Part shown: piece after piece, positions 1 to 60,070 of the stretch | Layout: the number at the start of each line of letters is the position of its first letter | Position numbering within the stretch: position 1 is the stretch's first letter | DNA from: Candidatus Spechtbacteria bacterium | GTDB lineage: Bacteria > Patescibacteriota > Minisyncoccia > Spechtbacterales > JACPHP01 | Reading direction: 5' to 3' | Length of the DNA: 60,070 nucleotides | Assembly (NCBI GenBank): GCA_016188605.1 | Contig: JACPHP010000016.1 | Span: 1 to 60,070 of the forward strand | Program-made: the position numbers and the translations under genes | The notes under the pieces: generated by a model | Told to the model about the DNA's origin: nothing | The model's input: the letters and a program-made list of their open reading frames with translations, nothing else | The model's database searches: none

Positions 1-666
1 GTGATGACGAATGTAACGGGCATTCCTGTTTCAGCTTTAGCAAACGGCACAGACGGTGAACTTATCACCTGGGACGCTTCGGGCGTTGCCACAACAGTCG
101 CCGCAGGAACAGCCGCCCAAGTTCTTACCTCCAATGGCGCGGGAGCGGCTCCAACGTTCCAAGCGGCGGCGGGAGGAGGGACGACGATCCTTCACCGGGT
201 GAGCGCGGCACAGGCGGCGACGACTTGCGCGACAACGGATACGAATTTGACGGGAGGGACGTATACAATTCCAGCAAATCTTTTGTCTACAAACAAAGGG
301 ATAAGGTGGACAGCTTTAGTTAGTACTGTTGCCATAGGAACTGCAGATCAGATCAACTTCCTTATAGATATAGCAGGAACTAATATTGTTACCAATAGCC
401 ATTCCCTAGCATTTGGCAATTCTGTCACTGAAGTTTCTGGATTATTATATAATCGAGACAGCACTTCTTCCCAGATTGCATATAACAACCTAAGTTTTAC
501 CGGAGATGCAAGTGGTTCTAGAATTGCGTATGGAACTGCAGGTGTAGATAGCACTGCAGATATCAGTTTTTCTATCCAATGCATTGATGTTAATCCCGGA
601 TCTGGAGGTGACGACGATCAATTTACTTTACAAATGTTAATTATTGAACAAGTAGGAACAGAATAA
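1..666 (+). CDS. hypothetical protein, 5' end cut by window edge; Gly/Ala/Thr-rich, tail-fibre-like motif (LTSNGAGAAPTFQAAAGGG)
   Basis: Open frame from the window edge to TAA at 664-666, followed by hairpin terminators. No family recognised with certainty. Confidence 0.55.
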   Translation: MMTNVTGIPVSALANGTDGELITWDASGVATTVAAGTAAQVLTSNGAGAAPTFQAAAGGGTTILHRVSAAQAATTCATTDTNLTGGTYTIPANLLSTNKGIRWTALVSTVAIGTADQINFLIDIAGTNIVTNSHSLAFGNSVTEVSGLLYNRDSTSSQIAYNNLSFTGDASGSRIAYGTAGVDSTADISFSIQCIDVNPGSGGDDDQFTLQMLIIEQVGTE

Positions 667-761
667 TTTAGGTACGTATCAGGCTAATCCTAGGACTAGG
701 AAGTCTAGGACCTAGCATACACGTTTGGATAAAAGGGTCAGGTACTTTTTGTTGATGTAGG

Positions 762-817
762 AGTGTTAGACATCCGATGTCTAACATCAAAAAAAGGAGG
801 GTCTGACCCTCCTTTTT
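762..817 (+). terminator. two consecutive hairpins; the second is aaaaaGGAGGGTCtGACCCTCCttttt
   Basis: Palindrome ttgatgt..gttagacatc/gatgtctaac..acatcaa at 762-790. An 8-bp GC stem with A/T runs follows at 791-817. Confidence 0.6.
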
Positions 818-988
818 GCTAGTTTGAGATTATTGCGGTAACCTCTTTTATTTTTATAGCTATTTGCTACAGTGGGGATATATACTAAACGGCAAGGGTA
901 TCTTAGCTTTTAATTTTTTGTAAAAAATTAAAAGCTAAGTGCTCTTGTTTGTGCTTATTAATTTGTTTATCAAGGTTAATAATAAGGT

Positions 989-1066
989 ATCCAGCTTCGC
1001 TGGATGCTCATAATTGCAGCCGTTAAGGCTGTGTTACAAAGTAACTTGCCTTAACGGGCAATTATG
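989..1066. repeat. hairpin pair upstream of glmS; the second is a member of the CATAATT...AATTATG(GCAT) family
   Basis: atccagc-ttc-gctggat at 989-1005. Arms cataattgcagccgttaaggc (1009-1029) and gccttaacgggcaattatg (1048-1066) end 2 nt before the glmS ATG. Confidence 0.7.
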
Positions 1067-1068
1067 GC

Positions 1069-2901
1069 ATGTGCGGAATCGTCGGCTACATAGGCAAAAA
1101 CAATGATCCTCGTTTGGGGCTCGAGGCCCTGAAGCGTTTGGAGTACCGCGGATACGATTCCGCCGGTATGGCTGTTTATGACGCTAAAAAAAAGCGTATA
1201 GTTTCGTTGCGCGCGGTTGGCCGTATCAGCGAGCTTGAAAAGAAATTTTACGAACATCCTTTTGAAGGCATGCCGTTTATTTTTCATACGCGCTGGGCAA
1301 CGCACGGTGAGCCATCAGTGAAAAACGCTCACCCTCATTTTGATTGCACGAAAACAATTTCAGTCGCTCATAACGGTATTATTGAAAATTATCAAACCCT
1401 TAAAGAGCATTTGCAAAAAGAAGGACATGTTTTTCATTCAGACACCGACACCGAGGTGCTTGCGCATCTAATTGAATCTCTGTATAAAAATAGTTTGGAA
1501 AAGGCGGTGCACAAGGCGCTAGGTATGGTGCGTGGAACTTACGGCCTTGCTGTTTTAAGCTCGCGCGAGCCGGATAAAATAATTGCGGCGCGCCTTTCAA
1601 GCCCCCTGCTTATTGGCGTTGGCAAGGGAGAGCATATCATTGCCTCGGACGCTTCTGCGGTTCTTGCGCATACCAAAGATGTGGTTTATATGCAGGACGG
1701 CGATATTGCAGTAATTACTCCTGATTCATTCAGTATCACAACGAAAAATTACGAAGCCCGCAATCCTGCGGTAGAGCAACTGGAGTGGAATCTTGAAGCG
1801 GCGCAAAAAGGCGGGTATCCGCATTTCATGCTCAAGGAAATTTTTGAGCAGCCGGATGCGATAGAGAATTCTTTGCGAGGGCGCATTCTCGCGCAAGACG
1901 GAAAAGCAAAACTAGGCGGCCTTGAAGTTGTAAAAGAAAAACTTCGAGATATTGAAAAAGTGCATATCATTGCCTGCGGGACTGCGTCGTACGCCGCTTC
2001 GGTGGGCGAATATATGCTAGAGGAATACGCCGGCATTCCCACGGAAGTTGATTTTGCTTCAGAGTTTCGTTACCGCAAACCTTTGCTTAATTCGCGTACC
2101 GCGGTGTTAGCGGTCTCTCAATCTGGCGAAACTGCTGACACGCTCGCGGCGCTGCGCGAGGCAAGAGAAAAAGGCGCGATGACGCTCGGTATCGTTAATG
2201 TCGTCGGCTCCACAATTGCCCGCGAGACAGACGCTGGCGTTTACAATCACGCCGGTCCGGAAATTGGAGTTGCGTCCACAAAAGCCTTTACATCGCAACT
2301 TGCAGTGCTAGCGCTTTTGACTTTGTTTTTGGGACGCCAGCGCGGCATGTCGGTCGTGATAGGAAAGCGCATCGCAAACGAACTCGCGCTTATTCCCGGA
2401 CACATGAGGGAAATTTTAAAGCAGGACGCGGCGATTAAAAAAATAGCGGCAAAATACCGCAACGCGCAAAACGCGCTTTACATTGGCAGAAAATATAATT
2501 TTCCAATTGCCCTTGAGGGAGCTTTGAAATTAAAAGAGATTTCATATATTCACGCAGAGGGATACGCATCGGGCGAAATGAAGCATGGCCCAATCGCGCT
2601 TATAGACGACAAATTCCCGACCATCGCGATCGCGCCGGAAGATTCGGTGTATGAAAAAATGCTTTCAAATATACAGGAGATAAAAGCGCGCAAAGGAAAA
2701 ATCATCGCGGTGACAACAATGGGCAACACAAAAATTAGCGCGCTTGCCGATGACGTTATTTATATTCCCAAAACCTTGGAGATGCTCACGCCTCTGCTAA
2801 GTGTCTTGCCGCTTCAGCTTTTGGCGTATCATATTGGCGTACTTAACGGCCGCGACGTAGACAAGCCAAGGAACTTGGCGAAGAGTGTGACCGTGGAATA
2901 G
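1069..2901 (+). CDS. glmS: glutamine--fructose-6-phosphate aminotransferase
   Basis: N-terminal MCGIVGY (Cys2 Ntn amidotransferase) plus two SIS domains and C-terminal KSVTVE. 610 aa. Confidence 0.97.
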   Translation: MCGIVGYIGKNNDPRLGLEALKRLEYRGYDSAGMAVYDAKKKRIVSLRAVGRISELEKKFYEHPFEGMPFIFHTRWATHGEPSVKNAHPHFDCTKTISVAHNGIIENYQTLKEHLQKEGHVFHSDTDTEVLAHLIESLYKNSLEKAVHKALGMVRGTYGLAVLSSREPDKIIAARLSSPLLIGVGKGEHIIASDASAVLAHTKDVVYMQDGDIAVITPDSFSITTKNYEARNPAVEQLEWNLEAAQKGGYPHFMLKEIFEQPDAIENSLRGRILAQDGKAKLGGLEVVKEKLRDIEKVHIIACGTASYAASVGEYMLEEYAGIPTEVDFASEFRYRKPLLNSRTAVLAVSQSGETADTLAALREAREKGAMTLGIVNVVGSTIARETDAGVYNHAGPEIGVASTKAFTSQLAVLALLTLFLGRQRGMSVVIGKRIANELALIPGHMREILKQDAAIKKIAAKYRNAQNALYIGRKYNFPIALEGALKLKEISYIHAEGYASGEMKHGPIALIDDKFPTIAIAPEDSVYEKMLSNIQEIKARKGKIIAVTTMGNTKISALADDVIYIPKTLEMLTPLLSVLPLQLLAYHIGVLNGRDVDKPRNLAKSVTVE

Positions 2902-2956
2902 TTGACATTTTAATGCTTTTACTGTAGAAATTTTATAGATTAGAAAGGAGAGCGCG

Positions 2957-3277
2957 ATGAGCGTTAACAAGCTATCTGGAGCAGAGAAGGAAGTCATCCG
3001 CCATGTGGTGGGGGAAAGACGAGAAATGATAGAAGGTATTGTCGGGCTTCTTAGCGCTGTTGTTGGCGAGGGAGAGGCCTTGAGCAGTACTATAGCCGTT
3101 GCCCTGATGGGCGAAGTAAATCGTATAGAGGTGGCGGGCGGAGATTCGTACGGTCTTTTTTCGCTAGAAGAAGTTAGAGCGCTAGCCCGGCGCATTGATG
3201 TTAGAGGAGACGTTGATATGCAGAATGAATTGAAGGCTGTATGCGCGCCACTCTTTCAAGTTCAAGTAAGATGGTAA
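2957..3277 (+). CDS. hypothetical protein (106 aa)
   Basis: ATG preceded by gaaaGGAGAg SD and followed by a hairpin terminator. No recognisable family. Confidence 0.55.
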   Translation: MSVNKLSGAEKEVIRHVVGERREMIEGIVGLLSAVVGEGEALSSTIAVALMGEVNRIEVAGGDSYGLFSLEEVRALARRIDVRGDVDMQNELKAVCAPLFQVQVRW

Positions 3278-3330
3278 AAAGAAGCCCGGGACTAAGTCCC
3301 GGGCTTTTCAATATGCCAGCCGTCTTTGTC
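3275..3330. repeat. direct repeat copy 1 (about 56 bp), includes terminator hairpin agcccgggact-aa-gtcccgggct
   Basis: taaaaagaagcccgggactaagtcccgggcttttcaatatgccagccgtctttgtc recurs at 4089-4145 with a single A indel. Confidence 0.9.
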
Positions 3331-3355
3331 GCGGTGTACGCCTATTCTGTGGATT
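3292..3355 (-). pseudogene. relic 3' end of a paralogue of the acetyltransferase gene at 4107-4889
   Basis: The minus strand reads ..HRIGVHRDKDGWHIEKPGT*. The intact gene ends ..HKVGYVRVDKDGWHIEKPGT*. There is no upstream ORF body. Confidence 0.55.
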
Positions 3356-3379
3356 TAACGCATTTTCATTACGATTTTA

Positions 3380-3407
3380 TTGACAAGGAATAGAATTCAT
3401 TTATACT
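3380..3407 (+). promoter_or_regulatory. sigma70-type promoter TTGACA-N16-TATACT
   Basis: -35 at 3380-3385 and -10 at 3402-3407, about 35 nt upstream of the HAD gene, which has an aaGGGAGGg SD. Confidence 0.6.
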
Positions 3408-3440
3408 AGTTTAAACACTTGAGTAAGGGAGGGCAAAAAA

Positions 3441-4091
3441 ATGGTGCGGTGCATTGCGATTGACTTTGACAACACACTTGCCCACATGGACGATCCGGGC
3501 TATTCTGGTCTTTTTGCTATTTTTACGAGCCGCGGCGTTTCCCTCGAAGCAGTCAGAGAGATTTATGGCAAAGTAACAGCGCTTGTTGGGTTTACTATTT
3601 GCGCCTTGATTGACGCTATCCAAGTTGCTGGTTTATTGAAGTGTGACGATACTATTGCCATTGAAAGAGAATTCGACTATTGGCTTCTTGGACACTTGAC
3701 GTGTTACGATGATAGCACTTCGCAAGTGAACGCGTGGCTTGCTCACGGGATTCCTGTTATCATAGTAACCTCCGGAGAGGAAAGTTATCAGCGAAAAAAA
3801 ATAGAAATCTCGCAAATTGCCTGTACGGATATTATCGTTGTTCCACCAACTCGCAAAAAGTCCCATGTAATACGGGAACTTTTTGGAAAATACGGCGGTC
3901 CGATTATTATGATTGACGACAAGGCATCCGAACTTGATTCTGTAAGAGAAGATGAGCTTTCTGAATCAGACGTGCGCACTATTTGGATCAAGCGCTTTGA
4001 CGGGCGTCATACTAATCAACACGCACAGTATCCTCACAAGGAAGTGACTACTCTCGCAGATCCAATTATTATTGCCCTTATAGATCTATAA
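3441..4091 (+). CDS. HAD-superfamily hydrolase
   Basis: Motif I IAIDFDNTLAH (DxDxT) and motif IV IMIDDKASE. 216 aa. Confidence 0.8.
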   Translation: MVRCIAIDFDNTLAHMDDPGYSGLFAIFTSRGVSLEAVREIYGKVTALVGFTICALIDAIQVAGLLKCDDTIAIEREFDYWLLGHLTCYDDSTSQVNAWLAHGIPVIIVTSGEESYQRKKIEISQIACTDIIVVPPTRKKSHVIRELFGKYGGPIIMIDDKASELDSVREDELSESDVRTIWIKRFDGRHTNQHAQYPHKEVTTLADPIIIALIDL

Positions 4092-4145
4092 AAAAGAAGC
4101 CCGGGACTAAGTCCCGGGCTTTTCAATATGCCAGCCGTCTTTGTC
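4089..4145. repeat. direct repeat copy 2; bidirectional terminator between the HAD gene and the convergent acetyltransferase gene
   Basis: Same 56-bp sequence as 3275-3330. Here it encodes the last 13 codons and the stop of the minus-strand gene. Confidence 0.9.
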
Positions 4146-4889
4146 CACGCGGACGTAGCCGACTTTATGAATTTGAGTATCAAATTGTTCAACTAGATTA
4201 GACACCGTCATGATCCCAGAGCGCTCTTGAAGAATATCTCCAATAACTCCCAGCGCTTCTAATATCGTTCGGTCTCTTTGCCCGCGCGCAATAACTAGCG
4301 TGCCGCGATTTTTGGTTTGCGGGGTTGCTTCGGGCACGTCTTTTGTTACGATTGATCCGGCGGCAATATATGCGTATTTACCAACATGCAGAGGAGCGAC
4401 AAGCATACTGCCGGATCCTACAAACACCGACTTATCCAAAACGGTTTTGTTTTTATGCACGCCATCGTAGTTGCAAAAAACCGCTCCTGCCCCGATATTA
4501 CACTCCGCTCCAATGCGCGCGTCGCCAATATAGCAAAAATGTTTTGCCTTTACGCGCATTCCAAGGAAAGAGCGTTTTATTTGGGCGTTGTCCTCAATTT
4601 TGCATTGCGGATTTATCACGGAGGATTCTATCCTGCAGAATGTGCCAATCACGCAGTTATCTGCTATGCGAGAATCAGCGATATAGTTATTGGGACCAAT
4701 TACACATTCGCGGCCAATGGTTGTCCCGCCTTCAATAACTACGCCCGGATAAATAATCGTGCCACTCCCTACCGACACTTTGTCTTCAATGTAGATATGG
4801 TCGGGGTCAATTATTATAACACCCGCTTGTATCAGTGTAATTATTTTTGTTTGTCGTTTGACCGAGTCTGCGTATGTTGGAATTTTCAA
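4107..4889 (-). CDS. left-handed beta-helix acetyltransferase resembling the GlmU C-terminal (GlcN-1-P acetyltransferase) domain only
   Basis: Hexapeptide repeats and CYIGDARIGAECNIGAGAVFCNYDGVHKNKTVLDKSVFVGSGSMLVAP, as in GlmU. No uridyltransferase domain. TTG start with AGGAGG SD. About 60 extra C-terminal residues. Confidence 0.85.
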   Translation of the reverse strand: MKIPTYADSVKRQTKIITLIQAGVIIIDPDHIYIEDKVSVGSGTIIYPGVVIEGGTTIGRECVIGPNNYIADSRIADNCVIGTFCRIESSVINPQCKIEDNAQIKRSFLGMRVKAKHFCYIGDARIGAECNIGAGAVFCNYDGVHKNKTVLDKSVFVGSGSMLVAPLHVGKYAYIAAGSIVTKDVPEATPQTKNRGTLVIARGQRDRTILEALGVIGDILQERSGIMTVSNLVEQFDTQIHKVGYVRVDKDGWHIEKPGT

Positions 4890-4944
4890 TTTGACCTCCT
4901 ATTGATGCAAAGAACATTAATCGCTATTGCGATAATCTTTTCTT

Positions 4945-5988
4945 ATGCTATACCATAAACACTATCTTATGCAAGAAAAAAAGACGCAATTTCGTATCGC
5001 GTTGGTGGGCGGGGGAACTGGCACCTCGCGTATTTTAACTGGCCTTAAAGACTTGCCGGCGCGTGTTTCAGTGCTTGTGACAACCGCGGACAGCGGCGGC
5101 TCTTCCGGCCGTCTGCGCAAGGATTTTAACATGGTGCCGCCTGGCGACGCGCGGCAATGCCTCGGCGCGCTGATTGGCAATGAAACATGGCAAAAATATT
5201 TTCACGCGAGATTTGCTACAGGCAAGCTGAAAGGGCATAATATAGGCAATCTGCTGCTAGCGCTTTTGCACGAAAAAAACGGCGATATTCAGTCGGCGCT
5301 TGATGAGGCATTAAATCTTTTTGACGTGCAAGATCACGAAATAGTGCCGGTTACAATTAAGCCAACAAGCCTAGTAGCTTTTTTGAAAAATGGAAAGAGA
5401 TTGCGTGGCGAAGATAGCATAACGTCATCCGATATAATACGCGCGGATCTGGAAAGTCTTTCACTTCTGCCAATCAATGTCTCTGCTAATCCTCGCGCAG
5501 TGAGCGCGTTGATGAATGCCGACGCAATTGTAGTAGGTCCAGGCAATTTATTTTCCAGCATCATTCCTAATTTTTTGGTACCGCAAATTAAGGAAGCATT
5601 TATTAATTCTTCGGCTAAGAAATTTTTTGTCGCAAACCTGATGACGCAGTCGGGGCATACAGATGGATTTACGCCAGGGGACTATGCAAAAGTCGTAGAA
5701 CAATACACTAAAGAAAATATTTTCGATTACGTGCTGTGCAATTCTCGTTTTATTCCGCGGAAGTTTTGGAATAAGCAGGGAATGGGTGAAGCGGTTCATG
5801 CCCCATTAGAGGCGATGCCTATAACGGGGCGAGCGGGAAGGGTCGAGAAAAATAAGCTTCGCTTCATATCCGGAGACTTTGTGGATTTTACCGTAGTGAA
5901 GCAAGATCCGTCAGATCCGCTGACGCGCACATCCGTAAGACACAACGGTGCGGCAATCGCACGTACAATTTTGCAATGTCTTCAGTAA
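4945..5988 (+). CDS. YvcK/CofD-like (UPF0052, gluconeogenesis-factor family) protein
   Basis: IALVGGGTGTSRILTGLK..VTTADSGGSSGRLR motif. Alternative start ATG at 4969. Confidence 0.85.
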   Translation: MLYHKHYLMQEKKTQFRIALVGGGTGTSRILTGLKDLPARVSVLVTTADSGGSSGRLRKDFNMVPPGDARQCLGALIGNETWQKYFHARFATGKLKGHNIGNLLLALLHEKNGDIQSALDEALNLFDVQDHEIVPVTIKPTSLVAFLKNGKRLRGEDSITSSDIIRADLESLSLLPINVSANPRAVSALMNADAIVVGPGNLFSSIIPNFLVPQIKEAFINSSAKKFFVANLMTQSGHTDGFTPGDYAKVVEQYTKENIFDYVLCNSRFIPRKFWNKQGMGEAVHAPLEAMPITGRAGRVEKNKLRFISGDFVDFTVVKQDPSDPLTRTSVRHNGAAIARTILQCLQ

Positions 5989-6701
5989 TAATACTTGATT
6001 TTGATAAAACTTTGTTTGATGCTGACGCTTTTCGCGGTGCGCTGGCGGGTGTTTTTGCCCGTCATGGGATAAGCGCCGAAGATGTTTATGCAACGTACGC
6101 GATGTGCAAACAGCATCATTCACAAAAATGGGTGCCAGAATATCAAATTGAATTGCTAGGGAAAAAATACAGCCAGATTGACTCTGCGTATCTGCTTAGC
6201 AACATCAATCTTTTGTGCAGAGCAAGCGAAAGATTTGTTTATCCCGACACCATTTCGTTTCTCGCGACCCTACAAGGTGCTGGCCACGAACTGCACGTGC
6301 TGTCGTTCGGCGACGAGCGTATTCAAGCAGAAAAAATTAACGGCTGCGGCATTGCTAAATACCTTTCATCTGTAAAGGTTACATCGCATAAAGATAAATC
6401 TCAGGAGCTGCACAATTACTTAGGCAAAGGCACTAAGCCGTCCGCGATTTTCATTGACGACAATAAAGATATTCTGCGAAGTGTAAAAATGCGACACCCT
6501 TTTGTTGTGACAATTTTAATGTCGCGAGATGGTGTTGGCCTAGGTAATATCGGGTCGTGCGCAGGTGAGGGCAAGATTTGTTTTACAGGAATTGATTATG
6601 AAGTCAGCTCGCTAGAGCAGGCACAAAGGATTATTGATATTAAAAATAGCAATTACCCATGGATATACTCTCTTTGGCAAAAGATAACGAAGAAGACGTA
6701 A
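5976..6701 (+). CDS. HAD-superfamily hydrolase
   Basis: VIILDFDKTLFD (DxDxT) and IFIDDNKD motifs. 241 aa. Confidence 0.75.
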   Translation: MSSVIILDFDKTLFDADAFRGALAGVFARHGISAEDVYATYAMCKQHHSQKWVPEYQIELLGKKYSQIDSAYLLSNINLLCRASERFVYPDTISFLATLQGAGHELHVLSFGDERIQAEKINGCGIAKYLSSVKVTSHKDKSQELHNYLGKGTKPSAIFIDDNKDILRSVKMRHPFVVTILMSRDGVGLGNIGSCAGEGKICFTGIDYEVSSLEQAQRIIDIKNSNYPWIYSLWQKITKKT

Positions 6702-7294
6702 TCTCGCGCGCAATACAAGCTTTGCAAAACGGCGGGGTTATTATTTACCCCACCGACACGCTGTACGGGCTTGGCGTAGATATTAAAAACGACGCCGCCG
6801 CGCGTCGACTTTTTGCGCTTAAAAAAAGGCCGGAGAATAAACCCGTGCCAGTGCTTGTGGATAGTATCGCGATGGCAAAAGAATACGCATTCATAGATGC
6901 AAAGCAAGAGAAGGTTTTAGGGTCGCTCTGGCCAGGGCCAGTAACTGTTATTTTGTGGAAGAAGAATAAAATTTCTTCGCTTGTCGCTTCCGGTGGGCAA
7001 ACAGTTGGGTTGCGCATTCCAGCTTCACAATTTTGTATTAATTTAATACATGCATTTGGCGGGGCGATTTCGGGTACGTCCGCCAATATTTCCGGCGAAC
7101 AGCCATCACTTGCTCTTGATCCTATTCTCGTGCAATTTCGCGAGCATGCTCGCTATCCCGATTTTGTTATTGATGCTGGCACGCTTAAATCTTCACCGCC
7201 CTCAACCGTTGTGGATTTAACAGGACATAGTCCAAAGATTTTGCGAGTAGGGCCGGTAACGGCAGGACAACTAAAGATGATTTTAGGAAATTAA
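6659..7294 (+). CDS. tsaC: L-threonylcarbamoyladenylate synthase (YrdC/Sua5 domain)
   Basis: IIYPTDTLYGLGVD..RLFALKKRP..LRIP..GTSANISG motifs. Confidence 0.9.
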   Translation: MDILSLAKDNEEDVISRAIQALQNGGVIIYPTDTLYGLGVDIKNDAAARRLFALKKRPENKPVPVLVDSIAMAKEYAFIDAKQEKVLGSLWPGPVTVILWKKNKISSLVASGGQTVGLRIPASQFCINLIHAFGGAISGTSANISGEQPSLALDPILVQFREHARYPDFVIDAGTLKSSPPSTVVDLTGHSPKILRVGPVTAGQLKMILGN

Positions 7295-7310
7295 AAAACA
7301 TAATAATAAA

Positions 7311-7362
7311 AGTTGAATTTCACTTAACATCAACGGCCGTTGATGTTAAGTGAAATTCAACT
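7311..7362. repeat. 52-nt perfect palindrome, copy 1
   Basis: agttgaatttcacttaacatcaacggccgttgatgttaagtgaaattcaact. The second copy is at 11979-12030. Confidence 0.95.
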
Positions 7363-7363
7363 T

Positions 7364-7389
7364 GCAAAAAAAACGACACGAGGTCGTTT
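7364..7389 (-). terminator. rho-independent terminator downstream of tRNA-Leu
   Basis: Minus strand reads aaacgac-ctcgt-gtcgttt followed by a U run. Confidence 0.65.
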
Positions 7390-7395
7390 TAGTCT

Positions 7396-7481
7396 TGGTG
7401 CCGGAGGAGGGAGTTGAACCCTCACCTTCTTGCGAAGACGAGATTTTGAGTCTCGCGTGTCTGCCATTCCACCACCCCGGC
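7396..7481 (-). tRNA. tRNA-Leu (anticodon CAA), CCA encoded
   Basis: Reverse complement is GCCGGGGTGGTGGAATGGCAGACACGCGAGACTCAAAATCTCGTCTTCGCAAGAAGGTGAGGGTTCAACTCCCTCCTCCGGCACCA. It has a 7-bp acceptor stem, CTCAAAA anticodon loop, long variable arm and TTCAACT T-loop. Confidence 0.93.
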
Positions 7482-7605
7482 ATCATTTGTACGGGATAAA
7501 TCTGCCAGCTAGAATTATAATAAGTGAAGTAAAGGCGAAACAATCTAGTTTCGCCCATGATACGTCTGCTACCTTGGCGATTGGAACTGAAAGTCCTAGG
7601 TCTCT

Positions 7606-7749
7606 TTACCTTTCAATAGTTGGTTTGATAGTCTCTATCTTTACGTATTCTTTGCAGATAGGACATCTCATAGGTGTTCCAATAAGAGTCTGGAAGTTAT
7701 GCTTGCACGTAGGGTTTGAACATTGGCAATCGAACCAATTTCTTCCCAT
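7606..7749 (-). CDS. small zinc-ribbon protein (47 aa), not in the ORF track
   Basis: GGAGGGattcgATG, then MGRNWFDCQCSNPTCKHNFQTLIGTPMRCPICKEYVKIETIKPTIER*. It has CxC..C and CxxC pairs and is divergent from parA. Confidence 0.45.
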   Translation of the reverse strand: MGRNWFDCQCSNPTCKHNFQTLIGTPMRCPICKEYVKIETIKPTIER

Positions 7750-7805
7750 CGAATCCCTCCGTATACCTTATGATCTTATATATAAGATATGAAAAAAATA
7801 TCATT

Positions 7806-7834
7806 TTGTCAACGAATCCACATTATGATATAGT
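7806..7834 (+). promoter_or_regulatory. promoter TTGTCA-N17-TATAGT upstream of parA
   Basis: -35 at 7806-7811 and -10 at 7829-7834. Confidence 0.55.
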
Positions 7835-7858
7835 AAAAACACTTTTTGAATATAATTC

Positions 7859-8644
7859 ATGGGAAAAGTTATAACCCTTTGCAACCAGAAAGGAGGAACG
7901 GGAAAAACCACTACCGCGGTTAATCTTGGCGTGTATCTTGCCGCCAAGGGCAAGCGCACGCTTCTTATTGATCTTGATCCGCAAGCTAATGCGACATCCG
8001 CGCTCTCGCTTCAGCCGCATCGTATCAGCCCAAACCTTTATCATAGTCTTGTTGGTGGAGTTCTCCCCGAGGACATTGTCCGCGAAACGGGTATTTTTGG
8101 ATATCACGTATTTCCATCATCACCGGACCTTGCGGGTGCGTCTGTTGAACTAGTAACGCAAAAAAATAGAGAGTTTCGCCTATATGACATTGTCTCTCGC
8201 TTGCGCAATGTTTATGATTTTATTCTTATTGATTGCCCGCCGAGCCTTGGGCTCCTTACGTTAAATGGGCTGGTAGCCGCCGACGAGGTAATAATTCCAG
8301 TGCAATGTGAATATTATGCGATGGAAGGGCTAGGGCAGATTCTTGAAACAGTTGATTTAATACGAGATAATTTACAAAGAGACGTAAAAGTTATGGGCGC
8401 GTTGCTTACAATGTATGACAAACGTAATCGTCTTGCGCGTTACATTACCAAAGAGTTGCGTAGAAATTTCCCCGGATATGTTTTTGACGCAGTTATTCCG
8501 CGCAATGTTAGTTTAGCGGAAGCTCCCGGGTATGGTAAAACAATTTTTCAATTTGATCCGGACTCGCAGGGCGCGCGAGCGTATCAACAGTTTGCAGATG
8601 AGGTGATTAAGGTTTCATCCGGAGCGCCGCGGATAATTATTTAA
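7859..8644 (+). CDS. parA: chromosome partitioning ATPase ParA/Soj
   Basis: Deviant Walker A NQKGGTGKTTTAVNL, with typical ParA length and motifs. Confidence 0.95.
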   Translation: MGKVITLCNQKGGTGKTTTAVNLGVYLAAKGKRTLLIDLDPQANATSALSLQPHRISPNLYHSLVGGVLPEDIVRETGIFGYHVFPSSPDLAGASVELVTQKNREFRLYDIVSRLRNVYDFILIDCPPSLGLLTLNGLVAADEVIIPVQCEYYAMEGLGQILETVDLIRDNLQRDVKVMGALLTMYDKRNRLARYITKELRRNFPGYVFDAVIPRNVSLAEAPGYGKTIFQFDPDSQGARAYQQFADEVIKVSSGAPRIII

Positions 8645-8679
8645 TCCTTATATTAATCTTATAAGCTAAATTATATTGT

Positions 8680-8791
8680 CACTTAGTATATATTTTAAAC
8701 GAAGCCGCGTTGAAAATATATACTAAGTGCTCATAATTCTAACATCTCGGCGGCATCTTGCCATGCAAGATTTGCCTCGCTGAGAATTATG
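8680..8791. repeat. two hairpins separating parA from parB; the second is of the CATAATT...AATTATG(GCAT) family
   Basis: cacttagtatatatttt..aaaatatatactaagtg at 8680-8729. Arms at 8732-8761 and 8765-8791 end 4 nt before the parB ATG. Confidence 0.7.
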
Positions 8792-8795
8792 GCAT

Positions 8796-9674
8796 ATGCG
8801 CGGACTAGAGTCACTTATACCTCCTCGTAAACAAACAGAATTTCAAGACGGAAAATCAAAGCAAAGCGTTTTTTTAATAGAAACAGAAAATATTTCTCCC
8901 AATCAATATCAGCCTCGCAAGGAGTTTGATCTAGAGGAATTAAATTCGCTCGCAGATTCAATTCGCAAATACGGTATTCTCCAGCCGTTAATTGTAAACA
9001 AGATTGAGGAAGACGTGCCTTATGGCAGAAAGGTGCGTTATGAGCTTATTGCCGGCGAGCGCAGGTTACGCGCGGCAAAATTGGCGCATCTGCCGCAAGT
9101 GCCTGTTGTTATTCGTAACGCAACTCCAAATGAAAAATTGGAAATTTCTTTGATTGAAAATTTGCAGCGCTACGATCTAAATCCAATCGAAGAAGCTTTA
9201 GCGTACAAGCGTTTGCAGGAGGAGTTTGGGCTTTCACAATTTGATATTGCAGCTAAGGTGGGGAAGAGTAGGCCAAGGATTACTAATACGTTGCGCATAT
9301 TGCGCCTGCCGCAAATTATTCAGGACGCGGTTCGTGACGGCACGATCACTGCGAATTACACGCAGCCAATACTTTCTTTGAAAACATCGGAGGAGCAGAT
9401 AAAGTTTTTTAATGAAATATGCGAAAAGGGCATGTCAGCGAATGATGCTGAAGATCGCGCGCATGAAATTATCAACAAACCATCAGCCAAAGCAATTCTG
9501 CGCGCATATCAAGATCCGGAATTGACAGAACTTACGGAAAGGCTAAAAAAGTTGTTATTTAACGCCAAAAAAGTAGTTGCGCGAGCGGACAAAAACAAAG
9601 CTCATTTAGCTTTAGAATTTACTTCGCGGGATGAAATGGTGGTTTGGATGAAACGTTGGACGAAAACCAGATAA
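8796..9674 (+). CDS. parB: chromosome partitioning protein ParB/Spo0J
   Basis: RGLESLIP, QPRKEFD..L..LA.SI...G.LQPLIV, and LIAGERRLRAAK with an HTH. Confidence 0.95.
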   Translation: MRGLESLIPPRKQTEFQDGKSKQSVFLIETENISPNQYQPRKEFDLEELNSLADSIRKYGILQPLIVNKIEEDVPYGRKVRYELIAGERRLRAAKLAHLPQVPVVIRNATPNEKLEISLIENLQRYDLNPIEEALAYKRLQEEFGLSQFDIAAKVGKSRPRITNTLRILRLPQIIQDAVRDGTITANYTQPILSLKTSEEQIKFFNEICEKGMSANDAEDRAHEIINKPSAKAILRAYQDPELTELTERLKKLLFNAKKVVARADKNKAHLALEFTSRDEMVVWMKRWTKTR

Positions 9675-9690
9675 GTATTTGTAAATCTAC

Positions 9691-9741
9691 GGGCGTAAAA
9701 CAAACTGCGCGGCTATTAGCCGCGCAGTTTGTTTTACGCCC
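9691..9741. terminator. 23-bp-stem bidirectional terminator between convergent parB and rel
   Basis: gggcgtaaaacaaactgcgcggc-tatta-gccgcgcagtttgttttacgccc. The right arm overlaps the last codons of rel. Confidence 0.8.
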
Positions 9742-11905
9742 GTTTGACCTCGCGCACGTCGCGAATTGCTTTAATTTTACTGATGAATCCTCGTAATTCC
9801 TCCAACGAACGCACCTCTATCGTTAGCGATATTGCGGCAACATCATTTTCCGTACGCACGCTCAGCGTGGCAATGTTGATATTTTGGTTAGCAGCAACAG
9901 TGCTGATATCCTGCATCAGTCCTACCCTGTCGTAACAAAAAACTACAAGAGAAACTAAGGCAGCTTTTGCTTGCGAGGCCTTATCCCAGTAAGCAGGGAG
10001 TAACCTGCCGTCCTCCTTAACAGTGCGGACGCTATGACAATTTTTTTTGTGAATGCTTGCGCCAGATCGTACCGTGATATACGCGATTATAGGTTCACCG
10101 GCGATTGGCGTGCAACATTGCGCGACGCGTCCTTTCATGCCTTTCTGGCCAGAGATACGAATAGGGAAAGAATCGTTGCCTTTGTTTTTTTTCTCTAAAG
10201 TTACGGGCTGAATTTTATCAGTAAAAACATCTTTCTCATCAACCAGATAACGGATGACTCTTTGCAAGGAAATCTCGCCTAAGCCAACGCCTATAAGAAT
10301 ATCATCAAGCGTTTTACTCGCAAGATGAGAGAGTAATTCCTCCTTTTTCTCTTTAGGCAGCTTGTCCCAAGATAATTGTTTGTATAGCTCAAGCTCACGG
10401 TTTATTATTTCAAGTCCACGCAAAAGATTTTCATCGCGATTTTTTTTCTTTAGCCACGTGCGAATATGCGAACGCGCCTGGTTTGTTTTAACAAACTCTA
10501 GCCATGCGCGAGAAGGCTCGCGTCCTTTGGCGCGAATAATCTCTATCACATCGCCGCTCTGGAGTTCGTAGTTTAGTGGAACCATTTTGCCATTTACCTG
10601 CGCGCCGCCGCACTCATCTCCGAGAGTGGAGTGAATGGCATAGGCAAAGTCAACCGGAGTTGCTCCTTCTGGCAAATCAAACACATCGCCTCGCGGAGAA
10701 AATACAAAGATTCTGTCTTTGAAAATATCTATTTTGAGATTTTCCATTAGTTCCTCTGACTCCGCGATTTCTTTTTGCCAATCACTGATTTGGCGCACCC
10801 AAGAGAGCTTTGGGTCGTTTGCTTTCGCGCCCTTATTTGGTTTCCCTTTTTCGTTGTATGCCCAGTGCGCGGCGATACCATTTTCCGCGTGTTCGTGCAT
10901 TTCCGGCGTGCGAATCTGAAACTCCGTCGTAACACCGTCCACGCAAAAAACCGTGGTATGCAAGCTTTGGTAGCCGTTTCCTTTTGGTAGGGCAATGTAA
11001 TCCTTAATGCGGCCGGGCAATGGCTTCCATAGTTTATGTATTACGCCGAGCGCGGCGTAACATTCCTCAATCGATTTTACGATGATGCGCGCGGCAACTA
11101 GGTCGTGAATCGCGTCCCAATTGTAATCGTATTTTTGTAATTTTCGCCACAAGCTGTACATGTGCTTTGCGCGCGCATGAACCTCCAGTGGCACGATTTT
11201 TTCTTTTTTTAATTCGCGCAGAAGCATAGGTTTTACGCGATCAAGATACTGTCCGCGCGCGGGATAGCGTTTTTTTACTTCTTCATCAATAAACTTGTAT
11301 TCGTCGGGATAGAGATGGGGAAATGCCAAGTCCTCAAGCTGTTTGGCAATTTCCGCGACACCAAGACGCATGGCAATCGGCGCGTAGATTTCCATTGTTT
11401 CAAGCGCGATGCGGCGGCGTTTTGCTTCTGGCAGCGCCGAAAGTGTTTTCATGTTGTGCAAGCGGTCAGCAAACTTAATCAGCACAACACGAATATCTTC
11501 TGCCATTGCAAGAAGCATTTTGCGCAAGTTTTCTGCGTGTCGTTCAGCCCCGCGATACTTTAATTTTCCCAATTTTGTTACGCCATTCACCAAGAAGCTT
11601 ATTTCTTCGCCGAATTCCTTTTCAAGTTCTTTTTCTGTGATATTGGTGTCTTCAACAACGTCGTGCAGCATAGCCGCGGCAACGGTAGATGGGTCAAGGT
11701 GCATCAGGGCAAGAGTGAGAGCGGCATCAAGCGGATGCACAACGTAGGGCTCGCCGGATTTTCGGAATTGCCCCTCGTGGGCATTTCTTGCCATCACAAA
11801 AGCGCGTTCAATAAGCATTCTATCTTTTTGTTTCTTAAAACAAGATAAAATTCGTTTGAGCGTTTTTTCAATATCCGTTGTTTGTTGTTCTTGCGTAAGG
11901 GTCAT
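9734..11905 (-). CDS. rel: bifunctional (p)ppGpp synthetase/hydrolase RelA/SpoT homologue
   Basis: HD hydrolase (HEGQFRKSGEPYVVHPL..HD), RelA_SpoT synthetase, and TGS and ACT regions. 723 aa. Confidence 0.95.
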   Translation of the reverse strand: MTLTQEQQTTDIEKTLKRILSCFKKQKDRMLIERAFVMARNAHEGQFRKSGEPYVVHPLDAALTLALMHLDPSTVAAAMLHDVVEDTNITEKELEKEFGEEISFLVNGVTKLGKLKYRGAERHAENLRKMLLAMAEDIRVVLIKFADRLHNMKTLSALPEAKRRRIALETMEIYAPIAMRLGVAEIAKQLEDLAFPHLYPDEYKFIDEEVKKRYPARGQYLDRVKPMLLRELKKEKIVPLEVHARAKHMYSLWRKLQKYDYNWDAIHDLVAARIIVKSIEECYAALGVIHKLWKPLPGRIKDYIALPKGNGYQSLHTTVFCVDGVTTEFQIRTPEMHEHAENGIAAHWAYNEKGKPNKGAKANDPKLSWVRQISDWQKEIAESEELMENLKIDIFKDRIFVFSPRGDVFDLPEGATPVDFAYAIHSTLGDECGGAQVNGKMVPLNYELQSGDVIEIIRAKGREPSRAWLEFVKTNQARSHIRTWLKKKNRDENLLRGLEIINRELELYKQLSWDKLPKEKKEELLSHLASKTLDDILIGVGLGEISLQRVIRYLVDEKDVFTDKIQPVTLEKKNKGNDSFPIRISGQKGMKGRVAQCCTPIAGEPIIAYITVRSGASIHKKNCHSVRTVKEDGRLLPAYWDKASQAKAALVSLVVFCYDRVGLMQDISTVAANQNINIATLSVRTENDVAAISLTIEVRSLEELRGFISKIKAIRDVREVKRA

Positions 11906-11978
11906 CGGAGATAAATTATATCATGAAAAATTGTGGGTGTAAAATAATCTTGTATTGCCAAATGGCATGCGCTAAACC

Positions 11979-12030
11979 AGTTGAATTTCACTTAACATAC
12001 ACGGCCGTGTATGTTAAGTGAAATTCAACT
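11979..12030. repeat. 52-nt palindrome, copy 2
   Basis: Identical to 7311-7362 except the centre is catACacggccgtGTatg rather than catCAacggccgtTGatg. The change is symmetric and keeps pairing. Confidence 0.95.
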
Positions 12031-12036
12031 GAAATG

Positions 12037-12315
12037 GAAAAGGGGCATAGCTGTTACGCTGTGCCCCTTGCGATGAGTTGGGCTTTAGACGGCGGTATGG
12101 TGGGTTAGTGTATTGTCGAATAAGTCGCAACCCGCGACCTCATGTCCAGGGATAGGTCGAGGATTACCACAACCCTTGCGGCATTCTTTTTCTCGATTTT
12201 TTTTCGGGCACTTTCCCCTGCGGCCAAGTCGTGGTTGCCGTATCTTCGTGAAAAGTATCCCGACACATGTCATTGGCTTGAGGTTCCAGCTACGCAGGTC
12301 GCTGAATAGCGGCAG
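12037..12315 (-). ncRNA. candidate structured RNA or long leader of unknown class, bounded by two terminators
   Basis: About 245 nt of relatively GC-rich non-coding sequence between the topA terminator and the hairpin aaggggcacagcgtaacagctatgcccctttt (12037-12069). The ORFs there are not protein-like. No known RNA family core was recognised. Confidence 0.3.
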
Positions 12316-12320
12316 ACAAA

Positions 12321-12350
12321 AATTCCGCCACGCGACTGCGTGGCGGAATT
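12321..12350 (-). terminator. rho-independent terminator of topA
   Basis: Minus strand reads aattccgccacg-cagtcg-cgtggcggaatt followed by ttttt. Confidence 0.8.
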
Positions 12351-12352
12351 TC

Positions 12353-14557
12353 CTAATTCTCTTCTTTATAATCACATTCCCTGCTAGAGCACTTAATACC
12401 TTTTTTAGTTTCAACTAGCGCATTACCGCATTTCGGGCAGAGGACTACTTTTGCGTTGCCTGTACTGAGCGTAGTCGAAGTATCACCCCCTCCTTCGATT
12501 TGCGGCTTATCCCACACTGCAAAATCACATTCAGGGTACCTGCTGCAGCCGTAGAATATTTTTCCGCGCTTGGTGCGTATTTCTTTTACAAATCCCGGGT
12601 TGTCTCGCCTTGCTTGATCAGCCAAGCATTTTGGGCATTTAACTTGTGGGAATGAAGATGATGCCTGCTCAAGCGGCGCGGTATATTTGCAATCCGGGAA
12701 ACCGGAGCACGCGTAAAAGCGTCCGAAACGTCCGTTGCGGATAACAAGATTCTTTCCACACTGCGGGCAGATTTTGTCTGTTTCTTCCACTGGCGGCGTA
12801 GCTTTTTTTACTTCTTCGTATTTTTCTTCAAGAAGTTTTTTAAATGGATCATAAAATGTATGCAAAATTTTTACCCAATTTTTTTCACCCGTTGCAACTT
12901 CGTCAAGCTGCTGCTCAACATTGGCAGTAAATTGAATATCTACAATTTGCGGGAAGTGCTCCACGAGCAGGTCCGTAACCGTGATACCAATTTCTGTTGG
13001 CTGAAAACGTTTCTGTTCGTTTTTAGTGATGTAGTTTCTTTCTTGAATCGTAGAAAGCGTTGGCGCGTAAGTGGAAGGGCGGCCGATGCCAAATTCTTCA
13101 AGCGCTTTCACTAAGCTTGCCTCGCTATATCGCGCGGGCGGTTCTGTGAAATGCTGGTCGTCAGCAAGTTTATCCAAGATAAGCGGCTGATCTTTCTTTA
13201 GATCAGGCAACTCGTTTTCCTCTACTTTTACAGGATAGACGCGCAAGAATCCTTCAAATTTCATAATGGAGCCATTGGCGCGGAAGGTGTAAGGTGTGCC
13301 GGTAGCAATTGTCGCCGCGGTTGAATCAAACACTGCTTGCGCCATCTGGCTTGCGATGAATCTTTGCCAAATAAGCGCGTAAAGTTTTCGTTGAGCATCC
13401 TCCATCTTTATTGCTCCCGGTTCGCGGTCGGAATAAGCAGGCTTGCCCGCCATAGCTTCAGCGAAGGCGGGGCGAATTGCCTCGTGCGCTTCCTGCGCGC
13501 CTTTTGATTTTGTTTTAAATAAACGCGGCGCGCCAGCCCAGAATTGTTTGCCGTATTTTGTTTCAATAAAATCTCGCGCGCCAGAAAGAGCGGAATCCGT
13601 GATATTCAGCGAGTCTGTGCGGTGATATGTGATATATCCGCGCTCATACAAATTTTGCGCGAGCATCATGGTGCGCTTTGCAGAAAATCCTAATTTTCTC
13701 GCAGCTTCCTGCTGAAGGGTGCTAGTAGTAAATGGCGGCATGGGATTTCGTTTCGTTTCTTTGCGCGCGATATCCTTCACGCTCCAATCGGCGGATTTGA
13801 GAGAATTTAATATTTCATCCGCATCTTTTTTATTATGTACGTCTAATTTTTCTAAAGGCTTTTCGTCTTTGGCGTAGAGTCTGGCAAGAAAGGTTTCGCG
13901 TAATTCCGCGTCCTTTTCCGCGTTTACTCCGCGCGGTTGAAGCCAGGCTTCAACCGACCAGTATTCTTGCGGTACGAATTTTTCAATTTCGCGTTCACGG
14001 TCAACAACAAGGCGCACGGCCACTGATTGCACGCGGCCGGCGGACAGCCCACGCATAACTTTTTTCCACAAGAAAGGCGAAAGTTTGTATCCGACAAGAC
14101 GGTCAAGAATACGGCGCGCCTGCTGCGCGTCGACAAGATTGTCGTCAATTTTTCTCGGGCTTTCTAGCGCGTGTTCAATCGCGGTTTTGGTAATTTCATG
14201 GAACACGATGCGCTTGTAATCTTTTAGCTTTAATACCTCCGCCAAGTGCCAGGAAATTGCTTCCCCTTCGCGGTCGGCATCGGTAGCTAGTATGACGCTA
14301 TCTACGGCAGCGGCTTTTTTCTTTAATTCCGTAACGCGCTTTTTTGCTTTCATCGGAACAATATATTTTGGCGCAAAGTCGTGCTCGGTATCCACGCCCA
14401 GAGTTGATGTTGGCAAATCACGCACGTGGCCATACGAAGATTCCACGGTGTATTCACTGGGTAAAAATTTGCTAATGGTTTTAGCTTTAGTTGGCGACTC
14501 TACTATAATTAGTTGAGTTTCTTTTGTTGTTTGTGCTGTTTTTTTTATGCGTTGCAT
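12353..14557 (-). CDS. topA: DNA topoisomerase I
   Basis: Toprim LIIVESPTKAKTI, type IA core, and C-terminal CxxC zinc ribbons. 734 aa. Confidence 0.97.
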   Translation of the reverse strand: MQRIKKTAQTTKETQLIIVESPTKAKTISKFLPSEYTVESSYGHVRDLPTSTLGVDTEHDFAPKYIVPMKAKKRVTELKKKAAAVDSVILATDADREGEAISWHLAEVLKLKDYKRIVFHEITKTAIEHALESPRKIDDNLVDAQQARRILDRLVGYKLSPFLWKKVMRGLSAGRVQSVAVRLVVDREREIEKFVPQEYWSVEAWLQPRGVNAEKDAELRETFLARLYAKDEKPLEKLDVHNKKDADEILNSLKSADWSVKDIARKETKRNPMPPFTTSTLQQEAARKLGFSAKRTMMLAQNLYERGYITYHRTDSLNITDSALSGARDFIETKYGKQFWAGAPRLFKTKSKGAQEAHEAIRPAFAEAMAGKPAYSDREPGAIKMEDAQRKLYALIWQRFIASQMAQAVFDSTAATIATGTPYTFRANGSIMKFEGFLRVYPVKVEENELPDLKKDQPLILDKLADDQHFTEPPARYSEASLVKALEEFGIGRPSTYAPTLSTIQERNYITKNEQKRFQPTEIGITVTDLLVEHFPQIVDIQFTANVEQQLDEVATGEKNWVKILHTFYDPFKKLLEEKYEEVKKATPPVEETDKICPQCGKNLVIRNGRFGRFYACSGFPDCKYTAPLEQASSSFPQVKCPKCLADQARRDNPGFVKEIRTKRGKIFYGCSRYPECDFAVWDKPQIEGGGDTSTTLSTGNAKVVLCPKCGNALVETKKGIKCSSRECDYKEEN

Positions 14558-15441
14558 ATATATCGTTCACCTCCCACATCTTTAACATTATTAGCAAGTT
14601 TTAATGAGTTAATGCAAGAAACGACTTGCGAAGGTAATAATGTAGTTAATTCTATAATCTTGTCAATAGAGAGAGGCGTGCCAGTGTCTTGCAGTGTCTT
14701 ATATACTCTTTCTTCTTCGGGTGAAGAGAAGATTGGCTGTTGTTTCGTGCCCGCATGCGCATTTTCTATACCAAGGGCTTGTAGAATATCGCTAGCAGAG
14801 CGCACGCACACAGCTCCTTTTGCAATAAAATCATTTGTTCCTTCCGATTGTTTGGTGTACAGCGGACCCGGCACAGCTCCTACGTCGCGGTTTTGTTCAA
14901 GCGCAAAGCGCGCTGTAATCAGAGCGCCGCTCTCGTATGGCGCTTCTATAACAACTGTCATACGGGCGAGGCCAGCGATGATGCGATTGCGTGCTGGAAA
15001 ATTAGATGGATAAGTCGGGCTGGCTGGCTCGTATTCGCTTACTATTGCGCCGCCATTTTCAAGAATGTTTTTTGCAAGCCGCATATTGGCGCGGGGATAT
15101 ATAGAAGCATCATCTATGCCAGAGCCAAGCACGGCAATGGTTTTGCCATTTTCTTCAAGCGCTGTTTGATGCGCCACCGTGTCTATGCCAAGCGCCATGC
15201 CGCTTGCAATGCCAACGCCGGCGCGTGTCAAATCACGCACAAGATTCATTGTAACTTGTTTTCCGTAAGAAGTGCATTTGCGCGTGCCAACAATTGCAAC
15301 AAATGGAATTGTTTGCGTTGTTGTAATATCACCTCTTATATATAGCGGTGACGGCGGGTCGTGAATTTCTTTTAGTAACGCAGGATAGGTTTCGTCGCTA
15401 TTTGTGATTTGAGAAACTGGAAATTTTTCTTGTTGTGTCAT
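14545..15441 (-). CDS. dprA: DNA-processing protein DprA/Smf
   Basis: GMALGIDTVAHQTALE..TIAVLGSGID..YP..N motif. Conserved dprA-topA pairing with a 13-nt overlap. Confidence 0.93.
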   Translation of the reverse strand: MTQQEKFPVSQITNSDETYPALLKEIHDPPSPLYIRGDITTTQTIPFVAIVGTRKCTSYGKQVTMNLVRDLTRAGVGIASGMALGIDTVAHQTALEENGKTIAVLGSGIDDASIYPRANMRLAKNILENGGAIVSEYEPASPTYPSNFPARNRIIAGLARMTVVIEAPYESGALITARFALEQNRDVGAVPGPLYTKQSEGTNDFIAKGAVCVRSASDILQALGIENAHAGTKQQPIFSSPEEERVYKTLQDTGTPLSIDKIIELTTLLPSQVVSCINSLKLANNVKDVGGERYICNA

Positions 15442-15494
15442 TTGCTTTGCAGTATATCGTAGCCAGAAGAAAAAGGCACGTGTGCATAAAAAAG

Positions 15495-15573
15495 AATACA
15501 GATGCCATAATTACCCAAGAGGGCAAGTTATTCATAACGCAGTCCTCTTGGCTGTAATTATGGCATCTGTATT
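15495..15573. repeat. hairpin with ATGCCATAATT / AATTATGGCAT termini
   Basis: aatacagatgccataattacccaagagg (15495-15522) pairs with cctcttggctgtaattatggcatctgtatt (15544-15573). The right arm supplies the last five codons and the stop of mfd. Confidence 0.8.
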
Positions 15574-17522
15574 TCTGTTCTTATTTTCTCAATCGCGTCC
15601 TGCAGCATTTGGCAATAAAGGTTTAAGCCGATTTTATTGAGCGTGCCGCTCTGGTCGCGGCCAAGCAGGTTGCCGGCGCCGCGCATCTCAAGGTCTTTTA
15701 ATGCTATTTGATAACCGGCGCCTAAGAATTGCAATGTTTCCAAAGTCTCCACGCGTTCTTTGGCCGCGTCGTCCAGAGATTTTTCGGGGTAAAGCAAATA
15801 CGCGTAGGCCTGTACGTCGCCGCGACCGATCCTACCGCGAATTTGGTGCGCCTGCGCTAGGCCGAGCCGCGTGACATCATCAACTATTAGCGTGTTGACG
15901 TTAGAAATATCAAGGCCATTTTCAATAATGGTAGTTGCAACAAGTATATCAATTTTGCCCTTACGGAATTCGTCCATAGTGGCGATGAGCTGGTGGTCGG
16001 GAAGCTTGGCATGGCTCACTTCAACTCTGGCATCTGGAAAGAGCTCGCGGACATCCTGCGCGACTTTGTAAATTGTTTGCACTTTGTTGTGCAGAAAGTA
16101 AATCTGTCCGTTGCGTGCCAGCTCTTCTTCAATAGCTTTTTGCATTATCTTTTTATCCCACGGCGCCGCAATAGTTTTTATTGGCATGCGATTTGGCGGA
16201 GAAGTTTGAATGATGCTGACATCGCGCAGGCCGGAAAGCGTGAATGAAAGCGTGCGGGGAATTGGCGTTGCCGACAGCGAAAGAATATCAATATGCGCGC
16301 GCATTTTTTTCATGTGCTCTTTGTGGCGCACGCCAAATCTTTGCTCCTCATCAACCACAAGCAATCCCAAGTTTTTGAAGCGAACATCTTTGCTCAGTAG
16401 GCGATGCGTGCCGATAACAATATCAATAGCGCCACTGGCCAGGCCCTCAAGAATTTCTTTTTGTTCTTGTTTTGATGTTATTCGAGAAAGCATAGCCACG
16501 CGAATAGGAAATGCGGCAATGCGTTCTTGTAAGGTGCGAAAGTGCTGCCACGCGAGCACAGTCGTTGGCGCAATGAGCGCCGTCTGGCGGCCGGAAAATA
16601 CCGCGCGGGCTATGGCGCGCAAAGCAATCTCGGTTTTGCCAAACCCCACATCGCCGCAAATTAAGCGATCCATAGGATATTCTTTTTCCATATCCAAAAA
16701 TACTTCCTGGATCGCGACTGTTTGATCTCGCGTTTCTTCGTGCGGGAATTGCGAAGCAAAATCTTCTTCCATAGCGCGCTCCGCGCTGTATGGCTCTCGT
16801 GTCGCAAGCTCGCGTTTGGCGTATATTTGCGCTAGTTCTTGCGCGGTTTTAATAATATCATCGCGGGCCTTCTGTTTTGTCTTTTCCCACAGGTTGCCGC
16901 CAAGACGATGAATAGTCGGCGTACCAAAGCCGATGTAGGGTGTTACTTTACGCGCAACTTCAACAGGGACGAGAATTTTGTCGCCAGCGGCATACTCTAG
17001 AATAAGATATTGCCCTTCACGTTTAAGCGCAGTATCGTTTCTATGATTGGCAAAAGGAGGGTCTGACCCTCCTTGGAGGGTCAGACCCTCAATTCCCGCG
17101 AACCGAGCTATTCCGTGATCTTCGTGTACTACAAACATTCCCTCAACAAGCGGCATCTGCGGCAGGGGAGACGCGCGTTTTTCAATTAATTTTTTTAACG
17201 GTTTTTCAAGCTCCTCGTTTTTGATTGAGAATATCGGCGAAATTGTGTCGATGGTATTTCCTTGGAACTCAATGCGCAGCGCCGTGCGCATCGTGAGCGC
17301 AAATACATCAACAATTCCGCCGCGCGCCGCAAAGTCGCCAGGGTTATGTACCGATTGCTCTTTGCGATAGCCAAGATCGTCTAGTTTGCGTAAAAATTCC
17401 GAGAGGGAAATTTTTTGGTTCGGGTATATTTCGAATAGCTGGTAGTTCCACCAAGAACGTTCCGTGCGAGATGAAAGAATATGGTGCCAGTTTTCCTCAA
17501 ACCACAAAACGCCCTTTTCCAA
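15558..17522 (-). CDS. mfd: transcription-repair coupling factor, short form (654 aa)
   Basis: RID (VVHEDHGIARF..ILEYAAGDKILVPV), helicase motifs (GDVGFGKTE, DEEQRFG, QIRGRIGRG) and the TRG region. Most of the UvrB-homology N-terminus and the C-terminal D7 are missing. By my count the first codon of the track ORF (17520-17522) reads TGG, so the start is unresolved. The nearest in-frame TTG is at 17505-17507. Confidence 0.88.
   Translation of the reverse strand: MEKGVLWFEENWHHILSSRTERSWWNYQLFEIYPNQKISLSEFLRKLDDLGYRKEQSVHNPGDFAARGGIVDVFALTMRTALRIEFQGNTIDTISPIFSIKNEELEKPLKKLIEKRASPLPQMPLVEGMFVVHEDHGIARFAGIEGLTLQGGSDPPFANHRNDTALKREGQYLILEYAAGDKILVPVEVARKVTPYIGFGTPTIHRLGGNLWEKTKQKARDDIIKTAQELAQIYAKRELATREPYSAERAMEEDFASQFPHEETRDQTVAIQEVFLDMEKEYPMDRLICGDVGFGKTEIALRAIARAVFSGRQTALIAPTTVLAWQHFRTLQERIAAFPIRVAMLSRITSKQEQKEILEGLASGAIDIVIGTHRLLSKDVRFKNLGLLVVDEEQRFGVRHKEHMKKMRAHIDILSLSATPIPRTLSFTLSGLRDVSIIQTSPPNRMPIKTIAAPWDKKIMQKAIEEELARNGQIYFLHNKVQTIYKVAQDVRELFPDARVEVSHAKLPDHQLIATMDEFRKGKIDILVATTIIENGLDISNVNTLIVDDVTRLGLAQAHQIRGRIGRGDVQAYAYLLYPEKSLDDAAKERVETLETLQFLGAGYQIALKDLEMRGAGNLLGRDQSGTLNKIGLNLYCQMLQDAIEKIRTEIQMP
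17052..17090. repeat. in-frame double palindrome inside mfd
   Basis: aaaaGGAGGGTCTGACCCTCCttGGAGGGTCAGACCCTC. Its first 23 nt are identical to the terminator at 792-814. It encodes EGLTLQGGSDPPF. Confidence 0.9.
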
Positions 17523-17683
17523 AGAGTGGGGGGTGAGGGCGACGAGATAATAGCTATTTAGTTTTTGGCTTGACGAAGTGATGAGAACACGGTAGGTTTT
17601 TTAGATCGTTTGGTCAAGATAGTTGAATATAAAGAGCATTCTGGGTAAATCCACGGCGTTCTTTGTATTGTGATTGCTAAATT

Positions 17684-18277
17684 TTAATTAAACTCATTCA
17701 TCGCCCGCGCAATTCCTTTATCAAGCGCGACAAAAATAGCCTCGGTGCAGCGCGCGATTGCGTCCGCAAACTCTTCTTTTTCTTTTCCACCGAATGGCTT
17801 AACGACAAACGCGTTCATAATATCCATTGATCTGCTTGCAGGCATGCGCGCGGGGCGGATGCCGACACGAAAGCGCGTGAAATTATTTGCGCCAAGTGTA
17901 TCTATAATAGAAGCAACACCTTTGTGTCCGCCGGCGCCGCGGTTTTGTACAATCTTTATAGTACCAAGCACAAGGTCAACATCGTCGTGTATCACCCAAA
18001 TATTTTCATGCGGCAGTTCAAGATTTTTTAATAATTCGTGAAGCGCAGTGCCAGATTTGTTCATGAAGGTAGTGGGCTTTACCAGAGTAATAGCATAATT
18101 CTCATATGATACGCTTGCCCCGTTAGAGGTACCACCTCTAGCGGGGCGGAATTGCGCGTTTAACTTTTTTGCCACAGCGTCAACAACCATAAAGCCGGCG
18201 TTGTGCGGAGAGCCCTCGTATTCTTTGCCAATATTGCCAAGGCCGAGGATTATAATTTTATTTGTTGATTCCGTCAT
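17684..18277 (-). CDS. pth: peptidyl-tRNA hydrolase
   Basis: IIILGLGNIGKEYEGSPHNAGF..VIHDDVDL motifs. Conserved pth-mfd neighbourhood. Confidence 0.95.
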   Translation of the reverse strand: MTESTNKIIILGLGNIGKEYEGSPHNAGFMVVDAVAKKLNAQFRPARGGTSNGASVSYENYAITLVKPTTFMNKSGTALHELLKNLELPHENIWVIHDDVDLVLGTIKIVQNRGAGGHKGVASIIDTLGANNFTRFRVGIRPARMPASRSMDIMNAFVVKPFGGKEKEEFADAIARCTEAIFVALDKGIARAMNEFN

Positions 18278-18316
18278 AGTGTTGATAATTATTAAATGAC
18301 TACCCCTAGCGAGCGA

Positions 18317-19378
18317 TTACGTTGTCGGCGAAAGTATTTGTTGGATGAATTGTTGTATCTGTGAATAATCTTCCAGGCCTGCTTTGGGCTGTAAAGTATA
18401 TGCTTGCTGGCCGTCCCAGTTTGCAATTTTTGAAACAAGCAGATTATCTGGCTCAGAGCTTATTACATGAAATTCTACGTTGCCTTGCGAGAATCCTTTT
18501 GTAATATTCCATACACGCTGAATCTCCCCGATAGACGCGTTTGACGCAATATGGCTTTGCGCGTGCTGATAGATTTTTATAATTGTTGGCAGATCCTTTA
18601 CAGAATTGAGCCCTTGTATTTTTTGTTTGAGCGCAAGGAGCACGGTATGTTGGCGGCGCATGCGGTCAAAGTCACCATTGCCAGTGTGGCGCGTGCGAAC
18701 ATATTTTAGCGCATCTTGCCCGTTGAGGTAACGCCATCCGCGTTGTACGGCGAAAGTTTCAAATCCGCGGTCATCCGTAGGGAAAGTTTTATCTTTTAAA
18801 GAATCTTCTTGTGGAATAGAGATGCCACCGACATCATCAATTACTTGTGTTAGCGCGTCAAAGTCGGCGATAAAATAGTACTGAGCTTTAATGCCTGTAA
18901 TTTCTTGCACTTTCTGCTGGATAAGATCCACGCCACCAGGATTTGGGAATACAGCGCTGCCGCTAAACTCGTAAAGCGCATTTATTTTTGTAATAGTTCC
19001 GCGACCGGGTACTGAAACAGCAAGGTCGCGTGGAATAGAGAAGATATCTGCCTTTATATTCACGGTATCAAAAGAGGCGAGCATGATAGTATCTGTCAGG
19101 AGCGAGCCAGGATGATCTTCGCCGCCAATGCCAAGGATGAGCACATTTACGCGGCCTGTTTCTTCGCCTTGCAATTTTACCTCCGGAGTAAGAGGAAGCG
19201 AGGCGACGGGAACCGCGTCTTTTGCTTCGGTAATTATTTGCTGTAATTTTTGTCCATTGGTTGTGTTAACAAAAGACATAATCGCGTCTTTTGTCACAGC
19301 GCCTAAAACTACGGCACTCAAAAAGCCGACTAGGAAAATAAATTTTACACCGCCACGGTTGTTTTGATTAGCACTCAT
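18317..19378 (-). CDS. LytR-CpsA-Psr (LCP) family cell-envelope protein
   Basis: N-terminal TM helix, NVLILGIGGED..LTDTIMLASFD, and RTRHTGNGDFDRMRRQ. Confidence 0.85.
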   Translation of the reverse strand: MSANQNNRGGVKFIFLVGFLSAVVLGAVTKDAIMSFVNTTNGQKLQQIITEAKDAVPVASLPLTPEVKLQGEETGRVNVLILGIGGEDHPGSLLTDTIMLASFDTVNIKADIFSIPRDLAVSVPGRGTITKINALYEFSGSAVFPNPGGVDLIQQKVQEITGIKAQYYFIADFDALTQVIDDVGGISIPQEDSLKDKTFPTDDRGFETFAVQRGWRYLNGQDALKYVRTRHTGNGDFDRMRRQHTVLLALKQKIQGLNSVKDLPTIIKIYQHAQSHIASNASIGEIQRVWNITKGFSQGNVEFHVISSEPDNLLVSKIANWDGQQAYTLQPKAGLEDYSQIQQFIQQILSPTT

Positions 19379-19503
19379 TATACAAGTATCATAGCAAAGG
19401 GCAGGCCGGGCGAAAATGGTCTTTTACAGCCGCCATTTGCAAAGTCGTATTTCTATGCTAAAATAGCGTTGTTTAGCATAAAATTGCAGACCAAAAATAG
19501 TAC

Positions 19504-20073
19504 ATGTTTGATTTAAAAGAGTTTCGGGCATTTGTGGGGGAGGCGCTGCGCATCGTAGTGATCTCCCTTCTTATTATTTTGCCGATTAGGTACTTTGTTA
19601 CCCAGCCGTTTTTTGTACGCGGGGCAAGCATGGAGCCATCCTTTCTGGACGGCGACTACCTTATTATTGACGAACTCTCATATCGTTTTTATGAACCAAG
19701 GAGGGGGGATACGGTTGTATTCCGTTTCCCAGGAGACCCTTCGCAGTTTTATATAAAGCGAGTAATTGGCCTTCCTGGTGAAACCTTGCAAATACATGAC
19801 GGTTCTGTTTATATCCAACGCCAAAGCGACGCGCAACCCTGGAAGCTTAGTGAACCATATTTGGGCGATCTGCAAACATTCGGTGAGTTAACCGCTCGCA
19901 TTGATGATAATAAGCTATTTGTTATGGGTGATAATCGTGCCGCTTCGTATGATTCGCGCCATTGGGGGCCACTGCCATTAAACGCAGTTATCGGCCGCGC
20001 GTGGGCTCGGCCATGGCCAATAGAAGAGTTCGGCTCAGTTAATGAGGTGCAGTACTCTGAACCCGCATTGTAA
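19504..20073 (+). CDS. lepB: signal peptidase I
   Basis: TM helix, GASMEPSF (catalytic Ser), YIKRVIGLPGE (Lys), and GDNRAASYDSRHWG. Confidence 0.92.
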   Translation: MFDLKEFRAFVGEALRIVVISLLIILPIRYFVTQPFFVRGASMEPSFLDGDYLIIDELSYRFYEPRRGDTVVFRFPGDPSQFYIKRVIGLPGETLQIHDGSVYIQRQSDAQPWKLSEPYLGDLQTFGELTARIDDNKLFVMGDNRAASYDSRHWGPLPLNAVIGRAWARPWPIEEFGSVNEVQYSEPAL

Positions 20074-20096
20074 CCGAGTTTATAAGTATAAAGAAT

Positions 20097-21383
20097 ATGA
20101 AGAATAATTTTCAAATTCCATCGGGGATGCATGACATTTTGCCGGAACAGCAAAATGTTTGGCAAAAAATAAACGACACGCTTAGCTCCATAGCGCAATT
20201 TTATGGTTTCCAGAGAATCGACACGTCCATAATGGAAGATTCGGAACTTTACATAAAAGGAACCGGTGAGAGCAGCGAAATAGTGCAAAAGCAAATGTAT
20301 ACACTAAAAACAGCGGGAGGCGACTCACTGACATTGCGTCCAGAAATGACTCCGGGAATTATACGTGCCTATCTGGAGCATGGAATGCCCAACCTAGCAT
20401 CGCCAATGAAGCTCTATGCTTCGGGCCCGGTGTTTCGCAGAGAACGTCCGCAATCAGGCAGGTATAGACAATTTCACCAGTTTGACTTGGAAACAATCGG
20501 TGAGCAGGATCCAGTGCTGGATGTGCAAATTATTCAATTTTGCGCAGTTGCGTTGCAATCCCTGCATGTTGGTCCATTCATAATCCACATAAATAGTATA
20601 GGATGCAACCAGTGCCGTCCGCACTACAAAAAAGCTTTAAAAGATTTTTATCGCAGTAAATTGCGGCAGGTGTGCGCGGATTGCCGCGCGCGCTATAAAA
20701 CAAATGTTTTGCGCATACTTGATTGTAAAGATGAGAAGTGCCAGCGCGTGCGAACGCAAGTTCCGCCAATACTTGATTATCTTTGCGAAGAGTGCCATAA
20801 TCATTTCAAGTTAGTCTTGGAATATATGGACGCCACCGGGTTTTCATATATAGTCAACCATTATCTTGTACGCGGCCTGGACTACTATACTAAAACCGTA
20901 TTTGAAATCTTCGCGGGCGATGTATCTACCTCAACAGAGCAAACGCCAGTTGCGCTTGCTGGGGGCGGTCGTTATGATGGTTTGGTAAGATTACTTGGAG
21001 GAAAGGATACGCCAGCAGTTGGCATGGCGATGGGCATGGAGCGCATTATGAATATATTAGAGGAGAAGAAAGCTACTTTTGGGAAAGAGGCGCGGATACG
21101 TGTATTTTTGGTTCAGCTTGGTGATTTGGCTAAGAAAAAAAGCTTGGGATTGATGGAGCGATTTCGTTTGTCGGGAATTCCCGTGCAGGAATCACTCGGT
21201 CGCGCGTCAATTAAATCTCAGTTAAGGATTGCCGATAAAGTTGGCGCGGAGTTTGCGCTTATTCTTGGGCAGAAAGAGGCGATCGACGGAACTGTAATCG
21301 TGCGCGAAATGGAAAACGGCATACAGGAAACAGTGCCGCTTGAACAAATTGTATCGTATTTGAAAAAAAGATTTGCAGGTTAA
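20097..21383 (+). CDS. hisS: histidine--tRNA ligase
   Basis: GMHDILP, LRPEMT, RRERPQSGRYRQFHQ and GGGRYDGL motifs. Confidence 0.96.
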   Translation: MKNNFQIPSGMHDILPEQQNVWQKINDTLSSIAQFYGFQRIDTSIMEDSELYIKGTGESSEIVQKQMYTLKTAGGDSLTLRPEMTPGIIRAYLEHGMPNLASPMKLYASGPVFRRERPQSGRYRQFHQFDLETIGEQDPVLDVQIIQFCAVALQSLHVGPFIIHINSIGCNQCRPHYKKALKDFYRSKLRQVCADCRARYKTNVLRILDCKDEKCQRVRTQVPPILDYLCEECHNHFKLVLEYMDATGFSYIVNHYLVRGLDYYTKTVFEIFAGDVSTSTEQTPVALAGGGRYDGLVRLLGGKDTPAVGMAMGMERIMNILEEKKATFGKEARIRVFLVQLGDLAKKKSLGLMERFRLSGIPVQESLGRASIKSQLRIADKVGAEFALILGQKEAIDGTVIVREMENGIQETVPLEQIVSYLKKRFAG

Positions 21384-21465
21384 AAGTAAAGGTTAGTAGT
21401 GGGCGGTAAGTAGTTTGTAGAACACGCGCGCCTTGGGCGCGCGACCCATTACTTACTAAAAGATT

Positions 21466-21798
21466 ATGAAAAATTGTATTTTTTGTGCCATTGCTGGCAA
21501 GAAAAAAGAAGCAGAGATCTTGCACGAGAATGACAAAATGGTAGTAATACGCGACATTCGTCCAAGCGCGCCAGTGCATTTACTAATTATTCCAAAGAAG
21601 CATATAGATTCGGTAAATGAGCTTGAGGAAAGCGATAAAGAATTAGTGGGAGAAATGGTATTGCTTGCAAAGAAAATGGCTAGGGAGCGGGGGATAGGTA
21701 GCGGTTATCAGCTAAGAGTGAATGTTGGCAAGGACGGAGGGCAGATAATTCCGCATTTGCATTTGCACTTACTTGGCGGATGGAAGGAGGACAAATAA
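21466..21798 (+). CDS. HIT-family (histidine triad) nucleotide-binding protein
   Basis: CIFC..I near the N-terminus and HLHLHLLGG. Confidence 0.92.
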   Translation: MKNCIFCAIAGKKKEAEILHENDKMVVIRDIRPSAPVHLLIIPKKHIDSVNELEESDKELVGEMVLLAKKMARERGIGSGYQLRVNVGKDGGQIIPHLHLHLLGGWKEDK

Positions 21799-21938
21799 AT
21801 TTCAAATTAAAATAGGATATCACAATTTAATTTTCAATTTACAATTTTCAATGATTCGATTTACTAGTTAGTGTTTGAAAATTAGTTCATTAGTTATTCA
21901 TTGAAAATTGAATTTTGAAAATTGAAAATTAGTTTTTT
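21799..21938. repeat. word-built inverted repeat spacer (ttttcaat / attgaaaa words)
   Basis: caatttaattttcaatttacaattttcaatg pairs with cattgaaaattgaattttgaaaattgaaaatt. The words are shared with 37234-37531. Confidence 0.7.
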
Positions 21939-22199
21939 ATGACACAGAAATTATCAAACATTATCGTTGAGCGAAAAGAACGCGAGGCAATGGGCGCGCT
22001 TTTGCGACGTTTTACTACGCATGTGCAAAAATCAGGTGTGATAAAATCGGTGCGCAAGCATCAATTTTACATAAAACCTACAAGCAAGAATCGTCGTTTA
22101 AGCTCGGCTCTTGAGCGCAACCAACGCCGCGCGGAGTATCAAAAATTAGTGAAGCTCGGCAGGGCCAAGAAAAATGTAAAGAAAGGAGGAAAGAGATAA
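21939..22199 (+). CDS. rpsU: 30S ribosomal protein S21
   Basis: ALLRRF....KSGVIKSVRKHQFYIKPTSKNRR pattern. Basic, 86 aa. Confidence 0.85.
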   Translation: MTQKLSNIIVERKEREAMGALLRRFTTHVQKSGVIKSVRKHQFYIKPTSKNRRLSSALERNQRRAEYQKLVKLGRAKKNVKKGGKR

Positions 22200-22215
22200 T
22201 AAAATAGCAGGGTTC

Positions 22216-22674
22216 ATGGGAAATCTTCAAACTCGCATCAATAGTGATCTGGTTACAGCGATGAAGGCTGGCGACGAAGTCGCAAAGTCTGTTTTGCGCA
22301 TGCTGCGCGCGGAAATTACGCGCAAGGAAATTGAGCTGATGAAGAGAGAGCTAGGCCTTGATGATGCCGAGGTAGTGGCGCTGGTGGCGAAAGAAATAAA
22401 AAAACGCCAAGAAGCAATTGAACTATATGCAAAAGGAGGAAGGCAAGATCTTGTAGATCAAGAACAAAAAGAATTGAAGGTATTGGAGATGTATAGGCCA
22501 GCCCAACTAAGCGATGAAGATGTGAAACAAGTCATATCTCGTGTTATGATGGAAGCGCAGGGCGTAAAAGATGTAGGGCTTATTATGAAAAAAGTTATGG
22601 AGCAAATTCGCGGGCAAGCGGATGGTGCGCGAGTGAGAATACTCGTGGAGGAAATCGTAAAATTTTCTTTATAA
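22216..22674 (+). CDS. GatB/YqeY-domain protein
   Basis: L..AMKAGD...SVLRML.AEI start, 152 aa. Conserved rpsU-yqeY neighbourhood. Confidence 0.85.
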   Translation: MGNLQTRINSDLVTAMKAGDEVAKSVLRMLRAEITRKEIELMKRELGLDDAEVVALVAKEIKKRQEAIELYAKGGRQDLVDQEQKELKVLEMYRPAQLSDEDVKQVISRVMMEAQGVKDVGLIMKKVMEQIRGQADGARVRILVEEIVKFSL

Positions 22675-22675
22675 T

Positions 22676-23179
22676 ATGGACGAGAGTTTGATTAATTGTA
22701 AGGTTGAAAATTTTACAAGAGCGCGTATTTCAACTCGGGGTGTCTGTAATCTTGTTCAAGAGGCCGGTCTGCGCGTGCAAAGAGAATTGCCCACGTCTTC
22801 GACTAAGGCATGGCAGAAGCAATATCGGGACGGATGCATTTTTGTTTTTTTTGTAGGGAAGGTAGAGTCGCGAGCGCTTAACAATAAATTTCGTAATCAA
22901 GACACGGCAACAGACGTAATTTCATTTGAATACGAGGATTCATTAAATGATCCGGAGCACCGCGTCGGAGAGATTGTTGTGTGTCCAATTCTTATAAAAA
23001 AACAGGCGAAGGTACGAGGAGTGCGCTTTGAAGATGAACTTGCTCACGCGCTTATTCATGGCACCATGCATGTATTTGGTCATCATCATGAGAAGAATGA
23101 AAAGGAAACGAGGTGGGTGCACAATCAAGAAGATTTTATTTTACATAAATTGGGGTACAAGACAGCACACACGCCATAA
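22676..23179 (+). CDS. ybeY: rRNA maturation endoribonuclease YbeY
   Basis: HALIHGTMHVFGHHHE metal-binding motif. Confidence 0.85.
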   Translation: MDESLINCKVENFTRARISTRGVCNLVQEAGLRVQRELPTSSTKAWQKQYRDGCIFVFFVGKVESRALNNKFRNQDTATDVISFEYEDSLNDPEHRVGEIVVCPILIKKQAKVRGVRFEDELAHALIHGTMHVFGHHHEKNEKETRWVHNQEDFILHKLGYKTAHTP

Positions 23180-23191
23180 TCTCAAAACTTT

Positions 23192-23366
23192 CAGCCATAG
23201 GCTGATCCCCGCCAGAGGCGAACAGGCGCCTCTGGCGGAAAATCAAATCGCAAAACTAAAACTCAAATCTTGAAATTACATAAAACCTCTTGATGAAGAT
23301 TTTCGATTTAAGATGTAGATTTGAGATTTACGATTTGAGTTTTGCGATAACATGTTGAGATTTTAG
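23192..23366. repeat. spacer containing a reverse-orientation copy of the CCGCC module plus a word-built inverted repeat (caaaac/ctcaaat words)
   Basis: ggctgatccccgccagaggcgaacaggcgcctctggcggaaaat at 23200-23243, then atcgcaaaactaaaactcaaatc pairing with gatttgagatttacgatttgagttttgcgat. Confidence 0.75.
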
Positions 23367-24632
23367 ATGAGTACAATAATAGTTGCTCTTATGCCACGCG
23401 ATCATATAGTTGCAGGTTTAGATATAGGAACGAGTATGGTATACACCATTGTCGCGCAAAAGCGACATGATGTTGTTATTCCGCAAATTATTGGCGTGGG
23501 CGCTGCTCCTTCGGCAGGTATGCGCAGAGGTACAGTCGTTGATGCTGACGAGGTAATAAAAAGCATTCGTCATTCTGCTGCTGAGGCTCAGCGTGTTTCA
23601 GGTGTGGCTATCGAGCGCGTATATGTTGGCGTAGGAGGAACTCATATTTCTTGCATTCCCAGCAAGGGCGTTGTTGCGGTATCCCGAGCTGACCAAGAGA
23701 TTTCAAATGAAGATGTAGAGCGAGTATTAGCTGCGGCGCAGGCAATTTCTCTTCCTTCAAACCGTGAAATAGTGCATGTTTTCCCTAGCGAATATATAGT
23801 TGATGGCGAGGGTGGGCTTCATGACGCGGTCGGAATGAACGGCGTGCGCCTCGAAGTAAACACGCTTATTGTTGGAGGATCAAGCCCATATATTAAAATT
23901 TTAAAACGCTGCACGCAAGAAGCCGGACTGGAGGTGGCGGGTATGGTTTTGAATTCTTTTGCATCAAGCAAGGCGGTATTGAGTAAGAGACAAAAAGAAC
24001 TCGGCGTGGTCTGCATAGATATCGGGGGCGGTACGACAAGTCTAGTGGTATTTGAAGAAGGAGATATCGTGCATACGGCCGTGTTTCCTATTGGGTCCAT
24101 GCATATAACAAACGATATTGCCATCGGTTTGCGCACATCAATTGATGTTGCGGAGCGCGTTAAGAAAGAATATGGGCTTGCTCTTGTGCGAGAAGCATCA
24201 AAAAAAGAAACGATTGATTTAAATAAAATTGATCCTCAAGAAGAGGGAACGATTATGCGACGAGATGTCGCAGAGATAGTAGAGGCTCGTCTTGGTGAGT
24301 TGTTTGACTTTTCCAACAAAGAACTTCGCAAGATTGGCAAAGAAGCATTCTTGCCCGGAGGCGTAGTGCTTGTAGGCGGTGGCGCCAAGGTTCCATTGAT
24401 TATCGACCTTGCCAAGGAGCGTATGCGCTTACCGGTGCAAATTGGTTTCCCGCGCGAAGTTGAGGGCATTGTTGATTCTGTTGATGATCCGGCGTTTGCC
24501 ACAGCTCTGGGGCTTGTATTTTGGGGACTTGAGCTTGAAGATGAAAACGGCGGAATACAAAGGCCTCAATTTTCATCATTAAATGGAAGTGTGGGTAAAA
24601 TGCGAAAATGGTTTCGGGCATTTTTGCCATAA
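23367..24632 (+). CDS. ftsA: cell division protein FtsA
   Basis: Actin-fold GLDIGTS, IDIGGGTT and LVGGGA motifs. 421 aa. Confidence 0.93.
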   Translation: MSTIIVALMPRDHIVAGLDIGTSMVYTIVAQKRHDVVIPQIIGVGAAPSAGMRRGTVVDADEVIKSIRHSAAEAQRVSGVAIERVYVGVGGTHISCIPSKGVVAVSRADQEISNEDVERVLAAAQAISLPSNREIVHVFPSEYIVDGEGGLHDAVGMNGVRLEVNTLIVGGSSPYIKILKRCTQEAGLEVAGMVLNSFASSKAVLSKRQKELGVVCIDIGGGTTSLVVFEEGDIVHTAVFPIGSMHITNDIAIGLRTSIDVAERVKKEYGLALVREASKKETIDLNKIDPQEEGTIMRRDVAEIVEARLGELFDFSNKELRKIGKEAFLPGGVVLVGGGAKVPLIIDLAKERMRLPVQIGFPREVEGIVDSVDDPAFATALGLVFWGLELEDENGGIQRPQFSSLNGSVGKMRKWFRAFLP

Positions 24633-24663
24633 GGGGCTAGGAGGAGGCTAATACTCGATTCGA

Positions 24664-24752
24664 TATAGAATCTATTTAAATTTTTATCTTTAGCCAATTT
24701 TCCAAGTTTATCTCTAACGGGGTTGACATTTATTACTACGAATTGCTAATGT
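24664..24752 (+). promoter_or_regulatory. reused promoter cassette, copy 1 (TTGACA-N18-TAATGT) upstream of ftsZ
   Basis: tatagaatctatttaaatttttatc..tttatctctaacggggTTGACA is closely similar to 48114-48178. -35 at 24723-24728. Confidence 0.6.
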
Positions 24753-24780
24753 AGAGTATTACATAAATATTTTAAATTCT

Positions 24781-25989
24781 ATGCCGCAAGTCAAACCAGA
24801 TATACAAACATTCGCACGCATTAAGGTTGTTGGTGTCGGTGGATCCGGATGTCACGCGCTCGCGCGCATGATGGCGCTGCGTGTTGAGGGAGTGGAGTTT
24901 GTCGCAATCAATACCGATGCGCAGGATTTACATAATTCTAACGCGCCGCAGAAGATTCATATCGGCAAGAATTTAACGCGCGGACTTGGCGCGGGTATGA
25001 ATCCTGAAATCGGACGGCAAGCAGCGGAAGAGAATCGCGATGAGCTTCAGGAAGCACTGCGCGGCTCTGACATGGTGTTTGTTGCGGGAGGTCTTGGCGG
25101 AGGTACGTGTACGGGTGCCGCACCCATTGTTGCAGAGGCTGCAAAGCAAAGCGGCGCGTTGACTGTAGCGGTAATCACCAAACCATTTGCATTTGAAGGT
25201 ATGCAGCGCGCGCGACTCGCGGAAGAAGGTCTTGCAAGTTTGCGCGAGCGCGTTGATACGTTGATCACAATTCAAAACGACAGACTCTTGCAGATTATCG
25301 ACCGTAAAACAACTCTTCTAAATGCGTTTGCAATTGTTGACGATGTGTTGCGCCAAGGCGTGCAAGGGATTTCCGATCTTGTTGTGCAACCCGGTATTGT
25401 TAACGTAGATTTTGCAGATATCAAGGCAATTATGCAAGACGCGGGGCCGGCATTGATGGGCATTGGACATGCTTCCGGTGAAGAACGGGCAATGGAAGCG
25501 GCGCGAAGCGCCATTAACTCCCCGCTTTTAGATATTTCTATTGATGGCGCGCGCGGGGTTCTATTTTGTGTAAGCGGGGGCGATGATCTTGCAATGTCTG
25601 AAATTAATGACGCGGCAAAAGTAATCACAGACTCAATTAATCCGGAAGCAAAAGTTATTTTTGGAGCTGTGCTTGATGAACGACTAAAAAAGGGTGAGCT
25701 TAAAGTTACGGTGATAGCAACGGGATTTAGCGATAATGATAATATTGGTAGCCGTAAAGAAGAAACGTCACGACGGGAGCGAGGAATTCCTGACATACAA
25801 AAAAGAGTCGCTGACCATCGTCACGAATCTCCAGTTTCCATAACAGTTAGCAGTGAAAAGGAGTATGTGGAAGAAAATGAAAATAATAACGCAAATAAAG
25901 TTCGACCACTAGAAACAAATATTCCCGTCGCAACCGAGGAAGAAGAAGATTGGGATATCCCCGCGTTTATTAGAAAGAAGTTAAAATAA
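24781..25989 (+). CDS. ftsZ: cell division protein FtsZ
   Basis: VVGVGGSGCHA, GGGTCTGAAP, and the C-terminal DIPAFIRKK peptide. Confidence 0.98.
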   Translation: MPQVKPDIQTFARIKVVGVGGSGCHALARMMALRVEGVEFVAINTDAQDLHNSNAPQKIHIGKNLTRGLGAGMNPEIGRQAAEENRDELQEALRGSDMVFVAGGLGGGTCTGAAPIVAEAAKQSGALTVAVITKPFAFEGMQRARLAEEGLASLRERVDTLITIQNDRLLQIIDRKTTLLNAFAIVDDVLRQGVQGISDLVVQPGIVNVDFADIKAIMQDAGPALMGIGHASGEERAMEAARSAINSPLLDISIDGARGVLFCVSGGDDLAMSEINDAAKVITDSINPEAKVIFGAVLDERLKKGELKVTVIATGFSDNDNIGSRKEETSRRERGIPDIQKRVADHRHESPVSITVSSEKEYVEENENNNANKVRPLETNIPVATEEEEDWDIPAFIRKKLK

Positions 25990-26050
25990 AGTTGCGCAAA
26001 TAAAAAACTGGCATGCGGTATGTATGCCAGTTTTTTATTTGCGTGGATAA
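25988..26050. repeat. terminator-containing direct repeat, copy 1
   Basis: aaagttgcgcaaataaaaaaC[ctggcat..atgccag]ttttttatttgcgtggataa. The conserved flanks recur at 29087-29149. Confidence 0.85.
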
Positions 26051-26082
26051 AAGCTTCCATTATTCACACCCCTTGCTCTTGC

Positions 26083-26097
26083 GGGGGGGGGGGGGGG
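26083..26097. repeat. homopolymeric G15 tract
   Basis: 15 consecutive G, 100 nt upstream of the 931-aa gene. It lies between TTGCTC (26073-26078) and TATAAG (26100-26105). Confidence 0.98.
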
Positions 26098-26196
26098 CTT
26101 ATAAGAATAAAATGAAAAGTACTAGGGTTTAAGGAGCTTTGTAGAGGTTAAACCTCTACAAAGCCCTACACTTAAATTAACTAAAGCATCTTCTCT

Positions 26197-28992
26197 ATGA
26201 AAAACATAGTCATAATAGACGACAACAAAACTTTACTTGAACACAAAGAGCTTCACAGAAAAGCTCGTCTGTTTTCAGCAAGCACTCTGGCCGCTGTTAT
26301 ATCTTCTGTTGTGATCGTAAGCTTATTTATTAACCTTGGGCCTGGAAAAGCGGCAGGAACAAACAATATACAGGTATATACAATAAAGAAAGCTCCTGCC
26401 AGTACCACGGTGAGCACAGTAAGTTCTACGAGAAGAGCGGTTAATTTTACTACAGGCGTAGATGCTTACAAAACTGGCATGAGCGCATCAATAGTGCTTG
26501 GGCAGCCTGATTTTACTAGCAGTACGGTTAATAATGGAGGGGTTTCTGCAAACTCATTAAATTCCCCTAGTGCTGTAGAGATAGCCGATGGAAAAATGGT
26601 TGTTGCGGATTCTTCTAATAATAGAATTCTAATTTGGAATTCAGTTCCGAATAGTTCAACACCCGCCGATTTGGTTTTGGGCCAACCCAATTTCACAAGT
26701 AATACTGCAAATAATGGCGGTATCTCCGCAAGTACTCTTAATGGTCCCCAGTCAGTTATATATGTTGGCGGTAGGTTATTTATAGCGGATTCTTCTAATA
26801 ATAGAATTCTAATTTGGAATTCAGTTCCGAATAGTTCAACACCCGCCGATTTGGTTTTGGGCCAACCCAATTTCACAAGTAATACTGCAAATAATGGCGG
26901 ACTAAGCGCTAGTACTTTCGGTTCTATATGGGACGTAGCTTCAGATGGTACAAAATTAGCCGCGCTAGATCCGACTAATAATAGAATTCTTATATGGAAC
27001 AGCTTGCCTACAGTAAATCAGCAGGCCGCAGATGTGGTTTTGGGTAATAGTATTTTTACAACGGCATTAAGTAATACAGCTTCAGCAAAGGATTTTCAAT
27101 GTGCTTATACATGTAGTATAGATATTAACAACGGAAAATTATTCTTAATGGATAAAATTAACGCACGTGTTCTTATCTGGAATTCAATTTCTACTGTTAA
27201 TTACACTTCTGCTGATGTTGTAATCGGCCAGCCTGATTTTACAACTGCCACCAATAATATTTTTTCAGGAACTAATGTTGTTTCCTCAAAATCGACAAGG
27301 TGGCCATCTGGAGCTTATTCTGATGGACAGAGATTATTTATTTCAGATCATCATAATCATAGGATAATGGTATTTAATTCTATGCCAACTAGTAATTATG
27401 CAGCTGCGGACATAGTAATCGGTCAGACTAGTATGGATACCAGTAATGGACTCGCTAATGGTACTTATACGGGTTCAATTACAGCTTTTAACACCAATAG
27501 TCCAAGTAAACCAGTATATTATAATGGTAACCTGATAGTGCCAGATAGCGGCAACAACCGCATCCTCATCTTCCCCTCCACTGTAGCCACCTCCGCAATC
27601 GCTAGCACTCCTTCCACCACATCCTCGTCAATAACCTACAACACCAACAGCCTCACCTCCACCAAAGCAGACTACGGACTCACAGACCAATATGGTTCAA
27701 CAACATCAGAAACAGACACCTCGCCCAGAGTAATGAGCCACACAGTCTCACTATCCAGCCTCGTAGCATGCACCACCTATCATTACAGAACAAGAGCCAC
27801 AGACGCCACAGCCACGGAAGATGTAAGCAGTGACAACACCTTCACCACCACGGGCTGCACCGCCTCTGCTCCAGTCACCGCAGAAACAGCTTCAGCAATC
27901 ACCACAGCCGCAGGAGGCACGGTAGCTCTAACATCAAACAACACAGGCATATCACTGGCCATCCCCGCGGCATTCACAGGCACAGACGCTAATATCCAAG
28001 TAAAGAAGATAGATGCCACAACTGTCTTTAGAGCAGTAACGGCTCCATCAGGTTACAGCGGCATCAGCACATACACATACGACCTTAAAGCGCTAAGCGG
28101 CGTGGGAACCTCTGTTACAACCTTCAATAACCCTATTACAATTACAATGACATACACCGACGCTGACATTCCTCCTACTATCTCCCAGCATACCCTCAAG
28201 ATACACAGATATGACGGAGTAAATTGGAACGAGCTAACCGGCTGTACCGTAAACAGTTTGGCTAAAACAGTCACCTGCACCACCACAAGCTTTTCTACCT
28301 TCGCCCTCTTTGGCTCTACTTCTTCATCATCCCTAAGTTCATGTTCCAACATTCAGCCAGGCTCTATTCTACCTCAAATTACCAAAGCAGAGGCTCAATC
28401 AACCACCTCCATCCTTCTTACCATCCAAGATGGCAGTGACCCCATCTCTAATTACTACCTGCAATACGGCACATCGCCAAATTCTTACTCTCAAGGATTA
28501 TTCAACATAGGCGCTAAAGGAGTAGGCACATATATCGTTTCTTCTCTTACCCCCAACACCACCTATTACTTTGTCATTGCTTCAGCTAATGACTGTGTTA
28601 CCGGCGCTTGGTCAAAGGAAGTATCGGCAACTACGACCTTGGCTGTTATTAAACCAGAGTCACCCGTGGAGACTCCGAGCGTAGCCCCATCAACTACACC
28701 GATCGAGTCTCCGCCGGCGCAGACTGTTCCAACGCAAACAGAAGTCCCGTCTGTGCAGACAGAGGAAACTGCGGAGAAGGAGGTGCCGAGCGCGCCATCT
28801 GTTTCAATTAATACTTGCCAATCCTATATTGTTAAGGTAGGTGATTCTCTCTGGTCATTAGCAGCTCGCTTTCTCGGCAGCGGTCTTGAATACAAAACAC
28901 TAGCAAAACAAAACGTCTCGTCACATCGCTCGCTTAAAAAGAATTATGATATTATATGGATTGGATGGAGGCTGAAGATAGGATGCGAGTGA
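26197..28992 (+). CDS. large surface-anchored protein: N-terminal TM, NHL-type beta-propeller repeats, Ig/FN3-like middle, C-terminal LysM
   Basis: Repeated ..DSSNNRILIWNS..ADLVLGQP.FTS.. blades, and C-terminal YIVKVGDSLWSLAARFLGSG..YKTLAKQN (LysM). Confidence 0.85.
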   Translation: MKNIVIIDDNKTLLEHKELHRKARLFSASTLAAVISSVVIVSLFINLGPGKAAGTNNIQVYTIKKAPASTTVSTVSSTRRAVNFTTGVDAYKTGMSASIVLGQPDFTSSTVNNGGVSANSLNSPSAVEIADGKMVVADSSNNRILIWNSVPNSSTPADLVLGQPNFTSNTANNGGISASTLNGPQSVIYVGGRLFIADSSNNRILIWNSVPNSSTPADLVLGQPNFTSNTANNGGLSASTFGSIWDVASDGTKLAALDPTNNRILIWNSLPTVNQQAADVVLGNSIFTTALSNTASAKDFQCAYTCSIDINNGKLFLMDKINARVLIWNSISTVNYTSADVVIGQPDFTTATNNIFSGTNVVSSKSTRWPSGAYSDGQRLFISDHHNHRIMVFNSMPTSNYAAADIVIGQTSMDTSNGLANGTYTGSITAFNTNSPSKPVYYNGNLIVPDSGNNRILIFPSTVATSAIASTPSTTSSSITYNTNSLTSTKADYGLTDQYGSTTSETDTSPRVMSHTVSLSSLVACTTYHYRTRATDATATEDVSSDNTFTTTGCTASAPVTAETASAITTAAGGTVALTSNNTGISLAIPAAFTGTDANIQVKKIDATTVFRAVTAPSGYSGISTYTYDLKALSGVGTSVTTFNNPITITMTYTDADIPPTISQHTLKIHRYDGVNWNELTGCTVNSLAKTVTCTTTSFSTFALFGSTSSSSLSSCSNIQPGSILPQITKAEAQSTTSILLTIQDGSDPISNYYLQYGTSPNSYSQGLFNIGAKGVGTYIVSSLTPNTTYYFVIASANDCVTGAWSKEVSATTTLAVIKPESPVETPSVAPSTTPIESPPAQTVPTQTEVPSVQTEETAEKEVPSAPSVSINTCQSYIVKVGDSLWSLAARFLGSGLEYKTLAKQNVSSHRSLKKNYDIIWIGWRLKIGCE
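26605..26900 (+). repeat. intragenic tandem duplication, 180-nt period
   Basis: The 116-nt blocks 26605-26720 and 26785-26900 are identical by eye. Confidence 0.9.
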
Positions 28993-29014
28993 GCTTGAGA
29001 AGAAGTCCTTGAGA

Positions 29015-29060
29015 AGAAGCCTAGCTTCCACGAGCGCGTGGAAGCTAGGCTTCAAGGAGA
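29015..29060 (+). terminator. 17-bp stem hairpin after the surface-protein gene
   Basis: gaagcctagcttccacg-agcg-cgtggaagctaggcttc. Confidence 0.7.
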
Positions 29061-29086
29061 CTTCGGAGATTGGTGGAAATTGAAAT

Positions 29087-29149
29087 AAAGTTGCGCAAAT
29101 AAAAAACAAATCCACGTTACGCGGATTTGTTTTTTATTTGCGTGGATAA
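29087..29149. repeat. terminator-containing direct repeat, copy 2
   Basis: aaagttgcgcaaataaaaaaC[aaatccacg..cgcggattt]gttttttatttgcgtggataa. Confidence 0.85.
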
Positions 29150-29411
29150 CTAAAATAAAATTAATAATTTTATTTTTGTAGTTATCCACATGTTTATGAT
29201 TTGCATTATGTTATATAATATAAATGTACATTGAGTAAAAATTATTTTGTATGAAGTTCCCTTCGACTCGCGATGCAAAAATGTATGGATTATAAAAATA
29301 TAATTCAATGCTTAGCATGAGCGAGGGGACGGTTGATTTCATACACTCTGTATTTTCCATCCGAGGCGTTTGCCGCCTCTAGCGAAAAAAGTTTAATTTA
29401 CATACAAAAAT

Positions 29412-29513
29412 ATGGCAACACGACGAGCAGCAAAAAAGACTGCAACAAAGCGCAGGGTAGCAAAGCGAGCGCCTGCAAAAAAGCGAGTGGCACGACGACG
29501 AGCGCGCAGATAA
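29412..29513 (+). CDS. possible small Lys/Arg/Ala-rich protein (33 aa), not in the ORF track
   Basis: MATRRAAKKTATKRRVAKRAPAKKRVARRRARR*, followed by a strong terminator. No SD. It overlaps a 63-aa track ORF in another frame that looks less protein-like. Confidence 0.3.
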   Translation: MATRRAAKKTATKRRVAKRAPAKKRVARRRARR

Positions 29514-29535
29514 TAATGTTGTGAGTTCTTTTAGT

Positions 29536-29575
29536 AAATAAACATCGTCCCGCCTTGGCGGGACGATGTTTATTT
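29536..29575 (+). terminator. rho-independent terminator
   Basis: aaataaacatcgtcccgcc-ttgg-cgggacgatgtttattt. Confidence 0.75.
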
Positions 29576-29688
29576 ACACGCGTTATGCTTTGCTACAATG
29601 AAAACTGGTATTTAGTGTTTTAGAAATAGAGATAATTAAATTAAACCAGCAGTTGCAGAAATACTATATACTATATTAAATATTAGTT

Positions 29689-31092
29689 ATGAATGCTATG
29701 CATTTTTTAAATCACCAATTATTCTCTCGCATAATTTTGTTTGCCTGTATCGGCTTACTTGTTGTACTCGCGTATATTTCTTTTTTTGGAGAATTGGGCG
29801 CTTACACGCTAAAGACTGGAAGCGCGGAGATTCAGGGTGATGTTGTAGATTTTCCGATAACTAAATCGGGAAGCACGCGCGTTACTTTGAATCTTTCGAG
29901 CGGTGATAAGGTATTGATATTTTTACCGCTGGCCACAATGGTGCATTTCGGCGACCGCATTGTCGTTAAGGGGAAGATTCAGAATGCTGACAGCGTGCAG
30001 CCGTCTGATTATGCAAGTTATTTGCGCGGGAAAAACATTAACGCGGTGATGTATGGCGCGTCGCTTGTAAACATAACAAAAGGGAGTTCGCAAAATCTTT
30101 TTATTATTCTCGCGCAACTGCGCGAGTACGCGCAAAACACTATAATGTATTTTCTTCACGGGTCTGTGGGCGAAGTTGTTTCTGCGATGGCAATAGGAAC
30201 AAATATGTCGTCTGCAATCAACCAATTATTCGCGCGCGCTGGCATTCTTCATATAGTCGCCATTTCTGGAATGAATATTGTTATGATAATGGAAGCGTTG
30301 CTTGTATTCTTTTTGCTTTGCGGCATGCGCAGGCAAACCGGGATCATTGCTTCCCTCGCAGTTATTTTTGCCTTTATATTTTTAGCAGGTTTTAGTTCTT
30401 CCGTAGTGCGCGCGGGAGTAATGGGAAGTATGCTGTACGTCGCTCAGCTTTTTGGCAGGCCCGTTTCATCTTTGCGTTTGTTGCTTTACGCGGCAGTTAC
30501 AATGCTGGTATGGAATCCGTTTTTACTTGCGGGGGACGTCGGTTTCCAGCTTTCGTTTGCCGCAATGGCAGGAATCATTATTCTGGCGCCTTTTGTTAAC
30601 GATGAACTGCGGCGGCTCTTTGAGAGGAGGGTGAGAGACATTGATTCGTATACCAAAAAACCAAATTGGCTTGCATATCTATGGCAGGGCGCGCGAGGCA
30701 TTATTGCGATGTCGCTTGCCGCAACACTTTTTACAATGCCTATTAGTATTTATCATTTCGGTCTTTTTTCTGTGATAGGCCTCGCGCTTAACATTATCGC
30801 CGTTCCTTTATTGCCGATAATTTTAATTCTCGTATTTTTTATGATTATTCTAGGTTCAGTTCACGCGTTTTTGGGGATGATTGTTTCGTGGCCGGTTTGG
30901 CTCATAGTATCTTTATTGTACGGCGTTGCATCGTTTGCAGGATCGTTGCCGCTTGCGACCATCTCACTGCCAGCAAAATCTTTATTCTTTTTTGTTGTAG
31001 GATACTTTTTTGTAGGTTTTGTAATTTTTGTCGCATCGCGCAAAGGATATCATCCACTGCGCGCGTCATCAACATATTTTTATTTTGATTAA
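29689..31092 (+). CDS. comEC: ComEC/Rec2 competence membrane-channel domain protein
   Basis: Multi-TM protein with AGILHIVAISGMNI and GFQLSF motifs. No beta-lactamase domain in this ORF. Confidence 0.85.
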   Translation: MNAMHFLNHQLFSRIILFACIGLLVVLAYISFFGELGAYTLKTGSAEIQGDVVDFPITKSGSTRVTLNLSSGDKVLIFLPLATMVHFGDRIVVKGKIQNADSVQPSDYASYLRGKNINAVMYGASLVNITKGSSQNLFIILAQLREYAQNTIMYFLHGSVGEVVSAMAIGTNMSSAINQLFARAGILHIVAISGMNIVMIMEALLVFFLLCGMRRQTGIIASLAVIFAFIFLAGFSSSVVRAGVMGSMLYVAQLFGRPVSSLRLLLYAAVTMLVWNPFLLAGDVGFQLSFAAMAGIIILAPFVNDELRRLFERRVRDIDSYTKKPNWLAYLWQGARGIIAMSLAATLFTMPISIYHFGLFSVIGLALNIIAVPLLPIILILVFFMIILGSVHAFLGMIVSWPVWLIVSLLYGVASFAGSLPLATISLPAKSLFFFVVGYFFVGFVIFVASRKGYHPLRASSTYFYFD

Positions 31093-31136
31093 CAAGTTAC
31101 TAGGGAGTCCCGGCTTCCCTAGTTAATATCACATGT

Positions 31137-31982
31137 ATGCTTAATGCGATTTTTAATTATCGGTCAGCAATGGGGGTCTGCGTTGGGGTGGCGGCGTTAT
31201 TTACTATCCTGCTATACCAAGAAGCACAGTCGCGTTCGCTATCTATATCTTTTTTGGACATTGGGCAGGGCGATTCGGCGCTGATTGTTACTCCCTCGGG
31301 CCGTACTATGCTTGTTGACACTGGACCAGACGGAGCATCGGTCAGTGAGGGCATCGCGCGGCATATGCCATTTTACGCGCGTACCATTGATCTCATTGTC
31401 CTTACGCACCCGGATAAAGATCATATCGGTGGAACACTAGCGGTGTTGAAAGAATATGATGTGCGCGGAATAATCATGCCGTACGCGGGAAAAGACATAC
31501 CTGTTTTTCAAGAGATACTTAATACTGCTAAAGCGCGCAATATTCCAATTCTTTTTGCGCGTTGGCACGAGCGTATAAATCTTGATAGTGAAGTTTCGTT
31601 GCGCGTGTTGTGGCCGCCGGAGGGAGCGGAAAATATTTTTAGCGCATCCAACGATATGTCGCTCGTGATGAAACTGACTTATAAAGACGATTCATTTATG
31701 TTAACTGGGGATATGGAAGCTCGTGGTGAGCACGTTCTCTCTGTATTTGGAGTAGATCTTGCAAGTGATGTGTTGAAAGTTGGGCATCACGGCAGTAGCG
31801 GTTCGACAAGCGAGGACTTTTTGCAAAAAGTTTCACCTAAAATTGCGGTAATTTCAGCGGGAGTTAATAACAGATATGGACATCCGACCGCCGAGGTGCT
31901 TCGGCGGTTATCCAGCATAAAGACTTTACGAACTGACAAAAATGGTGATATAACACTTGTAAGTCAAGGTAATAGCTTTTAA
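31137..31982 (+). CDS. ComEC-type metallo-beta-lactamase domain protein (separate ORF)
   Basis: FLDIGQGDSALI..LVDTG, THPDKDHIGG and VGHHGS motifs, with an N-terminal TM helix. Confidence 0.88.
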   Translation: MLNAIFNYRSAMGVCVGVAALFTILLYQEAQSRSLSISFLDIGQGDSALIVTPSGRTMLVDTGPDGASVSEGIARHMPFYARTIDLIVLTHPDKDHIGGTLAVLKEYDVRGIIMPYAGKDIPVFQEILNTAKARNIPILFARWHERINLDSEVSLRVLWPPEGAENIFSASNDMSLVMKLTYKDDSFMLTGDMEARGEHVLSVFGVDLASDVLKVGHHGSSGSTSEDFLQKVSPKIAVISAGVNNRYGHPTAEVLRRLSSIKTLRTDKNGDITLVSQGNSF

Positions 31983-31987
31983 AATTT

Positions 31988-32110
31988 AAGGACTTTCGCG
32001 TTCGGCGCATTTCGTTGTTGCGGCCTCCGTTCCTCGACAACGTATTTCTATATACGTTTTACTCCGGTACTCGTCCGCGCCTAGAAATGCACTCAAACGC
32101 AAAAATCCTT
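31988..32110 (-). ncRNA. structured element B, homologous to the tuf-leader element A at 42807-42927
   Basis: The reverse complement aligns with element A, including the identical CTAGGCGCGGACGAG (32070-32084). The outer helix is continuous, with three G.U pairs, only as a minus-strand RNA. Confidence 0.5.
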
Positions 32111-32121
32111 TACTTCTAAAT

Positions 32122-32718
32122 ATGGAACAAAAACATCCAGCCGAAGAAACAACAGTATTATTGGTTAAGCCAGATGGAGTAAAGCGTGGCTTGGTCGGTG
32201 AGGTTGTAAAGCGTATTGAAATGCGAGGGTTAAAAATTATTGCGCTTAAAATGATTGCCGTGTCTCGTGAGCACGCGCGGAATCATTATCCTAACACTGA
32301 CGAATGGATGCGTGGAATGGGAGAAAAAACTCTTTCCAATTACAATCAATATGGGAAGGATTCAATTCAAGAAATAGGCACAGCAGATCCATTGGAAATA
32401 GGCAAAATGGTGGCAGAATGGAATGTGGATTTTCTCACGTCAGGCCCTGTTGTCGCAATGTTAATAAAAGGAATACATGCTGTTGATATGGTGCGTAAAA
32501 TTGTAGGCAAAACTATTCCATCGCAAGCGGAAATGGGAACGATTCGCGGCGATTATTCCGTGGATTCGCCAACCATGGCAAACTTTGCAAAACGCGCAAT
32601 TCATAACGTGGTGCACGCGTCAGGCGACCCATCTGAAGCGGCGCACGAACTTGAGCATTGGTTTACCGCAGAAGAAATTCACGACTATAAGAGAGCAGAG
32701 GAAGATATTATGTTTTAA
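32122..32718 (+). CDS. ndk: nucleoside diphosphate kinase (long form with insertion)
   Basis: TVLLVKPDGVKRGLVGEV..R.E..GLKI and NVVHASGD (catalytic His). Confidence 0.92.
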   Translation: MEQKHPAEETTVLLVKPDGVKRGLVGEVVKRIEMRGLKIIALKMIAVSREHARNHYPNTDEWMRGMGEKTLSNYNQYGKDSIQEIGTADPLEIGKMVAEWNVDFLTSGPVVAMLIKGIHAVDMVRKIVGKTIPSQAEMGTIRGDYSVDSPTMANFAKRAIHNVVHASGDPSEAAHELEHWFTAEEIHDYKRAEEDIMF

Positions 32719-32870
32719 GGCTTGTGAGTTTTGCAAAACAAAACTGTCTTTGTAACCGCAAGGGCAGTTTCGTTGTAACTGCTCACCGAACCTAAAAAAA
32801 CCTAGTCATTGCGGATAAACTACTCGTAATTACGTGCATTATATGTGGGTTAGTGAGCAGATATGTTTTG

Positions 32871-32899
32871 TTGACAAAAAATATCATGGATTGTACTAT
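32871..32899 (+). promoter_or_regulatory. promoter TTGACA-N17-TACTAT
   Basis: -35 at 32871-32876 and -10 at 32894-32899. AAGGAGG at 32917-32923 and GTG at 32930 follow. Confidence 0.6.
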
Positions 32900-32929
32900 G
32901 CGCACAGTTATTTTAGAAGGAGGCGTATT

Positions 32930-33397
32930 GTGGTTGTGGTACACGATATCAAGACGGTGAAGGTACATCTTCCCGTCGGTGGTCTTACGTTTTCGGTTTC
33001 TGGCATGAGGGATTCAGGCGAACTACAGGGTCCCCCTCACTTGTTATTTGCATTTGCTGTTCAAATGATTCGACAGCTTCTGCTGACTTTGTCAGAACAG
33101 GAGCTTGAAGGATTGCGATATCCTATAACAGATCTTGCAGTTCAACTGGTGCCTCATATTATGTCAAAAGATTCAGCTAACCAGGAGAGTCTAGGCAATA
33201 GAGGAGTAGAATTGGGGAAATTTGTTAGTGCGACAGAGCCGGTGATTGAAATTATTAAATTGTTGTTGCGGATCCAAAAAGAACATGATGCTGACCACAG
33301 GGCGGTCTGGGAAAAGGAACAGCGTCGTTCGATTATAGATTCTCTTCAAAATAGGCTTCCTGAAGCAAGGGCAAGGTTGCATAATAGCGTCTCATAG
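32930..33397 (+). CDS. hypothetical protein (155 aa from the GTG start)
   Basis: Start chosen from the SD and promoter geometry; the track ORF begins at 32834. A terminator follows. No family recognised. Confidence 0.55.
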   Translation: MVVVHDIKTVKVHLPVGGLTFSVSGMRDSGELQGPPHLLFAFAVQMIRQLLLTLSEQELEGLRYPITDLAVQLVPHIMSKDSANQESLGNRGVELGKFVSATEPVIEIIKLLLRIQKEHDADHRAVWEKEQRRSIIDSLQNRLPEARARLHNSVS

Positions 33398-33402
33398 CAA
33401 CA

Positions 33403-33446
33403 GGCGCCCCGTACTAGTCTGTAGAAGACTGTAGCGGGGCGCTTTT
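33403..33446 (+). terminator. rho-independent terminator
   Basis: ggcgccccg...cggggcgc followed by ttttc. Confidence 0.7.
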
Positions 33447-33672
33447 CTTTTTTCTGCGCCATGCTATACTCGTTCCAGAGGCACTGTTCTTAATTTGAAT
33501 TCGGCTCAAACTGTTTTTTAAAGAGGGAGCTTTATATTTTCCGGCGCTGTGGCGTCGGATTGCGAGCGCCAAACTTAGAATCAACCGAATTCTGATATAG
33601 AACATCCTCTGACAAGGCTTCGTCTTCATGGCGTAGCCTTGTTTATAGGAAAATAATCTCTTTATAATCAGA

Positions 33673-34380
33673 ATGCCAAGACAAACAAAAAAAGAAACAA
33701 TCGTCATAGCCCTCGGAGGGTCTATTATCGTTTCGCAAAAAATACAGTCACAATTTCTTAAACGTTTCCGAGACATGATACTCCCATTATTTGGGGAGTA
33801 TCGTTTTATAATTGTCGCGGGCGGAGGGACAACAGCGCGCAACTATCAGCAGGCGGCTTCGCAGGTTGTGGCAGTCAGCGACGAAGACAAAGATTGGATT
33901 GGCATTCACTCTACTCGTTTGAATGGACATTTGCTGCGCACCATATTTGTCGGCGAAGCGTATCCCGCGGTAATCGATAACCCACTGAAGCCAATTACAA
34001 AAAGTGATTTGGACAAATACGCGCTTTTCATTGCGGCTGGTTGGAGACCGGGATGGTCGACCGACTATGTCGCCGCGCGCCTTGCTGACCGTTTTCGCGC
34101 ATCCAAAATGATTATCGCGACTAAGATTCCTTACGTGTATGACGCCGATATTACAATCCATAAAGATGCCAAACCATTCCCAGATATTACATGGGCTCAT
34201 TACCGTACTTTAGTTGGTGATAAATGGATGCCAGGCATGAAAGCGCCCGTGGACCCAGTCGCCAGCCGCTACGCGCAAGAAAAAAATATGGATATGGTTG
34301 TGGCGCGAGGAACGGATTTAGCGAATTTGAGAAATATTATTCTGGGGAAGAAATTTAAAGGGACGATAGTGCACTCGTAG
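33673..34380 (+). CDS. pyrH: UMP kinase, archaeal-type (amino-acid-kinase fold)
   Basis: IVIALGGSI, IIVAGGGTTARNY, IGIHSTRLNG, GWRPGWSTDYVAA and GT.V patterns match short archaeal PyrH. Confidence 0.75.
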   Translation: MPRQTKKETIVIALGGSIIVSQKIQSQFLKRFRDMILPLFGEYRFIIVAGGGTTARNYQQAASQVVAVSDEDKDWIGIHSTRLNGHLLRTIFVGEAYPAVIDNPLKPITKSDLDKYALFIAAGWRPGWSTDYVAARLADRFRASKMIIATKIPYVYDADITIHKDAKPFPDITWAHYRTLVGDKWMPGMKAPVDPVASRYAQEKNMDMVVARGTDLANLRNIILGKKFKGTIVHS

Positions 34381-34460
34381 GATATATACGGCGGTCGTGA
34401 AATCAAATATGTAGAGAATAGAAGAGGCCCCATCATTATGATGGGGCCTTTGAAATTAGG

Positions 34461-34706
34461 TTAACCGTTCCAGGCATGGCCGAGATAAGCGAGAACCATG
34501 CCCAGGCCGACGAGACCAGGAGTCATGACGTAGAAGTTGCCGAACCAGGCAACTACAGGAGGATACTCGAAGTGTCCGCCGTCGTAGCCGAACACATCAA
34601 GCAGAGCGTTCATAACACGAGGCAGCATCGCTAGGCCGAAAGCCAGAGCAAGAGCTACCCCAACGAGAGCAAGAGGAGCAGAGAGAGCAGAGAACAGGAA
34701 ATCCAT
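34461..34706 (-). CDS. small integral membrane protein (81 aa), GC-rich relative to its neighbours
   Basis: GGGAGGaaaaagaaATG SD, three hydrophobic segments, and a hairpin at 34425-34449 downstream. Confidence 0.6.
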   Translation of the reverse strand: MDFLFSALSAPLALVGVALALAFGLAMLPRVMNALLDVFGYDGGHFEYPPVVAWFGNFYVMTPGLVGLGMVLAYLGHAWNG

Positions 34707-34950
34707 TTCTTTTTCCTCCCTTTCGAGGCTACTAAAAAAAGAACAACGACATTGGTTATTATCTCCTCGTGCAGTCGTAGGGTCAACTGTGGATAACTTC
34801 GGGCGCTATTATGGCTTGTACAAGCCATAATAGCGCCCATCACGCCGAAGCTCCGCTTAGCGGAGCGAGGGATGATGTATTGATTAGTGTTGTGCATAAC
34901 TATTAAACTGATATAATTATAAGCGATTTGACTTTTAATTTTTGATTTAT

Positions 34951-35454
34951 ATGGACTGGTACGCAATTCTTGTCGTGGGGCATATCATTGGCGTTGTGCT
35001 CGGCGTGGGCGGCGAAACATTTGCCGAGATTTTTCATTTGCGCGCAATGCGAGACGGTCAGATTGATGCGGTCGAGGGAGATTTTTTAAAAACGACCTAT
35101 CGCATTCTGCGAGCAGGGCTTCTCCTGCTCGTCTTATCCGGTTTTGGATTCTTGTTGTATTATCGGCTTACCGGCCAATCTGAACTTATATACCAAGCGC
35201 ATTTTTTGGCTAAATTGACTATTGTCGGCATACTCTTGGCTAACGCCGTGATGATGCAGGCAAGAAAAATGCCGCTTTGGCTTGGCAGCGCCATTTCACT
35301 CACATCGTGGTACGGAGCGCTTATTATTGGCGCGTGGGGAAGTGGCATTGGAACTTCGTATTTTACTATTATGGGGATGTATATTATTGCGATAGGCGCG
35401 GTGGCGGTGGCGATGAGCTTCGTAAGAGAATTTTTAGGCGTTAAGTTGCCATAA
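34951..35454 (+). CDS. integral membrane protein, unknown function
   Basis: About 4-5 TM helices. ATG at 34951; the track uses TTG at 34942. Confidence 0.65.
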   Translation: MDWYAILVVGHIIGVVLGVGGETFAEIFHLRAMRDGQIDAVEGDFLKTTYRILRAGLLLLVLSGFGFLLYYRLTGQSELIYQAHFLAKLTIVGILLANAVMMQARKMPLWLGSAISLTSWYGALIIGAWGSGIGTSYFTIMGMYIIAIGAVAVAMSFVREFLGVKLP

Positions 35455-35455
35455 T

Positions 35456-35911
35456 ATGTCATTATTCTTTAAATTCGCGTTGATTGACCATGTGTTGTAT
35501 GGATTGCTGGCAATAGCGTGTTTTTACGTTGCGTGGCTGTGGGTTTTAAAACAAAAACCGCCAGTGTCATCTCTGCGCAAAGTAACTTTCGCGGGGTTTA
35601 TTCTTTTTGTTTTGTCGTGGCTGGCGGGGGGAGATTATTATCTTCATTACTACGGGCAGTTCGTTAAACCAGTTATTAAAGCCGGCCAGTATAGCTGGGC
35701 GCATACCGTGGGTATGGAAACTAAAGAACACATATTCCTTTTTTTGCCGTTTCTTGCGTTAAGCGTGTTTGCAACGATTTGGTTTGCGGGAGAAAGACTT
35801 GAAACCAACCCTGCGCTGAAACGCGCGCTAACTTATGTTACTGGTCTTGTGATGGTGCTAGGTACAGCCATTGCAGTTATCGGGATGATTATTTCCGGCG
35901 CAGTTAGGTAA
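35456..35911 (+). CDS. integral membrane protein, unknown function
   Basis: 4 TM helices. Its start is 1 nt after the previous stop. Confidence 0.65.
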   Translation: MSLFFKFALIDHVLYGLLAIACFYVAWLWVLKQKPPVSSLRKVTFAGFILFVLSWLAGGDYYLHYYGQFVKPVIKAGQYSWAHTVGMETKEHIFLFLPFLALSVFATIWFAGERLETNPALKRALTYVTGLVMVLGTAIAVIGMIISGAVR

Positions 35912-35936
35912 CGCAAATAGCAATGAACAGCGAACA

Positions 35937-36386
35937 ATGAACAACACAAACTTAAATCCTAAATCAAACCAGCTTTACGCGGTGCTTGTTAGCGCGGTAG
36001 GCGCGGTCGTGTTTACGACTTTTGTTATAGTTGCCTCGTATTTATGGCCCTCAGTGCAATCATGGCTCGCTAAAATATTCTCGCATCACTGGATAGGAAA
36101 GAGCGTTCTTGCAACAGGATTTTTCTTTGTTAGTCTTGCTATAAACATGGTAGTTATGAAAATGCGCCCGCAGGCAGATTCGGCCCCCTCGACTACTTCG
36201 ACTGGTTCGACCCCTTCGATAAACTCCCCGCAATTTTATTCGGGGCAGGCAGGGCAAGCAAGCTCACTGCAGGCAACCGACGAGAAAATTGTAAGAATGC
36301 TTTGGAAATTGTTTTGGTTTTCGCTTGTCGGCACAGCGCTTATTTTTGGACTAAACACGTACGAAACATTTTTGGCGGGGAAGTGA
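35937..36386 (+). CDS. membrane protein with a Ser/Thr/Pro-rich insert
   Basis: TM helices flank a low-complexity segment encoded by the repeat at 36204-36251. Confidence 0.6.
   Translation: MNNTNLNPKSNQLYAVLVSAVGAVVFTTFVIVASYLWPSVQSWLAKIFSHHWIGKSVLATGFFFVSLAINMVVMKMRPQADSAPSTTSTGSTPSINSPQFYSGQAGQASSLQATDEKIVRMLWKLFWFSLVGTALIFGLNTYETFLAGK
36204..36251. repeat. hairpin-containing element embedded in frame in a CDS, copy 1
   Basis: ggttcgaccccttcgataaactCCCCGcaattttattCGGGGcaggca. The second copy is at 42344-42392. Confidence 0.85.
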
Positions 36387-36396
36387 TAAATAAAAA

Positions 36397-36442
36397 CAGC
36401 AAAGTAAAAAGTCCGGTCGTGGCCGGACTTTTTACTTTGCTG
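36397..36442. terminator. long bidirectional terminator
   Basis: gcaaagtaaaaagtccgg-tcgt-ggccggactttttactttgc. Confidence 0.8.
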
Positions 36443-36513
36443 TCGGGGTGCCGAGAATCGAACTCGGACTACAACCACCCCATGGTCGCGTACTACCACT
36501 ATACTACACCCCG
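36443..36513 (-). tRNA. tRNA-Pro (anticodon GGG), CCA not encoded
   Basis: Reverse complement is CGGGGTGTAGTATAGTGGTAGTACGCGACCATGGGGTGGTTGTAGTCCGAGTTCGATTCTCGGCACCCCGA. C1-G72 and A73 are typical of bacterial tRNA-Pro. G37 and a TTCGATT T-loop are present. Confidence 0.88.
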
Positions 36514-36977
36514 CATTCCGACATTAAAAAGAAATAACTCCAATGTACCGTCATGCCAGCAACAGTATATTTCTCGCTATAGCCAAGGTGCGCTGGGAAT
36601 TTTTTAACGGAAAGCGCCTCGCCTTGCGAGAGGCTTTCCTAAAATTCCCGACTAAAGCAAAGCAGTTTGCTTTAGTCCTCAATCAAAAAATTGACGCTGT
36701 CATGACTACCCCGGGTTCTTTTGAACCCGTCACCAAGCTCCAAGTATTCGCTTGGTGACCCCCAGCCTCGCGTACTGCCACTATAAATGGCAACGAGGAA
36801 GAAATGAAAATGGCAGAGAGAAAATAATCATTTTATTTTCTTGAAGACAATTTCATTTCGACCGAGTGAACCATTTATATCCGCAGATATACTACGCCCC
36901 GCCTTCGCTCCGCCAAACGGAGCTACGGCGGGCACAGCCCGCTCTATACACGCTTTTCGTCTCGTACTAAATACTAG

Positions 36978-37169
36978 TTATTTCGCTACTAGCGCTGTTT
37001 TTTTCATGCACTGCGTGCATGCCTTAACACGCTTCCCTGTGGAAAGTTTTATCCATTGCAGATTGGGATACTTCCTTTTCTTGGCCGTAAAGTTATAATG
37101 ACCACGCAGGAGTTTTCGTTTTCCTTCAAGGTGTGATCCTTTTCCGCACACCGTGCATGTTTTTGCCAT
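36978..37169 (-). CDS. rpmB: 50S ribosomal protein L28 (Cys4 zinc type)
   Basis: MAKTCTVCGKG..G......H....KR.YPNLQ...L.TGKRVKACTQC. Confidence 0.88.
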   Translation of the reverse strand: MAKTCTVCGKGSHLEGKRKLLRGHYNFTAKKRKYPNLQWIKLSTGKRVKACTQCMKKTALVAK

Positions 37170-37233
37170 AGTTCAAGATTTATCTATAATAGGGGTACTA
37201 TATGTCAATTTTACGTTTTGTGCAAGACGGACT

Positions 37234-37531
37234 GAATTTTCAATGATCAATTTACAATTTTCAACGTATAGTTGCGTGGCAACCACGTTGCTTTACGCAA
37301 TCAATGACCTAAGGCTCTAATTTTCTCCGCCTGAGACGCCTGCCCGCCTCTGGCGGGGATCAGCCTTAGCGTAAAATTACATTTTGTTGTAATTTTTGTT
37401 AAACGTAGAAATACATTTTTTTGTATTTCTTGCTCCGGCTGAAAACACACGATGAGTCATTGTAAAATTGAAAATTCATTGCGTAGAGCAACGTGGTTGC
37501 CACGCAACTCTACGTTGTAAATTAAAAATTG
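37234..37531. repeat. 298-bp MITE-like element: ~75-bp imperfect terminal inverted repeats around the CCGCC module
   Basis: The left arm (37234-37308) pairs with the right arm (37456-37531). The centre carries ctaattttctccgcctgagacgcctgcccgcctctggcggggatcagcc at 37317-37375. No ORF. Confidence 0.6.
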
Positions 37532-37551
37532 GTGCTTGAACATTTTAAATT

Positions 37552-37866
37552 ATGGATGTAACTTTCTTTAATTCAAGCATAGAAGAATTTTTATCATCTA
37601 TAAATACAGATTCTTCTGCTAAATCTTACAGGCAAATAAAGCTACTTAGAACATTCGGCGATAAGTTGCGGATGCCATACTCCAGACAAATCTCAACCAA
37701 TCTATATGAGTTACGCGTACATGCTCGCCAAGAAGTTAGGTTGTTGTATTGCTTTTATAAGCAAAAGGCGGTTATATTACATGTTTTCATAAAAAAATCT
37801 CAGAAAACTCCTAAAAAAGAGATTAGTATTGCGCAGGGCAGAATTTCTGCGTTGACGACCTTATAA
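37552..37866 (+). CDS. type II toxin, RelE/HigB-like (phage Gp49-like family)
   Basis: ..LYELRV....EVRLLYCFYKQKAVILHVFIKKSQKTPKKEI..A pattern. The toxin-first order is typical of HigBA. Confidence 0.78.
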   Translation: MDVTFFNSSIEEFLSSINTDSSAKSYRQIKLLRTFGDKLRMPYSRQISTNLYELRVHARQEVRLLYCFYKQKAVILHVFIKKSQKTPKKEISIAQGRISALTTL

Positions 37867-37888
37867 CATATATGTTATACAAAACTAT

Positions 37889-38173
37889 ATGGAAAAATTT
37901 CAACCTGTATCATTTGATAAATCTTTAGCCAAAGCCCTTAAAGATCCTAAATTCAAAAAGGCATACGATGCCATGGATTTAGAGTTTAGTATTATTGAAC
38001 AGGTTATTAGAAGGCGATTAGAGAAAGGAATGAGCCAGAAACAGTTGGCAAATAAAATTGGCACTAAGCAATCTGCAATTTCCAGGCTTGAGGGCGGTAG
38101 CGCTAATCCGTCTGTAGCTTTTTTAGAAAAAGTATCTAAAGCTCTGGGCGGAAAATTGCGTATTTCAATTTAA
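37889..38173 (+). CDS. XRE-family HTH antitoxin (HigA-like)
   Basis: MSQKQLANKIGTKQSAISRLEGGSANPSVAFLEKVSKALG helix-turn-helix. Confidence 0.85.
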   Translation: MEKFQPVSFDKSLAKALKDPKFKKAYDAMDLEFSIIEQVIRRRLEKGMSQKQLANKIGTKQSAISRLEGGSANPSVAFLEKVSKALGGKLRISI

Positions 38174-38174
38174 T

Positions 38175-38825
38175 ATGGAAATCATTCTCTTTCTCGTCAT
38201 TCTCATTTTTTCTGTTGTTGTGCACGAAGTTTCGCACGGCCTCGCGGCTAACGCTCTTGGCGACCCTACGGCTCGCATGATGGGGCGGTTGACATTAAAC
38301 CCTATCGTGCACATTGACCCAATAGGTTCTATAATAGTGCCTTTGATGTTGGTAATATCGGCACAACTTGGCGCGCCCTTGATGTTGTTTGGCTGGGCAA
38401 AGCCGGTGCCATATAATCCTTACAATCTTTCAAATCAGCAGTGGGGGCCTGCGATGGTGGGGCTAGCGGGCCCTGCGGCTAACTTTGCCATTGCAATAGT
38501 GTTTGGCATCGCGTTGCGTTTTCTACCATTATCATCCCTGGGGCAAGGAACTCCACTTGATGCTGTAAGTGTTGTATTTAGCGTTATTGTGTACCTCAAT
38601 CTTGTTCTTGGGGTTTTTAACCTTATGCCAATTCCGCCGCTGGATGGCTCCAAGCTATTATTCGCAATTCCGGGATTGCCTTGGCAGGCAAAAATATTCA
38701 TGGAGCGTTACGGGCTTATACTCGTTGTCATGTTTATCGTTCTAGGATTTTCAGCGGCAATTTTTCCGATTGTCTCGTTTCTTTTTCAGATAATCACAGG
38801 TCATCCAATAAATTTGTTTTTCTAA
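38175..38825 (+). CDS. site-2 protease family (peptidase M50) membrane metalloprotease
   Basis: HEVSHGLAA (HExxH), multi-TM, and NLMPIPPLDGSK. Confidence 0.85.
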   Translation: MEIILFLVILIFSVVVHEVSHGLAANALGDPTARMMGRLTLNPIVHIDPIGSIIVPLMLVISAQLGAPLMLFGWAKPVPYNPYNLSNQQWGPAMVGLAGPAANFAIAIVFGIALRFLPLSSLGQGTPLDAVSVVFSVIVYLNLVLGVFNLMPIPPLDGSKLLFAIPGLPWQAKIFMERYGLILVVMFIVLGFSAAIFPIVSFLFQIITGHPINLFF

Positions 38826-38859
38826 CGGGGTTGACAATCAACGCTATTTCGCATAAATT
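38821..38859 (+). promoter_or_regulatory. reused promoter core, copy 3: tctaacggggTTGACA-N17-TAAATT; leaderless geometry for rpsL
   Basis: -35 at 38831-38836 and -10 at 38854-38859. The rpsL ATG at 38866 lies 7 nt after the -10 element. Confidence 0.55.
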
Positions 38860-38865
38860 GGCTCT

Positions 38866-39294
38866 ATGCCCACAATACATCAGCTTGTAAAGCGATCTCG
38901 TAAAAATCCTAAGAAGAAAAATAAAACGCCGGCGCTCCGACGTAATTTTAATGTACTGAAAAATCGTCCATCATTAAGTTTTTCTCCATTTAAGAGGGGC
39001 GTATGCACGAGCGTAAGAACAGTCACTCCAAAGAAGCCGAACTCCGCTTTGCGTAAAGTGGCGCGCGTGCGCCTGACTAACGGCATGGAAGTTACAGCCT
39101 ACATCCCGGGCGAAGGTCACAACCTACAAGAACACTCAATTGTTATGATTCGAGGCGGCCGCGTGAAGGACTTGCCGGGTGTGCGTTATCACATTGTCCG
39201 TGGAGTGCTGGACGCTTCAGGAGTTGAAGGCCGAAAGAACAGCCGATCTATGTATGGAACTAAGAAAAACGCAGCAGTTAAAGGTAAAAAATAA
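38866..39294 (+). CDS. rpsL: 30S ribosomal protein S12
   Basis: [24 protein letters not shown] and [10 protein letters not shown]. Confidence 0.98.
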
Positions 39295-39416
39295 ATTTAA
39301 AATGCAAATCTCAAACCTCAAAATGACAATTAAAAATGAAAAATTTACGTCGTTAGTTAGTTTTACATTTTACACTGTAATTTTGAGATTTGAATTTTAA
39401 TTTTTGAGATTGAAAT
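39295..39416. repeat. word-built hairpin spacer (caaaatgcaaatctcaaa words)
   Basis: aaaatgcaaatctcaaacctcaaaatg pairs with gtaattttgagatttgaattttaatttttgagattg. Confidence 0.75.
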
Positions 39417-39881
39417 ATGCGTAAGTCAAATATTGCAAAGCGCGTTGCTTCACCCGATCCAAAATTCAACAACCCCACCATTGGTAAGTTTATAAACTAT
39501 ATAATGGTGGAAGGCAAGAAGTCTGTTGCCCGACGCGTGGTGTACGGCGCGTTTGATATTATTGCGGAAAAAACAAAAAAAGATCCGATTGAGATTTTTG
39601 ACGAAGCGTTGAAAAACGCAGCTCCTTTGATGGAGCTCAAGTCCCGCCGCGTTGGTGGCGCTAACTACCAAGTGCCTTTGCAGGTGCGCGGAGAACGCCG
39701 TTCTATTATCGCTATGAAGTGGATTATTAACGCCGCGCAGGCCAAGAAAGGCGCCCCGATGGCAAAGAAACTTTCTGATGAACTAATGGCTGCGGCGCGT
39801 AACGAAGGCGCCGCGATTAAGAAGAAAGAAGATACCCACCGCATGGCACAAGCTAATCGCGCATTTTCACATTTTGCTTAA
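39417..39881 (+). CDS. rpsG: 30S ribosomal protein S7
   Basis: DPKF.N..I.KFIN.IM..GKKS.A..V and RRVGGANYQVP. Confidence 0.98.
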   Translation: MRKSNIAKRVASPDPKFNNPTIGKFINYIMVEGKKSVARRVVYGAFDIIAEKTKKDPIEIFDEALKNAAPLMELKSRRVGGANYQVPLQVRGERRSIIAMKWIINAAQAKKGAPMAKKLSDELMAAARNEGAAIKKKEDTHRMAQANRAFSHFA

Positions 39882-39898
39882 GCGAAACCTGAGAAAGC

Positions 39899-40006
39899 AA
39901 TGCCAAAGTCCAAATTATAAAGACCAAATCAATGTCAAAATCCAAAATCCAAAGTTTTGACATTAGGGCATTTGGACTTTATTTGTAATTTGACATTTGG
40001 ACTTTG
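39899..40006. repeat. word-built hairpin spacer (caaagtccaaat words)
   Basis: aatgccaaagtccaaattataaagaccaaatcaatgtcaaaatccaaa pairs with ttttgacattagggcatttggactttatttgtaatttgacatttggactttg. Confidence 0.8.
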
Positions 40007-40019
40007 AATTATTTTTTTT

Positions 40020-42128
40020 ATGCCTCGTCTCTATACTCTTGAAAAAACACGAAATATCGGCATTATCGCACACATTGACGCGGGTAAAACTACAGTTACC
40101 GAGCGTATTTTATTTTACACTGGTATTTCCCATAAAATAGGCGAGGTGCACGAGGGCGCCGCGATTATGGACTGGATGGAGCAGGAGCGAGAGCGCGGCA
40201 TTACTATTACTTCCGCGGCCACGACTTGTTTTTGGATTCCGACAGAGTTTCCTCGCGACGATAAAAGCCATGAAAATCGTTTTAATATTATAGATACTCC
40301 AGGGCACGTGGATTTTACCGTAGAAGTAGAGCGCTCTATGCGCGTGCTGGACGGCGGCGTGGTGGTGTTTGACGGGGTTGCTGGCGTTGAGCCACAATCA
40401 GAAACAGTATGGCGACAGGCGGACAAATACCGCGTGCCACGCATTTGTTTTATAAATAAACTTGACCGCATGGGCGCTAGTTTTGATCGCAGCCTTCAGT
40501 CTATCAAAAATCGTCTCACCACAAACGCGGTGGCAATCCAAATTCCAGTAGGTGAAGAAAGCAATTTTAATGGCGTTATTGACTTACTGACGCAAAAACA
40601 CGTCCGTTTTGAGGGCGAGCACGGCGAGCGCATAATTCATGAAGAAATCCCAGCGAACTTAAAAGAAAAAGCAGATGCGATGCGCGCCGTGATGATGGAA
40701 AGGATTGTAGAACAAGACGACAGTTTGATGGAGCGATATCTAAACGGAGGTGAAATCAGCGTGGACGAGCTTCGCGCGGTGTTGCGCAAAGCAACAATTG
40801 CAAATGATCTAGTGCCTGTTTTGTGCGGAAGCGCGCTGAAAAATCAGGGCGTACAGCTCATGCTCGATGGTGTAGTTTACTATTTACCAAATCCGACAGA
40901 AACCCACGAGATTAAAGGGGAAGACCCTAAGACTGGAGAAGAAGTTCGCCGGAATATAGCGGATACCGATCCGTTTACTTCTCTTGCTTTCAAAATCGCA
41001 AACGACCCCTTTGTGGGCCAGTTGGTGTACTTTCGTGTTTACGCCGGAGTGCTTATGAAGGGTTCGTATGTGTTGAACGCCAGCACCGGCAATAAGGAGC
41101 GCATTGGTCGCATCGTGCGTATGCATGCAAATCAGCGAGAAGAGGTGGACGAGGTATATGCGGGGGATATCGCGGCGGCAGTTGGACTGAAGGGTACAAC
41201 TACCGGTAACACGCTTTGTGATCCCGACCATCCGATTCTTCTTGAAAATATTGTATTCCCAGAGCCAGTTATTTCCGTGCGCATTGAACCGAAGACTCGC
41301 GCCGACCAAGAGAAGATGGGTATCGCGCTTCATCGCCTCACGGAGGAAGACCCGACCTTCCGAGTCAGAACCGACGAAGAAACTGCCGAGGTTATTATCT
41401 CCGGCATGGGCGAGCTTCACCTTGAGATTATCGTTGATCGCATGATGCGCGAGTTTGGCGTGCAGGCAAATATCGGCAGGCCGCAAGTTGCGTATCGCGA
41501 AACTATTAAAAATACAGCAGAGGCAGAAGGAAAATATATTCGCCAAACCGGCGGTCGCGGACAATACGGCCATGTGTGGCTTCGCGTGGAGCCGATGGAG
41601 CAGGGAGCAGGCTACGAATTTATTAATGCTATTAAGGGAGGTATTATTCCCCAAGAATATATTCCTGCGGTTGGAAAGGGCGTGAAGGAAGCGATGGATC
41701 GCGGCGTGCTGGCAGGGTTTCCCATGGTTGACGTTAAGGTTACGCTTTATGACGGATCTTACCATGACGTTGACTCTTCTGAAGCGGCCTTTAAGATTGC
41801 GGGTTCTATCGCATTTCAAGAGGCAACGCGCAGCGCAAAGATTGTTCTCCTTGAGCCGATTATGAAAGTTGAAACTATTACGCCGGACGATCACCTCGGG
41901 GATGTTACGGGCGATTTGAGTTCTAAGCGCGCGCAAATTGAAGAAATGGGCGAGCGAGGAATCTTGAAGACCGTACACGCTCTCGTGCCACTTGCGGAAA
42001 TGTTTGGCTACGCAACACAATTGAGGTCAATGACACAAGGTCGAGGAAGCTACAGCATGGAGTTTAGCCACTACGCGGAGGTGCCGAATAATATCGCGAT
42101 GGGGATTGTGGAAGGGAGGAAGAAGTAA
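40020..42128 (+). CDS. fusA: elongation factor G
   Basis: [15 protein letters not shown] and DTPGHVDF, with all five EF-G domains. 702 aa. Confidence 0.98.
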
Positions 42129-42132
42129 ATTC

Positions 42133-42202
42133 TGTCTACCGACAACAGCTTACCGACGACCGTCTCGTGACGGTTAGCGGTCAGCGGTTGACGGTAGTCA
42201 AC
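42133..42202. repeat. accgac-word hairpin spacer, copy 1
   Basis: tgtctaccgacaacagcttaccgacgaccgtc pairs with gttagcggtcagcggttgacggtagtcaa (the 29-mer 42173-42201 is shared with copies 2 and 3). Confidence 0.85.
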
Positions 42203-42212
42203 TTTATTAAAT

Positions 42213-42548
42213 ATGTGGGAATCACTCAAAAAGTTTATACATAGCAATCATGATCGTATAGTCGTTGTTGAGGATAACGAGCCGCGGTACGTGATAATGC
42301 CAATTGCAGAATACACGGCTTTGATAGAGAGGGGGCGGCAGGCGGATTCGACCCCTTCAATAAACTCCCCTCAATCTAATTCGGGGCAGGCACCGCAGGC
42401 AGACTCAACCGAGGCGCTGCAAAAGGTGAACAATGCGCTTCAAGAGGCACACGAGTCGGAGTCACTGATATCTCCTCCGATTGTGCCTCAAAAAGAGCCA
42501 GAGGACAGGCGTAGATCGGGGATTAGTATAGAAGACCTGCCTATTTAA
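42213..42548 (+). CDS. hypothetical protein inserted between fusA and tuf; N-terminus faintly Phd/YefM-antitoxin-like
   Basis: RIVVVEDNEPRYVIMPIAEYTALIE resembles the Phd/YefM beta-strand/helix pattern (weak, by eye). The C-terminal half is low-complexity and encoded by the repeat at 42344-42392. Confidence 0.5.
   Translation: MWESLKKFIHSNHDRIVVVEDNEPRYVIMPIAEYTALIERGRQADSTPSINSPQSNSGQAPQADSTEALQKVNNALQEAHESESLISPPIVPQKEPEDRRRSGISIEDLPI
42344..42392. repeat. hairpin-containing element embedded in frame in a CDS, copy 2
   Basis: ggattcgaccccttcaataaactCCCCtcaatctaattcGGGGcaggca. Same reading frame as copy 1 (DSTPSINSPQ.NSGQA). Confidence 0.85.
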
Positions 42549-42712
42549 TGTCAAAGTCCAAATTACAAATGACAAAAGAATGTCAAAATCTAAAAATTCA
42601 AAATTGTTAACTTTGACTAAATGCCCTAATTTTCTCCGCCTGAGACGCCTGCCCGCCTCTGGCGGGGATCAGCCTTTGGCTGAGACATTTGGACTTTGAA
42701 ATTTGAGCTTTA
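42549..42712. repeat. caaagtccaaat-word hairpin enclosing the CCGCC module, copy 3
   Basis: The arms tgtcaaagtccaaattacaaatgac.. and ..gacatttggactttgaaatttgagc flank 42626-42674, which is identical to 37317-37365. Confidence 0.8.
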
Positions 42713-42723
42713 AATTGCATCTA

Positions 42724-42751
42724 TTGACGTAATCATAAATATAAGTAAAAT
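42724..42751 (+). promoter_or_regulatory. promoter TTGACG-N16-TAAAAT for tuf (about 200-nt leader)
   Basis: -35 at 42724-42729 and -10 at 42746-42751. Confidence 0.5.
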
Positions 42752-42806
42752 ACATCTTGTGTCCTTAACTTACCTTTTTGCTCAGTAGACACTGACGCGA
42801 AAAGCT

Positions 42807-42927
42807 AGGGCTTACGCGTTTGGATGAGATGCTAGGCGCGGACGAGCAGCCGACCGAGACGTACTAAAGTACGTTGAGGAAGGAAGCGCAGTCCGCAACA
42901 ACGCAGATCGCCAAACGCGTAAGCCCT
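42807..42927 (+). ncRNA. structured element A in the tuf leader
   Basis: 17-bp closing helix agggcttacgcgtttgg/ccaaacgcgtaagccct, inner gcggac/gtccgc, and hairpin ACGTAC-taaa-GTACGT. Its homologue is at 31988-32110. Confidence 0.55.
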
Positions 42928-42959
42928 ATAAGCAATAAACTAACTAATAAATAAAATAT

Positions 42960-44153
42960 ATGGCAGAAAAATATCAGCGCACAAAACCTCATATAAACGT
43001 AGGCACAATCGGTCACGTTGACCACGGCAAGACTACACTAACAGCCGCGATTTTGAAGTACGCGCAGCTTAAAGGATGGACAGCATCCAAGAAAGGAATT
43101 AATGAAATTGACTCCGCGCCGGAGGAGCGCGCTCGTGGGATTACGATTGCATTGGCTCACGTTGAGTACGAGACATCTAATCGTCATTACGCGCACATTG
43201 ACGCTCCAGGACACGCGGATTACATTAAGAATATGATTACCGGCGCCGCGCAGATGGACGGCGCAATTTTGGTGGTATCAGCAGCAGACGGTCCAATGCC
43301 CCAGACTCGTGAGCACATACTTTTAGCTCGACAGGTAGGCGTGCCAAATATCATCGTATTCTTAAACAAAGTAGACCAGGTAGATGATCCAGAGCTTATA
43401 GAGCTTGTAGAAACAGAAATTCGTGAGCTTTTGAATAAATACGAATATGATGGCGAAAAAACTCCTATCATCAAGGGTTCAGCGCTCAATGCTTTGAGCG
43501 CGGCATCCGCAGATGACGCGGCGGCGTTGCCAATCGGCGAATTGCTCACTACAATGGACGAATACTTCCCACTGCCTGTACGCGAAACGGAAAAGCCGTT
43601 TCTAATGCCAGTTGAAGACATTTTTTCCATTGAAGGCCGCGGTACTGTTGTTACTGGTAAAATTGAGCGCGGTAAAATCAACATCAATCAGGAAGTTGAA
43701 ATCGTCGGCATTCGCCCAACGTCAAAGACAGTTGTCACTGGTATTGAAATGTTCAACAAACAACTCGATGAGGGTCTAGCTGGCGATAATGTTGGTTTGC
43801 TTTTGCGCGGTTTGAAGAAAGAAGACGTAGAACGCGGGCAGGTTATTGCCGCAACCGGCACAATCACACCGCATACGGAATTCACAGCACAAGTATATAT
43901 TCTCTCAAAAGAAGAAGGTGGCCGCCACACTCCGTTTTTCACTGGATACAAGCCGCAATTTTATTTCCGCACAACTGATGTTACCGGCGATGTAACCTTA
44001 CCTGAAGGCACCGAAATGGTTATGCCTGGCGATACCGTGTCGTTGAATGTTAAATTGGTTTCTCCTATAGGCATGGAGGAACAACAGCGATTTGCTATTC
44101 GTGAGGGAGGCCGCACAGTCGGCGCGGGTGCCGTAACAAAGATTTCCGCCTAA
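42960..44153 (+). CDS. tuf: elongation factor Tu
   Basis: [27 protein letters not shown] and NKVD. 397 aa. Confidence 0.99.
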
Positions 44154-44196
44154 GTGTTAAATTACATTTTTTTGTAATTATATTAATTTTTCTGCA

Positions 44197-44595
44197 ATGA
44201 GCGCACAAACAACAAAAGGACAAAAAAAAACGCAAACTGTGGTACGAGCGGTCCACGAAGGCGGACGCGAAAGCGTGAAAACAGAAGAGGCTCACCAGCG
44301 ATTGCGCATCAAAATAAAAGCGTATGATCATAAAGTCATTGACTCAAGCGTGCGCCAGATTGTTGATACCGCAATGCGCTATGGCGCAGAGATGCGGGGT
44401 CCTATACCTCTTCCTACGGAATTCCACAAGTACACGGTTAATCGTTCCACTTTTATCCATAAGGACGCCAGAGAGCAGTTTGAAATGAGGATTCATAAAC
44501 GATTGCTTGACATTATCAACCCTTCTCCGCAAGTTATTGATTCTTTGATGGATCTGAACTTGCCGGCGGGTGTGGATATTGAGATAAAGATGTAA
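44197..44595 (+). CDS. rpsJ: 30S ribosomal protein S10 with a ~30-aa N-terminal extension
   Basis: [16 protein letters not shown]...IPLPT....TV.RS...HK..REQFE.R.HKRL. There is no internal start near the canonical N-terminus. Confidence 0.93.
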
Positions 44596-44700
44596 AAAAG
44601 TTAGGTTGAATTTATTAGTATTTAAACAAACTAAATGGTACACAATCGTTTAGTGCGATTATTTTCATTGTGATAAGCGCGATAAGATTTGCGTTAGCCG

Positions 44701-44740
44701 TTTTATAAAAAATCGGGGCTAGCCCCGATTTTTTATAAAA
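44701..44740. terminator. terminator-like hairpin between rpsJ and rplC
   Basis: ttttataaaaaatcggggc-ta-gccccgattttttataaaa, symmetric with A/T runs on both sides. Confidence 0.6.
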
Positions 44741-44753
44741 ATAAATTCTAGCC

Positions 44754-45365
44754 ATGAGTAAAATAATTTTGGGTACAAAACTCGGCATGAGCCAGATATT
44801 CACAGAGCAAGGACGTGTCATTCCCGTGACGCTTATTTCTTGTGGTCCATGCAAAGTTACCCAAACAAAGACCAAGGATAAGGATGGCTACAATGCAATG
44901 CAAGTTGGATTCGGCACCAAGAAAAAACTCTCACCGGCGATGAAGGGCCACTTGAAAGGATTGGAATTTTTCCGCTGGCTCCGCGAGCTTCGCTTGTCGG
45001 AAAACCAAGAGCCGACTGTCAAGCGTGGTGACGTGATAGATGTTTCTTCATTTGCAGAAAAAGAAGAGGTGAGTGTTACGGGAGTTTCTAAAGGAAAAGG
45101 TTTCCAGGGCGTAGTGAAGCGTTGGGGATTTGCGGGGCATTTTCACACACATGGAACTAAGAATACAGAACGCGCTCCAGGCGCAATAGGATCGGGATTT
45201 CCTCAGCACGTGCTAAAAGGCAGAAAAATGGCCGGTCGCATGGGCGGAGATCAGATGACGCGTCGCATGAAGATTGTAAAAGTTGACGCTAAAAACAATA
45301 TCCTTATGCTGGATGGGCCAGTGGCTGGTGTGGCAGGATCGTTAGTTGAGATTCGATCTAACTAA
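44754..45365 (+). CDS. rplC: 50S ribosomal protein L3
   Basis: ILGTKLGMSQIF..G...PVT and KGKGFQGVVKRWGF. Confidence 0.97.
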   Translation: MSKIILGTKLGMSQIFTEQGRVIPVTLISCGPCKVTQTKTKDKDGYNAMQVGFGTKKKLSPAMKGHLKGLEFFRWLRELRLSENQEPTVKRGDVIDVSSFAEKEEVSVTGVSKGKGFQGVVKRWGFAGHFHTHGTKNTERAPGAIGSGFPQHVLKGRKMAGRMGGDQMTRRMKIVKVDAKNNILMLDGPVAGVAGSLVEIRSN

Positions 45366-45375
45366 AATATAAATA

Positions 45376-45454
45376 TTGTCAACCGACAACCGCTTACCGA
45401 CAACCGTTTCGTTATTCGTTTGACAGTTAGCGGTCAGCGGTTGACGGTAGTCAA
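45376..45454. repeat. accgac-word hairpin spacer, copy 2
   Basis: Tandem accgacaaccgctt / accgacaaccgttt at 45382-45409. The right arm agttagcggtcagcggttgacggtagtcaa is at 45425-45454. Confidence 0.9.
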
Positions 45455-45466
45455 ATTGATTAACTT

Positions 45467-46159
45467 ATGAAACTTCCCTTATACACAATTGAAGGAAAAG
45501 AAAAAGGGACGGTAGAAGTACCAGATGCGATTTTTGGTGTGAGCGCAAGCTCTGATTTGCTTCACCAAGCAGTAAACGCGGCGCTAGCAAATTTGCGCAA
45601 GCCTTATGCTCATACGAAAGATCGTAGCGAAGTACGTGGCGGCGGTCGCAAGCCATGGAAGCAAAAAGGCACAGGCCGCGCTCGTCATGGATCAAGACGA
45701 TCTCCATTATGGGTTGGTGGAGGTGTTACGTTCGGCCCAAGCAAGGAAAAAGTTTTTGCGCAGAAGATTAATACCAAGATGAAGCAAAAGGCTTTATTCG
45801 GCGCATTATCATCAAAGATGATGGAAAACAACATTTTTATTGTAGAAAGTTTTACAACTCCGGAGGTAAAAACAAAGAAAGGGGTAGCTTTTTTGCAAGC
45901 GATTAAGTCTGTACGAGGCGCGGATAAGAAATTAGGAAAGGTGTTAATTTGGGGATCGATGGACGACAAAGAATTTCGCCGAATGTTTCGAAACATTGCA
46001 GGGGTTACCCCGCTCCGCATTGAGAATATAAATATTATTGATGTATTTAATCACGCGCATGTGATATTTTCAAAGTCGGCGCTTGATTTATTCATTACGC
46101 GATATGGCAATACTAGATTGGTTCAACCAAAAGCAGGAGCAGCAAAGGAAGCAGTCTAA
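45467..46159 (+). CDS. rplD: 50S ribosomal protein L4
   Basis: RGGGRKPWKQKGTGRARHGSRRSPLWVGGGVTFGP. Confidence 0.97.
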   Translation: MKLPLYTIEGKEKGTVEVPDAIFGVSASSDLLHQAVNAALANLRKPYAHTKDRSEVRGGGRKPWKQKGTGRARHGSRRSPLWVGGGVTFGPSKEKVFAQKINTKMKQKALFGALSSKMMENNIFIVESFTTPEVKTKKGVAFLQAIKSVRGADKKLGKVLIWGSMDDKEFRRMFRNIAGVTPLRIENINIIDVFNHAHVIFSKSALDLFITRYGNTRLVQPKAGAAKEAV

Positions 46160-46592
46160 GGGGGTACAATCCGAAAGGACAAAATCCTCAAAGGCAAGGC
46201 AGCCCAAGAAGCAAACTGCGCAGCAGACGGAAGTCGCTGAAAATAAAGAAGAGATAAAAAAGCCCCTAAAATTGGGGGAAGAAGTTGTTGGCGTAAAGAA
46301 CACGTTAACCGCAGGGTTCCAACATATTATTCATTCCGCATACATTACTGAAAAGACTACGAATATGCAGCCGATGGGTAAGTATGTATTTCGTATTTTC
46401 CCCACAGCAAATTCCACGCAAGTTGCAAATGCTATCAAGGCGATTTATAAAGTCCATGTGCGTAACGTGCATATTATAACTCTTCCCGAAAAGAGGGTGA
46501 GAAGAGGACGATACACTGCGACGCGCACGCGCTATCCGAAGGCAATCGTGACATTGAAGCAGGGCGAAACGATTGAAGTAGTACCAAATTAA
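46104..46592 (+). CDS. rplW: 50S ribosomal protein L23 with a ~70-aa Lys/Gln-rich N-terminal extension
   Basis: The C-terminal 95 aa are L23-like (YITEKT......KYVF.....ANSTQV..AI...Y.V.V..V). The start is uncertain (ATG 46104 or TTG 46083) and overlaps the rplD 3' end. Confidence 0.85.
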   Translation: MAILDWFNQKQEQQRKQSKGVQSERTKSSKARQPKKQTAQQTEVAENKEEIKKPLKLGEEVVGVKNTLTAGFQHIIHSAYITEKTTNMQPMGKYVFRIFPTANSTQVANAIKAIYKVHVRNVHIITLPEKRVRRGRYTATRTRYPKAIVTLKQGETIEVVPN

Positions 46593-46720
46593 AAAACTAA
46601 AATCTTAAATCTCAAACCTCAAATCTACAACTCAAATCTTAAATCTACGTAAGAAGTTTTGAGATTTTAGATTCAGTTTTGAGATTTGCCATTTGAGATT
46701 TGAGATAAAAAGTTAAATTT
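46593..46720. repeat. word-built hairpin spacer (aaatctcaaa words) at the non-canonical L23|L14 junction
   Basis: ctaaaatcttaaatctcaaacctcaaatctacaactcaaatcttaaatc pairs with gttttgagattttagattcagttttgagatttgccatttgagatttgag. Confidence 0.8.
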
Positions 46721-47086
46721 ATGATTCAGGCAGAAACAAAACTTAATGTAGCAGATAATACCGGAGCTAAAGAAATCCAGTGTTTTAAGGTACTGGGAGG
46801 TACTCGACGCCGCTACGCGCAGATAGGCGATATTATCGTTGCCGCAGTAAAAGTCGCGGAGCCGCGCCGAATCGTGAAGTTGCACGAAGTGGTAAAGGCT
46901 GTTATTGTGCGTCAGCGCACCCCATTCCGCCGCAAGGATGGTTCGTATATTCGTTTTGACGAGAATGCGGCAGTTATCCTAGACGGAAAAGAGCCTAAGG
47001 GAGGCCGTATATTCGGTCCTATTCCAAGGGAATTAAAGGAGCGTGGTTTTGATAAGATAGCATCGCTGGCGCCGGAATTGATATAA
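46721..47086 (+). CDS. rplN: 50S ribosomal protein L14
   Basis: [24 protein letters not shown] and IRFD.NA.V. Confidence 0.98.
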
Positions 47087-47089
47087 CAA

Positions 47090-47167
47090 CTATGAATAGT
47101 GAATCATGAATAGTGAATCATGCAGGTGTAGGTATTCATGATTCGTGATTCACTATTCAGTATTCAT
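47090..47167. repeat. word-built hairpin spacer (exact 14-nt tandem atgaatagtgaatc x2)
   Basis: Tandem units at 47092-47105 and 47106-47119, then ATGCAGG. The right arm is attcatgattcgtgattcactattcagtattcat. Confidence 0.9.
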
Positions 47168-47174
47168 TTAACCT

Positions 47175-47480
47175 ATGAAACTAAAAAAGGGAGACATAGT
47201 CGTAATCACGAAAGGAAAGGATCGTGGCAAAAAAGCGAAGATACTTCGCGCTTTTCCTTCTGTTGAAAAGATTATGGTTGAGGGCGTTAATATCCACAAG
47301 CGACATCGCCGCCGACGTTCACAGAGAGAAAAAGGGCAAATTATTTCTATGCCCGTGCCATTTTCTGTATCCAATGTAAAAATTGTATGCGGCAAGTGTA
47401 ATCGGGCGGCGCGCGTACAGTACCAAGGACACGGGAAAGAAAAAGTCCGGATATGCTCATCTTGCAGTGAAAAACTATGA
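47175..47480 (+). CDS. rplX: 50S ribosomal protein L24 with a C-terminal CxxC...CxxC motif
   Basis: KOW motif KLKKGDIVVITKGKDRGKKAKI. The C-terminus reads CGKCNRAARV..RICSSCS. Confidence 0.95.
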   Translation: MKLKKGDIVVITKGKDRGKKAKILRAFPSVEKIMVEGVNIHKRHRRRRSQREKGQIISMPVPFSVSNVKIVCGKCNRAARVQYQGHGKEKVRICSSCSEKL

Positions 47481-48052
47481 TAAATTATTCATTCCAAAAA
47501 CAGTATAAAGATGTCGTTATTCCTGTATTAAAGGAAGCTTTCGGATACAAAAATATTCAGAGCATTCCTCGTCTGGATCGCGCGGTGATTAATGTCGGCG
47601 TCGGAAGAATGCTTAATCAACGCAGCCAAGCCGGAGTTAAAAACGAGGATGCGATAAAAGATATTGTTAAAGCGCTTGCGTTAATTAGCGGGCAGAAGCC
47701 GATTATAGTGCGCTCAAAAAAATCAATTGCAGGATTTAAACTTCGCGCGGGAATGATTAGCGGTGTCAAGGTAACACTACGCAGATCTCGCGCCGAGGAG
47801 TTCTTGGGGAGATTGGCGCACGTCGCTTTGCCCAGAACGCGCGATTTCCGCGGCATTCGTCGATCGACCGTTGATCCATACGGCAACCTTACAATCGGCA
47901 TCAAAGAAAGTATTATTTTTCCAGAACTCGCAGAACTTACTAGCCATTTTGGTCTTGAGGTAACATTTGTTTCTACGGCAAAGACACGCGATGAAGCCTT
48001 CCTTTTATTTGAAAAGTTAGGCATTCCATTCCAAAAAGAAAAAGATAATTAA
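47477..48052 (+). CDS. rplE: 50S ribosomal protein L5
   Basis: Y.....P.L.E.F.YKN....PRLD..VINVGVG and RDFRG. Confidence 0.97.
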   Translation: MINYSFQKQYKDVVIPVLKEAFGYKNIQSIPRLDRAVINVGVGRMLNQRSQAGVKNEDAIKDIVKALALISGQKPIIVRSKKSIAGFKLRAGMISGVKVTLRRSRAEEFLGRLAHVALPRTRDFRGIRRSTVDPYGNLTIGIKESIIFPELAELTSHFGLEVTFVSTAKTRDEAFLLFEKLGIPFQKEKDN

Positions 48053-48068
48053 TCTTTATTAGGGTGGG

Positions 48069-48177
48069 GTTGACCCCGTTAGAGATGCAGGCATAAAACA
48101 AAATAAAGTACTTTATAGAATCCATTTAAATTTTTATCCTAAACCTATTTTCCACATTTATCTCTAACGGGGTTGAC
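48069..48177. repeat. inverted repeat spacer whose right arm carries the reused promoter core
   Basis: gttgaccccgttagagat (48069-48086, followed by ATGCAGG) pairs with atctctaacggggttgac (48160-48177). Confidence 0.8.
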
Positions 48178-48200
48178 TTAAATGTAATTTTCTGTAAAAC
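48114..48200 (+). promoter_or_regulatory. reused promoter cassette, copy 2: TTGACT-N16-TAAAAC; leaderless geometry for rpsN
   Basis: tatagaatccatttaaatttttatc..tttatctctaacggggTTGACT. -35 at 48173-48178 and -10 at 48195-48200. The ATG at 48208 lies 8 nt after the -10. Confidence 0.5.
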
Positions 48201-48207
48201 TTTTTCT

Positions 48208-48393
48208 ATGGCTAGAAAAGCCCTCATCAACAAAGCGCAAAGGACGCCAAAATTTTCAACTCGGCTTGTTCGACGATGTTTCCGTTGCGGAAGAAAAAAT
48301 TCATATATGAGAGATTTTAGATTGTGCAGAATTTGTTTCAGAGAGCTTGCAAATAGAGGAGAGCTCCCGGGTGTTAAAAAAGCTTCTTGGTAG
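48208..48393 (+). CDS. rpsN: 30S ribosomal protein S14, type Z (zinc)
   Basis: 61 aa with CFRCGR..........CRICFRE. Confidence 0.96.
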
Positions 48394-48458
48394 TGCCACA
48401 AAACGGCACTCGCGGACAACGCGGACTTAACGCAGAAATACGCAGAAAAATTAAATTT

Positions 48459-48653
48459 ATGGATATTCGTGAAACGAGACAAAAATCAATACCCGAACTA
48501 GAATCGCTTTTGAGAGAAAATCAGGCGCATTATCTTGATTTGCGATTTCGCGTGCAAGGAGGACGAGTGAAGAACGTTAACGAGATGCAGCGCGCGCGCA
48601 AGGATATCGCGCGATTATTTACTCTTCTGCGCCAAGCTACTCTAAAGAAATAA
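48459..48653 (+). CDS. rpmC: 50S ribosomal protein L29
   Basis: MDIRETRQKSIPELESLLRENQAHYLDLRF. The track ORF start at 48387 extends into the spacer. Confidence 0.9.
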   Translation: MDIRETRQKSIPELESLLRENQAHYLDLRFRVQGGRVKNVNEMQRARKDIARLFTLLRQATLKK

Positions 48654-48778
48654 TTTAGATTGTAAAATGTATATTCTAATACTTAAAAAGTAAAATAATT
48701 TGAAGCTCAGTATACAGTTGTAACTGTATACTGAGTGATGAATTTGCAACATCGCTTCGCTCTGGCAAATTCTATCAT

Positions 48779-49081
48779 ATGACAGCAACATTCCCCAAAA
48801 AATTTGAAGGAACCGTGGTGTCCAACTCAATGGATAAGACTGTTGTCGTGGAAGTGCGAATGTTGAAGCAGCATCCTAAATACAAAAAGTTCATGAAGCT
48901 GAGCAAACGCTATAAGGCGCACGATGATGGGAATATATATAAAGTAGGCCAGCGTGTTTCTATTGTTGAGGTGCGGCCAATATCTAAAGATAAGAAATGG
49001 AAAGTCCAAGAGCTTCTGTCAGATGTTAAAGAAATAGCAGAGGAGATCGGAGAAGTTAATGAAGAGATTGCATCATTATGA
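48779..49081 (+). CDS. rpsQ: 30S ribosomal protein S17
   Basis: FEGTVVSNSMDKTVVVEV......PKYKK......RYKAHD and V.I.E.RPISK.K.W. Confidence 0.95.
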   Translation: MTATFPKKFEGTVVSNSMDKTVVVEVRMLKQHPKYKKFMKLSKRYKAHDDGNIYKVGQRVSIVEVRPISKDKKWKVQELLSDVKEIAEEIGEVNEEIASL

Positions 49082-49905
49082 AATACCGCAAACCAACGTC
49101 ACCAGGACAACGCGGGATGGTCGTTTCAGACTTTTCCGACCTAATCAAGCCGAAAAGAAAAAAACGGCTTGTTGTTGCGCATCATCGTTTTGTTGGTCGC
49201 AGCAGAGGAAAGATAACAGTGCGCCATAAAGGTAGTGGCGCAAAGCGTTTATATCGTCTCGTTGATTTCAAGCAAGATAAATTTGATATTTCCGCGACAG
49301 TTTTGCATTTGGAATATGACCCCAATAGAAGCGCGCGCATCGCATTTGTTCAATACAAAGACGGCGAAAAAAGATATGTGCTTGCCACGCAAGACACAAA
49401 GCCGGGTGATGAAATAATGTCATCAGAAAAGAAGATCGCGCTTATAAACGGCAATCGTATGCCACTTAAACATATCACCATTGGAACGTTTGTGCACAAC
49501 ATTGAGTTGGGACATAATCGTGGAGGTATGCTTGCGCGTTCTGCGGGAGCGTATGGCAAAGTTGCGGCACAGGAAGGGGCATCAACGCATATTATAATGC
49601 CTTCATCTGAAGTGCGTATAATTCAAAATGACTGTTTGGCAACAGTTGGCGTGGCGTCCAACGCTTCGCATAGCGAAGAAGTAATAGGAAAAGCAGGTCG
49701 TAATCGCCACAAGGGAATTCGTCCGACTGTTCGTGGTACAGCAATGAACCCGGTTGATCATCCGCACGGAGGAGGTGAGGGCAGAGCGCCGATTGGCATG
49801 CCTCATCCAAAGACACCGTGGGGCAAGCCCGCGCTTGGCGTGAAGACGCGAGACAGACGGCGATATTCTAACAGGCTTATTGTTCAACGAAGAAGGAAGA
49901 AATAG
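49078..49905 (+). CDS. rplB: 50S ribosomal protein L2
   Basis: KPTSPGQRG and [15 protein letters not shown] 4-nt ATGA overlap with rpsQ. Confidence 0.98.
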
Positions 49906-49908
49906 AAC

Positions 49909-50019
49909 TAAAGTTAAAAGTTAAAAGTCACAAGTTAAAAATTATAGTATGCCGCTTCGCGGCAATATATACATCCCCAAAGGGGATACCGACACTTTTA
50001 ACTTTTGACTTTACACTTT
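49909..50019. repeat. two-hairpin core module, copy a (aagttaaaagtcac-word arms)
   Basis: Core at 49941-49990: attatagtaTGCCGCttcGCGGCAatatatacATCCCCaaaGGGGATacc. Confidence 0.9.
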
Positions 50020-50033
50020 GTATTTTTTTAATT

Positions 50034-50342
50034 ATGTCACGATCACTGAAAAAAGGAGCATACGTAAATGAGAAGCTGATGAAAAAAATCGGCAAGCTTA
50101 GAGTTGGCGATAAAACCGTAATCAAGACGTGGTCGCGCTCCTCAACTATTACTCCTGAGATGATTGGATTGACTTTTGGAGTGCATAATGGCAAAGATCA
50201 TATTCCAGTGTATGTTACAGAAGACATGGTCGGACATAAGTTAGGTGAATTTTCCCCAACACGAAAGTTTGCGCGTCACGGAGGAAAAATGCAGAAAGAG
50301 ATTGAGGGTAAAGGAGTGGCACAGCCAGTAGCCAAAAAATAA
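50034..50342 (+). CDS. rpsS: 30S ribosomal protein S19
   Basis: [22 protein letters not shown] and VHNGK. Confidence 0.98.
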
Positions 50343-50351
50343 TATTAAAAA

Positions 50352-50438
50352 TGTCTACCGACGACCGCTTACCGACTACAGCTCACAGCCATCAGACGAG
50401 TAATGGGCAGTTAGCGGTCAGCGGTTGACGGTAGTCAA
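50352..50438. repeat. accgac-word hairpin spacer, copy 3
   Basis: tgtctaccgacgaccgcttaccgac pairs with agttagcggtcagcggttgacggtagtcaa (50409-50438). Confidence 0.9.
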
Positions 50439-50450
50439 TTAATTGGATTT

Positions 50451-50801
50451 ATGCCAACAGCAACAGCAAAACTTTCTTATATGCACATCGCGCCTCGCAA
50501 GGTGCGGCTTGTTGCTGATGTTATTCGTGGCATGCGTGTTGATCGAGCGGAAGAGCAGTTACGTTTTTCACGTAAACGCGCGGCCCACGATATTTTGAAG
50601 CTTTTGAAGTCTGCCCAGGCAAACGCAAGGGGATCGGAAAAAGATGTAAAAAATCCCGCACCCCTGTATGTGCGAAGTATTGTTGTTGAACAGGGTCCGG
50701 CATACAAGCGTTATCATCCGCAATCGCGAGGCCGCGCGGCATTGATTAAAAAGATAACCAGCCATGTGAAAATTGAATTGGCTGAAAAGGAAACTAAATA
50801 A
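50451..50801 (+). CDS. rplV: 50S ribosomal protein L22
   Basis: I.PRKVRLVADVIRG..V..A...L.FS.K.AA. Confidence 0.97.
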   Translation: MPTATAKLSYMHIAPRKVRLVADVIRGMRVDRAEEQLRFSRKRAAHDILKLLKSAQANARGSEKDVKNPAPLYVRSIVVEQGPAYKRYHPQSRGRAALIKKITSHVKIELAEKETK

Positions 50802-50896
50802 AGTTAAAAGTCACAAGTTAAAAATTATAGTATGCCTCTTCGCGGCAATATATACATCCCCAAAGGGGATACCGACACTTTTAACTTTTGACTTTA
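50802..50896. repeat. two-hairpin core module, copy b
   Basis: Core at 50824-50873, with stem TGCCTC/GCGGCA (a U.G pair in the sense strand). Confidence 0.9.
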
Positions 50897-50919
50897 AATT
50901 TTACACTCGCAGTAAACTT

Positions 50920-51645
50920 ATGGCACACAAAGTTCACCCCACATCATTTAGACTCGGTATTTTAACGGAATGGAAGTCACGTTGGTTTAGCGCGCGCGGA
51001 TATCAAGATAATTTGCAAGAAGAAATATACATTCGTGAGAAATTAGTGAAACAATTGCGCAGTGCCAGCATAGATAAGATTGAATTTGAACGGTCTGGAA
51101 ACAAACTTTCTGTTATTATACATACGGCTCGCCCAGGGCTTATTATTGGTCGCGGGGGCGCTGGCGCGGATGATTTACGCGCATCAATAGTGAAGATGAT
51201 ACGCGCCACTCGCTTGGTTAATAAGCCGGAAAAAGGTATAAATAAATCTACACATCATCGCGAAGACAAAAAAGAAGTAGAGCAGCCGAAGCGTCTACCC
51301 GAAGTTCGCGTTGAGATTCGCGAAGTACGACAACCCGAACTTTACGCGGCCCTTGTTGGTCAAGGTATCGCAGAGCAGCTAGAAAAACGCATGCCTTTCC
51401 GACGTGTAATTAAGCGAACATTGGATCGCGTGATGATGAATAAAGCCGTACAAGGCGCGAAGATTATGGTTAAGGGTCGTCTTGATGGTTCTGAAATGGC
51501 GCGCAGAGAGTTGGTTAGAGCTGGCCGTCTCCCTTTACAAAAGCTCCGCGCTGATATAGATTATGCTCACACCATTGCGTATACTACGTACGGTGTTATT
51601 GGCGTGACAGTGTGGATTTATCGAGGAGATAAGCTGGAGAAATAA
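50920..51645 (+). CDS. rpsC: 30S ribosomal protein S3
   Basis: MAHKVHPTSFRLGI...W.S.WF with a KH domain. The track ORF start at 50773 reads through the repeat. Confidence 0.96.
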   Translation: MAHKVHPTSFRLGILTEWKSRWFSARGYQDNLQEEIYIREKLVKQLRSASIDKIEFERSGNKLSVIIHTARPGLIIGRGGAGADDLRASIVKMIRATRLVNKPEKGINKSTHHREDKKEVEQPKRLPEVRVEIREVRQPELYAALVGQGIAEQLEKRMPFRRVIKRTLDRVMMNKAVQGAKIMVKGRLDGSEMARRELVRAGRLPLQKLRADIDYAHTIAYTTYGVIGVTVWIYRGDKLEK

Positions 51646-51646
51646 T

Positions 51647-51762
51647 AAATTCAAAATGCAAATCTTAAATCTCAAAATTATGGTGTGCCGCGGAGCGGCA
51701 CTATATACATTCCCCAAAGGGGATACCAAAGTTTTGCATTTTGAGATTTAAGTTTTGAGATT
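51647..51762. repeat. two-hairpin core module, copy c (caaaatgcaaatc-word arms)
   Basis: Core at 51677-51727: attatggtGTGCCGCggaGCGGCACtatatacatTCCCCaaaGGGGAtacc. Confidence 0.9.
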
Positions 51763-51767
51763 GAAAT

Positions 51768-52181
51768 ATGTTAGTCCCAAAGAAGGTAAAACATCGTAAA
51801 TGGACAAAGGGCCATCATCGTACGGCGATAGATTCGCGTGGCACGACGCTTAGTTTTGGTTCTTACGGTCTGCAAGTCAAGGAAGGCCATGGGCGTGTTA
51901 CGAGCCGTCAGATTGAAGCTGTGCGCCGCGTGTTTACACGCGCGATGAAAAAAGGAGGAAAAGTGTGGATCCGTATTTTCCCAGATCGGCCAATAACTAA
52001 GAAAGGAGTGGAGGTTCCGATGGGCGGAGGAAAGGGTTCGGTAGAGCATTATGTGGCGGACGTTGGTCCGGGACGCATTTTGTTTGAGATTGATGGAATA
52101 ACTCCCGATGTCGCAAAAGAAACAATGCGGCTTGCAGGATTCAAGCTGTCGGTGCGGACACGGATGATTACTAGAGAGTAA
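51768..52181 (+). CDS. rplP: 50S ribosomal protein L16
   Basis: MLVPKKVKHRK...G, with the G.YGL pattern and RQIEA.RR. Confidence 0.98.
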   Translation: MLVPKKVKHRKWTKGHHRTAIDSRGTTLSFGSYGLQVKEGHGRVTSRQIEAVRRVFTRAMKKGGKVWIRIFPDRPITKKGVEVPMGGGKGSVEHYVADVGPGRILFEIDGITPDVAKETMRLAGFKLSVRTRMITRE

Positions 52182-52287
52182 AAGTTAGTTAAAAGTTAAA
52201 AGTCACAAGTTAAAAATTATAGTATGTCGCTTCGCGGCAATATATACATCCCCAAAGGGGATACCGACACTTTTAACTTTTGACTTT
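52182..52287. repeat. two-hairpin core module, copy d, at the non-canonical L16|L6 junction
   Basis: Core at 52216-52265, with stem TGTCGC/GCGGCA (a U.G pair in the sense strand). Confidence 0.9.
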
Positions 52288-52308
52288 AAATTTTACACTT
52301 ATTTAATT

Positions 52309-52851
52309 ATGTCACGAATTGGCAAACAACATATTACGTTACCAAAAAATGTCACGATCGAACAAAACGACCGTGTTTTGAATATAAGCGGGCCGCGGGG
52401 CGCGCTTTCCATAATACTAACCAATGAGGTTGAAGTAAGAAATGAGAATGGCGTATATATTGTTGGGCTTTCTAGCAATGAACTAAATAAAAAAAGCGTA
52501 TCTTTATGGGGGCTTACAAAACGCTTAATTGAAAATGCCGCGAAAGGAGTAAGTGAAGGGTTTAGTAAGAAAATGTTTATTGAAGGTGTTGGCTACCGGG
52601 CAGAAATACAGGGGAAAGATTTAGTGTTGAGTTTGGGATTCTCTCATCCGGTTCGCATTTCTGCTCCAGAAGGAATACAATTCAATGTTGATAAAAACAC
52701 ACTTACTGTTTCGGGGAACGATAAATATCTAGTTGGGCAGGTTGCGGCAAATATCCGCGTGTATCGAAAGCCAGAACCATATAAAGGAAAGGGTATTCGT
52801 TATGAGGGCGAACGCGTTCGTCGCAAGGCTGGTAAGAAAGCGGCTGCGTAA
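52309..52851 (+). CDS. rplF: 50S ribosomal protein L6
   Basis: MSRIGKQ.I.LP..V and PEPYKGKGIRY. Confidence 0.97.
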   Translation: MSRIGKQHITLPKNVTIEQNDRVLNISGPRGALSIILTNEVEVRNENGVYIVGLSSNELNKKSVSLWGLTKRLIENAAKGVSEGFSKKMFIEGVGYRAEIQGKDLVLSLGFSHPVRISAPEGIQFNVDKNTLTVSGNDKYLVGQVAANIRVYRKPEPYKGKGIRYEGERVRRKAGKKAAA

Positions 52852-52879
52852 TTGATTTTAATTATTTGAACAAAGATTT

Positions 52880-53245
52880 ATGGAAAGTCGCGTCTCTACA
52901 AAAAAAAGAATATTAAGAAATCGTCGTCACAAGCGAATTCGCAGTACGATGCAGGGGACCAAACAGCACCCGCGGCTTTGCGTATTTCGTTCAAATACAT
53001 CAATATACGCGCAAATTATTGATGATGAGAAGGGTATGGTATTGGCTTTTGCAACAGATCGTAAGTTGAATGATAAAAAGAAAGAAGGTAAGGTTGGCCG
53101 CGCGGAGCGAGTAGGAGAGCAAATCGCTGAACTTGCCAAGAATGCGGGTATTAAAAAAGTGAAATTTGATCGCGGAGGATATAGATATCACGGTCGTATA
53201 AAAGCGCTTGCCGATGGCGCAAGGAAAGGAGGGTTGATATTCTAA
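52880..53245 (+). CDS. rplR: 50S ribosomal protein L18
   Basis: R..R.R......T...PRL.VFRSN..IYAQIIDD and FDRGGY.YHGR.KALA. Confidence 0.97.
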   Translation: MESRVSTKKRILRNRRHKRIRSTMQGTKQHPRLCVFRSNTSIYAQIIDDEKGMVLAFATDRKLNDKKKEGKVGRAERVGEQIAELAKNAGIKKVKFDRGGYRYHGRIKALADGARKGGLIF

Positions 53246-53343
53246 CTAAAGTTAAAAGTCACAAGTTAAAAATTATAGTATGTCGCTTCGCGGCAATATA
53301 TACATCCCCAAAGGGGATACCGACACTTTTAACTTTTGACTTT
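53246..53343. repeat. two-hairpin core module, copy e, at the non-canonical L18|S8 junction
   Basis: The core at 53272-53321 is identical to copy d. Confidence 0.9.
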
Positions 53344-53363
53344 AAATTTTGAATTTATATTTT

Positions 53364-53756
53364 ATGCATTCCGATCCAATAGCAGACATGCTTAATCGAA
53401 TAAAGAACGCTTCTATACTCCACCACGAGGTGGTGAAGATTCCGTATTCCAAAGTAAAAGGGCAACTCGCCGATTTGCTATTGGAAGAAGGTTTTTTGGC
53501 AGGAGTGGATCGCAAGAAAGACGGCGTGCGAAAATATCTTGTTATTAATTTGCGCTATGAAGGGGGTGCGTCGGCAGTTAATGGAGTTGCGCGAATCAGT
53601 AAGCCTGGGCGCCGTATGTATGTTAAGGCGGCGGAAGTTAAGCCGGTTAAGCATGGCTATGGTTGCGCGGTTATATCAACGTCCAAAGGTCTCATGACGG
53701 ATAAGCGCGCCCGCGAGAAAGGGCTTGGCGGAGAGTTTTTTTGTAAAGTTTGGTAA
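53364..53756 (+). CDS. rpsH: 30S ribosomal protein S8
   Basis: DPIADMLNRIKNA and ST..G....RA....GGE. The ATG at 53364 is preferred to the track TTG at 53349. Confidence 0.96.
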   Translation: MHSDPIADMLNRIKNASILHHEVVKIPYSKVKGQLADLLLEEGFLAGVDRKKDGVRKYLVINLRYEGGASAVNGVARISKPGRRMYVKAAEVKPVKHGYGCAVISTSKGLMTDKRAREKGLGGEFFCKVW

Positions 53757-53767
53757 AAAGGTACATT

Positions 53768-54433
53768 ATGCCAACACCACAATTATCACAATCAAGAAAT
53801 TCACAAGACCATCGTCGTATGGGGCCTGGAGGAGGAAGGGGGGGCGAGCGAAGGGGTGGGATACAGCAAAGGAGAGAACGAGGTCCGCAAACTCAAAGAG
53901 AGGGATCGCGTTTTGCGTCACAAGAATTTGAGCAAAAACTTTTACAGCTTGCTCGCGTTGCTCGTGTCACGAAAGGCGGACGACGATTTAGTTTCCGCGC
54001 GACAGTAGTTATTGGTGATCGCAATGGTCGTGTCGGGGTGGGGGTTGCAAAGGGAACTGACGTTTCCGCGGCAGTTGAAAAAGCCGTGCGTAATGCTAAG
54101 CGCGCTTTGATTATTGTCCCAATGACAAAAAATAAGACTGTTCCTTATGAAGTCATCGGCAAGCAGACTAGCGCCCGAGTATTTTTGGCACCGGCATTCG
54201 GCGGGCGTGGAATTATTGCTGGAGGCGCTGTGCGCGCAGTGTGCGACCTGGCAGGATATCGTGATATTTCAGCAAAAATTTTAGGACGCACGAGTAATAA
54301 ATTAAATAACGCGCTTGCAACCATTAAAGCATTGCAATCAATTAAGATGATGAAGCGAGGAAAGGTTACGCAAAACGAAGTAATCTCAAACGAAACGGTC
54401 GTGAGTGAGGATGAGGTTCAACTAGTAAAATAA
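53768..54433 (+). CDS. rpsE: 30S ribosomal protein S5 with an Arg/Gly-rich N-terminal extension
   Basis: VTKGGRRFSFRATVVIGDRNGRVGVGVAKG, preceded by about 50 aa of GGGRGGERRGG-type sequence. Confidence 0.95.
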   Translation: MPTPQLSQSRNSQDHRRMGPGGGRGGERRGGIQQRRERGPQTQREGSRFASQEFEQKLLQLARVARVTKGGRRFSFRATVVIGDRNGRVGVGVAKGTDVSAAVEKAVRNAKRALIIVPMTKNKTVPYEVIGKQTSARVFLAPAFGGRGIIAGGAVRAVCDLAGYRDISAKILGRTSNKLNNALATIKALQSIKMMKRGKVTQNEVISNETVVSEDEVQLVK

Positions 54434-54437
54434 AATA

Positions 54438-54519
54438 TCTAGAATACAGAATCTAGAATACAGAATGCAGGAAAAACTAACCGCAACTCCCCGTATTCTT
54501 GATTCTGTATTCTGTATTC
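54438..54519. repeat. word-built hairpin spacer (exact 14-nt tandem tctagaatacagaa x2)
   Basis: Units at 54438-54451 and 54452-54465, then ATGCAGG. The right arm is gtattcttgattctgtattctgtattc. Confidence 0.9.
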
Positions 54520-54525
54520 AAAGTT

Positions 54526-54969
54526 ATGCAGATGCACGAATTACAAAAACCGAAGACTCAGAGAAAATCTCGACGCGTGGGACGCGGCGGAAAGCGCGGT
54601 ACTTATTCTGGTCGTGGCATGAAAGGGCAAAAAGCGCGCGCGGGCGCAAAGATACGCCCGGAATTCCGTGAATTTTTTAAGCGCGTTCCGAAGCTCCGCG
54701 GCTCAAACGGCCCAACTTTTGCATTCAAAAAAAATAATGTAGAGGTGGTTTCCCTCCAGGCGCTTGATAAATATTTTGAAAAAGGAGATGTTGTATCGCC
54801 AAAGACACTGGTTGAGCACAAGGTTGCCGTTAAGCTTAACGGCCGCTTGTCACTTGTAAAGATTCTCTCTAAAGGTACAATTTCTAAAGGAGTGAATGTG
54901 GAAGGATGTTCCCTTTCAGCATCAGCACGTAAGCAGATTGTGAGTGCAGGAGGAAGCGTTAAAAACTAA
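54526..54969 (+). CDS. rplO: 50S ribosomal protein L15
   Basis: RRVGRGGKRGTYSGRGMKGQKARAG. It directly follows rpsE, with no L30 gene between them. Confidence 0.95.
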   Translation: MQMHELQKPKTQRKSRRVGRGGKRGTYSGRGMKGQKARAGAKIRPEFREFFKRVPKLRGSNGPTFAFKKNNVEVVSLQALDKYFEKGDVVSPKTLVEHKVAVKLNGRLSLVKILSKGTISKGVNVEGCSLSASARKQIVSAGGSVKN

Positions 54970-55088
54970 ACTCAAAATGCAAATCTCAAATCTCAAAATT
55001 ATGGTGTGCCGCGAAGCGGCACTATATAAATCCCGCCAGAGGCGGGATACCACAACTTTGCATTTTGAGCTTTAAGTTTTGAGATTGA
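54970..55088. repeat. two-hairpin core module, copy f (variant second hairpin)
   Basis: Core at 54998-55051: attatggtGTGCCGCgaaGCGGCACtatataaaTCCCGCCagaGGCGGGAtacc. Confidence 0.9.
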
Positions 55089-55093
55089 AACCT

Positions 55094-56368
55094 ATGTCCG
55101 TTCTACGTCAACTATTCTATACATCCGAACTTCGCAATAAGATATTTTTCGTTCTCGGCGCTTTAGCCCTGTTTCGCGTGTTTGCTAACATTCCTATTCC
55201 GGGCATTAATCCCGAGCGCCTCGCCGCCTTCTTTGCGGGCAATCAATTCTTCGGTCTTCTTAATCTATTTTCAGGCGGAGCGCTTAGCAACCTCTCGCTT
55301 ATGATGCTCGGTCTTGGTCCGTACATTACCGCAACGATTATTTTGCAGCTTTTTACAATGATATTTCCTCGCCTCAAAGAGATGTATCAAGAGGAGGGCG
55401 AGATGGGCAGGCAAAAATTCAATCAATATTCGCGCATGCTTACCGTACCGCTGTCATTATTGCAGGGGTATGGTCTTATTACTCTTTTTACGCGTCAGGG
55501 GCTCATAGATCCATTAAAACCGCTTGCTTTAGCAGCGGCTTTGCTTACTGTCACCGCCGGATCATTGTTGCTTATGTGGATTGGCGAACTTATTTCTGAA
55601 AAAGGAATTGGTAATGGCATCTCGCTATTAATTTTTGCCGGTATTATTGCTGACGCGCCTAGTTCTATTCAGCAACTTATTGCATCAGGCACGCAAGAAG
55701 ATATTCCCGGATATATCATTTTCGCCGCGCTTTCTGTAATTATTGTGGCAAGTGTTGTGGTAGTTAATGAGGCGCGAAGGAATATTCCCGTGACCTATGC
55801 TAAACGAGTTCGTGGAAATAAGATGTACGGCGGCGTTTCTACTTTTTTACCGATTAATTTGAATCCGGCAGGTGTTATTCCTATCATTTTTGCGCTTTCC
55901 ATCTTACTGCTTCCAACCATGATAGCTAGTTTTGCGGCGGCCTCTACGAATCATTTGGTGATTAGAATTTCTGAATATATAACAAAATTCTCGCAAGGAA
56001 GCTGGGAATATAATCTAATATATTTTATTTTAGTGGTGCTATTTACTTATTTTTATACCGCTGTAACTTTTGAGCCGCACAATATTGCGACAAATCTTCA
56101 GAAGCAAGGGGGCTTCATTCCGGGCATTCGTCCAGGGAATCCAACTTCGGAGTATCTTTCCTACATTTTGAATCGCACTCTTTTCGTTGGCGCGTTATTT
56201 TTAGGGACGATTGCTGTTTTTCCTTCAATAATTCAAGGCGCAGTTAATATTCAGGCCTTTCGATTTCTTGTTGGCGGTACAGCCGTACTGATTGTTGTTT
56301 CCGTAGTGCTTGAAACAGTGCGGCAGATTCGCGGCCAATTGGCGATGCGCCAATATGAAGAATTTTAA
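55094..56368 (+). CDS. secY: preprotein translocase subunit SecY
   Basis: 10-TM protein with the SecY N-terminal and GLGPYITA..I motifs. The ATG at 55094 is preferred to the track TTG at 55079. Confidence 0.96.
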   Translation: MSVLRQLFYTSELRNKIFFVLGALALFRVFANIPIPGINPERLAAFFAGNQFFGLLNLFSGGALSNLSLMMLGLGPYITATIILQLFTMIFPRLKEMYQEEGEMGRQKFNQYSRMLTVPLSLLQGYGLITLFTRQGLIDPLKPLALAAALLTVTAGSLLLMWIGELISEKGIGNGISLLIFAGIIADAPSSIQQLIASGTQEDIPGYIIFAALSVIIVASVVVVNEARRNIPVTYAKRVRGNKMYGGVSTFLPINLNPAGVIPIIFALSILLLPTMIASFAAASTNHLVIRISEYITKFSQGSWEYNLIYFILVVLFTYFYTAVTFEPHNIATNLQKQGGFIPGIRPGNPTSEYLSYILNRTLFVGALFLGTIAVFPSIIQGAVNIQAFRFLVGGTAVLIVVSVVLETVRQIRGQLAMRQYEEF

Positions 56369-56370
56369 GG

Positions 56371-56414
56371 TAAAATTAAAATAACCCCGCCATGGCGGGG
56401 TTATTTTAATTTTA
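56371..56414. terminator. strong bidirectional terminator after secY
   Basis: taaaattaaaataaccccgcc-atg-gcggggttattttaatttta. Confidence 0.8.
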
Positions 56415-56473
56415 CAAAAGCTTTATTTTATAAGAAGATATGATATTATGCGGATATAATTTCTTATTGTTTC

Positions 56474-57694
56474 ATGCCGGTAAAAAAATTTGTTCCAAAA
56501 TTAAGAAGCAAGAAAAAATACTCTTTTGCCACCAAAGCCCTTCACAGCGGCTACAAGGCGGGCGTCTGGGACGCTTCTTTAGTACCGCCTTTGTATTTGG
56601 GCGTGGCGCATGAGTTTGAAAGCACTAAATTTGCCAACGATGTATTCACGGGCAGGCGCGAGGGTTTTGTGTACGGTCGCATCAACAATCCCACATGCGA
56701 TATATTTGAAAAACGCATGGCTGAACTAGAAAACGGCGAAGCGGCAATTGGTACTGCGTCCGGTATGGCGGCGATATTTGTAACCAGTATTGCTTTATCA
56801 TCAGCCGGAGATGAAATTGTCAGTTCCGACCGCGTGTACGGCGGAACATTTCATTTATTTTCCGATACATTGCCGCGGCTCGGCATTAAGGTGAACTTTG
56901 TAAAAAATCCTCACGCGGTTTCATCATGGGAAGCGGCAATCACGCCAAAGACAAAATTTTTGTATGTGGAAACGCCATCAAACCCGGTGCTCGATGTTTT
57001 TGACATTGAAATGCTCGCAAACTTGGCAAATAAACATCACTTGCCCTTGGTGGTAGACAGCACCATCGCAAGTCCCGCGCTGACAAGGCCAATTGAGCTT
57101 GGCGCTGATATTGTAGCGCATTCAGCGACAAAATATATTTGTGGCAATTCCACTGCCCTCGGCGGGGTTATTGTAGGCAAGAAAGCATTGATTGACGGCA
57201 TTCGCGTCGGCGTGTATCGCGATATTGGCCCGACGCTTGCGCCGATGAACGCGTGGCTTATGCTTAACGGCCTTGGAACGCTTGCCATGCGCATGGAAAA
57301 TCACTCGCGCAATGCGCAAGCCGTCGCGGAATTTTTGCAAGCGCATCATAAAATTAGCCGCGTGTTTTATCCCGGGCTTTCAAATTCGCCATATCGCGCG
57401 CTTGTGGACAAGCAAATGCAAGGTAATGCGAGCGCCCTGCTTGCGTTTGAAATGAAGGGAACAAAGGCGGGATGCTCTAAATTTATTGAGGCGCTTGAGC
57501 TTACGACTCACGCCGCGCATCTTGGCGACATTAGAACCCTTGCCATTCATCCCGCATCAACGACGCATGAACAATTGTCGGCGGAAGCAAAAAAGAAAGC
57601 CCATATTTCTGATACGCTGGTGCGCATGTCCATTGGCCTTGAGGACGTTGGCGACATTATCGCGGATATTCGCAACGCGCTAACCAAAGTCTAA
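56474..57694 (+). CDS. Cys/Met-metabolism PLP enzyme (O-acetylhomoserine sulfhydrylase / methionine gamma-lyase family)
   Basis: YGRINNPTCDIFEKRMAELENGEAA.GTASGMAA, HSATKYICG (PLP-binding Lys) and VRMSIGLED. Confidence 0.88.
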   Translation: MPVKKFVPKLRSKKKYSFATKALHSGYKAGVWDASLVPPLYLGVAHEFESTKFANDVFTGRREGFVYGRINNPTCDIFEKRMAELENGEAAIGTASGMAAIFVTSIALSSAGDEIVSSDRVYGGTFHLFSDTLPRLGIKVNFVKNPHAVSSWEAAITPKTKFLYVETPSNPVLDVFDIEMLANLANKHHLPLVVDSTIASPALTRPIELGADIVAHSATKYICGNSTALGGVIVGKKALIDGIRVGVYRDIGPTLAPMNAWLMLNGLGTLAMRMENHSRNAQAVAEFLQAHHKISRVFYPGLSNSPYRALVDKQMQGNASALLAFEMKGTKAGCSKFIEALELTTHAAHLGDIRTLAIHPASTTHEQLSAEAKKKAHISDTLVRMSIGLEDVGDIIADIRNALTKV

Positions 57695-57701
57695 TCATTA
57701 T

Positions 57702-58364
57702 ATGGTTGAAGCTATCCATCCACGCATCGTTATTCTTCTTGGCCGCTCCGGGGCGGGTAAGGGAACGCAAGCAAAATTATTGCAGGAAAAATACGGACTT
57801 ACCTATATGGGGTCCGGCGATTTATTAAGGGAACGCGCGACACACGACGATTTTTCCGGAAAAAAAATTCACACCGTGCTTGCAAGCGGCGGATTCTCTC
57901 CCACAATTTTTATCGCGAAACTCTGGATGGACAAGTTTGAAGAGTTTAAGCAGTTAGAAAATTTTAAGGGCGTTCTTTTTGACGGCAGCCCGCGAAAATT
58001 ATTGGAAGCCCAGCTTATCGATCAGGCAATTGCGTGGTATGAGTGGGAGGGCGACCAACGCGTGTTCCTGCTTGATATTCCGCGTGACGTAGCATACCAG
58101 CGATTGATCGATCGCCGTATTTGCAAAGCCTGTTCGTTTGTTACTTCTATTCATGAAACGCCGGATACAAGCTGCCCAACATGTCATAATTCGTTAGATA
58201 TACGTTTTGATGATAAGCCCGACCTTATTAATTCACGTCTTGATCTTTTTGAAAGCGAAGTTGAGCCCGTGGTAGAGTATTATGAGAAGAATAATCGCCT
58301 AACACGCATTAACGGTGTTGGCGAAATTTCCGAAATATTTGAATCTATTTGTAAGTATTTATAA
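57702..58364 (+). CDS. adk: adenylate kinase, copy 1 (Cys4 lid)
   Basis: LLGRSGAGKGTQ, with lid CKAC....CPTC. Confidence 0.92.
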   Translation: MVEAIHPRIVILLGRSGAGKGTQAKLLQEKYGLTYMGSGDLLRERATHDDFSGKKIHTVLASGGFSPTIFIAKLWMDKFEEFKQLENFKGVLFDGSPRKLLEAQLIDQAIAWYEWEGDQRVFLLDIPRDVAYQRLIDRRICKACSFVTSIHETPDTSCPTCHNSLDIRFDDKPDLINSRLDLFESEVEPVVEYYEKNNRLTRINGVGEISEIFESICKYL

Positions 58365-58384
58365 TATTATTGAATCACAGCAAT

Positions 58385-59056
58385 ATGACATCGACTGATC
58401 AGAAAATTGCCGTTATTCTCCTTGGTCCTCCCGGCGCGGGCAAGGGGACGCAAGCAGAGCGTCTTGCGAAAAAATTTAGTTTACACATGGTTGCGACCAG
58501 CGCAATTTTACATGAAAAAATAAAAAATGCAGTTGATGATCCAGAAGCGCAAGAAGCAAAAAGAGTTATGGAGCGTGGCGAATTAGTAGATTCAAAACTG
58601 GTGACAAAATGGATTATTGAAGAGATCGCGCATCTTGCTGAAAAAGGCGCCAGTATTATTTTTGACGGATCGCCCCGTACGCTCTATGAAGCAGAGCAGG
58701 AATATTATGCCCTAAAAAGAGAGTATGATGATAATATTTACGTTTTTTTTATCAGTATACCAGAAGAAGAAATTATTTTTCGCAATGTACACCGCAGAAC
58801 ATGCGAGCAATGCAAGCGGTCGCTCATCTATTCCGAAGAAACCGAACGCCTTACCGCGTGTCCTTATTGCGGAGGGAAGCTTATCCATCGCGTTGACGAC
58901 GATCCGGAAGTAATCAAGGCGCGCATAGAGCAATATAATAGCCGCACTATGCCCGTAGTGAATTATTTTAAAGATAAGAAAATACTTATTGAGATAGATG
59001 GTAAACAATCCGTGGACATGGTGTTTGAAGATATTGTGGAGAGTATAATGAAATAA
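58385..59056 (+). CDS. adk: adenylate kinase, copy 2 (Cys4 lid)
   Basis: LLGPPGAGKGTQ, with lid CEQC....CPYCGG. The ATG at 58385 is preferred to the track TTG at 58370. Confidence 0.92.
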   Translation: MTSTDQKIAVILLGPPGAGKGTQAERLAKKFSLHMVATSAILHEKIKNAVDDPEAQEAKRVMERGELVDSKLVTKWIIEEIAHLAEKGASIIFDGSPRTLYEAEQEYYALKREYDDNIYVFFISIPEEEIIFRNVHRRTCEQCKRSLIYSEETERLTACPYCGGKLIHRVDDDPEVIKARIEQYNSRTMPVVNYFKDKKILIEIDGKQSVDMVFEDIVESIMK

Positions 59057-59097
59057 AAATTGTCAGCCTCTGGCTGAAAGTTTTTCATTTGTTTAAC

Positions 59098-59865
59098 ATG
59101 TCAAAAGTTATCATCAAAACTCCACAGGAAATAGAGCTGATGCGCGCGAGTGGACGTATTGCCGCGGAAATCTTGAAAGACTTGCAAGAGCACGCAAAGC
59201 CGGGCGTTACGACTATGGAACTTAACGCGCGCGCGATTGAGCTTGTTGGGCTACGCAACAAGCAGCTAGGCGGTGTGAAAGTGGCATTTAAGGGATATGA
59301 AGGTTTTCCCGCGGCAGCGTGCACTTCGCTTAATGAAATTATCGTACATGGTGTGCCAAATAAAGTGCCGTTGAAAGAGGGCGATAGTCTCGGTCTTGAT
59401 TTTGGCGTAACTTACAAAGGATGGTACTCGGATACCGCGATAACAATTCCCATTGGCGAGGTGAGCCCGGAGGTGAAGCGAATTATTCGTGTATGCCAAG
59501 AATCGCTTAATGTTGGGATTGCTAAGGCGCGCGTTGGCAGTACAACGGGTGATATCGGGGCGGCAGTGCAACAATACGTGGAAAAAGAGGGTTATGGCAT
59601 TGTGCGCAATCTGTGCGGCCATGGCGTGGGCAAAGATTTACACGAGTCGCCGGAAGTGCCTAATTTTGGCAAGCGCCACGAGGGCGTGAAGCTTGTCCCG
59701 GGTATGGTTATTGCAATCGAGCCGATGATAGTTGCAGGCAGCCCGCTTCTGCGCCCTGCTAAAGATGGCTATGGCTATGAAACAAAAGACAAATCTCTAA
59801 CCGCGCATTTTGAGCATACGGTGGCGATTACGGAGAAAGGCCCGGAGGTGTTGACGCGTATCTAA
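59098..59865 (+). CDS. map: methionine aminopeptidase, type I
   Basis: KTPQEIELMR, metal ligands D..D, GHGVG, E.M and E. The ATG at 59098 is preferred to the track TTG at 59089. Confidence 0.95.
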   Translation: MSKVIIKTPQEIELMRASGRIAAEILKDLQEHAKPGVTTMELNARAIELVGLRNKQLGGVKVAFKGYEGFPAAACTSLNEIIVHGVPNKVPLKEGDSLGLDFGVTYKGWYSDTAITIPIGEVSPEVKRIIRVCQESLNVGIAKARVGSTTGDIGAAVQQYVEKEGYGIVRNLCGHGVGKDLHESPEVPNFGKRHEGVKLVPGMVIAIEPMIVAGSPLLRPAKDGYGYETKDKSLTAHFEHTVAITEKGPEVLTRI

Positions 59866-59929
59866 GGAGGGTCGGTCCGTCCTGCGCGCCATCCTCAACC
59901 ATAGACTTATCCACACCCTACCCATCGCA

Positions 59930-59941
59930 GGGGGGGGGGGG
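59930..59941. repeat. homopolymeric G12 tract
   Basis: 12 consecutive G, preceded by cttatccacaccctacccatcgca, which is homologous to the sequence upstream of the G15 tract. TATACT lies at 59950-59955. Confidence 0.98.
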
Positions 59942-60010
59942 ATTCATGATATACTATATTCATAGGTCTGCCAGTTTATATTCTTATTCATTAAACTATA
60001 TATATATAAT

Positions 60011-60070
60011 ATGCTACCCATATTAAAAAAAAGACAAACCTGGAGCGCTATAGCCAGTATTATCATAGCA
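60011..60070 (+). CDS. start of a membrane/secreted protein gene, cut by the window edge
   Basis: ATG then MLPILKKRQTWSAIASIIIA (basic residues then hydrophobic). Only 20 codons are visible. Confidence 0.35.
   Translation, partial: MLPILKKRQTWSAIASIIIA

Follow-up and report, generated by a model that had tools for sequence, protein, structure and literature searches.

A permuted S10-spc ribosomal protein gene cluster in a small lineage of Patescibacteria

Is the order of the ribosomal protein genes in the S10-spc cluster obligatory, or can the array be reordered and then inherited in its new form? The canonical order is S10-L3-L4-L23-L2-S19-L22-S3-L16-L29-S17-L14-L24-L5-S14-S8-L6-L18-S5-(L30)-L15-SecY. 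A 14-gene core has been described as order-conserved across Bacteria and Archaea in work on Asgard archaea (PMC10833476), and a study of Gammaproteobacteria and Bacilli gives, among its example events, gene deletions from operons and insertions between operons (PMC8046335). Here we analyzed a stretch of DNA of 60,070 nucleotides (the window), in which the cluster follows a different order. We consider, with a probability of about 85%, that this order is a genuine and vertically inherited rearrangement, marking a small, deep clade of Patescibacteria (CPR). An otherwise almost invariant cluster would thus have been reordered in a small, uncultured lineage of ultra-small bacteria, and the order of ribosomal protein genes would not be strictly obligatory.

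Gene content and order of the cluster

Twenty open reading frames between positions 44197 and 54969, all on the plus strand, matched NCBIfam equivalog models for ribosomal proteins with E-values from 1e-10 to 1e-106. They read S10-L3-L4-L23-[L14-L24-L5-S14]-[L29-S17]-[L2-S19-L22-S3-L16]-[L6-L18]-S8-S5-L15-SecY, and their NCBIfam identities bear out the initial annotation, which had described three blocks reversed in order without inversion and an exchange of S8 with L6-L18. The array opens with rpsJ (S10, 44197..44595; NF001861, E 1.8e-44), rplC (L3, 44754..45365; TIGR03625, E 3.6e-64), rplD (L4, 45467..46159; TIGR03953, E 2.4e-58), and rplW (L23, 46083..46592; NF004363, E 5.3e-22, 78.2 bits against a cut-off of 81). 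S10 has an N-terminal extension of about 31 residues; the start of L23 is uncertain, and in the longest open reading frame the L23 domain begins near residue 80. Block C (46721..48393) comprises rplN (L14, 46721-47086; TIGR01067), rplX (L24, 47175-47480; TIGR01079), rplE (L5, 47477-48052; NF000585), and rpsN of type Z (S14, 48208-48393; NF005974). Block B (48459..49081) comprises rpmC (L29, 48459-48653 from its ATG, the open reading frame opening at TTG 48387; TIGR00012) and rpsQ (S17, 48779-49081; NF004123). Block A (49078..52181) contains rplB (L2, 49078-49905; TIGR01171), rpsS (S19, 50034-50342; TIGR01050), rplV (L22, 50451-50801; TIGR01044), rpsC (S3, 50920-51645 from its ATG; TIGR01009), and rplP (L16, 51768-52181; TIGR01164), and block D (52309..53245) contains rplF (L6, 52309-52851; TIGR03654) and rplR (L18, 52880-53245; TIGR00060). 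Now downstream of L6-L18 lies rpsH (S8, 53364..53756; NF001109, E 5.9e-45), with the ATG start used in public gene calls and an open reading frame opening at TTG 53349. It is followed by rpsE (S5, 53768-54433; TIGR01021, 163.2 bits against a cut-off of 164.05), which has a long N-terminal extension, rplO (L15, 54499-54969; TIGR01071, 76.3 against 77.95), and secY (55094..56368, alternative start 55079; PF00344), encoding a 424-residue product (P0121). No L30 gene was found between S5 and L15 or anywhere else in the cluster.

As in the canonical cluster, the same genes are present in single copy, co-directional and contiguous, with S12-S7-EF-G-EF-Tu upstream and SecY-Adk-MAP downstream, and gene order within the blocks is unchanged; in contrast, six canonical adjacencies are gone, replaced by six new ones. 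The window might hold an extra, paralogous, or decaying copy, with a canonical functional cluster elsewhere in the genome, and the clade is indeed known from incomplete genomes only. Such a copy is hardly credible, because all 20 genes are intact, 17 of them scoring above the curated cut-offs with L23, S5, and L15 just below, and because the arrangement has been conserved over a long divergence, unlike a decaying copy. Moreover, the 60-kb contig contains no secondary match, duplicate, or relic of any ribosomal protein gene, and the exact L2 or S8 protein has the novel neighbors on all public contigs where it occurs.

The six novel junctions and their assembly support

Three of the novel junctions, all read on the plus strand, are strong hairpin spacers. 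L23|L14 (46593..46720) is a 128-nt spacer with a long hairpin and short-period, A/T-rich arms (MFE -35 kcal/mol, z -6.2), L16|L6 (52182..52308) is a 127-nt spacer with a hairpin element of the repeat family D1 (MFE -34.7 kcal/mol, z -6.1), and the L18|S8 spacer (53246..53363) has another D1 element (z -6.1). Hairpins or repeats had been proposed for four of the six junctions; the fourth, S14|L29 (48394..48458), is a 65-nt spacer, counted to the L29 ATG at 48459, which folds weakly (z -2.25). The two remaining junctions, without any repeat, were confirmed by direct reading as tight: S17|L2 (49078..49081) is an ATGA stop/start overlap (ATG 49078-49080, TGA 49079-49081), and S8|S5 (53757..53767) is an 11-nt spacer, given the S5 start at ATG 53768 found in public gene calls.

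Since four copies of D1 are nearly identical over a core of about 100 nt, the order could in principle reflect a mis-assembly induced by the spacer repeats, the true genome being canonical. We compared the window with Logan contigs, which are single-run assemblies (several SRA runs of the SRR121133xx/SRR121134xx series) made with an assembler other than that of the window. Contig L001 equals window positions 46678-49946 at 100% identity and spans S14|L29 and S17|L2 with block C contiguous; L002, also 100% identical, spans S17|L2; and L088 equals positions 53321-56209 at 100% identity. S8|S5 is spanned by L088-L091 at 99.9-100% (L090 and L091 at 100%, the variant L089 at 99.94%), and the exact 130-residue S8 product occurs on 4 Logan contigs. 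The junctions S14|L29, S17|L2, and S8|S5, which lie in unique sequence, are thus reproduced at 99.9-100%, and even without the others they rule out the canonical order. The Logan contigs end inside repeats, at 46678 (start of L001, in L23|L14), 49946, and 53321 (start of L088-L090, in L18|S8), so that L23|L14, L16|L6, and L18|S8 have no second assembly for this genome and rest on the original assembly together with the agreement of relatives. The relatives L083/L084, L263, and L100 agree despite different spacers, other projects, and other assemblers, and L083/L084 cover the three repeat-bearing junctions as well. Furthermore, shuffling the segments between D1 copies never yields the canonical order. 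Mis-assembly is effectively refuted.

Distribution of the permuted order

The relatives are not canonical. L083 (a 37,993-bp contig) and L084, a distant relative from metagenomes of two coal-slag samples of PRJNA384362, match the window at each of the six novel junctions, with 67-68% identity to it in L2, 72% in SecY, and 47-86% across the proteins compared. Others carry diagnostic adjacencies: L087 (L2 90% identical) has L29-S17-L2, GCA_041643115.1 (L100 and L263) has S14-L29-S17-L2-S19 and L18-S8-S5-L15-SecY, and L102 has S17-L2. Junction by junction, L23|L14 is kept in L083 (the hairpin there differing in sequence), S14-L29 recurs in L083, L084, L085, and L100, S17-L2 in L083-L087, L100, and L102, L16-L6 in L083/L084, L18-S8 in L083/L084 (with a 9-nt spacer) and L263, and S8-S5 in L083, L084, and L263. 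The initial annotation had also taken the S17|L2 overlap for an old, translationally coupled junction. In L083 the junction is likewise tight (3 nt), in keeping with this suggestion, but L100 and L102 carry hairpin spacers at this position, so the tightness does not hold everywhere.

We scored 344 loci for the diagnostic adjacencies. Canonical adjacencies only were found in 300 of them and permuted ones only in 14, with no mixed or intermediate locus; the 14 all come from the lineage of the window. At the six junctions broken here, all 300 informative loci outside the clade are purely canonical, and 2 of these 300 show a different local change. Two Patescibacteria MAGs contain single-gene relocations: in L099, S14 and S8 are separated by S19, and S8 and S14 are swapped in L324 (UBA2193). 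Like the rearrangement in the window, these are non-inverting local moves in CPR genomes with the cluster otherwise intact, whereas each concerns one gene in one MAG or assembly, as compared with three multi-gene blocks plus a swap in several lineages.

On a neighbor-joining tree of L2, the five permuted lineages are monophyletic with 76% bootstrap, a moderate value from a single-protein tree, and the canonical L101 is their sister (87%). SecY identity is 72-74% within the clade and 64-70% to the canonical group of L265, L183, and L184. Among named relatives, Candidatus Spechtbacteria/Spechtbacterales come nearest (65-68% SecY identity), and no clade member was found among GTDB species representatives. 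Horizontal transfer or convergence among unrelated Patescibacteria, by which the order would be no clade marker, could draw on the moderate L2 bootstrap and on the fact that monophyly is based on cluster genes (L2, SecY), which would travel together. The window and L083 are, however, also similar and collinear in the flank outside the permuted part (EF-G 80%, EF-Tu 86%, with a small Phd-like open reading frame between them), replacement of a resident cluster of about 20 essential genes by transfer is very rare, and it is improbable that the same order would arise convergently at six junctions. We regard this explanation as unlikely.

Hairpin spacers and the route of the rearrangement

With A for L2-S19-L22-S3-L16, B for L29-S17, C for L14-L24-L5-S14, and D for L6-L18, the canonical array, L23|A|B|C|S8|D|S5, was changed on the stem of the clade into L23|C|B|A|D|S8|S5. 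No gene was lost or inverted, the array is still contiguous and co-directional, and the permuted order has remained stable while the proteins diverged. The best reading is that of an ancient, fixed, non-inverting permutation in a lineage whose operon is colonized by hairpin spacers.

The initial annotation had named repeat-mediated recombination as a candidate mechanism. In its simplest form, recent homologous recombination between repeats now at the junctions, such as L16|L6 and L18|S8, would have permuted this genome. The D1 cores of these two junctions are identical and lie as direct repeats on either side of the L6-L18 block, and 3 of the 6 novel junctions hold hairpin or repeat spacers. 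The module pointed out at these two junctions is, however, not specific to them: nearly identical copies align at the canonical junctions L2|S19 (49906..50033) and L22|S3 (50802-50919). D2 elements occupy S3|L16 (51646-51767) and L15|SecY (54970-55093), and further hairpin elements lie at L3|L4 (45366-45466), S19|L22 (50343-50450), L14|L24 (47087-47174), and L29|S17 (48654-48778), again all on the plus strand; the z-scores at these canonical junctions range from -4.7 to -7.6, and the families D1, D2, D7, and D9 are represented at canonical-junction spacers. Comparable hairpin spacers are found at about 10 of 14 canonical junctions of the window, so the novel junctions (3/6) are not enriched. 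Nor was there any relative of >95% identity combining the same D1 elements with the canonical order, and S17|L2 and S8|S5 carry no repeat at all. The relatives share the order but differ in or lack the junction elements: L18|S8 is just 9 nt long in L083, whose hairpin family elsewhere is a different, AGCTTTTAGCT-type one. Thus, the present elements of the window post-date the rearrangement and did not cause it, which makes recent recombination improbable; the copies now at the junctions would be later arrivals, or later homogenized, rather than footprints of the event.

An ancestral role for intercistronic repeats is nevertheless plausible. The window, L083, and the canonical relative L265 all abound in hairpin spacers, each genome with its own sequence family, while spacers are <30 nt in most other canonical relatives. 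In L265, hairpins also occupy L16|L29, S17|L14, and S14|S8, which are junctions broken in the window, although its broken junctions are not hairpin-enriched (3-4 of 6 against about 5 of 13). Spacers of about 100 nt with hairpin repeats, unusually frequent in the operon of this group, could offer homology for unequal crossing-over, and by uncoupling adjacent cistrons they might make reordering cheaper.

The minimum path computed is at least 3 block transpositions or 2 rounds of tandem duplication and loss. Duplication-loss, or unequal recombination between intercistronic repeats of the same orientation, appears to be the most likely route. Tandem duplication with random loss is a model for animal mitochondrial gene order; it likewise produces permutation without inversion or loss and could reach the order of the window in two steps. 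It stands as a candidate mechanism, as the 344 loci included no intermediate arrangement and the 60-kb contig no pseudogene left over from a duplicated copy. The new tight junctions would have formed after the rearrangement, and, judging from the sequence, the S17/L2 overlap and the 11-nt S8|S5 spacer may restore translational coupling.

Bacterial intergenic palindromic repeat families include REP/BIME, Correia, RUP/BOX, and the Rickettsia palindromic elements. The spacers of the window resemble them in holding imperfect palindromes of about 100 nt that occur in multiple copies and exclusively in intergenic DNA. They differ in that the six D1/D2 cores all lie on the transcribed strand and only between S10-spc cistrons, and the window elements have no match in Rfam; the GTDB representative genomes likewise gave none. 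D1 has a long A/T stem around two small G+C hairpins. By eye, the arms of the elements seem to be built from units of about 7 nt.

Gene content and assembly of the array

The S10-spc cluster is a textbook example of a gene order maintained in Bacteria and Archaea alike. At 44197-54969 on the + strand, the ORF list and NCBIfam identified every gene as a single-copy bacterial ribosomal protein (r-protein), in the order S10, L3, L4, L23, L14, L24, L5, S14 (type Z), L29, S17, L2, S19, L22, S3, L16, L6, L18, S8, S5, L15 and then SecY. Twenty NCBIfam equivalog matches completed the S10/spc gene set with one copy each, the scores of L23, S5 and L15 lying slightly under the curated cut-offs. L30 is absent from the set; neither the ORF list nor NCBIfam placed it between S5 and L15 in the window. 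With secY at its end, the array is contiguous and co-directional over 44197-56368, all on the + strand and with a maximum spacer of 158 nt. The canonical order, L23-(L2-S19-L22-S3-L16)-(L29-S17)-(L14-L24-L5-S14)-S8-(L6-L18)-S5, is not kept, six adjacencies being new in the window: L23|L14, S14|L29, S17|L2, L16|L6, L18|S8 and S8|S5. The order given in the initial annotation, with the three blocks reversed in succession without inversion and S8 exchanged with L6-L18, matches exactly. The ATGA overlap of S17 and L2 that it described is present in the sequence, and its distance of 11 nt between S8 and S5 is correct given an S5 start at the ATG at 53768. The tight junctions in the window are L24/L5, S17/L2, S8|S5 and L6|L18. 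The 60-kb contig holds no second, canonical cluster and no second copies or relics of any r-protein gene.

The window is a complete contig of 60,070 bp. Matching contigs in Logan, which are single-run assemblies from several SRA runs, reproduced window 46678-49946 (L001; L14-L24-L5-S14-L29-S17-L2) and 53321-56209 (L088; S8-S5-L15-SecY) at 100% identity; three further contigs (L002, L090, L091) also matched at 100% and one (L089) at 99.94%. The junctions S14|L29, S17|L2 and S8|S5 are located in unique sequence, where the Logan contigs reproduce them, and these three alone exclude the canonical order. Since the Logan contigs end within the repeat spacers, L23|L14, L16|L6 and L18|S8 are without a second assembly of this genome; these three repeat-bearing junctions are backed by the order in relatives. 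Permuting segments between repeat copies can never restore the canonical order. Mis-assembly, the alternative raised in the initial annotation, is ruled out by the Logan contigs over the unique-sequence junctions together with the same order in the related contigs L083 and L084. We consider it highly probable (about 0.85-0.9) that the rearrangement is genuine and inherited. Against window 53321-55001, L089 (SRR12113431) shows one single-base indel that shifts the L15 frame and reflects strain variation or an error in sequencing.

Several genes carry lineage-specific extensions, namely about 31 additional N-terminal residues in S10 (44197-44289), up to about 75 residues in L23 (46083-46316) and an Arg- and Gly-rich stretch of about 50 residues in S5 (53768-53920). 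The S3 model matched in two stretches (50920-51645), suggesting an insertion. Upstream, the cluster is flanked by an M50 peptidase, S12, S7, EF-G, a small Phd/YefM-like ORF and EF-Tu. This small ORF (42213-42548, 111 aa) matches the N-terminus of the Phd/YefM antitoxin weakly, under the Pfam cut-off; an ORF of 97 aa occupies the same position in L083 (3374-3667) and one of 79 aa in the canonical-order relative L101. Downstream of SecY follow a Cys/Met-metabolism PLP enzyme, two adenylate-kinase paralogues and methionine aminopeptidase. The placement of the PLP enzyme (PF01053) between SecY and adenylate kinase, followed by the two tandem paralogues (56474-57694 and 57702-59056), is common to the canonical-order relative L265 (11442-13971) and missing in the permuted L083.

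Distribution and origin of the permuted order

The altered order was borne out in relatives. The closest long contig to the window is L083, a 37,993-bp MEGAHIT contig from a coal-slag metagenome (PRJNA384362; described in PMC5462947), and L084 comes from a sister sample. Their proteins are 47-86% identical to those of the window (L2 67-68%, SecY 72%), and both contigs are identical to it in order at all six novel junctions. Diagnostic adjacencies were also found in L087 (L2 90%; L29-S17-L2), in L100 and L263, both from GCA_041643115.1 (L2 66%, SecY 71%; S14-L29-S17-L2-S19 and L18-S8-S5-L15-SecY), and in L102 (L2 64%; S17-L2). Slightly more distant relatives, L101 (L2 63%) and L265 (SecY 67%), have the canonical order. 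Among 344 loci scored, 300 had canonical adjacencies only, 14 permuted adjacencies only, all of this lineage, none had a mixture and 30 were uninformative. The six broken junctions are canonical in 300/300 informative loci outside the clade, and intermediates with either the block reversal alone or the S8 swap alone were absent from the 344 loci (0 of 344).

On the boundary of the clade, L264 (SecY 74%) and L345 (SecY 69%) are uninformative, their contigs ending inside S5. The GTDB species representatives were queried with the window L2, SecY alignments of 2 and 28 sequences, the DNA core of the D1 spacer repeat and the L083 L2; among the matches listed, no clade member appeared, the queries returning canonical, more distant genomes or nothing. 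A metagenome scan with an alignment of the clade L2 gave, among the matches listed, only loci of at most 55% identity, all canonical.

Neighbour-joining of L2 united the five permuted lineages (76% bootstrap) and placed the canonical L101 as their sister (87%). SecY identities, 72-74% inside the clade versus 64-70% to the canonical group of L265, L183 and L184, agree with this grouping. The nearest named SecY sequences are from Candidatus Spechtbacteria/Spechtbacterales (65-68%), and L2 matched Parcubacteria-group MAGs at 50-60% among the matches listed. The closest homologues are Patescibacteria (Candidate Phyla Radiation, CPR) MAGs, which together with the missing L30 places the window in this group; no rRNA gene was found in the window. 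The arrangement is a block permutation of the S10-spc cluster at the level of a clade, most parsimoniously explained by a single ancient event on a short stem and prolonged stasis thereafter.

Hairpin spacers and the route of rearrangement

Most intercistronic spacers in the window, 90-160 nt in length, form long hairpins (z -4.7 to -7.6), and they contain the repeat families D1, D2, D7 and D9. D1 consists of a long A/T stem enclosing two small G+C hairpins, the stem arms being apparently built of units of about 7 nt, as read by eye. It occupies L2|S19, L22|S3, L16|L6 and L18|S8, and the variant D2 occupies S3|L16 and L15|SecY. All six D1/D2 cores are on the + strand and are located only within 49.9-55.1 kb of the 60 kb, none lying outside the cluster. 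The spacers resemble REP/MITE-like palindromic repeats in sharing multi-copy imperfect palindromes confined to intergenic DNA. Rfam, searched at the gathering thresholds and at E<=1, returned only tRNAs and chance hairpin matches, so that the spacer elements lie outside described families; the D1 DNA core had no match in GTDB representative genomes.

Hairpin or repeat spacers had been assigned to four of the six novel junctions and proposed as a mediator of the rearrangement. Three of the six carry strong hairpins and the fourth, S14|L29, folds weakly, but hairpins are also present at about 10 of the 14 canonical junctions, and hairpin enrichment was seen neither at the novel junctions of the window nor at the broken junctions in the canonical L265. 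The core modules of L16|L6 and L18|S8, described as near-identical, are in fact identical, yet the same modules are found equally at the canonical L2|S19 and L22|S3. The repeats now present did not cause the rearrangement, because relatives with the same order carry other elements. The L083 family (AGCTTTTAGCT…) is very different in sequence from that of the window, yet its hairpins share many positions with the window's, namely L23|L14, L2|S19, L22|S3, S3|L16, L16|L6 and L15|SecY; the L18|S8 and S17|L2 spacers of L083 measure just 9 nt and 3 nt, respectively. Hairpins different again occur at S17|L2 in L100 and L102. The suggestion that S17|L2 is an old, translationally coupled junction is consistent with the ATGA overlap and the short spacer of L083, but the tightness is not universal, as these last two genomes show. 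For a diagnostic DNA pattern of the L18|S8 or S17|L2 adjacency, the spacers, at 9 to 118 nt, and the flanking termini are too variable. Since the elements of L083, L100 and L102 differ, those now at the junctions of the window either arrived after the rearrangement or were homogenised later, and they cannot be its footprint.

Spacer hairpins extend beyond the permuted clade. The canonical L265 has its own family, including L16|L29, S17|L14 and S14|S8, and in another relative, L005, both L23|L2 and L16|L29 hold hairpins; the remaining canonical relatives mostly keep the usual short spacers below 30 nt. Hairpins of about 100 nt fill nearly every str-S10-spc spacer (window 45366-55093; L083 3257-15811; L265 4497-8721; L100 655-734; L102 131-246), and their sequence family differs genome by genome, frequently at the same junctions; read by eye, the arms of these hairpins too seem to consist of short units of about 7 nt. 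In L083, a 128-nt element is present in the S12|S7 spacer (276-403) and in the novel S14|L29 spacer (9281-9408); the copies are 84% identical, and each begins within the final 18 nt of the upstream gene (S12 or S14).

Invasion of the operon by hairpin repeats in the same orientation characterises the wider group that gave rise to the rearrangement, so an ancestral process mediated by repeats is plausible, though unproven. Unequal crossing-over between repeats would create a tandem duplication, and loss would then follow. The permutation requires at minimum three block transpositions or two duplication-loss steps. The tandem-duplication/random-loss model fits the window in that nothing is inverted, orientation is kept and two steps are enough, whereas its expected relics or intermediates were not found in the window or among the 344 loci. 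Age could have erased such traces, and duplication-loss through intercistronic repeats is a tentative and somewhat doubtful candidate for the specific route.

Expression of the array and significance of its order

No canonical terminator turned up within the array in a consensus scan; by eye, the S10|L3 spacer contains one hairpin resembling a terminator. The array, still contiguous and co-directional, probably continues to be transcribed as one long unit, and the long perfect stems between cistrons may be putative processing or stability elements. Every D1 carries a weak promoter-like TTAAAA-N16-TATAGT on the + strand with 9 of 12 consensus positions (49921-49948, 50804-50831, 52196-52223 and 53252-53279), which may be a chance feature of the A/T-rich arm or a putative internal promoter. 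Coupling may have evolved anew between the novel neighbours, as the new tight junctions S17/L2 and S8|S5 suggest. The operon might have been split into hairpin-bounded cistron modules, perhaps separated at the RNA level at the stems, making order irrelevant to stoichiometric expression and permitting a burst of reshuffling before stasis, a scenario that we regard as unlikely. If it were true, the clade would be a natural experiment showing that expression coupling, rather than the logic of ribosome assembly, maintains the very old S10-spc order, and the hairpin elements would form a class of structured, operon-resident spacers not described before.

The S10-spc core is described as keeping its order throughout Bacteria and Archaea (PMC10833476). 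Example events described in PMC8046335 are gene deletions from operons and insertions between operons, and the E. coli autoregulatory RNA structures, a possible constraint on order, are reported to be narrowly distributed to Gammaproteobacteria (title of PMC3616713). No earlier report of this order in CPR was found in the literature searched, which is not proof of absence. A clade with three multi-gene blocks reversed and S8 moved, and with genes intact and co-directional, implies that the order itself is dispensable, and provides a natural test case for why it is normally kept, be it translational coupling, autoregulation or assembly order. The six novel adjacencies (e.g. S17-L2 and S8-S5) constitute a rare genomic change usable as a clade marker in a poorly sampled Patescibacteria lineage, and the exception is relevant to pipelines that rely on r-protein synteny, such as contig-level phylogeny marker blocks, scaffold curation and chimera checks. 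The hairpin repeats that pervade the intercistronic spacers alongside the new order suggest that operon "modularisation" and rearrangement are linked in a testable way.

Smaller moves away from the canonical order are seen at two further Patescibacteria MAG loci, each a single assembly: in L099 (7350-7625), S19 lies between S14 and S8 with L2 abutting L22, and in L324 (UBA2193; 14006-14605), the order L5-S8-S14-L6 represents an S8/S14 swap. Such single-gene moves suggest that small departures may be less rare in CPR than elsewhere.

Further repeats occur upstream of the array. The 411-nt spacer before EF-Tu (42549-42959) has repeat copies in common with 37305-37367 and 39899-39947, a long-range inverted repeat read by eye (GGGCTTACGCGTTTGG … CCAAACGCGTAAGCCC), and a promoter-like TTGACG-16-TAAAAT at 42724 that agrees at 10 of 12 positions and is among the better sites in the scanned region. 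At 26600-26999, three tandem 180-nt repeats with cores 94-100% identical lie inside a 931-aa ORF (26197-28992).

Follow-up and report, generated by a model that had tools for sequence, protein, structure and literature searches.

Six two-hairpin cores in a Spechtbacteria ribosomal-protein operon are the tips of larger intergenic hairpins with a seven-nucleotide period

Long stem-loops between the cistrons of polycistronic mRNAs are known from phage T7, as intercistronic RNase III hairpins, and from E. coli, as REP-type 3′ stabilisers. The small dispersed repeats (SDR) of Nostoc, which Elhai et al. are said to have described in 2008, are reportedly cyanobacterial and 21–27 nt long. The heptamer hairpins of cyanobacteria (STRR), found for example between hupS and hupL, have no known function; the roles suggested for them are in transcript stability or in translational coupling (PMC2670836; PMC4679880; bioRxiv 10.1101/2022.06.06.494920). 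ERIC/IRU, Correia/NEMIS, BOX and REP/REPIN are small palindromic, MITE-like intergenic repeats (reviewed in PMC3184786, PMC2229807 and PMC3116915).

We analyzed a window of 60,070 nt, the whole stretch of contig JACPHP010000016.1 of Candidatus Spechtbacteria. As in STRR and in the Nostoc and Beggiatoa heptamer repeats, its spacers hold noncoding arrays of 7-nt words that can form hairpins, either between genes transcribed together or a short way upstream of starts, and the Nostoc heptamer word TTCAAAA/TTTTGAA recurs in the arms, including at 21799–21938. Unlike STRR, the hosts are CPR bacteria (Parcubacteria, Portnoybacteria) and a Firmicute with no cyanobacteria among them, the words vary from spacer to spacer, and a conserved GC-rich two-hairpin tip is shared across phyla; neither the canonical STRR words nor TAACTGA occur in tandem in the window. 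We know of no description of such a tip for STRR.

Like the ERIC/Correia/BOX/REP class, the elements are imperfect palindromes of ~100–150 nt without coding capacity, are multi-copy, lie in transcribed spacers, show presence/absence polymorphism and fold as long RNA hairpins of a kind that can affect mRNA stability or processing by RNase III or E. They differ from that class in their 7-nt-periodic arms, uniform orientation and saturation of a ribosomal-protein operon. The conserved centre and variable ends are the reverse of a MITE, and neither a target-site duplication (TSD) nor a conserved terminal inverted repeat (TIR) is visible at the Ruminococcus and Portnoybacteria sites compared. The elements differ from the T7 hairpins and the E. 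coli stabilisers in lacking any sequence similarity to them and in that relatives do without them; cleavage or stabilisation is putative. No Rfam family corresponds to the element, and this hairpin-repeat family with a 7-base period, shared with Portnoybacteria and rumen Ruminococcus, is previously unlisted.

A preliminary description had placed six copies of a two-hairpin core in the window. A stem-independent pattern (ATTATRGT-N13-21-TATATAMA-N8-22-GATACC) has exactly six matches, all on the + (mRNA) strand, against none in 100 shuffles and a chance expectation of 0. A covariance model (CM) finds only these six cores in the 60 kb (51–64 bits sense, 12–32 bits antisense), and the coordinates are exactly as first given. 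The stem variants, the loops (TTC, GGA, GAA), the longer second stem of copy 6 and the two outer-arm families are likewise as described. The core motif was thus right, but the core is the mere tip of a larger, apparently insertion-derived element that had been overlooked:

49909–50013, + strand: copy 1, whole hairpin element, arm family A, spacer L2/S19; MFE −38.6 kcal/mol, z −7.7, 20 contiguous arm pairs
49941–49990, + strand: copy 1 core; hairpin 1 49950–49964, linker 49965–49972, hairpin 2 49973–49987, ACC 49988–49990; pattern match, CM 53.9 bits
50799–50903, + strand: copy 2, whole hairpin element, arm family A, spacer L22/S3; MFE −30.8, z −6.4
50824–50873, + strand: copy 2 core; hairpin 1 50833–50847 (with a U-C mismatch), hairpin 2 50856–50870; pattern and CM
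51651–51758, + strand: copy 3, whole hairpin element, arm family B, spacer S3/L16; MFE −43.1, z −7.4
51677–51727, + strand: copy 3 core; hairpin 1 51685–51701 (7 bp, loop GGA), hairpin 2 51709–51724; pattern and CM
52187–52299, + strand: copy 4, whole hairpin element, arm family A, spacer L16/L6; MFE −33.3, z −6.2
52216–52265, + strand: copy 4 core; hairpin 1 52225–52239 (U.G variant), hairpin 2 52248–52262; pattern and CM
53247–53351, + strand: copy 5, whole hairpin element, arm family A, spacer L18/S8; MFE −33.3, z −6.4
53272–53321, + strand: copy 5 core, same sequence as the copy 4 core; hairpin 1 53281–53295, hairpin 2 53304–53318; pattern and CM
54971–55083, + strand: copy 6, whole hairpin element, arm family B, spacer L15/SecY; MFE −46.5, z −7.4
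54998–55051, + strand: copy 6 core; hairpin 1 55006–55022 (loop GAA), hairpin 2 55030–55048 (8 bp, CCGCC-AGA-GGCGG); pattern and CM

Each core is the GC-rich tip of a 105–115 nt hairpin, and the six whole elements fold with z-scores from −6.2 to −7.7. In the S10/spc operon they take up intercistronic spacers, beginning at the stop codon and reaching to within ~4–20 nt of the next start, with the hairpin base 0–6 nt past the stop; copy 1 runs from 3 nt past the L2 stop to 20 nt short of the S19 ATG, and copy 2 includes the L22 stop codon in its left end. The arms are AU-rich arrays of 7-nt words (four copies in one family, two in the other), and the tip reads TTATGG(U), GC hairpin 1, AU-rich linker, GC hairpin 2 (AUC...GAU) and ACC in a three-way junction, which in copy 3 is closed by GGU/ACC pairs.

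Eleven more spacers of the window carry similar hairpins with other tips, giving at least 17 spacer hairpins with a 7-nt period:

21799–21938, + strand: related spacer hairpin, TTTTCAA words, HIT/S21
23235–23350, + strand: related spacer hairpin, AAATC words, YbeY/FtsA; before it, at 23196–23238, a GC hairpin module in reverse orientation
39295–39416, + strand: related 7-nt-periodic spacer hairpin, S12/S7; outer arms as in copies 3 and 6, tip different
39882–40019, + strand: related 7-nt-periodic spacer hairpin, S7/EF-G
42129–42212, + strand: related spacer hairpin, TACCGAC word family, EF-G/Phd-like ORF
42549–42720, + strand: related spacer hairpin upstream of the tuf leader, tip formed by the CCGCCTCTGGCGG/CAGCC-TTT-GGCTG module
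45366–45466, + strand: related spacer hairpin, TACCGAC family, L3/L4
46593–46720, + strand: related spacer hairpin, AATCTCA words, L23/L14
47087–47174, + strand: related spacer hairpin, GAATAGT/GAATCAT words, L14/L24
50343–50450, + strand: related spacer hairpin, TACCGAC family, S19/L22
54434–54525, + strand: related spacer hairpin, GAATACA words, S5/L15

Mean autocorrelation is 0.48 at lag 7 and 0.44 at lag 14, versus 0.25 in coding sequence, and the periodicity holds for 17/17 window spacers and for loci L223, L043 and L048. In L223, which is most closely related to the window (S3 60% identical), the same spacers also hold hairpins, but their words and tip are different. All but one of the 17 window hairpins adjoin translation-apparatus genes, an enrichment that hints at function. 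That the element belongs to many such hairpins had also been missed in the first description.

The four family-A copies are the same over ~97 nt save two substitutions, a near-identity that fits recent spread, leaving almost no independent variation inside the window. Portnoybacteria and rumen Ruminococcus carry the same tip module, always sense, with different stems and 7-nt-word arms. Across eight distinct core sequences, 91.7% of cells pair (38–49% in slid controls), ten pairs are changed on both sides and 0/500 shuffles match; RNAalifold independently predicts both hairpins, with compensatory changes in 6/14 pairs. The earlier claim that structure is conserved while sequence changes therefore holds, visible only with these homologues of other lineages.

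The strand-specific pairing at the core of the earlier argument did not survive. Sense and antisense MFE are mixed among the six copies, and 28 related hairpins give 76 G.U pairs in either sense, with summed energies of −1005 kcal/mol (sense) and −975 kcal/mol (antisense). Symmetric mismatches in Watson-Crick-only folds comprise 8 of G.U type, 8 of A.C type and 62 others, and the core alignment has 10 G.U and 7 A.C cells. The argument had been made beforehand to depend on a G.U bias of the mismatches; there is none, so it fails. Among the C-to-U variants of stem 1 cited as keeping U.G, only TGTCGC does so, in the identical copies 4 and 5 and hence as one event; TGCCTC/GCGGCA of copy 2 is really a G-to-U change opposite C, leaving a U-C mismatch. 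Orientation is uniform as foreseen, 11/11 known sites (about 4–5 independent lineages) being sense with co-directional flanking genes. The S10/spc operon is, however, co-directional with replication, the GC skew of the window being positive throughout, so that sense is also the lagging-strand template and orientation alone cannot tell RNA from ssDNA. No result demonstrates selection on sense RNA in particular, and with G.U- and A.C-type appositions equal, selection on mRNA-orientation RNA rather than on DNA palindromes is unsupported.

Comparison of close relatives points to insertion. The Ruminococcus spacer measures 152–158 nt with the element (L043, L162, L230–L232) and 20–25 nt in the syntenic L233–L238; the Portnoybacteria spacer is ~120 nt in L048 and 14–15 nt in L239–L241. 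These 'empty' spacers of 14–25 nt mark the element as an insertion. In Parcubacteria at 50–53% identity the spacers are 2–40 nt long, with no such hairpins. The representative genomes of Ruminococcus and Portnoybacteria have one strict-pattern copy each, so active mobility is only putative, and the window contains no transposase, RT or HUH gene. Between the Ruminococcus strains of L043 and L230, at a single-copy site, the core is kept with compensatory changes and the arms have turned over; judged from these sequences, a function under purifying selection seems a better fit than a parasite in decay.

The elements are also mosaic, one arm type occurring with several tips and one tip type with several arms. 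Copies 3 and 6 and the S12/S7 spacer have common outer arms and a common pre-ATG region, and the S12/S7 tip differs; Portnoybacteria L242 has similar arms, another tip and no hairpin 2. The 'different, longer helix' noted in copy 6 is present, and its module (CCGCC-AGA-GGCGG) matches others at 37344, 42653 and 23210, one of them inverted, which suggests that a module was exchanged or extended, not that point changes compensated one another. SDR are described as very small hairpin modules, apparently inserting nested into other repeats or palindromes (PMC3116915; PMC4390886). Such nested insertion would fit a core placed in the tip of pre-existing heptad hairpins (S12/S7 arms; L242 versus L048), a likeness offered here as a lead.

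On balance, we favor the reading that the six cores are conserved tip modules of a noncoding, insertion-derived palindromic intergenic repeat that is tolerated via looping-out; by analogy, it is best read as akin to the STRR hairpins and MITE/REP-type elements. The element would have spread or been homogenized at the DNA level, by transposition-like insertion and/or by slippage, template switching or gene conversion among repeats, with the GC-rich tip as the part propagated or recognized. Presumably co-transcribed with the operon, the RNA hairpin would loop out the ~100 nt insert and bring the upstream stop and downstream start next to each other; this is probably why the insert is tolerated in a tightly coupled operon and arm complementarity is kept. 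On reaching the stop, a terminating ribosome would open the stem base and expose the next start region, and a secondary role as mRNA stabilizer or processing site is conceivable. We counted against the insertion-derived reading the missing TSD, TIR and mobility gene and the low copy number elsewhere, as well as the core kept at L043/L230, the uniformly sense sites, the flanking translation genes and the 7-nt period.

That the tip is instead a structured RNA that acts in cis and is under selection in mRNA orientation, such as an intercistronic 'punctuation' or processing cassette or a protein-binding three-way junction, we regard as possible but unlikely. In the processing variant, an RNase E/Y/J-type cut in the conserved AU-rich single-stranded linker, or an RNase III cut in the 20–30 bp arms, would leave the upstream mRNA with hairpin 1 as its 3′ protector and the downstream mRNA with hairpin 2 as its 5′ protector; arms of at least 20 bp are plausible RNase III substrates. 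The sense orientation of every site and the enrichment in translation operons agree with this, but sense-specific wobble bias is missing, antisense folds are as stable as the sense folds or more so, and the 2–40 nt spacers of relatives make the element dispensable. Both hairpins are kept with compensatory changes in CPR and Firmicutes, single-stranded TTATGG and GAUACC are conserved, and at one Ruminococcus site the core outlasted arm turnover; yet the Rum2 linker sequence is not conserved, L242 does without hairpin 2, near-identical paralogues make within-genome 'covariation' non-independent, and quasi-palindrome template switching can produce compensatory changes in DNA hairpins with no RNA selection needed. 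The Ruminococcus flanking genes, with negative coding-strand GC skew, are possibly head-on to replication and the element is still sense, which speaks weakly for RNA.

The same strand assignment weakly disfavors an ssDNA element, which we consider improbable, in which an HUH/Y1-type enzyme (REP-RAYT, IS200/IS605-derived PATE) or other structure-specific recombinase would recognize the tip hairpins on one DNA strand, orientation being set by replication. Two unlike small GC hairpins in direct order without TSD or TIR are features of IS200/IS605-type ends, although no GTAG/CGTC tag lies beside the palindromes and tnpA/RAYT was not found in the 60 kb window or the compared loci. The lagging-strand position in the window, the co-directional Portnoybacteria locus, the presence/absence polymorphism and the lack of an RNA-type wobble bias suit such an element; the few copies outside this genome do not.

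Internal promoters, with ATTATAGT/TATATA as −10 boxes and the AT-rich arm as −35/UP element, or hairpins acting as terminators, are very improbable. A consensus scan marks TTAAAA-16-TATAGT in 4/4 family-A copies, but it gave 46 sites against 34 expected, so that a match in the AT-rich arms carries little weight; clear promoters of this genome read GGGGTTGACA-17-TAAATT, other lineages have TATGGT for TATAGT, Rum2 is without the TATATA linker, and neither the two hairpins nor the arms are followed by a U-tract. Least credible is a relay mini-ORF, in which translation of a short peptide (MVC...) from the TTATGG AUG would melt the right arm and pass ribosomes to the next gene: five of six core types have the ATG, in the genome's usual start context AATTATGG, with ORFs of 8–24 codons ending in the right arm, but the four family-A copies have ATA in its place along with an out-of-frame ATG, neither peptide length nor sequence is conserved, the stem changes are compensatory rather than synonymous, and the predicted fold places the AUG inside the closing helix. 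As for the next gene's own start, the hairpin ends 4–20 nt before it in CPR; in Ruminococcus, which retains its native SD leader there, the distance is 36–43 nt.

A stem-independent pattern (ATTATRGT-N13-21-TATATAMA-N8-22-GATACC) matched the window six times, always on the + strand and within 5.2 kb, exactly where the preliminary description had placed its six cores, and it matched none of 100 shuffled sequences. A covariance model run over the 60 kb recovered the same six copies and nothing else, with sense scores of 51–64 bits, and the stems, the loops and the two families of outer arms were as described. One reading had to be amended: the stem variants had been taken as C-to-U changes giving U.G pairs, which holds for TGTCGC but not for TGCCTC/GCGGCA of copy 2, a G-to-U change that faces C and leaves a U-C mismatch. 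TGTCGC is confined to copies 4 and 5, which are mutually identical.

The copies lie in the S10/spc ribosomal-protein operon, where each core forms the tip of a hairpin of 105–115 nt (fold z −6.2 to −7.7), and 11 more spacers of the window contain similarly built hairpins whose tips are different. The spacers filled are as follows.

Cores at 49941–55051, + strand: six core-tipped hairpins, in L2/S19, L22/S3, S3/L16, L16/L6, L18/S8 and L15/SecY
S12 to tuf: hairpins with other tips, in S12/S7, S7/EF-G, EF-G/ORF and ORF/tuf
Ribosomal-protein spacers: hairpins with other tips, in L3/L4, L23/L14, L14/L24, S19/L22 and S5/L15
Elsewhere in the window: hairpins with other tips, in HIT/S21 and YbeY/FtsA

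Translation genes flank 16 of these 17 hairpins. In the six core-bearing copies the stem starts 0–6 nt past the stop codon and ends 4–20 nt ahead of the next ATG, the copy 2 element even including the upstream stop codon, and in the MFE structure of copies 3 and 6 GGU pairs with ACC to close a three-way junction; UUAUG/UAUAA pairing was seen as an alternative to this junction. The arms consist of repeated heptad words, for instance AAGTTAA, AATCTCA, TACCGAC, GAATACA and TTTTCAA. A universal polarity of the arms, A-rich on the left and U-rich on the right, was rejected, as the hairpins of L223 (the contig nearest to the window) and of HIT/S21 are opposite. A second family of spacer hairpins, built on TACCGAC/GTCGGTA-type heptads, was seen at 42122–42210, 45366–45463 and 50341–50447; its arms are 79–93% identical among the three copies, and the tip differs in each.

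The 7-nt periodicity ties these elements to the STRR and TAACTGA repeats known from cyanobacteria and Beggiatoa, an unexplained phenomenon that now reaches into new phyla. Like STRR, they consist of tandem 7-nt words in non-coding DNA, with autocorrelation peaks at lags 7 and 14 in all 17 spacers (means 0.48 and 0.44, against ~0.25 in coding DNA) and in the homologues, and they form hairpins between genes that, from the operon context, are probably co-transcribed. The canonical STRR words of heterocystous cyanobacteria (CCCCAGT, TTGGTCA and CAACAGT), and also TAACTGA, have no tandem copies in the window, whose host belongs to the CPR. The closest kinds are the STRR heptamer hairpins of cyanobacteria (PMC2670836), the TAACTGA and TTCAAAA heptamer repeats (PMC4679880; bioRxiv 10.1101/2022.06.06.494920) and the palindromic repeats of the ERIC/Correia/REP type (PMC3184786, PMC2229807, PMC3116915). 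The element differs from all of these in its host phyla, in a conserved centre with variable ends, in having neither TIR nor TSD, and in a tip module that is shared across phyla.

Because the four family-A copies (1, 2, 4 and 5) are identical across ~97 nt save two substitutions, the window alone offers almost no independent variation, and the view that structure was kept while sequence changed draws its support from a wider set: a hand-registered alignment of eight distinct cores to which 4–5 lineages contribute. There, 91.7% of the cells pair and 10 of the 25 pairs carry changes on both sides (some of these double changes being better read as a whole base pair lost or gained), values that 0 of 500 shuffles reached, and sliding the 3′ partners lowered pairing to 38–49%. 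RNAalifold predicted the two hairpins independently and showed compensatory changes in 6 of 14 pairs. By the measure of these alignments the hairpins are conserved as hairpins, which says nothing on whether RNA or DNA is the molecule concerned. Caution is due here, as a ‘structure-conserving’ pattern in paralogous repeats can be the product of recent copying and of an exchange of modules, and not of RNA-level selection.

The pairing asymmetry that had been ascribed to the sense strand proved to be absent. Sense and antisense MFEs were mixed among the six copies, and the Ruminococcus elements folded better in antisense. Over 28 hairpins, RNAfold gave 76 G.U pairs in sense and 76 in antisense, with summed MFEs of −1005 and −975 kcal/mol, respectively, and when only Watson-Crick pairs were allowed, 8 of the symmetric internal mismatches were of the G.U type, 8 of the A.C type and 62 of other types. 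The core alignment contained 10 G.U cells and 7 A.C cells, among the latter the A of TTATAGT opposite C in every family-A copy. In addition, GC skew is positive throughout the window, so the sense strand doubles as the lagging-strand template, and RNA and ssDNA cannot be told apart by the uniform orientation. The genes flanking the Ruminococcus element have a negative coding-strand skew (over 8 kb only), which would weakly favour a transcription-linked polarity of the element.

The window, a CPR contig of Parcubacteria type, has no close relatives in the protein database; its best S3 match (L223, 60% identical) comes from a soil metagenome. This contig carries long heptad hairpins in the same spacers, with different words (TAGCTTT...) and a different, single-hairpin tip. 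It also has the same shuffled ribosomal-protein order (3315–15364 in L223 and 44197–56368 in the window: L3 L4 L23 / L14 L24 L5 / S14 L29 S17 L2 S19 L22 S3 L16 / L6 L18 / S8 S5 L15 SecY). Several breakpoints of this order fall at hairpin-bearing spacers; its origin by recent recombination between copies was rejected, since L223 has the order and not the repeat sequences. Three Parcubacteria at 50–53% identity have the canonical gene order, spacers of 2–40 nt and no hairpins, so the hairpins are derived and fast-evolving, not an ancestral requirement. In this streamlined CPR genome, whose sister lineages keep such 2–40 nt spacers, over half the gene junctions in the most highly expressed operon hold a hairpin of ~100 nt.

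When 185,579 species genomes were scanned with the stem-independent pattern, 62 of the 64 matches lacked hairpins and were attributed to chance. The two real ones, in Ruminococcus sp. RGIG6826 (L043) and Candidatus Portnoybacteria CG08 (L048), have the same core architecture with other stems, embedded in heptad arms. The 38 pattern matches in viral contigs included no real one, a BLAST search of the cores against plasmids and phages gave no match, and metagenome contigs held at least 120 pattern matches; among those listed two were real, both duplicates of the L043 and L048 lineages. A covariance model run on the CPR and Ruminococcus loci retrieved added only a one-hairpin variant, AAATTATGGA GTCCCGC-tcc-GCGGGAC GAAATAATTACT, in a gyrA/methyltransferase gap of L242, a Portnoybacteria relative at 60% identity. 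At the Portnoybacteria site itself, L242 has similar TTCAAAA arms and a different tip. A bAvd and reverse-transcriptase pair (DGR-like) was noted on the same contig at 18204–19611.

Further variants and empty sites were found through the flanking proteins, which in Ruminococcus belong to an aminotransferase / 171-aa ORF / trpS locus. Ruminococcus strains ~91% identical carry in the same spacer a diverged core (Rum2: TTATGGT GTCCGC-tgac-GCGGAC AAATTCAGATATC ATCGCC-gtaa-GGCGAT ACC) with entirely different arms, and at 86% and 77% identity the Ruminococcus spacer is empty, 20–25 nt long, with its native SD kept. Portnoybacteria relatives at 81% and 73% identity likewise have empty spacers, of 14–15 nt. 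The tip module, known from five lineages, is common to groundwater or soil CPR and to a rumen Firmicute, appears cleanly inserted directly behind stop codons, and stands in sense orientation between co-directional genes at 11 of 11 sites. This sharing, together with the apparently clean insertions, implies that either a very small element spread horizontally or machinery present in both phyla recognises it. The occupied and empty Ruminococcus alleles are a natural experiment on the effects of the hairpin in operon expression.

The elements are also mosaic. Copies 3 and 6 (family B) have the same outer arms as the S12/S7 spacer, whose tip differs, and match it even in the 15 nt that precede the ATG; hairpin 2 of copy 6 (CCGCC-AGA-GGCGG) recurs with the opposite loop at 37344 and 42653 and, at ~23210, inside a reverse-orientation two-hairpin module. 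Between Ruminococcus strains that are 95% identical (L043, 4989–5140, and L162), every left-arm word changed in concert from CGGAAT to CGTAAT, with the core and right arm unchanged, and the hairpin became less stable, at −30.1 instead of −42.6 kcal/mol. Judged from sequence comparison, the shared arms, the recurring hairpin and the concerted word change point to DNA-level slippage, conversion and module exchange. Another GC-rich two-hairpin tip, CCCGCC-TCT-GGCGGG GAT CAGCC-TTT-GGCTG, of which one hairpin corresponds to hairpin 2 of copy 6, was seen at 37305–37367 and 42614–42676 (94% identical) and in reverse orientation at 23196–23238.

On the best-supported reading, the element arose by insertion and is a mosaic palindromic intergenic repeat that has a conserved tip and is probably co-transcribed with its operon. 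It may be tolerated because the RNA hairpin would loop the insert out and keep the stop and start codons adjacent, and the complementarity of the arms may be kept for the same reason. The stop-to-start geometry is observed in the copies; the coupling mechanism is a proposal.

The main rival reads the element as a sense-RNA device, for instance a site of processing or of protein binding. Its weight is real, since the orientation is uniform, the core has persisted at a single-copy Ruminococcus site and the hairpins are enriched in translation operons. We consider it rather unlikely that the junction of TTATGG, hairpin 1, AU-linker, hairpin 2 and ACC is a cross-phylum, orientation-specific RNA device on self-building arms of 7-nt repeats, in either of two forms. 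In the first, it would be an intercistronic ‘punctuation’ or shunt that helps ribosomes or RNases with polycistronic mRNAs in the SD-poor CPR. In the second, the junction would serve as the cis-site for a mobilisation system not yet described, one whose insertions fall directly behind stops and which generates its own heptad arms; if true, this second form would offer a way into the puzzle of bacterial heptamer repeats, now 35 years old.

Among known mobile classes, the insertion-derived repeat resembles MITEs in being multi-copy (six copies) and polymorphic for presence (empty sites in the Ruminococcus loci L233–L238 and the Portnoybacteria relatives L239–L241). It has no conserved terminal inverted repeats, the conserved part being central and the arms unrelated among copies with the same core (families A and B, the Ruminococcus types Rum1 and Rum2, and the Portnoybacteria type). 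No direct repeat was found at the boundaries of occupied against empty alleles in Ruminococcus and Portnoybacteria, where the insert limits are inexact and a TA-type TSD could hide in the palindrome, and the 60 kb contig contains no cognate transposase. An ssDNA/HUH-type element is less likely, with no Y1/HUH domain in the window ORFs. The two small hairpins without TIR or TSD are compatible with an IS200/IS605-derived PATE, and there is no tnpA in the sequences examined. An internal promoter is also less likely, a sigma-70 promoter at the copies having been rejected after a consensus scan, as is a relay mini-ORF, with a conserved peptide rejected as the ORFs are not conserved.

Other identities were rejected. 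REP/REPIN-RAYT elements would carry a GTAG/CGTC tag beside a palindrome of 20–40 nt and have a RAYT gene; here GGTG, GGTA or AGTA precedes hairpin 1, and the hairpins are unlike one another and stand in direct order, not as an inverted doublet. A Xer/dif-like site (ATAA-N6-TTAT, 11-bp arms) matched no element, and its window-wide count is that of chance. At the gathering threshold, Rfam 15 recognized only two tRNAs in the window; at E≤10, 49850–55150 gave chance matches to miRNA precursors far under threshold and no match to a tRNA model, against a tRNA-like element. The scan for intrinsic terminators (GC hairpin and U-tract) lists none at the six copies, and the terminator-like palindromes of this genome look different.

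Perfect palindromes that are loop-less or nearly so, with arms of 21–27 nt, stand at gene ends. Their outer parts are AT-rich and their inner parts GC-rich; they resemble bidirectional terminators and differ from the heptad hairpins.

7310–7363 and 11978–12031: gene-end palindromes, 92% identical to each other
9689–9743, 29094–29142, 29534–29577, 36396–36443 and 56370–56415: further gene-end palindromes

Several other features of the window were noted. The interval from a tRNA gene to the str operon contains a palindrome of ~300 nt (37234–37540, MFE −139 kcal/mol), and immediately downstream of this palindrome comes a Gp49/HigB-like toxin and HTH antitoxin pair (37552–38173). The ~410 nt tuf leader contains a long, nearly perfect hairpin at 42805–42932 (AGGGCTTACGCGTTTGG...CCAAACGCGTAAGCCCT), and 42740–42960 folds with −89.7 kcal/mol. 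Three hairpins closed by GCYCATAATT...AATTATGGCAT (1005–1072, 8728–8800 and 15500–15575) lie by the starts of glmS, parB and dprA, and AATTATGG, the 5′ motif of the core, is also the usual start context in this genome.

The motif AACGGGGTTGAC(A) occurs three times, at 24716 and 48166, upstream of ftsZ and S14, and at 38824, where it runs into a sigma-70-like promoter (TTGACA, 17-nt spacer, TAAATT) upstream of rpsL. The sequences upstream of the first two (24664–24727 and 48114–48177) are 89% identical, and should the copy at 48166 act as a promoter too, it would divide the operon after L5. Tandem repeats of 180 nt lie at 26600–26999 within an NHL/LysM surface-protein ORF, and the non-coding G15 (26083–26097) and G12 (59930–59941) tracts may be slippage-prone or assembly-sensitive. 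Finally, a 61-nt repeat (36206–36266 and 42347–42407, 85% identical) is a coding stretch common to two small ORFs, one at 35937–36386 and the other, Phd/YefM-like, at 42213–42548 between fusA and tuf.
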